A model generated the notes under the pieces. It was not told the origin of the DNA and did not search any database. It saw only the letters and a program-made list of their open reading frames with translations. Positions 1 to 24,000 of a DNA stretch of 24,000 nucleotides are shown one piece after another. Numbering within the stretch: position 1 is the stretch's first letter; each line of letters begins with the position of its first letter. The stretch comes from Maliibacterium massiliense. Its GTDB lineage: Bacteria; Bacillota; Clostridia; Christensenellales; Maliibacteriaceae. The DNA is taken from positions 2,380,882 through 2,404,881 of the forward strand of contig LR026983.1 in assembly GCA_900604345.1 (NCBI GenBank), in the 5' to 3' direction. Both the position numbers and the translations under genes were made by a program.

Positions 1-94
1 TTGTTTTTATGCGGCAAAAAAAGGCTGCGGCTGCCTACGCTGTGCAGGCAGCGCTGCGCGCCCGTTATGCAATGAGATTTACACGGCTGTGTAG

Positions 95-123
95 TGATAA
101 TGCGCAGGGGTTGTACATATAGT
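95..123 (+). promoter_or_regulatory. Candidate sigma-E-type (mother-cell) promoter of the spoIIIA operon
   Basis: TGATAAT (95-101), 14 nt, CATATAGT (116-123), compared with the sigma-E consensus ZHATAXX-14-CATACAHT. The ATA core and 6/8 of the -10 match. It lies just upstream of the SD AGGGGG (131-136) and ATG 145. Confidence 0.35.
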
Positions 124-144
124 GGGACAAAGGGGGTGGTCTTG

Positions 145-1119
145 ATGATACCAAGCGCATGGACGCAGATGCTGCGCGTGATGCCGCGCGCACTGCAGGC
201 GTGCCTGCAGGCGCTGCCCGAGCAGACGGTCGACGCGCTGGAGGAGGTGCGCATCCGTGCTGGTGCGCCGATTGAACTGGTCTTCCATAAGCAGTCCCTG
301 CAGCAGCGCACGCTGTTGCAGGGGCAGCCCGATGTGGACACATCGCTCTGCCAGCGGCTGATGGAGGGGATATGCCAGCACTCGATCTACGCGGTGGAGG
401 ACCAGCTGCGCCAGGGCTACGTATCGCTGGCGCACGGGCTGCGCGTGGGCGTGGCAGGCCATGTGGTGCTGCGCAAGGGAGAGAGCGTGGCGTTCATCGC
501 GCCGGCCAGCAGCTTCTGCTTCCGCATGGGACGTGCCGTGGCGGGCTGCGCGGACGCGGTGCTGCCCTATGTAAAACAGCTGGGTATGTATGTAAACACG
601 CTGGTGCTCTCACCGCCGCGCGCGGGCAAGACGACACTGCTGCGCGATATGGCGCGCGTCGCCTCCGTGCAGGGCAGGCATGTGGTGTTGGTTGACGAAC
701 GCGGGGAGCTCTCCGGCAGCGAGCAGGGCGTCTCGCAGTTTGACCTGGGCCCCTGCTGCGACGTGCTGGAGGGCGCGCCCAAGGCGGAGGGCATGATGAT
801 GATGATCCGCTCCATGGCGCCGGACATTCTGGTTACCGACGAGATTGGCAGGCAGGAGGACGTCTCGGCGCTGATAGAGGCGTGCAACGCGGGCGTCTGC
901 GTGTTTGCCTCCGCGCACGCCTCCTCGCTCGAAACGGCCAAGGCACGCCCCATGCTGGCCAGCTGCCTTGCGCAGCAGCTGTTCCGGCGCATCGTGGTGC
1001 TCTCACGCCGCCGCGGGGCAGGCACGCTGGAGCAAATCATCGATGCGCAAAGCGGCAGGGACCTGCTGCCCCAGCGCGCGCAGGCGCGCCTGGGCAAGGA
1101 GGCGGTTCCATGTGGGTAA
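145..1119 (+). CDS. spoIIIAA: Stage III sporulation protein AA (SpoIIIAA), AAA+/secretion-type ATPase
   Basis: Walker A motif SPPRAGKTTLLRD, Walker B-like ILVTDEIG, and first position in an eight-gene spoIIIA-like series. The ORF opens at 94, but ATG 145 has the SD AGGGGG 8 nt upstream, and the candidate promoter would lie inside a 94 start. Confidence 0.9.
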   Translation: MIPSAWTQMLRVMPRALQACLQALPEQTVDALEEVRIRAGAPIELVFHKQSLQQRTLLQGQPDVDTSLCQRLMEGICQHSIYAVEDQLRQGYVSLAHGLRVGVAGHVVLRKGESVAFIAPASSFCFRMGRAVAGCADAVLPYVKQLGMYVNTLVLSPPRAGKTTLLRDMARVASVQGRHVVLVDERGELSGSEQGVSQFDLGPCCDVLEGAPKAEGMMMMIRSMAPDILVTDEIGRQEDVSALIEACNAGVCVFASAHASSLETAKARPMLASCLAQQLFRRIVVLSRRRGAGTLEQIIDAQSGRDLLPQRAQARLGKEAVPCG

Positions 1120-1637
1120 AAGCATTGGGCGCGGCGGTGGTGCTTGCGGGCTGCACGCTCATCGGTGTGCTGCGCGCGCGGCGCTACCAGCAGCGCGTGC
1201 AGGTGCTTGCAGACATGCAGCGCACGCTACGCCAGGTGCGCATGCAAGTCTGGCTGCAGGGCGCGCCGCTGTATATGGTGCTTGAACCCATCGCCAGGGA
1301 CGTCTGTGCGCCTGTGGCGCATTTTCTCACCAGCGTGTGCTTTCAGCTATCGGGCAACGCGCAATCCCTGCGGCAGGTCTGGCACAACAACGTACAGGCG
1401 AGCTTTGTGCGCCATAACAGCGCCCTGGGGCTGGAAAAAGAGGATATCGCGCTCATCGATCAGATCGGCACGTATCTGGGCGGCGGGCGCGATGCACAGA
1501 GCGAGGCGCTGGAGCTGCTCGAGCACGCTCTGTCCAAGCGCGTCGAACAGGCGCAGCAGGCGCGCGTGCGCAGCGCACATCTGAGCATCCGTATCGCGGC
1601 GCTGATCGGGGCGATGCTCGCGCTTGCGATTTTGTAA
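1110..1637 (+). CDS. spoIIIAB: Stage III sporulation protein AB (SpoIIIAB)
   Basis: ATG 1110 is preceded by AAGGAGG (1096-1102). N-terminal TM segment MWVKALGAAVVLAGCTLIGVL, about 175 aa. Overlaps the spoIIIAA stop by 10 nt. Position and size fit SpoIIIAB. The longer 882 start lies inside spoIIIAA. Confidence 0.85.
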   Translation: MWVKALGAAVVLAGCTLIGVLRARRYQQRVQVLADMQRTLRQVRMQVWLQGAPLYMVLEPIARDVCAPVAHFLTSVCFQLSGNAQSLRQVWHNNVQASFVRHNSALGLEKEDIALIDQIGTYLGGGRDAQSEALELLEHALSKRVEQAQQARVRSAHLSIRIAALIGAMLALAIL

Positions 1638-1659
1638 ACGAAGGAGGCCGAACAAATAC

Positions 1660-1857
1660 GTGAACGTTGATCTTGTCTTTAAGATAGCGGCCATCGGTAT
1701 CCTGGTCTCCGTACTCAACCAGGTGCTCACGCGCTCGGGCCGCGATGAGATGGCCACGCTCACCACGCTTGCGGGGCTGGTGATCGTGCTGATGATGGTG
1801 ATCAATCTCATCGGCGACCTGTTTGAGAGCGTCAAAACCATCTTCCAGCTCTACTAG
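1660..1857 (+). CDS. spoIIIAC: Stage III sporulation protein AC (SpoIIIAC), small 2-TM protein
   Basis: GTG 1660 follows AAGGAGG (1641-1647). 65 aa: VNVDLVFKIAAIGILVSVLNQVLTRSGRDEMATL...IFQLY, the typical SpoIIIAC sequence pattern and size. Confidence 0.85.
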   Translation: MNVDLVFKIAAIGILVSVLNQVLTRSGRDEMATLTTLAGLVIVLMMVINLIGDLFESVKTIFQLY

Positions 1858-1899
1858 CTTGGGGCAGCATACAAAAGCGGAAAGGCGGCGGTGCCGTAC

Positions 1900-2295
1900 A
1901 TGGAGATCTTTCAGGTAGCAGCCATCGTGATACTGGCCGCCACCATCGCGCTGACGCTGCGCCAGCAGCGCCCTGAGATGGCGCTGCTGCTCACGCTTGC
2001 CACAGGCGTGCTGATCTTCTTTATGCTGCTGCCCGCCCTGCGCGCCGCGGTGGAAGCTACGCGCAGCGTGGCTGATCAGGTGACGGGGCTTTCAACCATC
2101 GCGTTTGCGGTGCTGCGCATGCTGGGTATCGCCTATATCTCGGAGTATGGGGCCCAGCTCTGCCGTGACGCGGGCGAACGCGCGCTTGCGGGCAAGATGG
2201 AGATGGGTGGCCGGGTGCTGATCCTTGCGATGGCAACCCCCTTTATCAGCGCGATTCTGCAGGCGGCGCTCGCGCTTCTGGGGAACGGGTCATGA
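1900..2295 (+). CDS. spoIIIAD: Stage III sporulation protein AD (SpoIIIAD), membrane protein
   Basis: MEIFQVAAIVILAATIALTLRQQRPEMALLL... and the conserved GIAYISEYGAQLCRDAGE block resemble SpoIIIAD. An alternative in-frame GTG is at 1891. The stop overlaps the spoIIIAE ATG (ATGA at 2292-2295). Confidence 0.85.
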   Translation: MEIFQVAAIVILAATIALTLRQQRPEMALLLTLATGVLIFFMLLPALRAAVEATRSVADQVTGLSTIAFAVLRMLGIAYISEYGAQLCRDAGERALAGKMEMGGRVLILAMATPFISAILQAALALLGNGS

Positions 2296-3521
2296 GGCGG
2301 GGCGGATGGCTTAGGCGCGCGCTGCTGGCGTTGCTGCTCGGCGTGTTGCTCTGGCCGGGCGCCGGCGCGCTTGCCTGGGATGGGGAGGAACCCACGCCCC
2401 AGCCCACAGGGGAGGACGCCCAGCAGCAGCTGGAGGAGGCGCTGCGCGAACAGGCCGATATCCTAGACGTATCCCAGATGGAGCAGGCGCTTTTGCAGAT
2501 GGACGAGCGCAGCAGGGAGGCACTGGGGATCAAGGACTTCGGCAGCATGATGCTGGACGTGGCCACGGGCCGGTTTTTGTTTGACGGACAGGCGTTTCTG
2601 CAAAAGGCGGGCGGGCTGCTCGCCCGTGAGGTGCGCAGCAACCTAGCTTTTATCACTGGCGTGCTGGGCATCGGCCTGATCTGCGGCCTGCTGCAGCAGC
2701 TCAAGGATGGCCTCTCCGCGCAAGGGGCGGGACGCATTGCCTACATGGCCTGCTATGCGCTGATCATGGTGCTGGTGATGCAGCGCGTGACCGTGCTTGT
2801 GGGCATGGCGCGCGAGGTGGTGCTCGCCCTGAGCCATTGGATGACGCTGCTGATGCCCGTGCTGCTGCTGCTTTTAAGCACCATGGGCGCGGCCGTCTCC
2901 TCGGGCGTGTTCCAACCCATCACGGTGCTGATGAGCAACGTGGTGCGCGTGGTAATGGTGGACGTCATGTTGCCACTGACATTGTCAACCAGCGCGTTGA
3001 CGGCGGTCAACCGTCTGGGCGAGCAGCCACGCTTTGAAAAAATGGTGCATTTTTTACAATCGCTCATTAAGTGGGGGCTGGGTATTACGTTTACCCTGTT
3101 CGTAGGTACGCTCACCATCCAGGGCATGGCGGCCGCCTCCTTCGACGGCCTGAGCATGCGCACTATGAAGTTTACATTATCTAACATGGTGCCCATCGTT
3201 GGCAGCGTGGTCTCCGACTCGCTCGATACGCTCATCGGCTGCTCCATGCTGCTGAAAAACGGCGTGGGCATCACGGGGGTGATCATCGCGCTGTGCGCGT
3301 GCCTGCTGCCCGTGATGCGCATCGGTATTACGATCCTGGGCCTGCGGCTGTGCGCGGCGGTGCTGCAGCCCGTATCAAGCGGGCCGGTGGTGCAGTGCCT
3401 GGAGGAGATGAGCAAGGTGCTGCAGCTGCTTTTCAGCATCGTGGTGGCAGTGGCGATGATGTTTTTCCTGGCGATATCGCTGGTGGTGGCGGCGGGCAAC
3501 ACCGCCTTTATGATGAGGTGA
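2292..3521 (+). CDS. spoIIIAE: Stage III sporulation protein AE (SpoIIIAE), polytopic membrane protein
   Basis: 409 aa with a signal-like N-terminus, a soluble acidic segment, then many TM helices. Fifth gene of the spoIIIA series, with size and topology as expected. Confidence 0.85.
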   Translation: MRRGGWLRRALLALLLGVLLWPGAGALAWDGEEPTPQPTGEDAQQQLEEALREQADILDVSQMEQALLQMDERSREALGIKDFGSMMLDVATGRFLFDGQAFLQKAGGLLAREVRSNLAFITGVLGIGLICGLLQQLKDGLSAQGAGRIAYMACYALIMVLVMQRVTVLVGMAREVVLALSHWMTLLMPVLLLLLSTMGAAVSSGVFQPITVLMSNVVRVVMVDVMLPLTLSTSALTAVNRLGEQPRFEKMVHFLQSLIKWGLGITFTLFVGTLTIQGMAAASFDGLSMRTMKFTLSNMVPIVGSVVSDSLDTLIGCSMLLKNGVGITGVIIALCACLLPVMRIGITILGLRLCAAVLQPVSSGPVVQCLEEMSKVLQLLFSIVVAVAMMFFLAISLVVAAGNTAFMMR

Positions 3522-3528
3522 GGCGCGT

Positions 3529-4050
3529 ATGTGGTGGAGCTGGATACGGGATGTGGTGGCACTGGGCGTGCTGGCCGCGTGGGTGGATATGGCCGCGCCG
3601 CCGGGGAGGATACGCAAGGTGGTGATGTATGTGCTGGGGGTAGCCATCGCCGCGGCGATCATTACGCCCCTGGGCGATATGATCGGCAGGTTGGACAATA
3701 TAGACGATACACAGGCCGCGGCCGTGTATGCTGAGGGAGGCGCGCAGCGCGCGTCTTTGGTAGTATCCCCCAAAGAGAAGACGCAGTTTGAAAACACCGT
3801 GGCCTATCAGGTGGCACGGTGGCTTGAAGCACAGACGGGCGAGGAGGGATTTGTGGTGCACGTCATGGCAAAGACAGGGGAAAACGGGGTGCTGCAGGTG
3901 ATGGACATCGAGGTGCTTTATCCCATGCTGCCCGCCGAGCCGCTGGAGGCGTCGGCGGTAAAAATCAAGCGGGAAAAAGCGGCCGGCAGCATAAAAAATA
4001 CACTATCTCGAATATATAACATCGAGACGCAGCATATCGTATTTATGTAA
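3529..4050 (+). CDS. spoIIIAF: Stage III sporulation protein AF (SpoIIIAF)
   Basis: SD GAGGTGAGG (3515-3523) precedes ATG 3529. Two N-terminal TM helices (MWWSWIRDVVALGVLAAWVDM..., VVMYVLGVAIAAAIITPL) and a soluble C-terminal domain. Sixth position in the operon. Confidence 0.8.
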   Translation: MWWSWIRDVVALGVLAAWVDMAAPPGRIRKVVMYVLGVAIAAAIITPLGDMIGRLDNIDDTQAAAVYAEGGAQRASLVVSPKEKTQFENTVAYQVARWLEAQTGEEGFVVHVMAKTGENGVLQVMDIEVLYPMLPAEPLEASAVKIKREKAAGSIKNTLSRIYNIETQHIVFM

Positions 4051-4068
4051 GTGAAGGGATGGGGGGAG

Positions 4069-4689
4069 ATGGAACAGCAAGACATGCAGTTGGAGCAGCA
4101 GGCGCAGCAGCAAAGCGGCTGGAAGAAGCGCCTCGACAAGCTCAAAGGCAAGGGCGGCATGGAGATTGTCATCGCGATCATCGTGCTTGCGGTCATTCTC
4201 ATCATCTACGCGTCCTCCTGGAAAAAGCCCGCGTCTGGCGCGCGGCAAGACACAGAGCCGTCCCAGCAGGACAGCGCGCCGTCCAGCGAGGCGGGCGACG
4301 CTCAGGAGCAGAAGCTTGAGGCGCTCCTGTCACAGATGGCGGGCGCGGGCCAGGTGCGGGTGATGATCACCTACGAATCGGGGCCCGAGATCGTGCCGGC
4401 GCTCTCCAGCGAGCGCCAGTCCAACGAAACGGAGGATGGCGCGCGCGCCACGCGCGCCACCACCGAAAGCGAACGCCCCGCCACGCAGTCGGGCGACGGC
4501 GCGGCGCTCGTGCTCAAGGAGATGGCGCCCCAGGTCAAGGGGGTGGTCATCCTGGCGGAGGGCGCGAAGGATATCGCCGTGCGCATGAATCTGCTGCAGG
4601 CGGCGCAGACCGTGCTGCAGGTGGACGCAAACCGCGTGGAAGTGTTCTGCATGCAGCAGAACGACGGCGCGCAACAGCAGCAACCATAA
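4069..4689 (+). CDS. spoIIIAG: Stage III sporulation protein AG (SpoIIIAG), ring-forming component of the feeding-tube channel
   Basis: ATG 4069 is preceded by GGGGGGAG. An alternative GTG is at 4051. One TM helix (IVIAIIVLAVILIIY), a Q/E/S-rich linker, and C-terminal GQVRVMITYESGPEIVPA...VKGVVILAEGAKDIAVRMNLLQAAQTVLQV, typical of SpoIIIAG. Confidence 0.85.
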   Translation: MEQQDMQLEQQAQQQSGWKKRLDKLKGKGGMEIVIAIIVLAVILIIYASSWKKPASGARQDTEPSQQDSAPSSEAGDAQEQKLEALLSQMAGAGQVRVMITYESGPEIVPALSSERQSNETEDGARATRATTESERPATQSGDGAALVLKEMAPQVKGVVILAEGAKDIAVRMNLLQAAQTVLQVDANRVEVFCMQQNDGAQQQQP

Positions 4690-4707
4690 GGAGGGTATCA
4701 TACGAAC

Positions 4708-5370
4708 ATGAAAAAACGCTTGAATCAGAAAACCGTGATCCTCATTGCCATGACGGCGCTGCTCGTCGTCACCGGCGCGCTGAGCATCAAGTATAATCAG
4801 GATAACCCAACGGTCAATGTAAACAGCACGCTGACGCCCAAGCTCTCCGCCTCGCCCAGCGCAGGCGTGCCGTCCCCCAGCGCTAGCGGGCCCAGTGCCG
4901 CGGCGAGCCCTGCCGCCAGCCCCTCGGCAGGCGCGTCGCCCAGCGCCGGGGCCACGCCCAGCCCCAGCGTCTCCCAGCAGGCCCAGGGCGAGCAGGGCAA
5001 CGGCGAGGCGTCCCAGTCGGTAGGTACCTTCTTTGCGGATTTCCGCACCGAGCGCAACAGCGTGCGCGCCCAGGAGGTGGAGTACCTCGACTCCATCATC
5101 AACAACCAGTCCTCGGAAAAGGACGTGGTGGCCCAGGCGCAGCAGGAGAAATTGGCGCTGACCAAGTACATGGAAAAAGAGGTCACCATTGAGGGGCTGC
5201 TCAAGGCCAAGGGATTCAGCGACGCCATCGTCACCCTGCATGAGGGATCGGTCAACGTGGTAGTAGGCGCAAGCAAGCTGGAGGACGCGCAGGTGGCGCA
5301 GATTCTGGATATCGTCAAGCGCGAGTCGGGCGAAAAGGCGGAGAATATCAAGATCATCCCGGCGGCATAA
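4708..5370 (+). CDS. spoIIIAH: Stage III sporulation protein AH (SpoIIIAH)
   Basis: SD AAGGAGGG (4688-4695). N-terminal anchor MKKRLNQKTVILIAMTALLVVTGAL, a Pro/Ser/Ala-rich linker, and a C-terminal domain ...GFSDAIVTLHEGSVNVVVGASKL...IKIIP. Last gene of the series, followed by a terminator. Confidence 0.85.
   Translation: MKKRLNQKTVILIAMTALLVVTGALSIKYNQDNPTVNVNSTLTPKLSASPSAGVPSPSASGPSAAASPAASPSAGASPSAGATPSPSVSQQAQGEQGNGEASQSVGTFFADFRTERNSVRAQEVEYLDSIINNQSSEKDVVAQAQQEKLALTKYMEKEVTIEGLLKAKGFSDAIVTLHEGSVNVVVGASKLEDAQVAQILDIVKRESGEKAENIKIIPAA
4846..4974 (+). repeat. Low-complexity S/P/A/G-rich imperfect repeat tract encoding the SpoIIIAH linker
   Basis: Encodes SASPSAGVPSPSASGPSAAASPAASPSAGASPSAGATPSPSVS. 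At DNA level TCGCCCAGCGC recurs at about 4851 and about 4935. Confidence 0.7.
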
Positions 5371-5413
5371 CTGCGCGCGCGGGCTCATACAATACAATAC
5401 CGGTACCACACAG

Positions 5414-5447
5414 CGGGGAAATGATGCGCGTATTTCCCCGTTTCGTG
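5414..5447 (+). terminator. Rho-independent terminator after spoIIIAH
   Basis: Perfect 9-bp stem CGGGGAAAT (5414-5422) / ATTTCCCCG (5432-5440), 9-nt loop, then TTTCGTGTGT. Confidence 0.7.
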
Positions 5448-5482
5448 TGTCTGTCAGGGGGGAAGCGAAGTTTTAGAAAGAA

Positions 5483-5511
5483 TTGATAACGCCTGGAAAC
5501 TTTGATATAAT
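5483..5511 (+). promoter_or_regulatory. Sigma-A-type promoter (extended -10) for asp23
   Basis: TTGATA (5483-5488), 17 nt, TGaTATAAT (5503-5511). About 30 nt upstream of the SD GAGGAGG (5529-5535). Confidence 0.7.
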
Positions 5512-5544
5512 AATCCAAAACGGATTATGAGGAGGCCGACACAA

Positions 5545-5964
5545 GTGGCTGAGAATAATGTGACGGAAGTCAAAAAATCTGAACAGAACGGGCAAATCTC
5601 CTTTGCCGATGACGTTATCGCGATCATTGCGGGGCTTGCCACCATTGAAATCGAAGGCGTGGTCGCGATGAGCGGCGGCGTGGCCGACGGCATTGCCGAG
5701 ATGCTGGGCCGCAAAAACCTGACGCGCGGCGTCAAGGTGGAAGTGGGCAACGAGGAGGCTGCCATCGATCTTGCCATCATCGGCGAGTACGGCGCCAAGC
5801 TCCCCGAGGTCTGCTGCAAGGTGCAGGAGAACGTCCGCAAGGCGGTGGAGACCATGACGGGCCTGCACGTGGTGGAGGTCAATATAAGCGTATTGGGCGT
5901 CAACACGGAGAAAAAGCCCAAGGAGCCCGCCGAAGCGCAGCAAAATGCCGGGCGCGTTCGTTAA
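5545..5964 (+). CDS. asp23: Asp23/Gls24-family alkaline shock protein
   Basis: ISFADDVIAIIAGLATIEIEGVVAMSGG...GVKVEVGNEEAAIDLAIIGEYGAKLPEVCCKVQENVRKAVETMTGLHVVEVNISV is a classical Asp23 (DUF322) pattern. GTG 5545 is 9 nt after GAGGAGG. The ORF also has an in-frame ATG at 5527 that overlaps that SD. Confidence 0.85.
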   Translation: MAENNVTEVKKSEQNGQISFADDVIAIIAGLATIEIEGVVAMSGGVADGIAEMLGRKNLTRGVKVEVGNEEAAIDLAIIGEYGAKLPEVCCKVQENVRKAVETMTGLHVVEVNISVLGVNTEKKPKEPAEAQQNAGRVR

Positions 5965-5978
5965 ATGAGGCAAAAAGG

Positions 5979-6008
5979 CCCTCTGATGCTCCATCAGAGG
6001 GTTATTGC
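5979..6008 (+). terminator. Hairpin (terminator or attenuator) between asp23 and the amaP-like gene
   Basis: Perfect 10-bp stem CCCTCTGATG (5979-5988) / CATCAGAGGG (5992-6001), 3-nt loop, followed by TTATTGCT (weak U tract). Confidence 0.5.
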
Positions 6009-6060
6009 TATACAGGGCTTTTAAAAGCTTGCAATACAAGAACTGTGAGGAGGACAAGCT

Positions 6061-6633
6061 ATGAAGTTGGGTTTTGGTCGCCGCCTCTGCCTGGTGGTGC
6101 TGATGCTTGCGTGCATCGCGCTTTCTCTTGCGGCAATTGCGCTGGTTTGGTACGCGCCGCTCTATGATTTGGTGCTGGACTACGCCACGCGCATGGTGAT
6201 TCCCTGGTATGTCGCGGCCATCGTCACGGCAGTGGCGCTGGCGGCGCTTGTGATGGCGTTTGTCCTTCTGTTTATGGGCGCGCGCAAGAAGACGCCCGAG
6301 GATATCCTGGTACGCAGCGACGAGGGTGGCAAGGTCATCATCTCTACCCAGGCGGTATCGGCTTTGGTGCAGAGCGCGGTGAAGCCCATCGCTGAGCTGC
6401 GGGATATGCGCGTGCGCATCCTGCCGCGCGAGCGCAGCGTGGATATTGAGATGAAGGTTATCGTGCGCCCTGAGACGGATATCCCCGCTGTGACGGAGAA
6501 GATGCAGCAGGATATCAGGTCCTATGTCGGCGCGCATACCGGCATCGGCGTGGGCACGGTCAACATCGCGGTGGTGGCGTCGCCGGCGCAGGGTGAGGAA
6601 GTTTCCCTCAGTGCGGCCGCCCGCGTCAGATAA
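6061..6633 (+). CDS. Alkaline shock response membrane anchor protein (AmaP-like)
   Basis: 190 aa with two N-terminal TM helices, then a soluble domain with Asp23-like repeats of charged and hydrophobic residues (VIISTQAVSALVQSAV...VDIEMKVIVRPETDIPAVTEKMQQDIRSYV). SD GAGGAGG upstream. The asp23-adjacent position is typical of AmaP. Confidence 0.6.
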   Translation: MKLGFGRRLCLVVLMLACIALSLAAIALVWYAPLYDLVLDYATRMVIPWYVAAIVTAVALAALVMAFVLLFMGARKKTPEDILVRSDEGGKVIISTQAVSALVQSAVKPIAELRDMRVRILPRERSVDIEMKVIVRPETDIPAVTEKMQQDIRSYVGAHTGIGVGTVNIAVVASPAQGEEVSLSAAARVR

Positions 6634-6645
6634 GGGGGAGAGCGC

Positions 6646-6882
6646 ATGGGCGAAAAGTGGTTGACGTTCTTTCGAGAGAACAAAAGCAAGGTCATCGGCG
6701 CGCTCATCGGCCTTGCGATCGGCATCATCATACTGAGCATTGGTTTCTGGCGCACGCTGTTCCTGGCGCTCTGCGTGGGCGTGGGCTACGCGCTGGGCAT
6801 CGCCTTTACCTCCGAGAGCAACCTGGGGCACGCGCTGCGCAGGATCTTTCACATAAGAAAGAGGAACACATTCGATGAGTAG
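6646..6882 (+). CDS. Small integral membrane protein, DUF2273-like (Asp23 operon partner)
   Basis: 78 aa: FFRENKSKVIGALIGLAIGIIILSIGFWRTLFLALCVGVGYALG, two TM helices. SD GGGGGAG upstream. Usual companion of asp23/amaP. Confidence 0.6.
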   Translation: MGEKWLTFFRENKSKVIGALIGLAIGIIILSIGFWRTLFLALCVGVGYALGIAFTSESNLGHALRRIFHIRKRNTFDE

Positions 6883-7342
6883 AACGATGGCACGGGAGTC
6901 CGCAATGCGTCTTGTATACCAGTGGGCCATGGCAGGCGGCCCTTGGGAGGAAGTGCTCGCCCAGTCCATGGAAGATGTGCGGCTCAACCCGCTGGACTTG
7001 CTCTATGTCAAGGATACCATGGAGGGCGTGCAGGCGTATATCGACCAGATTGACAGCTACATTACCCAGATGAGCCGCTCCTGGCGCATCGAGCGCATGG
7101 CAAAGGTGGACCTCGCCGTGTTGCGGGTGGCTACCTACGAGCTGTGCTTCCGGCAGGATATCCCCGATTCGGTAGCCATCAACGAGGCGGTAGAGCTCTC
7201 CAAGCGCTACAGCGCGCCCGAGGCGTCCGCGTTTGTCAACGGCATTCTCTCCTCGCTGGTCAAAAGCAGGGATGCGGGCGAACTAAAGAGCGCGGCGCAG
7301 ATGCAGCAGGCGTCGCGGGATGCGCAGCAGAAGGAGCAATAA
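6875..7342 (+). CDS. nusB: Transcription antitermination factor NusB
   Basis: MSRTMARESAMRLVYQW...RMAKVDLAVLRVATYELCFRQDIPDSVAINEAVELSKRYSAPEASAFVNGIL is the canonical NusB pattern. Overlaps the preceding gene by 8 nt. Confidence 0.9.
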   Translation: MSRTMARESAMRLVYQWAMAGGPWEEVLAQSMEDVRLNPLDLLYVKDTMEGVQAYIDQIDSYITQMSRSWRIERMAKVDLAVLRVATYELCFRQDIPDSVAINEAVELSKRYSAPEASAFVNGILSSLVKSRDAGELKSAAQMQQASRDAQQKEQ

Positions 7343-7347
7343 CGGCC

Positions 7348-8331
7348 GTGCAATCGATCTTTTTAGGGTTTGATACTAGCTGCTACACCACATCGGTGGC
7401 GGCGGTGGACGCCTCGGGCCAGTGGTGCCGGCAGCAGCGCAAGCTGCTGCCCGTAGCCCGGGGGGAACGCGGCCTGCAGCAGAGTAAAGCCGTGTTTTTG
7501 CATATCGCACAGCTGCCGGATCTCTTCCGGCAGCTTTTGTCCGCTCTTCCGCAGGGCGCGAAGGTACAGGCAGTGTGCGTCTCGTCGCGGCCCCGCCCGC
7601 TGGAGGGTTCCTACATGCCGGTTTTCTTGGCGGGCGTCAGCCATGCACGCATGGTGGCCGACGCGTTGGGCGTGCCGCTGTACGAGACATCGCATCAGGA
7701 GGGGCACCTGCGCGCGGGCCTCTACACAGCCGGTGGGCCGGAGGCGGACGCTTTTCTTGCAATCCATCTGTCGGGCGGCACAAGCGAGCTGCTGCGCGCG
7801 ACGCGCGCGGAGGACGGCGGTTTTTGCATAACGCTTTTGGGCGGTACGCTCGATGCGAGCGCGGGCCAGCTGATCGACCGCGTGGGCGTGGCGCTGGGGC
7901 TGCCCTTTCCGGCGGGGCCGCACCTGGAGAAGCTGGCGCAGGTCTGCGAAAGCGAGCATCCGGACATCCCCGCATCGGTCAAGGGGCTCGACTGCAGCTT
8001 CTCGGGCGCGGAATCCTGCGCGATGCGCATGATCCAATCGGGCGCGCCGCCCGAGGTGGTAGCAAATGCGGCGTTTTCGCTCGTGACGCGCACGCTGGAA
8101 AAGTGGATCACCAATGCGGTGCGGGAGACTGGCCTGCAAGAGGTGCTGCTGGTGGGCGGGGTGTCCTCCAGCGCGCATATACGGGCGCATCTGCGCGCGC
8201 GCCTGCAGAAAAAGGGCGTGCGCGCAAAGCTGTACTTCGCATCGCCCGCGCTCTCCAGCGACAACGCGGCGGGCGTGGCGCTGCTGGGGCGGGACAGGCA
8301 CTTGCAACAAAATACACATGAGGTGAAATGA
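7348..8331 (+). CDS. Kae1/TsaD (glycoprotease, peptidase M22) family protein, divergent
   Basis: GTG 7348 is 11 nt after AAGGAG. N-terminal [13 protein letters not shown] (compare GIETSCDET of TsaD), HQEGH metal motif (compare HMEGH), C-terminal [13 protein letters not shown] and SSDNAAGVA (compare GGVAAN, TDNAAM). The 7144 ORF start would overlap nusB by about 200 nt and is rejected. Confidence 0.7.
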
Positions 8332-8333
8332 TT

Positions 8334-9200
8334 ATGGCGGCAACGATATTGGATGGAAAGGCGATCGCGCAGCGCACGCGGGAGCAGCTTGCGCTGCGCG
8401 TGGCAGACTTCAGGGCGCAGCACGGCTACGCGCCGGGGCTGGTGGTGATCCTGGTGGGGGAGGATCCCGCCTCGCAGGTTTATGTGCGCAACAAGCACCG
8501 CGCCTGCCAGGAGGTGGGCATGCGCTCCATCGTGGAGACGCTTGCGGAAACGACTACACAGGAGGCGCTACTGGCGATGGTGGCGCGCTACAACGCCGAT
8601 GCGGATATCCACGGCATCCTTGTGCAGATGCCGCTGCCCAGGCATATCGACGAAAAGGCCGTGATCAACGCCATCTCGCCGCAAAAGGACGTCGATGGTT
8701 TTCACCCCATGAGCGCGGGCGCGCTGATGGTGGGCGAACAGGGTTTTGTGCCCTGCACGCCGCGGGGTGTCATCACGCTCATTGAGCAAGCTGGCGTGGA
8801 CATCGCGGGCAAACACGCGGTGGTGGTGGGCCGCAGCAACATCGTGGGCAAGCCGGTGGCCATGCTGCTGCTGCAGCGCCACGCCACGGTGACGATCTGC
8901 CATTCGCGCACGCAGGATTTGGGCAGCATTACGCGCCAGGCGGATATCCTGGTGGCGGCGGTGGGCCGGCCCCAGATGATCCGCGGGGATATGATCAAAC
9001 CCGGCGCGGTGGTTATCGATGTGGGCATCAACCGCGTGCCGGGCAGCAAAAAGCTCTACGGCGACGTGGCCTTTGACGAGGCGGTGGAAGTGGCGGGCGC
9101 CATCACGCCCGTGCCCGGCGGGGTGGGGCCCATGACCATCGCCATGCTGCTGCATAACACGCTTGACGCGGCGCTGATGGCCGCGCAGGCGCGCAAGTGA
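8334..9200 (+). CDS. folD: Bifunctional 5,10-methylene-tetrahydrofolate dehydrogenase / methenyl-THF cyclohydrolase FolD
   Basis: [12 protein letters not shown]...[14 protein letters not shown]...[10 protein letters not shown]...GFHP...PCTP...[12 protein letters not shown]...[16 protein letters not shown]. Textbook FolD. An in-frame ATG at 8328 overlaps the upstream stop, but 8334 is better spaced from GAGGTGA. Confidence 0.95.
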
Positions 9201-10417
9201 ACCGCATGAACGAACTGTTTTTTTCCGTATCCCAGCTCAATGAATACGTGCGCTCCATGCTGCAGATGGACCCGGTGCTGCAGCACGTGCTGCTCTCGGG
9301 GGAGATATCCAACTACCGGCGCTACCCATCGGGGCACGCGTATTTTTCGCTGAAGGATCAATCAAGCGCCATCGCCTGCGTGATGTTCAACCAGCAGCTT
9401 TCCCAGCTTGACTTTGCCCCTGCAAACGGCCAGATGGTGGAGGCGGGCGGCAACGTATCGATCTACGTCAAGGAGGGGCGCTACCAGTTCTATGTGCGCG
9501 ACATGCGCCCGGCGGGCGTGGGCGCCCTCTATATGGCGTACGAGGCGCTGAAAAAGAAGCTGGAGGCGCAGGGCCTCTTTGACCAGGCGCGCAAAAAACC
9601 CATCCCGTTTCTGCCCCGGTGCGTGGGCGTGGTCACCAGCGCCCAGGGCGCCGCGGTGCGCGATATCATCCGTGTGTGCACGCGCCGCTTCCCTGGCATC
9701 GCGCTGCGCGTGATGCCCGTGCCCGTGCAGGGCGCGCAGGCCGCGGCAGATATTGCCCGGGGCATACGCGATTTGGATACCTGGGGCGGGTGCGACGTGA
9801 TGATCGTGGGGCGCGGCGGCGGATCGCTGGAGGATCTGTGGGCGTTCAACACGGAGGCTGTGGCCCTGGCCATCGCGCAATGCAACACGCCTGTGATCTC
9901 TGCGGTGGGGCATGAAACCGATACCACCATCGCGGACTTGGTGGCGGACCTGCGCGCGGCCACGCCGTCGGCGGCGGCGGAGCAGGCGGTGCCCATGAAG
10001 GACGAGCTGCTGGAATCCATTGACAGCGCCGCGGCGCATATGGGCCGGCTGGTGCACCATACAATAACGCTGCAAGGGACCAAGCTGCGCGCGCTTCTGG
10101 CAAGCCGCGCGCTAGCCTCGCCGGCGGGGTTGGTGGCGGCGCGCGCCTCCGAGCTCTCAACCCTTGCCGCGCGCATGGATGGGGTAGTGCAGAAAAAACT
10201 GGAGGGAGCGTCGCACGCGCTTGCGCTTTCCAGCGCCAAGCTTGCCGCGCTCAACCCCGATACGGTGCTTGCGCGCGGCTTTGCGCGGGTGCAGGACGCG
10301 CAGAGCGGACGCACCATCGTCTCGGCGGCCCAGGCGACGAAAGAAACGACCCTGCGCATTTTTTGGCAGGACGGCGCGCGCACGGCGCGCGTGACGGATG
10401 AGGAGGGCATGCACTAA
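9197..10417 (+). CDS. xseA: Exodeoxyribonuclease VII large subunit XseA
   Basis: [14 protein letters not shown]...[20 protein letters not shown] (OB fold), [61 protein letters not shown] 9197 overlaps the folD stop. An alternative ATG is at 9206. Confidence 0.95.
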
Positions 10418-10657
10418 ATGGCGACGCGTGCAAAGGCAAAGACGTTTGAGGAGATGCTCCAGCAGTTGCAGGGCATCGTCGGGCAGCTGGAGAAGGGCGA
10501 GGTGACGCTGGAGCAGTCCGTCGCGCTTTATGAAGAGGGTATGGCGTGCGCCCAGGCGATGCAAAAGCTGCTGGAGGATGCAAAAGGACGGGTGGCCGTG
10601 CTGGAGAAACAGCAGGAAACGTGGGCGGAGCTGCCCATGCCGGAGCGTGTGGAATGA
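10418..10657 (+). CDS. xseB: Exodeoxyribonuclease VII small subunit XseB
   Basis: 79 aa: FEEMLQQLQGIVGQLEKGEVTLEQSVALYEEGMACAQAMQKLLEDA. Typical XseB, immediately after xseA. Confidence 0.9.
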   Translation: MATRAKAKTFEEMLQQLQGIVGQLEKGEVTLEQSVALYEEGMACAQAMQKLLEDAKGRVAVLEKQQETWAELPMPERVE

Positions 10658-11538
10658 GCCTGTTTGCGCAGCAGTATCAAACATACCTGGACAGGACGAA
10701 CCAGGCGCTCAGCCAGGCGCTCTGCGCGCGTAGCGACATCCCATCGCCCCTGCGCGAGGCGATGGGCTACAGCCTGGAGGCGGGAGGCAAGCGCATCCGG
10801 CCGGTGCTGCTGCTGGCCTGCTGCGATATCGCGGGGGGCGATACCGCGCGGGCGCTGCCCTTTGCCTGCGCGGTGGAGATGATCCACACCTACTCGCTGA
10901 TTCATGACGATCTGCCCTGCATGGACAACGACGATTTGCGCCGCGGCAGGCCCACCTGCCACAAGGTGTACGGCGAGGGCATGGCGCTGCTTGCGGGCGA
11001 CGGACTGCTCAACTTTGCCTACGAACACATGAGCGACGCGGTGGCGGCGGGCGTGCCGGGTGCAGCGCAGGCGCTGCGGGAGATCGCCTGCGGCGCGGGC
11101 GTGGGCGGCATGATCGCGGGCCAGTGCCTGGATTTGGCAAACGAGGGACGGGCAATGGACGGGGCCATGCTGCGCCGCATCCACAATGGCAAAACCGCTG
11201 CGCTGTTGACGGCGGCGTGCACGGCGGGCATGTGCCTGGCGGGCGCGGATGCGCGGCGCCTGGAAGCGGCGCGCGCTTACGGCAGGGCATTGGGCCTGGC
11301 CTTCCAGATCACGGACGATGTACTCGATGTGGCGGGCGACGCCGCGCATTTGGGCAAGCACACCGGCAAGGACGCCCAGAGCGGCAAGTTGACCTTTGTA
11401 AGCGTCTACGGCCTGGAGAAGGCGCGCGCGCTTGCGCGCGAGGCGGTGCAGGAGGCCGTCGGTGCGCTGCGCCCCTTCGGTGGGGACGCAATGTTCCTGT
11501 GCCAGATGGCGCAGTTCGTACTGGGGCGCGATCACTGA
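10654..11538 (+). CDS. ispA: (2E,6E)-farnesyl diphosphate synthase (short-chain polyprenyl synthase)
   Basis: ATG 10654 overlaps the xseB stop (ATGA). First Asp-rich motif LIHDDLPCMDNDDLRRG, second motif FQITDDVLD, and GKRIRP. The longer 10546 start lies inside xseB. Confidence 0.9.
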   Translation: MSLFAQQYQTYLDRTNQALSQALCARSDIPSPLREAMGYSLEAGGKRIRPVLLLACCDIAGGDTARALPFACAVEMIHTYSLIHDDLPCMDNDDLRRGRPTCHKVYGEGMALLAGDGLLNFAYEHMSDAVAAGVPGAAQALREIACGAGVGGMIAGQCLDLANEGRAMDGAMLRRIHNGKTAALLTAACTAGMCLAGADARRLEAARAYGRALGLAFQITDDVLDVAGDAAHLGKHTGKDAQSGKLTFVSVYGLEKARALAREAVQEAVGALRPFGGDAMFLCQMAQFVLGRDH

Positions 11539-11618
11539 TATCGTAAAGTAAAAGCGTGCGCGCACATCATTCTTACCGTTTCGTTCGCTGCTGCTAAAGC
11601 TACTAAAGGAGAATGCAC

Positions 11619-12068
11619 ATGTTGCCTGAGTGGATCAATCCTGTGTTGGTGCCGTCGCTGGTGGCCTGGTTTATCGCGCAGGTTTCCAAAATGATCGTCA
11701 TCGGCGTCAAGGAAAAGCGCATGGATTTTACCCGCATGGTGGGCTCTGGCGGCATGCCCTCCAGCCACTCGGCCACGGTGGTGGCCATGGCGGTCGCCTG
11801 CGGGCAGGTGGCGGGCTATAGCTCGGTGTCCTTCGGCATCGCCGCGGTGCTGGCCATCGTGGTGATGTACGACGCCTCGGGCGTGCGCCAGGCCGCGGGC
11901 AAGCAGGCCAAGGTGCTCAACGAGATCGTGGACACCATGTTTGAGAACGGCAATCTGTACGTCGCGCCGGAAAAATTAAAGGAATTGCTGGGGCATACGC
12001 GCGTGGAGGTGTTTGTGGGCGCGCTGTTGGGCGCGCTGGTCGCCCTGGTGATGACCTGGGGCCGCTGA
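11619..12068 (+). CDS. Divergent PAP2 / DUF212 (YuiD-like) membrane protein
   Basis: INPVLVPSLVAWFIAQVSKMI...GGMPSSHSATVVAMAVA...VMYDASGVRQAAGKQA...LKELLGHTRVEVFVGALLG is the acid-phosphatase/vanadium-haloperoxidase-related DUF212 pattern. ATG 11619 is 7 nt after AAAGGAG. ATG 11613 is too close to the SD. Confidence 0.75.
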   Translation: MLPEWINPVLVPSLVAWFIAQVSKMIVIGVKEKRMDFTRMVGSGGMPSSHSATVVAMAVACGQVAGYSSVSFGIAAVLAIVVMYDASGVRQAAGKQAKVLNEIVDTMFENGNLYVAPEKLKELLGHTRVEVFVGALLGALVALVMTWGR

Positions 12069-12094
12069 CAGCGCCGCAGGCGCGCCGGCGGCAT

Positions 12095-12123
12095 TTGTAT
12101 TGCCGCGCGGAGTATGGTAGTAT
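12095..12123 (+). promoter_or_regulatory. Sigma-A-like promoter (extended -10) upstream of the large non-coding locus
   Basis: TTGTAT (12095-12100), 17 nt, TGgTAGTAT (12115-12123). This would start transcription near 12129-12131, where the terminal helix of the RNA begins. Confidence 0.5.
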
Positions 12124-12128
12124 AGAGC

Positions 12129-12710
12129 AAGGTGGTACAGTATTCTAGTCGGCAAAACCGAGCTCTGAAGGCGGGCCTAAAAATCCGTCAAGGGCATATC
12201 GATGAAGTCCCTGGTGCTGGCATCTGACGCCCAGTCGGGGGTTGGTGCTGGGGGTTAAGGAAGAAGGGCGCCCCACAATGGCATGTGGATGATGACCCAG
12301 CTTCCGTGGAGGCCCAAGAGGGTGGCTTTTGTAAAAAGACTGCTACTGCTTGGTGTAAAACCTGTAATGCGGTGTCAAGCTGTGTACAGCGTAGCCTGCC
12401 TTGCGTGGCACTGGGGGATCACGGAACTACACCTATCATGTCTATGGCCTATGACGCTAGGTGATCGCTGTGAGAAACCTTTGCTGCAAAAGAGGCTAGG
12501 GGCCGGTTGCGTCGTCGAGGAAAGCTCCTAGACTGGCGTGCAGTTCGGGGATTATAGTGTGGTCTAAGTGGCAATCTAGTCAGACGTTTGAGTGATCGCG
12601 TCTCGCATGTGTTTCAAGGGAAACCGCTCCATCCGGCGACGGGGAGTACGCTGCGGGGAAATCCTACTAGACCTTAAGCCGCAAGGTTAACCTGAACTGC
12701 CACCACCTTT
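12129..12710 (+). ncRNA. ole: Large structured non-coding RNA, OLE (ornate, large, extremophilic) RNA-like
   Basis: 647-nt ORF-poor gap in a tightly packed operon with a local GC drop (29/60 G+C counted in 12541-12600). Terminal helix AAGGTGGTACAG (12129-12140) with CTG-CC-ACCACCTT (12697-12709). Hairpins at 12273-12288, 12379-12390, 12417-12466, 12582-12603 and 12671-12687. Long-range complementarity between 12227-12236 and 12531-12539. The synteny ispA-[RNA]-4TM DxxxD protein-dxs-tlyA matches the known OLE/oapA context. Boundaries are approximate and no covariance model was run. Confidence 0.7.
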
Positions 12711-12715
12711 TTATT

Positions 12716-13306
12716 ATGGAAAAAATACTGTTGATGGAGTGTGTTTGCACGTTGGCGCGTGACAAAAATGCAGGCCGGAGCAAAGCGGCACGATATTGGG
12801 TGCTCAAAACGGCGGTCATCACCTTTTTCTTGGCGATAGGTATGAGCTTGATTGGGGAGACGGTTCTCCAGCGCTTGAGCATACCCGTGGCCGTTTTTGT
12901 TTTACTTTTAATTATCGGCGTGGGCATCCTTTTTGACATCATCGGTATCGCCATCACCGCCACCACGGAGGCGCCCTTAAGCGCCATGGCCTCCCGCCGC
13001 ATCCGCGGCGCCAAACAGGCGGTGCGCCTGGTGAAAAATGCCGATATCATGGCCAACTTCTGCAACGACGTGGTGGGGGATATCTGCGGCATCGTATCGG
13101 GCGCGGCGGGCGCGGCGATATCCGGCCGGCTGATCCTGGGCGCAGATTCCACCACGGCGCTGATCGTGGGCATCGTGATAAGCGCGCTCATCGCGGTGAT
13201 GACCGTCTCGGGCAAGGCCATGGGCAAGCGCGTGGCCATGCGCTACAGCGCCGATATCGTGCTTGCCACCGGCAAGGTCATGAGCGTCTTTGCGCGCCGC
13301 GGATAA
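12716..13306 (+). CDS. oapA: OLE-associated protein A-like small 4-TM membrane protein with DxxxD motif
   Basis: 196 aa with four predicted TM helices (about residues 28-48, 56-82, 112-137, 146-166). DVVGD (D118-D122, nt 13067-13081) lies in TM3. Immediately downstream of the structured RNA and upstream of dxs, as described for oapA. No obvious SD before ATG 12716. An alternative ATG is at 12734. Confidence 0.7.
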   Translation: MEKILLMECVCTLARDKNAGRSKAARYWVLKTAVITFFLAIGMSLIGETVLQRLSIPVAVFVLLLIIGVGILFDIIGIAITATTEAPLSAMASRRIRGAKQAVRLVKNADIMANFCNDVVGDICGIVSGAAGAAISGRLILGADSTTALIVGIVISALIAVMTVSGKAMGKRVAMRYSADIVLATGKVMSVFARRG

Positions 13307-13332
13307 ACCTACCGCTAATTGGGAGCGTCTGC

Positions 13333-15210
13333 ATGAGTATACTGGAGAACATTGAACGGCCGAGCGACCTTCGGCGGTATAACGACACACAGCTGGCGCA
13401 GCTCTGTCAGGAGATCCGCGCCTTTATCATCCACTCCGTGTCCAAAACAGGGGGGCATTTGGCGTCCAATTTGGGCGCGGTGGAGCTGACGGTGGCGCTG
13501 CACGCGAGCTTTGAGGCGCCCAAAGATAAGATCGTATGGGACGTGGGCCACCAGAGCTACACCCATAAGATACTGACAGGCCGCAGGGACCGCATGGATA
13601 CCCTGCGCGCCAAGGGCGGGCTTTCCGGCTTCCCGCGGCCCAACGAGAGCGCATACGACACCTTTGCCACGGGGCATGCGAGCACCTCCATCTCCGCGGC
13701 GCTGGGCATGGCCCGCGCGCGCGATCTGTTGGGCAAAGACTTCAACGTGGTGGCGGTGCTGGGCGACGGCGCCTTTGGCGGCGGCCTGGTGTTTGAGGCG
13801 CTCAACGACGCGGGCAGCGGCGCCTCCCGCCTGATCGTGGTGCTCAACGACAACGATATGTCCATCGCGCCCAACGTGGGGGCGATGACCCGCTCGCTTG
13901 CGCGCATGCGCGTTAACCCCAAGTACATGGGCTTGAAGCGCTGGACCAAGAAAAAGGTGGAGGACCGTCCCGGCCTGGAGAGCTTTATGGATCGCTTCAA
14001 GGGCACGATCAAGTACGCGATGATGCCCGGTGCGTGGACGTTCTTTGAACAGCTGGATTTCTTCTACATCGGCCCGGTGGACGGCCACAACATCACACGG
14101 CTGAAGGAGGCCTTCTCCCAGGCGAAAAAGGTGGAGCAGCAGCCGGTGCTGGTGCATGTCATCACCCAAAAGGGACGCGGGTATACGGCGGCGGAGGAAA
14201 ACCCCAGCCGCTACCACGGCGTGCCCTCCTTTCAGGTAGAGACGGGCGCGGCAAAAAAGCAGGCCGCGCCCGGCGATCGTACGTTCCCGCAGAGCCTGGG
14301 GGACGCGCTGGTCAAGCTTGCGAAGGAAGATAGGCGCCTGGTGGCAATCACCGCCGCGATGCCCGATGCGACGGGCGTGAGCGCCTTTGCGCAGGCGTTC
14401 CCTGCGCGCGCGTTTAACGTGGGTATTGCCGAGGAGCACGCCGTCACCATGGCGGCGGGCATGGCGGCGCAGGGGCTGCGGCCGGTGGTGCCCATTTACT
14501 CCACTTTTTTGCAGCGCGCCTACGACGAGATCATCCACGACGTGTGCCTGCAGAACCTGCCAGTGATACTGGGGGTGGACCACGCGGGCATCGTGGGGGA
14601 GGATGGAGAGACACACCAGGGCATCTTTGATATCTCGTATCTGTACCACATCCCCAATATGACGATCCTCTCGCCCGCAAGTCCGCAGGAGATGGAGGGC
14701 GCGCTGCGCTACGCGCTGCATCTGGGCACGCCGGTAGCGATCCGATACCCCAAGGGAGGCTCCCCGCTTGTGCGCGCCACGCCCGCCGCAAGCCTTTTTG
14801 ACTGCGGATGGGAGCGCCTGCAGACGGGCGCGGATGTGGCGATATTGGCGGTGGGAACCATGGCCTATCAGGCGCTGGAGACGGCAAAGCTGCTCAAGGC
14901 GCAGGGCATCTCGTGCGCCGTCTATTCCGCGCGCCTGGTCAAGCCCATGGATGAGGCTGCGTTGCGCGCGGCCTGCGCGTGTCCGCTTGTGTGCACGCTG
15001 GAGGACAACATGTACACGGGTGGCTTTGGCTGGGCGGTGCGTGACAAGCTCTGCGCGCTGGGGCGCGCAGACGTGGCGCTGGAAATCATCGCCGCGCCGG
15101 AGGCGTTTTTGGCGCACGCCACGCGCGCGCAGTGGCTCGATATGCTGGGCCTGGTGCCGGAGAAACTCGCGCCCCGCATCGCGGCGCGCTGGAAGCAGGT
15201 GAAGGCGTGA
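13333..15210 (+). CDS. dxs: 1-deoxy-D-xylulose-5-phosphate synthase
   Basis: 625 aa: GGHLASNLGAVELTVALH, WDVGHQSYTHKILTGR, GHASTSISAALGMA, VLGDGAFGGGLVFEALN (ThDP motif), GIAEEHAVTMAAGMA. Canonical Dxs. Confidence 0.95.
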   Translation: MSILENIERPSDLRRYNDTQLAQLCQEIRAFIIHSVSKTGGHLASNLGAVELTVALHASFEAPKDKIVWDVGHQSYTHKILTGRRDRMDTLRAKGGLSGFPRPNESAYDTFATGHASTSISAALGMARARDLLGKDFNVVAVLGDGAFGGGLVFEALNDAGSGASRLIVVLNDNDMSIAPNVGAMTRSLARMRVNPKYMGLKRWTKKKVEDRPGLESFMDRFKGTIKYAMMPGAWTFFEQLDFFYIGPVDGHNITRLKEAFSQAKKVEQQPVLVHVITQKGRGYTAAEENPSRYHGVPSFQVETGAAKKQAAPGDRTFPQSLGDALVKLAKEDRRLVAITAAMPDATGVSAFAQAFPARAFNVGIAEEHAVTMAAGMAAQGLRPVVPIYSTFLQRAYDEIIHDVCLQNLPVILGVDHAGIVGEDGETHQGIFDISYLYHIPNMTILSPASPQEMEGALRYALHLGTPVAIRYPKGGSPLVRATPAASLFDCGWERLQTGADVAILAVGTMAYQALETAKLLKAQGISCAVYSARLVKPMDEAALRAACACPLVCTLEDNMYTGGFGWAVRDKLCALGRADVALEIIAAPEAFLAHATRAQWLDMLGLVPEKLAPRIAARWKQVKA

Positions 15211-16040
15211 CAAAGCAGCGACTGGATACGCGTATGGTGGCGCTGGGGCTTGCCGAGAGCCGGCAGAAGGCGCAGGCAATCCTGATGACGGGCGCGGTAT
15301 GCGTCAACGGGCAGCCGTGTACCAAACCGGCGGCGCAGGTGGGCGATGCGGACCAAATCACGGTGACAGAGCATCTGCGCTATGTCAGCCGCGGCGGGCT
15401 GAAGCTGGAAAGGGCGCTAGAGGTCTTTCCCATCGACCTGGCGGGCAGGGTGGCGCTGGATATCGGCGCCTCCACAGGCGGGTTTACCGACTGCATGCTG
15501 CAAAATGGCGCCGCGCACGTCTACGCGGTGGACGTGGGCTACGGGCAGCTGGACTGGAAGCTGCGCAGCGACGCGCGGGTAAGTGTGCTGGAGCGCACCA
15601 ACGCGCGCTACATCACGCCCGATCTGTTTGAAGGGCCGCCCACGTTTGGCAGCATCGATGCCTCATTCATTTCGCTGAAGCTGCTGCTGCCACCGCTGCG
15701 CGATTGTTTGGGGGAAGCGGGCGAGATCGTGGCGCTGATCAAACCGCAGTTTGAGGCGGGGCGCGCTCAGGTAGGCAAAAAGGGCGTGGTGCGCGATGCG
15801 GCGGTGCATCAGCAGGTCATCGAGGAGATGCTCGCCTTTGCTCGCGGGCCGCTGGGCATGCACGTGATGGGGCTGGATCATTCGCCCATCACCGGGCCGC
15901 AGGGCAACATCGAGTTTTTGCTCTACCTGCAAAAGACGCTGGCGCAGGGCGCGGCCGCGCCTGACATCGACGCGCGTGCGGTGGTTGCCCGTGCGCATGA
16001 CGCGCATCATAAAACGCCAAAAACGACACGGCAGGATTGA
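15207..16040 (+). CDS. tlyA: TlyA-family rRNA (cytidine-2'-O)-methyltransferase (S4 + FtsJ domains)
   Basis: GTG 15207 overlaps the dxs stop (GTGA). KQRLDTRMVALGLAESRQKAQAILMTGAVCVNG (S4), VSRGGLKLERAL, LDIGASTGGFTDCMLQNGAAHVYAVDVGYGQLDWKLR (SAM binding). The longer 15132 start lies inside dxs. Confidence 0.9.
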   Translation: MTKQRLDTRMVALGLAESRQKAQAILMTGAVCVNGQPCTKPAAQVGDADQITVTEHLRYVSRGGLKLERALEVFPIDLAGRVALDIGASTGGFTDCMLQNGAAHVYAVDVGYGQLDWKLRSDARVSVLERTNARYITPDLFEGPPTFGSIDASFISLKLLLPPLRDCLGEAGEIVALIKPQFEAGRAQVGKKGVVRDAAVHQQVIEEMLAFARGPLGMHVMGLDHSPITGPQGNIEFLLYLQKTLAQGAAAPDIDARAVVARAHDAHHKTPKTTRQD

Positions 16041-16065
16041 ATATTTATACAAAATGCTTTATAAT
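16037..16065 (+). promoter_or_regulatory. Sigma-A-type promoter upstream of nadK
   Basis: TTGAAT (16037-16042), 17 nt, TATAAT (16060-16065) in an AT-rich island directly after the tlyA stop. Confidence 0.6.
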
Positions 16066-16103
16066 AAGAGCGTATGTTTTTTGTAGACGGGGAGGGCGCG
16101 GCC

Positions 16104-16964
16104 ATGGTCATCGGCATTTACACCTATGCATCTACATCGGCGTCCTACCAGACGCTGCACGCGTTGCTTGACGCGCTGCAGTCGCGCGGCCTCCAGGTGC
16201 TGCTGCAGCAGCAGCTTGCGGATATCGCCCGGCGCCCCCAGCTGGCTACGGATGAGCAAGCGCTCTTTGCGCAAAGCGAGATGCTGCTCGTGCTGGGAGG
16301 GGACGGCACGCTGCTTGGCGCCGCGCGCAAGGCGGCGGAGGCGGGCCTGCCCATTTTAGGCGTAAACATGGGGCGGCTGGGCTTTTTGAGCGAAATTGAA
16401 TTTGAGGAGCTGGGCGGCGCGCTCGACCAGGTCCTTTCGGGCGACTACACCATTGAAAAGCGCATGATGCTCAGCTGCTATATCGATGAAGTGTATAAAG
16501 GCATTGCCCTCAACGACGTGGTGATCTCGCGCAACTCCATCTCGCGCATCATCACCGTGGGGGTAGCCATCAACGACCAGCCGGTCAACGCCTACCGCGC
16601 AGACGGCCTTATCGTGGCCACGCCCACGGGCTCCACGGCGTACTCCCTCTCGGCAGGCGGACCGATTTTGAGCCCCGCGCTGGAGTGCCTGCTGATCTCG
16701 CCCATCTGTCCGCACACCCTGCACAGCAGAAGCGTGGTGGTGGGCCCCAAGGAGGAGATCACCCTCACCATCAGCGATCCGCGCGACGAGACCATTTTAA
16801 CCCTCGACGGGCAGATGGCGTTCCCCCTGCGCAACGGTATGCGCGTCAAGGTGCGCCGCGCGCGCGCCTACGCGCGCTTTGTGCGGCTGAACCGCAAAAA
16901 TTTCTACCATGTGCTCAACCACAAACTCTCGGATTGGAACGGCGATTCCGACAGCGCGCAGTAG
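16104..16964 (+). CDS. nadK: NAD(+) kinase
   Basis: LVLGGDGTLLGAAR, GVNMGRLGFLSE, NDVVI, DGLIVATPTGSTAYSLSAGGPI. ATG 16104 is about 8 nt after GGGGAGGG. The ORF opens at 16074. Confidence 0.9.
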   Translation: MVIGIYTYASTSASYQTLHALLDALQSRGLQVLLQQQLADIARRPQLATDEQALFAQSEMLLVLGGDGTLLGAARKAAEAGLPILGVNMGRLGFLSEIEFEELGGALDQVLSGDYTIEKRMMLSCYIDEVYKGIALNDVVISRNSISRIITVGVAINDQPVNAYRADGLIVATPTGSTAYSLSAGGPILSPALECLLISPICPHTLHSRSVVVGPKEEITLTISDPRDETILTLDGQMAFPLRNGMRVKVRRARAYARFVRLNRKNFYHVLNHKLSDWNGDSDSAQ

Positions 16965-17007
16965 CCGCCCATCCTTTTTTGCATCCTGCCAAGGAGGAGC
17001 TTGCTTC

Positions 17008-17457
17008 ATGAAATCAAACCGTCACACCATGATCTTGGACATCATCCGCAAGATGGACATCGCCACCCAGGAGGAGCTGGCCGAGCAGCTGCGCCAGCGG
17101 GGGGTAGTGGCCACCCAGGCGACCATCTCACGCGATATCAAGGAGCTGCACCTCATCAAGGTGCTGGGCAGCAACGGCATCTATAAATATGCCATGCTGG
17201 AGCAGAACGACGGCACGATTGACGCGCGGCTGATGCGCCTGTTCAACGAATCGGTGCTGACGGTGACGTCGGCCAACAACCTGATTGTGCTGGGCACCAT
17301 CTCCGGATCGGCAAACGCCGCGGCCAAGGCGATCGATTCGCTCGCGTGGGATGAGATCATCGGCACGCTCGCCGGGGACGACACCATCCTTGTCATCGTG
17401 GATAATAACGAGGATGCGGAGGCTGTGGTGGCGCGCTTCCGGCAAATGATGCAATAG
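17008..17457 (+). CDS. argR: Arginine repressor ArgR/AhrC
   Basis: ATG 17008 is 10 nt after AAGGAGG. MKSNRHTMILDIIRKMDIATQEELAEQLRQRGVVATQATISRDIKELHLIKV (winged helix) and C-terminal GTLAGDDTILVIV (arginine-binding core). 149 aa. Confidence 0.9.
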   Translation: MKSNRHTMILDIIRKMDIATQEELAEQLRQRGVVATQATISRDIKELHLIKVLGSNGIYKYAMLEQNDGTIDARLMRLFNESVLTVTSANNLIVLGTISGSANAAAKAIDSLAWDEIIGTLAGDDTILVIVDNNEDAEAVVARFRQMMQ

Positions 17458-17486
17458 TCGCTTCCATCGTAAAAGAAGGGGTTTCT

Positions 17487-19202
17487 ATGCTGCAACATCT
17501 ATCCATTCGTCATATCGCGCTGATCGACGCGCTGGAGCTATCCTTTGCGCCGGGCTTCAATGTGCTTACGGGCGAGACGGGCGCGGGCAAATCGATCATT
17601 GTGGATTCCATGAAGCTGGCATTGGGCGGCCGCGCGGACCGCGATTTGATCTCCGCCGGTGAAGCCAGGGCGTACGTGGAGGCCACTTTTTTTGTGCCGC
17701 CCGATGCGCCGGTGCGCGCGCTGCTGGAGGAGGAAGGGCTGCTGGAGACGGAGGAGACGTCGCTGGTGCTGGCGCGCGAGCTGACAACCTCGGGCAAGAA
17801 CACCTGCCGCATCGGCGGGGTGCGCGTGACGCTGGATCTGCTCTCTCAGGTGGCACGCCAGCTGGTGGACATCTACGGCCAGCATGAGCACCAGTCGCTG
17901 CTCAATCCGGCCAGCCATCTGGGCTTTTTGGACTGCCTTGCAAGCGGCAAGGTTGCCGCGCTGCGCGGGCAGGTGCAGGCGCTCTGCGCCCAGATTGCAT
18001 CTGTAAACAGGGAAATGTCGCAGGGCTTCGGCTCGGAGCAGGACCGCGCGCAGAAGATGGACATGCTGCGCTTTCAGATCGACGAGATCGAGCAGGCGCA
18101 GCTGCGTGTGGGCGAGGAGCAGGAGCTGAAAGAACAGCGCGCGCTGATGCAGGCCTCCGAGACCATTGCCGCACAGCTTTCAGGCGCGTACAGCGCGCTC
18201 TACGAAAGCGAGATGGGCCCGTCTGCCATGGACAGCGTGATGCAGGCGGCCCAGGCGGTGGGGCGCGTGGCGCACTACCAGCAGGCGTACGAGCAGATAC
18301 GCCAGCGCCTGGACGATGCCTACTACGCGCTGGAGGATACGGCGCATACCCTGCGCGATCTTGCGGGCGAGGTGTTTTTTGATCCGCAGGAGCTGCAGCG
18401 CATCGAGCAGCGGCTGGACGATCTGTATAAGCTCAAGCGCAAGTATGGCGCCGATGAGCAGGCGGTGCTGGATTTTCAGCAGCAGGCACAGAAGCAGCTG
18501 GACATGCTCGAGCACGCGCAGGAGCGCATGGAAACGCTTTCGCAGCGGCGCGAGGCGCTGCTGGACGCATATTATGAGAAGGCGTGCGCGCTCTCGCAGG
18601 CGCGCCGCGCCTTCGCCAAGCAGCTGGAAGGCCAGGTCATGGAACAGCTGCGCGACTTGGGCATGGAGAAATGCCGCTTTGCCGTGACGTTTGATGCGCT
18701 CCCCACGCGCGAGGCATGCCAAGCGTGCGTGCATGCCGAGGGTATGGACACGGCGGCGTTTTTCATCTCGCCCAACCCGGGCATGCCGCTGCGTCCTCTG
18801 GCCAAGATCATCTCCGGCGGCGAGCTGTCGCGCGTGATGCTGGCGCTCAAGACGATTTCCGCAGCCAGAGAGGGCGTGCCCTGTATGATCTTTGACGAGA
18901 TCGATACGGGTATTGGCGGCCAGATGGCGGTGGTGCTCTCCAAAAAGATGGCGCGCATCGCGCGCAGCCACCAGGTGCTTTGCGTGACGCATCTGGCGCC
19001 TGTGGCGGTGATGGCTGACGCGCATCTGCACGTGCAGAAGTCCGGTCAGCAGGAGACGCACACGCAGGTGGCGCGCCTTGCGGAGGATGCGCGGGCTGCG
19101 GAGGTGGCGCGCATGCTGGGCGGCAGTGTAGAGGACGCGCTCTCGCTTGAGCACGCCCGCCAGATGCTTGCGCAGGCGCGTGCATTTAAGCAGACGCTAT
19201 AA
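17487..19202 (+). CDS. recN: DNA repair protein RecN
   Basis: 571 aa: MLQHLSIRHIALIDALELSFAPGFNVLTGETGAGKSII (Walker A), long coiled-coil centre, ISGGELSRVMLALK signature, MIFDEIDTGIGG (Walker B). Confidence 0.95.
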   Translation: MLQHLSIRHIALIDALELSFAPGFNVLTGETGAGKSIIVDSMKLALGGRADRDLISAGEARAYVEATFFVPPDAPVRALLEEEGLLETEETSLVLARELTTSGKNTCRIGGVRVTLDLLSQVARQLVDIYGQHEHQSLLNPASHLGFLDCLASGKVAALRGQVQALCAQIASVNREMSQGFGSEQDRAQKMDMLRFQIDEIEQAQLRVGEEQELKEQRALMQASETIAAQLSGAYSALYESEMGPSAMDSVMQAAQAVGRVAHYQQAYEQIRQRLDDAYYALEDTAHTLRDLAGEVFFDPQELQRIEQRLDDLYKLKRKYGADEQAVLDFQQQAQKQLDMLEHAQERMETLSQRREALLDAYYEKACALSQARRAFAKQLEGQVMEQLRDLGMEKCRFAVTFDALPTREACQACVHAEGMDTAAFFISPNPGMPLRPLAKIISGGELSRVMLALKTISAAREGVPCMIFDEIDTGIGGQMAVVLSKKMARIARSHQVLCVTHLAPVAVMADAHLHVQKSGQQETHTQVARLAEDARAAEVARMLGGSVEDALSLEHARQMLAQARAFKQTL

Positions 19203-19219
19203 GGAAGGCGGCGATTGCG

Positions 19220-19663
19220 ATGCAGGCGTACACCCATCAGGTGCACTACTACGAGACCGACCAGATGGCGGTTGTCCACCATTCCAACTACATCCGGTGG
19301 TTTGAGGAGGCGCGCATCGATTACATGCGCCAGCTGCACGCGGACTATCAGGCGCTGGAGGCCATGGACTGCTACAGCCCGGTGCTTTCGGTGCGGTGCC
19401 AGTATAAAAAGGGCGTCGCCTTCGGCCAGCGTGTGGATATTCGATTGACGCTCGTCGAGATGACGCAGGTGAAATACCGCTTTACGTACCGCGTGGTGGA
19501 TCACGAGACGGGCGCGCTGCATGCGCTGGGCGAGACTACGCACTGCTTTGTCAACGGCAAAGGACGCGTTATCTCGCTGAAAAAACAGCAGCCCGCGCTC
19601 TTTGCGCGCTTTTTGCAGCAGGTGGGGGTGACGACGGGCGAGGCGGAGGGCGAAAACTTCTAA
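19220..19663 (+). CDS. Acyl-CoA thioesterase, 4HBT (YbgC/hotdog) family
   Basis: YTHQVHYYETDQMAVVHHSNYIRWFEEARIDYM is the typical hotdog-fold thioesterase N-terminus with catalytic Asp. 147 aa. Confidence 0.75.
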   Translation: MQAYTHQVHYYETDQMAVVHHSNYIRWFEEARIDYMRQLHADYQALEAMDCYSPVLSVRCQYKKGVAFGQRVDIRLTLVEMTQVKYRFTYRVVDHETGALHALGETTHCFVNGKGRVISLKKQQPALFARFLQQVGVTTGEAEGENF

Positions 19664-19690
19664 ATTGCAAAACAAAGCGTAGCATTTTTT

Positions 19691-19733
19691 GACAGGCATG
19701 CGCAAAAGCGCGCGTGTCTGTCTTTTTTCTTTT
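19691..19733 (+). terminator. Strong rho-independent terminator ending the long nadK-to-thioesterase (or longer) transcription unit
   Basis: 13-bp stem 19691-19703 / 19710-19722 (two G-U pairs) with a 6-nt loop, followed by TTTTTTCTTTT (19723-19733). Confidence 0.8.
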
Positions 19734-19944
19734 GCCAAAATATAAACCGCGCGCAATGGATGGATCGTCCCTACAAAACCGAGCATGCGGCCGCGTTTTT
19801 ATGGACAGCGCTCTGATTGACGATGATGCAGGCGCGCTGCAATACGCTCCTAATGCAAAAGGCGCGAACGGGCGGGCGCGGGGACAGCGTCCGATATAGC
19901 GCTACAGGGATGTGCGAATATGTCGCTGCGCATGCCTGTTTTCT

Positions 19945-19974
19945 GTATAAAAAAAGTGCCGTGCTTTCAGAATA
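19945..19974 (+). promoter_or_regulatory. Candidate forespore (sigma-G/F-type) promoter of spoIVB
   Basis: GTATA (19945-19949), 18 nt, CAGAATA (19968-19974), compared with the sigma-G consensus GHATR-18-CATXHTA (5/5 and 6/7). It lies 33 nt upstream of ATG 20007. spoIVB is forespore-expressed in Bacillus. Confidence 0.4.
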
Positions 19975-20006
19975 ACCTTGAGTGCTTTGAAAGGACAGGT
20001 GCATGT

Positions 20007-21290
20007 ATGAAACATCAAAAATGGAAGCGCAACCTGGGGCGCGTGCTCGCCCTTGCGGTGGTGCTGATCAACCAATCGCCCTATGTACAGGGCTTATATA
20101 AGCTGCCTGACGAAATCCGTCTGCTGGAGAACAACGCCATTGCCTGGTCGCTGCCCTTCGGTGTGCAGGTCGATGGGGTGGAGGACAGCGCAAACGTGCT
20201 CAACACCGACGGCACCTCCCTGAAAAGCGTGGGCAGGCAGACCTATCAGCTCGCGCCTGAAAACGTGGGCACCGCAAGCGCCAAGCTTTCGCTCTTTGGC
20301 GTCATTCCGCTCAAGGAAGTTTCGGTAAGCGTACTGCCCAAAACAAACGTCATGCCTGGCGGGCAGGCGCTGGGCATCGCGCTCTACACCCAGGGCGCGC
20401 TGGTGGTGGGGGGCAGCGATATCCTCACCCCGCAGGGAGAGCGGCGCAACCCCGCCCAAGAGGCGGGTATGCTCTCGGGCGACATCATCACCCACATCGA
20501 CAACACCGCCGTCAAGGATGCGGACCACCTTAGCCAGCTCGTCAACCGTCAGGACGGCCAGGCGGTCAATGCGCGCGTGCTGCGCGGCAGCGAGCAGGTG
20601 GACGTCTCCATCCAGCCGGTGGTCGACGCGCAGGATGGCAAGTACCGCATGGGCCTGTGGGTGCGCGATTCTACCGCGGGCATCGGCACGCTGAGCTACT
20701 ATGACGCGAGCAACCAAACCTTTGCCGCGCTGGGCCACGGCATCATGGATCCGGATACCCAGTCGTACCTGGTCGTAAAAAACGGCCTGATCATGCACAC
20801 GGCCATCTCCGATGTGCGCAAAGGGGTCAGCGGCACGCCCGGCGAGCTGCACGGCACCTACTCGCTTTCCGAAACCCCGCTGGGGGATATCCGCAGCAAC
20901 AACCAGTTTGGCATCTACGGCAAGAGCAGCGCCGGCTACACAAGCAGCCTCTATCCCAACGGCCTGCCCATCGGTCTGCAGAGCACCACCCACATCGGCA
21001 AGGCAAGCATCCTGTGCGCTGTTGAGGGAGAGGCGGTGCAGGAATACGCCTGCGAAATCACCCGCATCACCCCCCAGAGCAGCCCCGCGCCCAAGAGCAT
21101 GGTCATCAAAATCACCGATACGCGCCTGCTGGAAAAGACCGGTGGCATTGTCCAGGGCATGAGCGGCAGCCCCATTTTGCAGGACGGCCGCATGATCGGC
21201 GCCGTCACCCATGTCTTTATCAACGATCCCACCCGCGGTTATGGTGTGTATCTGGAATGGATGCTTGAAGAAAGTGACAAAATTGCGTAA
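20007..21290 (+). CDS. spoIVB: SpoIVB peptidase (S55 serine protease with PDZ domain)
   Basis: MKHQKWKRNLGRVLALAVVLI signal anchor, PDZ region (GMLSGDIITHIDNTAVKD), GIGTLSYYD, catalytic GMSGSPILQDGRMIGAVTHVF. 427 aa from ATG 20007. The 19920 start has no support. Confidence 0.9.
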   Translation: MKHQKWKRNLGRVLALAVVLINQSPYVQGLYKLPDEIRLLENNAIAWSLPFGVQVDGVEDSANVLNTDGTSLKSVGRQTYQLAPENVGTASAKLSLFGVIPLKEVSVSVLPKTNVMPGGQALGIALYTQGALVVGGSDILTPQGERRNPAQEAGMLSGDIITHIDNTAVKDADHLSQLVNRQDGQAVNARVLRGSEQVDVSIQPVVDAQDGKYRMGLWVRDSTAGIGTLSYYDASNQTFAALGHGIMDPDTQSYLVVKNGLIMHTAISDVRKGVSGTPGELHGTYSLSETPLGDIRSNNQFGIYGKSSAGYTSSLYPNGLPIGLQSTTHIGKASILCAVEGEAVQEYACEITRITPQSSPAPKSMVIKITDTRLLEKTGGIVQGMSGSPILQDGRMIGAVTHVFINDPTRGYGVYLEWMLEESDKIA

Positions 21291-21385
21291 TATTGTCTGA
21301 TATTGGCAGGAATAAGCAACATCCATGTCGTAAATTTCCAATATCCCTTTGTTTGTGAAATTTGATGACTGGAGTGTGATGGCAC

Positions 21386-22177
21386 ATGGCGTCACAACGT
21401 TTGCGTATATTACTGGCGGATCAGGATGAAAAGCAGAGCAGGTACCGCGCTTCAGCCCTGCGGGCGCTGGGCGATTGTGACGTGGTGGGCATTGCCAAGG
21501 ATGGCAGGACGGCCATGGAGCTGATACAGCAGCATCAGATCGACGTGGTGGTGCTGGATATCGTGCTTGCGTACCGCGATGGGCTTGCAGTGTTGGAGGA
21601 TACGCAGGATATGCCTGACCGCCCTGCGATGGTGGTGCTTACAGCCCTCTCGGAGGACAGCGTTATCCAGCGCAGCATGGCCTTTGGTGCCAGCGACTAT
21701 GTACTCAAGCCTACCAGCGACGCGGAGCTGATGCGCCACATTGCGCGGGCCGTGGAGCAGAGAAACATGCCCCCGAGCACTGGGCGCGTGTATGAATCCT
21801 CCAGCGAGGTGGACTGGACGCATGTGGAGGACCAGATCTGCCGTGTGATCCAAAACATCGGCATCATGCCCCATTTGCAGGGGTATTATTATCTTAAGAC
21901 CGCGATTCTGCTTGTGCTGCAGGATTCCAGCTATCTTTCCTCCATCACCCAGCGGCTCTATCCCAGTGTGGCGCAGGCATACGATACCCTGCCCGGGCGC
22001 GTGGAGCGCTCCATCCGCCATGCCATCGAGCATGCCTGGAACCGCGCCAACGTGGAGGTGATCGACCGCATCTTCGGTTACACCATCGACGAGCGCAAGG
22101 GCAAGCCCACCAACAGCGCCTTTATCGCGCGCGTGGCTGAGCATTTGCGCCTCTCTCAGAATATCCCTTCGGTCTGA
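21386..22177 (+). CDS. spo0A: Sporulation master regulator Spo0A (receiver + Spo0A-specific DNA-binding domain)
   Basis: Receiver: RILLAD..., VVVLDIVLAYRDGLAVLE, VVLTAL, YVLKP. C-terminal: HLQGYYYLKTAI, SITQRLYPSVAQAYDT, RVERSIRHAIEHAW, FGYTIDERKGKPTNSAFIARVAEHLRL. This is the Spo0A signature. Confidence 0.95.
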   Translation: MASQRLRILLADQDEKQSRYRASALRALGDCDVVGIAKDGRTAMELIQQHQIDVVVLDIVLAYRDGLAVLEDTQDMPDRPAMVVLTALSEDSVIQRSMAFGASDYVLKPTSDAELMRHIARAVEQRNMPPSTGRVYESSSEVDWTHVEDQICRVIQNIGIMPHLQGYYYLKTAILLVLQDSSYLSSITQRLYPSVAQAYDTLPGRVERSIRHAIEHAWNRANVEVIDRIFGYTIDERKGKPTNSAFIARVAEHLRLSQNIPSV

Positions 22178-22219
22178 ATAAAGCATTCTTCCAGCGCATA
22201 GGCATGTACAAACAAAAGC

Positions 22220-22876
22220 ATGTCGGAGGGGCGTATGAGAAGGATGGGTCAATGGCAACGTGGGTTGTCCCGGCATATCCGGGACAACCTTGTTTTGTAT
22301 CTGGTGCTGCTCTTTCTGCTGGTGGCGGGGCTGGTGGCGGGCATTGCCACAGCCTCGCGCATCGACGAGGCCCAGCGCATGGAGCTGGGTGTGTACCTGG
22401 GCAACGTGGCCACCGCCGCGCAGGCTGAGCAGGTGCGCGCCATCGACGTCTTCTGGCAATCCGCGCTCTCCAGCCTGCATGTGGCGGTGCTGATGCTCGT
22501 CAGCGCCTCCGCGCTGCCGCTGCTGGCGCTGGGCTGCTGTGCGATGGCGTTTCAGGGGTTTACCCTTGGCTTTACCATCACCACCTTTGTATGGCTTTAC
22601 GGCTGGCGTGGTATAATGATGGGGCTGGGGATGCTGCTGGTGCCGCACCTGCTGCTGTGGCTCTGCTACATGGAAATGGGGGCCACGGCCGCACAGTACG
22701 CGCTGGCGAGCTTTCGCATGCGGCGCCAGGGCAGGCGGCTTGCCGATCCGCAGAAGATGCGCAGCGAGCTGTTTATCCGCATGCTCGTGCTCTACGCAAT
22801 CTGCGTGGGCATCGGCCTTTTGCACATGGCGCTGGCGCCCCAGCTGATGCGGCTGCTGCCGCAGGTACAGTACTAG
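22220..22876 (+). CDS. spoIIM: Stage II sporulation protein M (SpoIIM), polytopic membrane protein
   Basis: LSRHIRDNLVLYLVLLFLLVAGLVAGIATA..., FQGFTLGFTITTFV, LVPHLLLWLCYMEMGATAAQYAL. TM pattern and length fit SpoIIM. Possible later starts at 22235 or 22244, downstream of GGAGGGG (22225-22231). Confidence 0.75.
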   Translation: MSEGRMRRMGQWQRGLSRHIRDNLVLYLVLLFLLVAGLVAGIATASRIDEAQRMELGVYLGNVATAAQAEQVRAIDVFWQSALSSLHVAVLMLVSASALPLLALGCCAMAFQGFTLGFTITTFVWLYGWRGIMMGLGMLLVPHLLLWLCYMEMGATAAQYALASFRMRRQGRRLADPQKMRSELFIRMLVLYAICVGIGLLHMALAPQLMRLLPQVQY

Positions 22877-22891
22877 CGAAAGAAGGGCGAA

Positions 22892-24000
22892 ATGGATATG
22901 CAGGGCGACATCAAACGGGTGCTTTGGATTGTGATGGACAGCGTGGGCGCAGGTGCGCTGCCCGACGCGGAGGCCTTTGGCGATGCGCAAAGTGTCAATA
23001 CCCTGGCGCACGCGCTGGCTGTGCCTCAGGTGCGCGTGCCCACGCTGGATAAGCTGGGGTTGCGCTTTGCCATGCGCCAGGTAGGCACGCTGCCGCCCAC
23101 CGCGGGCGCGGTGGGGCGCGCCGCGGAAAAGGCGCCGGGTAAGGACACCACCATCGGCCACTGGGAGATGGCAGGTTATATCCAGCCGCACGCCTTTCCC
23201 ACCTATCCAGAGGGCTTTCCGCGCGATATCATCGATGCGTTCTGCCGCGCCATCCATCGGGAGGGCGTGCTGGGAAACGTACCTGCATCGGGCACGGAGA
23301 TCATTGCGCAGCTAGGAAAAGCGCATATGCAAAGCGGCCTGCCCATCGTCTATACCTCCGGCGACAGCGTCTTTCAGATCGCGGCACACGAGGACATCGT
23401 TCCGGTGGACACGCTCTACGAATGGTGCCGCAAGGCGCGCGCGATGTTGCAGGGCGGCCACGGCGTGGCGCGCGTGATCGCGCGGCCCTTTACGGGGACG
23501 CCCGGCGCGTTTGTGCGCACCGCGCGCCGGCATGACTTTTCCCTCGCGCCGGGCGGGGAGACCATCCTCGACGCGCTGACCAAGCGGGGCGTGCCGGTGA
23601 CGGGCGTGGGCAAGATCGGGGACATCTTTGCGCAGCGGGGCATTGCCAAGAGCATCCCCACCACGGACAATGAAGACGGCATGGACCGCGCCATCGCGCT
23701 GTGCGAAAGCGGGCAGGAGGGGCTGCTCTTTGTCAACCTGGTGGATTTTGACACGAAGTACGGACACCGGCGTGATGTGATGGGCTACGCGCAGGCGCTG
23801 GTCCGGCTGGACGCGCGCATGGCGCAGCTGCTGCAGGTGCTGGACGCCCAGACGCTTCTATGCGTCACAGCGGACCATGGATGCGATCCGCTAGCCGCGG
23901 GCACGGACCACACGCGCGAGTACGTCCCCGTACTCTTTGACGGGGCGATGGTGCGCCGGGGCGTGGACCTGGGCACGCGCGCCACGTTTGCGGATATGGG
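22892..24000 (+). CDS. deoB: Phosphopentomutase DeoB (3' end beyond the window)
   Basis: My own translation from ATG 22892: MDMQGDIKRVLWIVMDSVGAGALPDA...GKDTTIGHWEMAG...IVYTSGDSVFQIAAHE...LFVNLVDFDTKYGHRRD...TADHGCDP. Canonical phosphopentomutase motifs. It is open to the window end, which is why it is missing from the ORF track. Confidence 0.9.
   Translation, partial: MDMQGDIKRVLWIVMDSVGAGALPDAEAFGDAQSVNTLAHALAVPQVRVPTLDKLGLRFAMRQVGTLPPTAGAVGRAAEKAPGKDTTIGHWEMAGYIQPHAFPTYPEGFPRDIIDAFCRAIHREGVLGNVPASGTEIIAQLGKAHMQSGLPIVYTSGDSVFQIAAHEDIVPVDTLYEWCRKARAMLQGGHGVARVIARPFTGTPGAFVRTARRHDFSLAPGGETILDALTKRGVPVTGVGKIGDIFAQRGIAKSIPTTDNEDGMDRAIALCESGQEGLLFVNLVDFDTKYGHRRDVMGYAQALVRLDARMAQLLQVLDAQTLLCVTADHGCDPLAAGTDHTREYVPVLFDGAMVRRGVDLGTRATFADM

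What the first reader, a model, noticed from the sequence alone, without database searches (positions are those of the whole stretch)
12069..12715. A ~580-nt ornately structured non-coding RNA locus (OLE-RNA-like) embedded between isoprenoid genes
Seen in sequence. (1) Neighbouring genes mostly overlap or are separated by fewer than 30 nt, but here there is a 647-nt gap. Its only ORF (12283-12531, 82 aa) has no SD and is Cys/Trp-rich. (2) GC drops locally: I counted 29/60 in 12541-12600, against roughly two thirds in flanking coding lines. (3) A sigma-A-like promoter, TTGTAT-17-TGgTAGTAT (12095-12123), points into the gap. (4) AAGGTGGTACAG (12129-12140) is complementary to CTG/ACCACCTT (12697-12709). 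That is 8 bp plus 3 bp around a small internal loop, closing about 580 nt. (5) Local hairpins occur at 12273-12288 (CCACA/TGTGG), 12379-12390 (GCTG-TGTA-CAGC), 12417-12422 with 12461-12466 (GATCAC/GTGATC), 12582-12603 (AGACG/CGTCT) and 12671-12687 (ACCTT/AAGGT). ACGCCCAGTC (12227-12236) also pairs long-range with GACTGGCGT (12531-12539). Established knowledge: OLE RNAs are about 600-nt RNAs of anaerobic or extremophilic Firmicutes, typically found between ispA and dxs and directly upstream of oapA, which encodes a 4-TM protein. That is the arrangement here. Inference: this is an OLE-class ribonucleoprotein locus in a high-GC spore-former. The biochemical function of this RNA class is still poorly understood. 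If the OLE model does not fit, this would be a new large RNA occupying the same genomic niche.
Basis: partly seen in the sequence, partly recalled or inferred. Interest (0 to 1): 0.9.

Follow-up and report, generated by a model that had tools for sequence, protein, structure and literature searches.

The report
A typical OLE RNA gene

Summary
The Rfam OLE model (RF01071) matches window 12116-12722 (+) end to end at 459 bits (gathering score 50, E 6e-132) and is the only Rfam hit in the window. The neighbours are the standard ole cluster: xseA, xseB, ispA, DUF212, OLE, oapA, dxs, tlyA, nadK, argR, recN, spoIVB, spo0A. Twelve related loci also carry OLE directly upstream of an oapA homolog. Covariation in a 10-sequence alignment supports the Rfam fold (83% of cells paired, 90 pairs changed on both sides, 0 of 500 shuffles as high). 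The proposed promoter aligns with TTGATA-17-TGcTATACT in the closest relatives and matches the known proximal OLE promoter. The 82-aa ORF is not conserved. The closest OLE found is about 73% identical, from Christensenellales-type MAGs. Verdict: a known RNA class in a routine form, of low interest.

The parts
12095..12123 (+). Candidate sigma-A promoter of ole: -35 TTGTAT (12095-12100), 17-nt spacer, extended -10 TGgTAGTAT (12115-12123). The inferred start is near 12129-12131, at the first base of P1.
   Evidence: Read directly. It aligns with TTGATA-17-TGcTATACT in L002 and L005, and with TATAAT-like boxes in the other relatives. The generic scan did not list it. [quoted passage not shown] Activity here is inferred.
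12116..12722 (+). OLE RNA gene as matched by Rfam RF01071. The structured RNA proper runs about 12129-12709 (581 nt).
   Evidence: 459 bits, E 5.9e-132, model 1-616/616; 138 of the 153 projected Rfam pairs are standard pairs in this sequence; covariation in 10 sequences.
12129..12136 (+). 5' strand of the terminal helix (AAGGUGGU), which I read as the published P1. It pairs with 12702-12709.
   Evidence: helix 1: 95.8% paired, 5 of 8 pairs changed on both sides. This helix is not in the Rfam consensus structure.
12702..12709 (+). 3' strand of the terminal helix (ACCACCUU), followed by U5AUU and the oapA start codon.
12138..12148 (+). 5' strand of a P3-type helix: CAG (12138-40), a UAU bulge, then UCUAG (12144-48). 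It pairs with CUAGACUG at 12528-12535.
   Evidence: 100% paired. The pair 12144-12532 switches from U-A to C-G in 4 of 9 sequences. Calling it P3 is my inference from the description in PMC12265935.
12528..12535 (+). 3' strand of the P3-type helix (CUAGACUG).
   Evidence: One search compared.
12157..12165 (+). 5' strand of a P3.1-type helix. It pairs with 12500-12507, with G12160 bulged and one A-C mismatch.
   Evidence: 93.3% paired, 7 of 8 pairs changed on both sides, 0 of 500 shuffles reach the score.
12500..12507 (+). 3' strand of the P3.1-type helix.
12170..12189 (+). P4 hairpin with the conserved A-rich loop CCUAAAAA. This loop is a dimerisation contact in the cryo-EM structures.
   Evidence: helix 2, 100% paired. 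Role taken from PMC12265935.
12208..12254 (+). P5/P5.1 long hairpin with loop GCCCA.
   Evidence: helix 3: 94.5% paired, 9 compensatory pairs.
12259..12305 (+). P6/P6.1 with loop AAUGGCAU. The AUG of the spurious 82-aa ORF lies in this loop.
   Evidence: (helices 4 and 5).
12313..12389 (+). Two variable hairpins (P7-type at 12313-12354, P8-type at 12362-12389).
   Evidence: helices 6-8. In the P7-type hairpin 5 of 17 pairs are non-standard in this sequence.
12398..12496 (+). Long P9-type arm with the palindromic loop UGGCCU (12445-12450).
   Evidence: helices 10-13. The loop's role in dimerisation is taken from PMC12265935.
12539..12701 (+). 3' domain ('domain 2'). Closing helix 12539-49/12691-701, nested helices 12558-62/12679-83 and 12575-80/12666-71, the P13 hairpin 12582-12603 (GUGA loop 12592-95, UU bulge 12587-88), helix 12604-12/12648-55, and the P14.1 hairpin 12626-12647 (GCGA loop 12636-39).
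   Evidence: helices 15-20: the closing helix is 96% paired with 10 of 11 pairs compensatory. The OapB site (a GNRA loop plus a bulge in P13) is taken from PMC7936274.
12716..13306 (+). oapA, the OLE-associated membrane protein (196 aa if M1 is the start; the exact start codon is uncertain).
   Evidence: Weak CNNM hit, 24.8 bits against a cutoff of 28.4. About four hydrophobic segments and a basic loop SRRIRGAKQAVRLVK. 38-53% identity to genes that follow OLE in other genomes. Invariant motifs FDxIGIA, CNDVxGD and TVxGKAxG.
10654..11538 (+). ispA (farnesyl diphosphate synthase), upstream neighbour in the ole cluster.
   Evidence: NF045485, 328 bits. The gene call in L001 gives 294 aa.
11613..12068 (+). 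DUF212 (divergent PAP2 family) gene directly upstream of ole.
   Evidence: 161.8 bits. It is in the same position in L004, L006 and L009.
13333..15210 (+). [quoted passage not shown]
   Evidence: TIGR00204, 727 bits. [quoted passage not shown]

Best explanation
Window 12116-12722 (+) encodes a full-length OLE (ornate, large, extremophilic) RNA, with its partner gene oapA directly downstream, inside the standard ole gene cluster of a spore-forming, high-GC member of the Clostridia.

Likely mechanism. The steps below were shown in Halalkalibacterium halodurans or Clostridium and are inferred here.
1. The RNA is made from its own proximal sigma-A promoter (TTGTAT-17-TGgTAGTAT, start near 12129), and probably also by read-through from ispA/DUF212. 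No terminator separates ole from oapA, so the two are co-transcribed.
2. The roughly 580-nt RNA folds with the terminal helix joining its two ends. A P3/P3.1-type helix closes the 5' domain (P4-P9), and a second helix closes the 3' domain (P13 and P14.1 among others).
3. It binds the four-helix membrane protein OapA, which brings it to the membrane, and it dimerises through the conserved P4, P5.1/P6.1 and P9 loops.
4. OapB binds the GNRA-capped P13 hairpin and OapC binds a k-turn near P5.
5. The resulting RNP helps the cell cope with stress (short-chain alcohols, cold, excess Mg2+, poor carbon sources). The biochemical activity of the RNA is not known for any member of the class.
For: - Covariance-model match: 459 bits against a gathering score of 50, E 5.9e-132, over the full model.
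- 138 of the 153 projected consensus pairs are standard pairs in this sequence.
- In a 10-sequence alignment the Rfam structure is 82.9% paired, with 90 pairs changed on both sides. No shuffle out of 500 reaches this, and the slid controls give 39-48%.
- Three helices that are absent from the Rfam annotation but expected from the literature also covary: the terminal helix, a P3-type helix and a P3.1-type helix.
- Every related locus with enough upstream DNA has OLE directly before an oapA homolog.
- The OapA candidate has about four hydrophobic segments, a basic loop and a CNNM-like transmembrane region. This matches the published description of OapA (PMC12265935).
- The gene neighbourhood matches the published ole cluster (PMC12265935; PMC10898510).
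- The promoter aligns with those of the closest relatives, and its position matches the experimentally active H. halodurans promoter, which lies just before P1 (PMC3413148).
- The GUGA and GCGA tetraloops and the P13 bulge needed for OapB binding are present (PMC7936274).
Against: - There is no direct evidence that this RNA is expressed, stable, membrane-bound or protein-bound in this organism.
- The single-sequence folding energy is not exceptional (z = -1.29).
- The generic promoter scan did not call the proposed promoter.
- The sequence departs from the consensus in small ways: the small hairpin at model positions 424-435 is missing, the P13 bulge is 2 nt rather than 1, and the P7-type stem has 5 non-standard pairs.
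- The rest of the genome is not available, so the presence of oapB and oapC is unknown.
Confidence: 0.97

Rival explanations
1. The gap encodes a small Cys/Trp-rich protein (ORF 12283-12531, 82 aa) rather than, or in addition to, an RNA.
For: The ORF exists and is the only + strand ORF of at least 60 aa in the gap.
Against: Its ATG is the AUG of the conserved P6.1 loop AAUGGCAUG. In all nine relatives the same frame closes after 1-39 codons. It has no NCBIfam match and no Shine-Dalgarno sequence at the right distance. The pattern of conservation is base-pair covariation, not codon periodicity.
Confidence: 0.01
2. The element is mainly a cis-acting leader (a very long structured 5' UTR) that controls expression of oapA-dxs, not a free-standing RNA.
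For: No intrinsic terminator lies between the RNA and oapA. The oapA start codon is 6 nt after the terminal helix, with no visible Shine-Dalgarno sequence. So oapA translation could depend on the state of the RNA's 3' end.
Against: In H. halodurans OLE gives a single, very stable and abundant product band on Northern blots, binds OapA, OapB and OapC, and localises to membranes (PMC3413148; PMC12265935). A family conserved over about 600 nt with dimerisation loops is not explained by a leader function. The two roles do not exclude each other.
Confidence: 0.05
3. The locus is a decaying, non-functional OLE remnant.
For: It has the second-lowest score among the twelve distinct full-length OLE matches found here (459 bits, range 459-556; L011 scores 462). 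It lacks one small hairpin and has several non-standard pairs in the P7-type and P9-type stems.
Against: The match covers the full model. All highly conserved loops and joining regions are intact. 90% of consensus pairs are standard. The terminal, P3-type and P3.1-type helices are kept through compensatory changes. oapA is intact with every invariant residue. The missing hairpin is also absent or degenerate in relatives. The lower score is expected from the unusual GC content (0.54, against 0.40-0.45 for most relatives).
Confidence: 0.02

Closest known systems
OLE RNA (Rfam RF01071), 'full-length' type of Fernando and Breaker 2024; reference member from Halalkalibacterium halodurans
   Same: - Full-length covariance-model match.
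- Length of about 580-607 nt.
- The same helices and the same conserved loops.
- oapA directly downstream, and the same gene cluster (xseA/B, ispA, dxs, tlyA, nadK, argR, recN, spoIVB, spo0A).
- A proximal promoter placed just before the terminal helix (PMC3413148).
   Different: - Higher GC (0.54).
- The small hairpin at model positions 424-435 is deleted.
- A 2-nt rather than 1-nt bulge in P13.
- One mismatch and one bulge in the P3.1-type helix.
- A DUF212 gene between ispA and ole.
None of these touches a defining feature.
OLE RNAs of Christensenellales-type MAGs (L002, L005, L013)
   Same: These are the closest sequences found: OLE 73% identical and OapA 48-53% identical. They share the block GGGGATTATAGTGTGGTCT and the promoter layout TTGATA-17-TGcTATACT.
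   Different: Those loci have no DUF212 before ole and no dxs after oapA; tlyA follows directly. In gene order the window resembles Anaerophilus, Marinisporobacter and a Clostridiaceae MAG (L004, L006, L009) instead.
Clostridium acetobutylicum and C. botulinum OLE RNAs (cryo-EM dimers; Kretsch et al. 2025, PMC12286853)
   Same: The elements reported as dimer contacts are all present in the window with consensus sequence: the P4 A-rich loop, the P5.1 and P6.1 loops, and the palindromic P9 loop.
   Different: No structure or oligomeric state is known for this sequence. Dimerisation here is inferred.
MpfA/CNNM-family Mg2+ transport proteins (relatives of OapA)
   Same: The OapA candidate gives a weak hit to the CNNM transmembrane domain. 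OapA is described as distantly related to MpfA in that region (PMC12265935).
   Different: OapA lacks the CBS and CorC/HlyC domains. The hit is below the Pfam gathering score (24.8 against 28.4 bits).

Membership tests
OLE RNA (RF01071) | Significant full-length match to the family covariance model | tested here: met
   459 bits against a gathering score of 50, E 5.9e-132, model 1-616/616, not truncated.
OLE RNA (RF01071) | Length of about 600 nt | tested here: met
   The Rfam match is 607 nt. From the start of the terminal helix to its end is 581 nt.
OLE RNA (RF01071) | Complex secondary structure maintained by covariation | tested here: met
   138 of 153 consensus pairs are standard in this sequence; 82.9% paired across 10 sequences, 90 pairs with changes on both sides, 0 of 500 shuffles as high. 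Searches cover the P3-type and P3.1-type helices. Caveat: only 10 sequences, aligned with MAFFT.
OLE RNA (RF01071) | Blocks of highly conserved nucleotides (P4 loop CUAAAAAUC, AUCGAUGAAGU, P5.1 loop GCCCA, P6.1 loop AAUGGCAUG, GUAGCCUGCCUUG, CAAAAGAGGCUA, GGAAA-CUCCUAGACUG, GGGAAACC, GGGAAAUCC) | tested here: met
   The alignment shows these blocks matching the consensus. One search lists them as invariant columns.
OLE RNA (RF01071) | oapA immediately downstream | tested here: met
   A 196-aa membrane-protein gene starts at 12716. Its homologs follow OLE in L002-L014.
OLE RNA (RF01071) | GNRA tetraloop and bulge in P13 (OapB site), and a second GNRA loop on P14.1 | tested here: met
   GUGA at 12592-95, with U12587 and U12588 bulged. 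GCGA at 12636-39. Criteria from PMC7936274. The bulge is 2 nt here, against 1 nt in the consensus.
OLE RNA (RF01071) | Sequence able to form the k-turn near P5 that OapC binds | tested here: inconclusive
   The joining regions that flank P5 match the consensus (AUCGAUGAAGU and GUUAAGG). I did not map the k-turn pairs explicitly, and its geometry cannot be tested here (PMC9723947).
OLE RNA (RF01071) | Host is a member of Bacillota, typically an anaerobe or extremophile | tested here: met
   spoIIIAA-AH, spoIVB, spo0A and spoIIM are in the window. The nearest relatives are Christensenellales and Clostridia MAGs. Whether the host is an anaerobe was not testable.
OLE RNA (RF01071) | Abundant, stable RNA that localises to the membrane in an RNP with OapA, OapB and OapC | not testable with these tools
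   This needs RNA-seq, a Northern blot, pull-downs or imaging. oapB and oapC normally lie elsewhere in the genome, and only 24 kb is available.
OapA | Four predicted transmembrane helices with a cluster of basic residues on a loop | tested here: met
   hydrophobic segments at about 27-52, 56-85, 118-141 and 146-168. The loop 83-117 holds 6 Lys/Arg (SRRIRGAKQAVRLVK). This is a simple hydropathy scan, not a dedicated predictor. Criterion from PMC12265935.
OapA | Distant similarity to the CNNM/MpfA transmembrane domain, without CBS or CorC domains | tested here: met
   PF01595 at 24.8 bits (E 2e-5, below the gathering score of 28.4) and no other domain. One search gives the published relationship.

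The most novel reading that the evidence does not exclude
The evidence does not exclude that this lineage's small departures matter functionally. These are the loss of the small hairpin between the P3-type helix and the 3' domain, the 2-nt P13 bulge, and the recurrent DUF212/PAP2-like phosphatase gene wedged between ispA and ole (also seen in Anaerophilus, Marinisporobacter and a Clostridiaceae MAG). One reading is a subtype of the ole cluster in which the OLE RNP is coupled to polyprenyl-phosphate metabolism. That would give a concrete biochemical lead for a class whose function is unknown.
Probability: 0.07. Interest if true: 0.45.

Novelty: already known. Interest (0 to 1): 0.15.

Why it matters
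OLE RNA is among the largest and best conserved bacterial non-coding RNAs whose biochemical function is still unknown. Recent work suggests it dimerises and may span the membrane, so every OLE locus belongs to an interesting class. This copy adds little. A standard Rfam scan finds it at once, its context and partner gene are the usual ones, and 2,822 Bacillota representatives have already been catalogued (PMC11332333). Its modest value is as a diverged, high-GC sequence, about 73% identical to the closest OLE found here. It adds covariation information for the terminal, P3-type and P3.1-type helices, which the Rfam consensus structure does not annotate. The check also shows that the first-stage reader can recognise a known RNA class from raw sequence.

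Tried and rejected
1. Coding reading of the 82-aa ORF. Rejected: the frame is not conserved in nine relatives and there is no family match.
2. Rejected: it has no change on both sides, it overlaps the strongly covarying P5.1 stem, and GACUG has a better partner in the 5' CAG/UCUAG segment, with a U-A to C-G swap.
3. Rejected: low pairing across relatives, and they overlap Rfam helices.
4. My first register for the P3.1-type helix (12156-60/12504-08 plus 12163-65/12499-501) was replaced by the register that fits the relatives.
5. Thermodynamic test. It does not discriminate: z = -1.29 on the + strand and -0.46 on the - strand.
6. Generic promoter and terminator scan. It lists neither the proposed promoter nor any terminator after OLE.
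7. Organism identification. The exact OapA sequence is found only on one 6.4-kb Logan metagenome contig. The metagenome scan with a clade-specific block returned only two loci, both of the Christensenellales type.
8. Block et al. 2011 (PMC3552494) was not held, and I did not obtain Puerta-Fernandez et al. 2006. The statements on P1 and on four transmembrane helices are therefore cited from later papers.
9. A search for papers combining OLE RNA with ispA/dxs returned only unrelated isoprenoid-engineering papers.

Full report
**Observation.** The gap between the DUF212 gene (ends at 12068) and the next gene (starts at 12716) is 647 nt. Neighbouring genes overlap or are at most 74 nt apart. Its only + strand ORF of at least 60 aa is 12283-12531 (82 aa, 5 Cys and 5 Trp). 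GC is 0.55 in the gap and 29/60 in 12541-12600, against 0.59-0.68 in the flanking genes and 0.62 for the window.

**Identity.** A scan of the whole window against Rfam 15 gives one hit above a gathering score. It is OLE (RF01071) at 12116-12722 on the + strand: 459 bits against 50, E 5.9e-132, model positions 1-616 of 616, not truncated. When the model's consensus pairs are projected onto the sequence, 138 of 153 are standard pairs.

**Context.** Pfam and NCBIfam scans place the following genes on the + strand:

| Gene or family | Coordinates |
|---|---|
| spoIIIAA-AH | 94-5370 |
| two asp23 genes | 5527-6633 |
| nusB | 6875-7342 |
| TsaD-like gene | 7144-8331 |
| folD | 8328-9200 |
| xseA | 9197-10417 |
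| xseB | 10418-10657 |
| ispA | about 10654-11538 |
| DUF212 (divergent PAP2) | 11613-12068 |
| OLE RNA | 12116-12722 |
| 196-aa membrane protein (oapA) | 12716-13306 |
| dxs | 13333-15210 |
| tlyA-like methyltransferase | about 15210-16040 |
| nadK | 16074-16964 |
| argR | ORF 16909-17457 (domain match from residue 34) |
| recN | 17487-19202 |
| thioesterase | 19220-19663 |
| spoIVB | 19920-21290 |
| spo0A | 21386-22177 |
| spoIIM | 22220-22876 |

This is the published ole cluster. It is linked in the literature to isoprenoid biosynthesis, DNA repair, translation, central metabolism and sporulation (PMC12265935). [quoted passage not shown]

**The partner protein.** The 196-aa product has about four hydrophobic segments and a basic loop, SRRIRGAKQAVRLVK. 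It gives a weak hit to the CNNM transmembrane domain (24.8 bits). This fits the description of OapA as a four-helix membrane protein with a basic cytoplasmic cluster, distantly related to MpfA in the CNNM region. A genome scan with this protein found eleven loci with 38-53% identical homologs. All ten with any upstream DNA carry an Rfam OLE hit directly before that gene, at 264-556 bits (the two lowest are cut off by the locus start). So do two metagenome loci. The homologs share the invariant motifs FDxIGIA, CNDVxGD and TVxGKAxG, and the window protein has them all.

I aligned the window's RNA with nine relatives (A1) and counted pairs.
- The Rfam structure is 82.9% paired, with 90 pairs changed on both sides. 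No shuffle out of 500 reaches this, and slid controls give 39-48%.
Examples are CGGUGGUG/CACCACCG in L002 and AGGAUGGA/UCCAUCCU in L012. The Rfam consensus structure does not annotate it. [quoted passage not shown]
- The other proposals fail. The CAG/CTG extension uses bases that belong to the covarying helix 12539-49/12691-701. The GCTG/CAGC, GATCAC/GTGATC and ACCTT/AAGGT hairpins are poorly kept. The long-range pairing with GACTGGCGT has no change on both sides.
- CUAGACUG (12528-35) instead pairs with CAG (12138-40) plus UCUAG (12144-48). This is 100% paired, with a U-A to C-G swap in four sequences.
- Next to it, 12157-65 pairs with 12500-07: 93% paired, 7 of 8 pairs compensatory.
- Together these two helices match the description of P3/P3.1, the helix that closes domain 1 and is proposed to cross the membrane. 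That naming is my inference, because the figures are not held.

**Promoter and ends.** TTGTAT-17-TGgTAGTAT aligns with TTGATA-17-TGcTATACT in L002 and L005 and with TATAAT-like boxes in the other relatives. A generic scan misses it because the -35 matches only 3 of 6. A start near 12129-12131 would put the 5' end at the first base of the terminal helix, as in H. halodurans, where the proximal promoter raises expression more than 100-fold. No intrinsic terminator follows the RNA. The oapA ATG lies 6 nt after the terminal helix, behind a U-rich run and with no visible Shine-Dalgarno sequence, so co-transcription is likely and the true start codon is uncertain.

**Protein-binding and dimerisation elements.** The window keeps the following:
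- the GUGA loop and a bulge on P13, and the GCGA loop on P14.1, which form the OapB sites (PMC7936274);
- the consensus nucleotides flanking P5 that form the OapC k-turn (PMC9723947);
- the P4 A-rich loop, the P5.1 and P6.1 loops and the palindromic P9 loop, which are the dimer contacts.

**Rivals.**
- The 82-aa ORF starts at the AUG of the conserved P6.1 loop, and its frame closes after 1-39 codons in all nine relatives. Coding is rejected.
- A purely cis-acting leader function cannot be excluded for the 3' end, but it does not explain the family's properties.
- A decaying remnant is unlikely, because all conserved blocks and oapA are intact.
- Folding energy alone is uninformative (z = -1.29).

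**How this copy differs.**
- It has high GC for the family (0.54, against 0.40-0.45 for most relatives).
- It lacks the small hairpin at model positions 424-435, which is also absent in L007 and degenerate in L002 and L005.
- Its P13 bulge is 2 nt.
- Its P7-type stem has 5 non-standard pairs.
- The closest OLE found is about 73% identical, from Christensenellales-type MAGs. In gene order (ispA-DUF212-OLE-oapA-dxs) the window matches Anaerophilus, Marinisporobacter and a Clostridiaceae MAG instead.
- The exact OapA sequence is on record only on one metagenome contig, so the organism is probably uncultured.

**Verdict.** This is a bona fide, full-length member of a well described RNA class, in its usual setting. 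The class remains enigmatic, but this locus brings no new feature, so interest is low.

Noticed in passing
window 11613-12068; L004 1865-2266; L006 1826-2227; L009 1859-2233: A DUF212 (divergent PAP2 family) gene sits between ispA and ole in the window and in three distant Clostridia. It is absent from the Christensenellales-type loci, which also lack dxs after oapA. I could not tell whether DUF212 is a recognised ole-associated gene; the term does not occur in PMC11332333.
   Followed up: partly
window 12702-12760: The oapA ATG (12716) lies 6 nt after the 3' strand of the terminal helix. It is preceded by UUUUUAUU with no Shine-Dalgarno sequence, and no terminator separates ole from oapA. Candidate starts are M1, L6, M7 and L13, and homolog conservation begins around residue 14. 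Translation of oapA may depend on the state of the RNA's 3' end.
   Followed up: partly
window 12138-12165 with 12500-12535: Two covarying helices (P3-type and P3.1-type), together with the terminal helix, are missing from the Rfam RF01071 consensus structure line, which marks these positions as unpaired.
   Followed up: yes
window 12536-12539: The small hairpin at Rfam model positions 424-435 is deleted in this OLE. It is also absent in L007 and degenerate in L002 and L005.
   Followed up: partly
window 5473-6987 (-), 13315-15279 (-), 21452-23257 (-): These long minus-strand ORFs (504, 654 and 601 aa) overlap well supported + strand genes (asp23, dxs, spo0A/spoIIM). The two that were scanned have no Pfam match; the 654-aa ORF opposite dxs was not scanned. 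They look like antisense shadow ORFs typical of 62% GC DNA.
   Followed up: partly
window 7144-8331: A 395-aa ORF between nusB and folD matches the TsaD/Kae1-like fold over residues 119-379 only (95.8 bits). As listed, it overlaps the end of nusB by about 200 nt, so its true start is probably later.
   Followed up: no
window 94-5370: An apparently complete spoIIIA operon lies upstream of the ole cluster, with AA, AB, AC, AD, AE, AF and AH recognised. A 212-aa ORF with no Pfam match sits where AG would be (4051-4689).
   Followed up: no
window 19220-19663: A 4HBT-family thioesterase gene is inserted between recN and spoIVB.
   Followed up: no

Follow-up and report, generated by a model that had tools for sequence, protein, structure and literature searches.

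A very probable ortholog of OapA beside a full-length OLE RNA gene in Maliibacterium massiliense

Introduction

OapA, the membrane protein partner of OLE RNA, has been described from Halalkalibacterium halodurans (BH2780 or OAP) and from C. botulinum (CLB_RS09010). It is encoded directly downstream of ole, in the gene order xseB-ispA-ole-oapA-dxs-tlyA-nadK-argR-recN. The protein has a mass of about 20 kDa, four transmembrane (TM) helices, a strictly conserved DxxxD motif, and a basic cytoplasmic face. It is weakly similar to CNNM proteins, and CorB is its best structural match.

In H. halodurans, OapA binds OLE RNA directly (PMC7936274, PMC12054373). Binding is cooperative, with a ratio of at least 2:1, and occurs at P2 and P4a (PMC7936274, PMC12054373, PMC3413148, PMC11332333). 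OapA is needed for the localization of OLE to the membrane and for tolerance of ethanol, cold, Mg2+ above 2 mM, and poor carbon sources; and in the dominant-negative PM1 allele, the two strictly conserved aspartates of the motif are changed to alanine (PMC7936274, PMC12054373, PMC3413148, PMC11332333). In the field, OapA is hypothesized to be a CNNM-like device for divalent cations, with OLE RNA taking the place of the CBS/CorC regulatory domains. Also, recent cryo-EM work points to OLE dimers that cross the membrane next to OapA (PMC12265935).

The relationship of H. halodurans OapA to the CNNM family is distant: its similarity to PF01595 is weak, its top structural match is 7M1U, and it has four helices instead of the three in CorB (PMC11332333). 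DxxxD is lacking in CNNM domains, and the conserved CNNM proline is absent from OapA (PMC11332333). For PF01595, OapA is the next-best cluster under MpfA (PMC11332333). In the CNNM protein MtCorB, the ligands of Mg2+ are Ser21 and Ser25 of TM1, Ser71 of TM2 (which is Asn in bacteria), and Gly110/Glu111 of the pi-helix in TM3 (PMC8242095). Both Glu111 and Pro114 are found without exception from archaea to humans, Lys115 is conserved, and TM1 and TM2 are joined by a basic helix-turn-helix (PMC8242095).

OLE and OapA can also be compared to ribonucleoproteins of the SRP RNA / FtsY type, in which a structured non-coding RNA is likewise held at the membrane via a protein partner. However, the folds of the RNAs and of the proteins are unrelated, and OapA is an integral membrane protein that is encoded in cis with its RNA.

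The OLE-OapA ribonucleoprotein has been much studied, yet its mechanism is unsolved, so clean orthologous pairs are useful as comparative material. Here we analyze a 24,000-nucleotide stretch of DNA from Maliibacterium massiliense (GCA_900604345.1 LR026983.1:2380882-2404881), which we will call the window. Positions are counted from its first letter.

Results

Gene neighborhood

The window contains a full-length OLE RNA gene (RF01071) at 12116–12722 on the + strand (cmscan: 459 bits, where the gathering score is 50, E = 5.9e-132, model positions 1–616 of 616). The gene under study, which we will call oapA, comes directly after ole in the same orientation, and it is followed by dxs at 13333–15210 (+; TIGR00204, 727 bits). 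So an initial annotation was right to place the gene after a structured RNA and before dxs.

Along the + strand, the window starts with spoIIIAA to spoIIIAH, which are followed by two Asp23-family genes, DUF2273, nusB, a TsaD-like gene, folD, xseA, xseB, ispA, DUF212, OLE, oapA, dxs, tlyA, nadK, argR, recN, a thioesterase, spoIVB, and spo0A. This is the published neighborhood of OLE. The DUF212 (divergent PAP2) membrane protein is encoded at 11613–12068 (+), between ispA and OLE, with xseB and ispA preceding it. Sporulation genes flank the cluster (spoIIIAA-AH at 94–5370; spoIVB and spo0A at 19920–22177), in keeping with a published correlation of OLE with sporulation genes.

As the initial annotation stated, the other OLE partners are not in the window: no proteins with the KOW domain (OapB/YbzG) or the L7Ae domain (OapC/YbxF) are among its ORFs. 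Their absence is unremarkable because the genes for OapB and OapC are unlinked in H. halodurans and are missing from some OLE-bearing clades (PMC11332333).

A scan for sigma-70 promoters and terminators around OLE and oapA gave nothing convincing, and no terminator-like site was found between OLE, oapA, and dxs. There is an imperfect promoter-like element (TTGTAT-17 nt-TAGTAT) at 12095–12123, which overlaps the first positions of the OLE model and lies below the threshold of the consensus scan. We also noticed that the Rfam match starts at 12116, but the conserved core of OLE begins at GGUGGUACAG (about 12131).

Start codon and public gene models

The maximal ORF, which the initial annotation used, is present at 12716–13306 (+), and its 196-amino-acid translation matches the sequence that was quoted for it. 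(Residue numbers throughout are for these 196 amino acids, counted from ATG 12716.) The first 7 nt of this ORF are inside the OLE model, which ends at 12722; so ATG 12716 is within the model's 3' tail, and it is not accompanied by a Shine-Dalgarno sequence. We compared the protein to its homologs in an alignment of 124 sequences (the best 120 database homologs plus the cluster members). Residues 1–12 are gaps in at least 110 of these sequences, and 77 of the 124 have their initiator methionine in the column of L13, which is encoded by TTG 12752. This TTG is preceded at a distance of 11–12 nt by a Shine-Dalgarno-like GGAG (12737–12740, +). It lies 29 nt beyond the 3' end of OLE and 15 codons ahead of a conserved tryptophan. 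In the relatives whose starts are unambiguous (L001, L004, L006, and L010), the start codon is 16–17 codons before this tryptophan and 16–39 nt past OLE, and a Shine-Dalgarno sequence is present.

Given the homologs' starts at L13, the GGAG upstream, and a spacing to the tryptophan as in the relatives, translation probably begins at TTG 12752, not ATG 12716. The most likely coding sequence of oapA is then 12752–13306 (+), which would encode 184 amino acids with a calculated mass of 19.1 kDa and a pI of 10.7. (For the 196-amino-acid form, the mass is 20.5 kDa; pI values are 10.1–10.7.) The initial annotation had proposed an RNA-protein pair in cis. The adjacency to OLE stands, but the apparent overlap of the ORF with the RNA disappears if translation begins at TTG 12752.

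Within 12716–12842, this one gene has three public starts, for proteins of 196, 184, and 154 amino acids. The Logan gene call starts at ATG 12716 (196 amino acids). The gene call from the NCBI genome (P0001, 184 amino acids) is identical to the window from TTG 12752. The RefSeq protein (WP_162990953.1, Maliibacterium massiliense) starts at M43 (ATG 12842) and has just 154 amino acids, so it drops the conserved residues W28, K31, T36, and F37 and loses the conserved first TM helix. Public annotation also leaves the protein unnamed. NCBIfam has no model for OapA, which is why the product is a "hypothetical protein"; in our NCBIfam scan of the protein, no family model matched.

Conservation of the DxxxD motif

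The motif is D118-V-V-G-D122, at 13067–13081 (+), with D118 encoded by GAC (13067–13069) and D122 by GAT (13079–13081). Both aspartates are invariant in all 124 close homologs, in all 113 sequences of the alignment that was used for AlphaFold2, and in a wider set of 151 sequences (the query plus 150 listed representatives at 50% clustering, which are 32–50% identical to the query). We also describe 80 metagenome loci below, but these were retrieved via the DxxxD motif, so we excluded them from testing its conservation. In the 124-sequence set, the motif is surrounded by a near-invariant block, C-N-D-V-V-G-D-I-C-G-I-V-S-G. Because both aspartates are invariant among diverged representatives, we consider D-[VI]-[VI]-G-D to be a hallmark of the family as aligned here, far beyond chance. 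This agrees with the initial annotation, which had described a conserved DxxxD in a 4-TM protein of about 21 kDa as the hallmark of OapA (the mass we calculate is 19.1–20.5 kDa) and had named a lack of conservation among orthologs as evidence against its proposal.

Other residues are just as conserved. G70, D74, G77, C116, S128, G129, T163, K167, and K171 are also invariant in the 124-sequence set. In the wider set, D74, D118, G121, D122, G129, and K167 are found in all 151 sequences, K171 in 150, and G170 in 114. D74, which is in TM2, is the third invariant intramembrane aspartate.

DNA with 62% G+C yields many long spurious ORFs on both strands, and this gene has three different annotated starts. 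So we also considered that the ORF arose by chance, or that the true gene is an antisense ORF at 12667–13239 (−). This is hardly credible. A database search found 3,821 homologs at E ≤ 0.001. When 1.84 billion representatives at 50% identity were searched exhaustively with a profile, 1,513 matched the family at E ≤ 0.001, and 582 of them reached E ≤ 1e-30. (The family representatives have 176–385 amino acids, with extensions that are mainly N-terminal.) Furthermore, residues are invariant across 32–50% identity, the structure model is confident, and the synteny is conserved. We take the conservation to exclude a spurious ORF.

Linkage of oapA to OLE RNA

We fetched 11 genome loci from relatives. 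The eleventh ends at the edge of its contig, so 10 of them have upstream sequence, and in all 10, OLE (264–556 bits) is immediately 5' of the gene and on the same strand. We also considered 80 metagenome loci, which form 49 clusters at 90% protein identity. OLE is upstream, on the same strand, in 66 of the 68 metagenome loci that have at least 700 nt of upstream sequence, and a partial OLE is present in all eight loci with 100–699 nt upstream. The initial annotation had suggested a check for co-occurrence with the RNA, and its proposal would have suffered if the protein belonged to an unrelated transporter family that occurs independently of the RNA; instead, adjacency to OLE is near-constant.

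The protein-coding neighbors are less consistent. The gene directly after the oapA homolog is dxs in 6 of the 11 genome loci and tlyA in the other 5. DUF212 is found in just 3 of the 11 (L003, L005, and L008), which are the only ones where the DUF212-OLE order recurs. Its product is a further membrane protein whose gene is often beside OLE. Thus, OLE is the constant partner of the gene, while the isoprenoid neighbors vary.

An OLE-oapA pair is also present in a metagenome-assembled genome that is labeled as Actinomycetota and has 42% G+C (L093:3406-4570; GCA_051744345.1, JBNJCW010000026.1). Its neighbors (GGDEF, lactamase-fold, and methyltransferase genes) are unrelated to the canonical cluster, and OLE is still directly upstream. 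This locus shows that the OLE-oapA pair moves as a unit. To our knowledge, OLE has been reported from Bacillota only, so this contig is probably mis-binned or mislabeled.

Two OapA-like genes on very AT-rich metagenome contigs (L073:1501-2049 from OIYG01000136.1 and L077:1015-1512 from OCTW011589346.1; 22–27% G+C) have D74, DxxxD, and K-x-x-x-K intact, and they abut genes for a polysaccharide deacetylase (L073) and a DUF2779 protein (L077). Neither the covariance model nor nhmmer found OLE in the fetched flanks of these two genes, and upstream room for OLE is absent. Either OLE is elsewhere in these genomes, or a variant OLE was missed by the models, or these are OLE-independent OapA-like proteins. 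So the adjacency of the OapA family to OLE is near-obligate but not absolute. At another locus (L056:1-1481), the distance from OLE to the oapA homolog is about 555 nt instead of the usual 7–220 nt, and the spacer contains an antisense ORF of 113 amino acids.

The gene is flanked by ispA, DUF212, and dxs, with this order recurring in L003, L005, and L008, and its acidic motif sits in a TM helix. Also, N-D-x-x-x-D could act like the Asp-rich motifs of membrane prenyltransferases. So we considered that the protein might act in isoprenoid lipid metabolism by binding Mg2+ and prenyl diphosphates within the membrane. However, these neighbors are dispensable: dxs is not adjacent in 5 of the 11 genome loci, DUF212 is mostly missing, and the locus from the putative Actinomycetota has none of them, while OLE is retained. 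UbiA-type membrane prenyltransferases have eight to nine TM helices and two Asp-rich motifs, and a protein with 184 amino acids and four TM helices is too small to be a UbiA-type enzyme. Furthermore, the high-probability structural matches from Foldseek (see below) are to CNNM proteins only, with no UbiA-type or other prenyltransferase fold among them. We consider a role in isoprenoid metabolism to be extremely improbable.

Helices and topology

Kyte-Doolittle hydropathy, with a 19-residue window, gives three clearly hydrophobic segments (residues 28–51, 56–83, and 146–166). The segment that holds DxxxD (112–139) is less hydrophobic, with a peak of about 1.4–1.7. The AlphaFold2 model, from an alignment of 113 sequences, is all-helical, with four long helices and a C-terminal helix (mean pLDDT 84.2, pTM 0.76), and it includes residues 109–142 as a single helix (pLDDT about 84–87). 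So, as the initial annotation had it, DxxxD is predicted to be within the third of four helices. Its description of a 196-amino-acid product with four hydrophobic helices needs adjustment, as the protein probably has 184 amino acids and TM3 is weakly hydrophobic.

The predicted features, all on the + strand, are as follows. A basic N-terminus (5 K/R in residues 13–27) precedes TM1 (residues 28–51, 12797–12868), which is supported by hydropathy, charge, and an AlphaFold2 helix and is an additional N-terminal helix that is missing from CNNM domains. TM2 (residues 56–83, 12881–12964), which is supported by hydropathy and conservation, contains G70-x3-D74-x2-G77, with the codon for D74 at 12935–12937. 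Next is a basic cytoplasmic loop (residues 84–111, 12965–13048) with 6 K/R and, in the AlphaFold2 model, two short helices, which corresponds in alignments to the helix-turn-helix that joins TM1 and TM2 in CNNM domains. TM3 (residues 112–139, 13049–13132) is rich in Gly, Ser, and Ala and contains the near-invariant block. TM4 (residues 146–166, 13151–13213; hydropathy and AlphaFold2) has K167-A-M-G170-K171 at its cytoplasmic end (13214–13228), with conserved lysines. An amphipathic basic helix (residues 178–192, 13247–13291; hydropathy, charge, and AlphaFold2) lies near the C-terminus, and the tail (167–196) has 7 K/R.

The outer loops have few positive charges (1 K/R in residues 52–55 and none in 140–148). 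By the positive-inside rule, this distribution of K and R implies an N-in/C-in topology, and together with hydropathy and the AlphaFold2 model it predicts four TM helices and a very basic cytoplasmic face. The topology check that the initial annotation called for thus bears out its four helices. The positive-inside pattern and the pI of 10.1–10.7 would fit a cytoplasmic face that binds RNA.

Relationship to CNNM/CorB proteins

The sole Pfam match of the protein is to PF01595 (CNNM/DUF21), over residues 63–193 (from TM2 onward), and its score of 24.8 bits is below the gathering cutoff of 28.4. A comparable sub-threshold match is found in 73 of 113 relatives (24.8–25.1 bits for the query). Pfam finds no CBS-pair or CorC_HlyC domain in the protein, and the chain ends about 30 residues past TM4. 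When we compared the AlphaFold2 model to the PDB with Foldseek, the top six matches were the TM domains of MtCorB (7M1T/7M1U) and TpCorC (7CFF/7CFG), with probabilities of 0.98–1.00; matches below the top six were noise. The best match was 7M1T_A (probability 1.00, TMq 0.58, rmsd 3.4 Å, 138 columns). 7M1U, which is also among the top matches, is the published top match of H. halodurans OapA. At the sequence level, neither the single protein nor the family profile had any match in the PDB at E ≤ 10; no OapA chain is in the PDB, and CNNM domains are too diverged to be found by sequence. In the model, TM2–TM4 and the two short cytoplasmic helices form a CNNM/CorB (DUF21) fold.

We compared the family to E. 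coli YfjD, a member of the CorB family which matches PF01595 with 182.5 bits and also has CBS and CorC_HlyC domains. Neither alignment is strong: when the family profile was compared to the YfjD sequence by itself, hhalign gave a 30-column local match with 2.7% probability, and hmmsearch --max gave 4.7 bits. Both alignments place the basic loop (84–111) opposite YfjD's helix-turn-helix (residues 34–63), and the hmmsearch alignment places G70 and D74 opposite the TM1 serines S20 and S24. DxxxD is in the helix that is equivalent to TM2 of CNNM, within about one turn of the Asn ligands of G-N-N-L-V-N. This mapping of helices is supported, and it agrees with Pfam and Foldseek, but the register of DxxxD relative to the Mg2+ ligands of CorB is uncertain by about one helical turn. 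So we did not adopt a residue-level alignment of DxxxD with NxxxN and keep it as a hypothesis, as the weak alignments do not fix the register.

Extending the alignment manually, G166-K167-A-M-G170-K171-x-x-A174 may correspond to A-E-V-L-P-K-x-x-A in YfjD, so that K167-A-M-G170-K171 would be the counterpart of the CNNM pi-helix, G-E-I-x-P-K. From this we infer that the Mg2+-binding Glu is now an invariant Lys (K167) and that the Pro of the pi-helix is now Gly (G170). The composition of the region is consistent with this: the only prolines in the protein are P57 and P87, residues 146–196 contain neither Glu nor Pro, and 130 of the 151 sequences have no Pro in the region of TM4 and the C-terminal helix.

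Overall, the protein shares with CNNM/CorB/CorC/MpfA proteins a fold in which three TM helices are combined with a basic helix-turn-helix (TMq of up to 0.58 across about 138 columns), and both groups have polar or charged residues along the same helices, in the half that lies in the inner leaflet. Unlike them, it has an extra N-terminal TM helix, lacks CBS-pair and CorC_HlyC domains, and matches PF01595 below the threshold only. The Glu and Pro that are invariant in the CNNM pi-helix (G-E-I-x-P-K) are absent (proposed to be K167 and G170, in an inferred register). The invariant D74 is opposite one of the two serines of TM1 that coordinate Mg2+, and D118/D122 are near the Ser/Asn ligand of TM2. 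Finally, it differs in having an RNA partner, of about 600 nt.

The CNNM fold and the weak match to PF01595 raise the question of whether the protein could be a stand-alone, truncated Mg2+ exporter of the CNNM/CorB type that is independent of RNA, with the adjacency to OLE being inherited synteny. The two OapA-like genes without an adjacent OLE would also be consistent with this. However, OLE adjoins the gene in 10 of 10 genome loci and 66 of 68 metagenome loci, and even in L093, where all of the other neighbors differ. The Glu and Pro of the CNNM pi-helix are gone (K167 and G170 are in the proposed place, and there is no Pro beyond residue 87), and the CBS and CorC domains are missing. Furthermore, H. 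halodurans OapA binds OLE directly (PMC7936274, PMC12054373). Such an exporter is very unlikely.

We also noticed that a similar set of genes is near yfjD in E. coli K-12 (NC_000913.3 2748774-2753456, or L092:13775-18457): the order there is yfjD-grpE-nadK-recN, compared to oapA-dxs-tlyA-nadK-argR-recN at 12752–19202 of the window. The presence of a gene with the CNNM fold near nadK-recN in two phyla may be a coincidence or a relic of an old linkage.

Discussion

Every published descriptor of OapA that can be tested in silico was found at this locus. Because of its position downstream of ole, its size of about 20 kDa, four TM helices, the DxxxD motif, weak kinship with CNNM, the absence of the CNNM proline, and the basic face, we are confident that this gene is the oapA ortholog of M. 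massiliense (Clostridia); RNA binding, dimerization, the cation role, and the physiology would follow by orthology. (Membership in the OapA family is transitive here: it rests on the published descriptors and on adjacency to OLE.) Judged by the published descriptions, nothing of substance distinguishes it from the described OapA proteins; what is particular is the lineage (Maliibacteriaceae), the 62% G+C, and the TTG start. It belongs to a described family, in which it is nothing out of the ordinary, and lies beside a described RNA; both are already known.

The product is predicted to be very basic and integral to the membrane, with a mass of about 19 kDa and four TM helices but no CBS-pair or CorC regulatory domains. 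By orthology with H. halodurans OapA, it most likely acts as a dimer, which would bind the OLE RNA encoded beside it and keep that RNA at, or possibly in, the membrane. By orthology, cells would need the ribonucleoprotein in order to tolerate Mg2+, cold, alcohol, and poor carbon sources. In the predicted topology, D74, D118/D122, and K167 are each 7–11 residues away from the point where their helix ends on the cytoplasmic side, which is a common depth, as in the inward-facing cavity of CorB. So D74, D118, and D122, along with K167/K171, would be about equally deep within the inner half of the bilayer, and they would coincide with, or be close to, the positions of CorB's inward-facing Mg2+ site. 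The three aspartates and the lysines are most plausibly a site for binding or transporting divalent cations, whose state would be coupled to the RNA. The OapA literature cited here does not demonstrate cation transport by any OapA. Nothing in the window contradicts the field's picture of OapA.

We also speculate, quite tentatively, that OapA is not a miniature CorB but a CNNM ion site whose charges have been rewired: a Ser ligand of TM1 became D74, the Asn/Ser region of TM2 became D-x-x-G-D, and the Glu and Pro of TM3 became K167 and G170. The three aspartates and a lysine, at the level of the inner leaflet, could then hold Mg2+ that bridges to phosphates of the RNA within the bilayer or at its edge, and Mg2+ would not be transported. 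We think it unlikely that this is correct as a whole. If it is true, the bridging Mg2+ would shield the P3 stem of OLE, which was recently proposed to span the membrane, and L073 and L077 would mark lineages in which the site has been turned to an RNA-independent use.

Our analysis also yielded a corrected start codon, a gap in public annotation, additional invariant residues, and two OapA-like loci without OLE. Among the invariant residues, D74 in TM2 and K167/K171 offer sites to mutate in addition to those of the published PM1 double mutant. Otherwise there is little new biology in this locus; what it adds is an intact OLE-oapA pair, in its canonical neighborhood, from a lineage of gut Clostridia with high G+C content.
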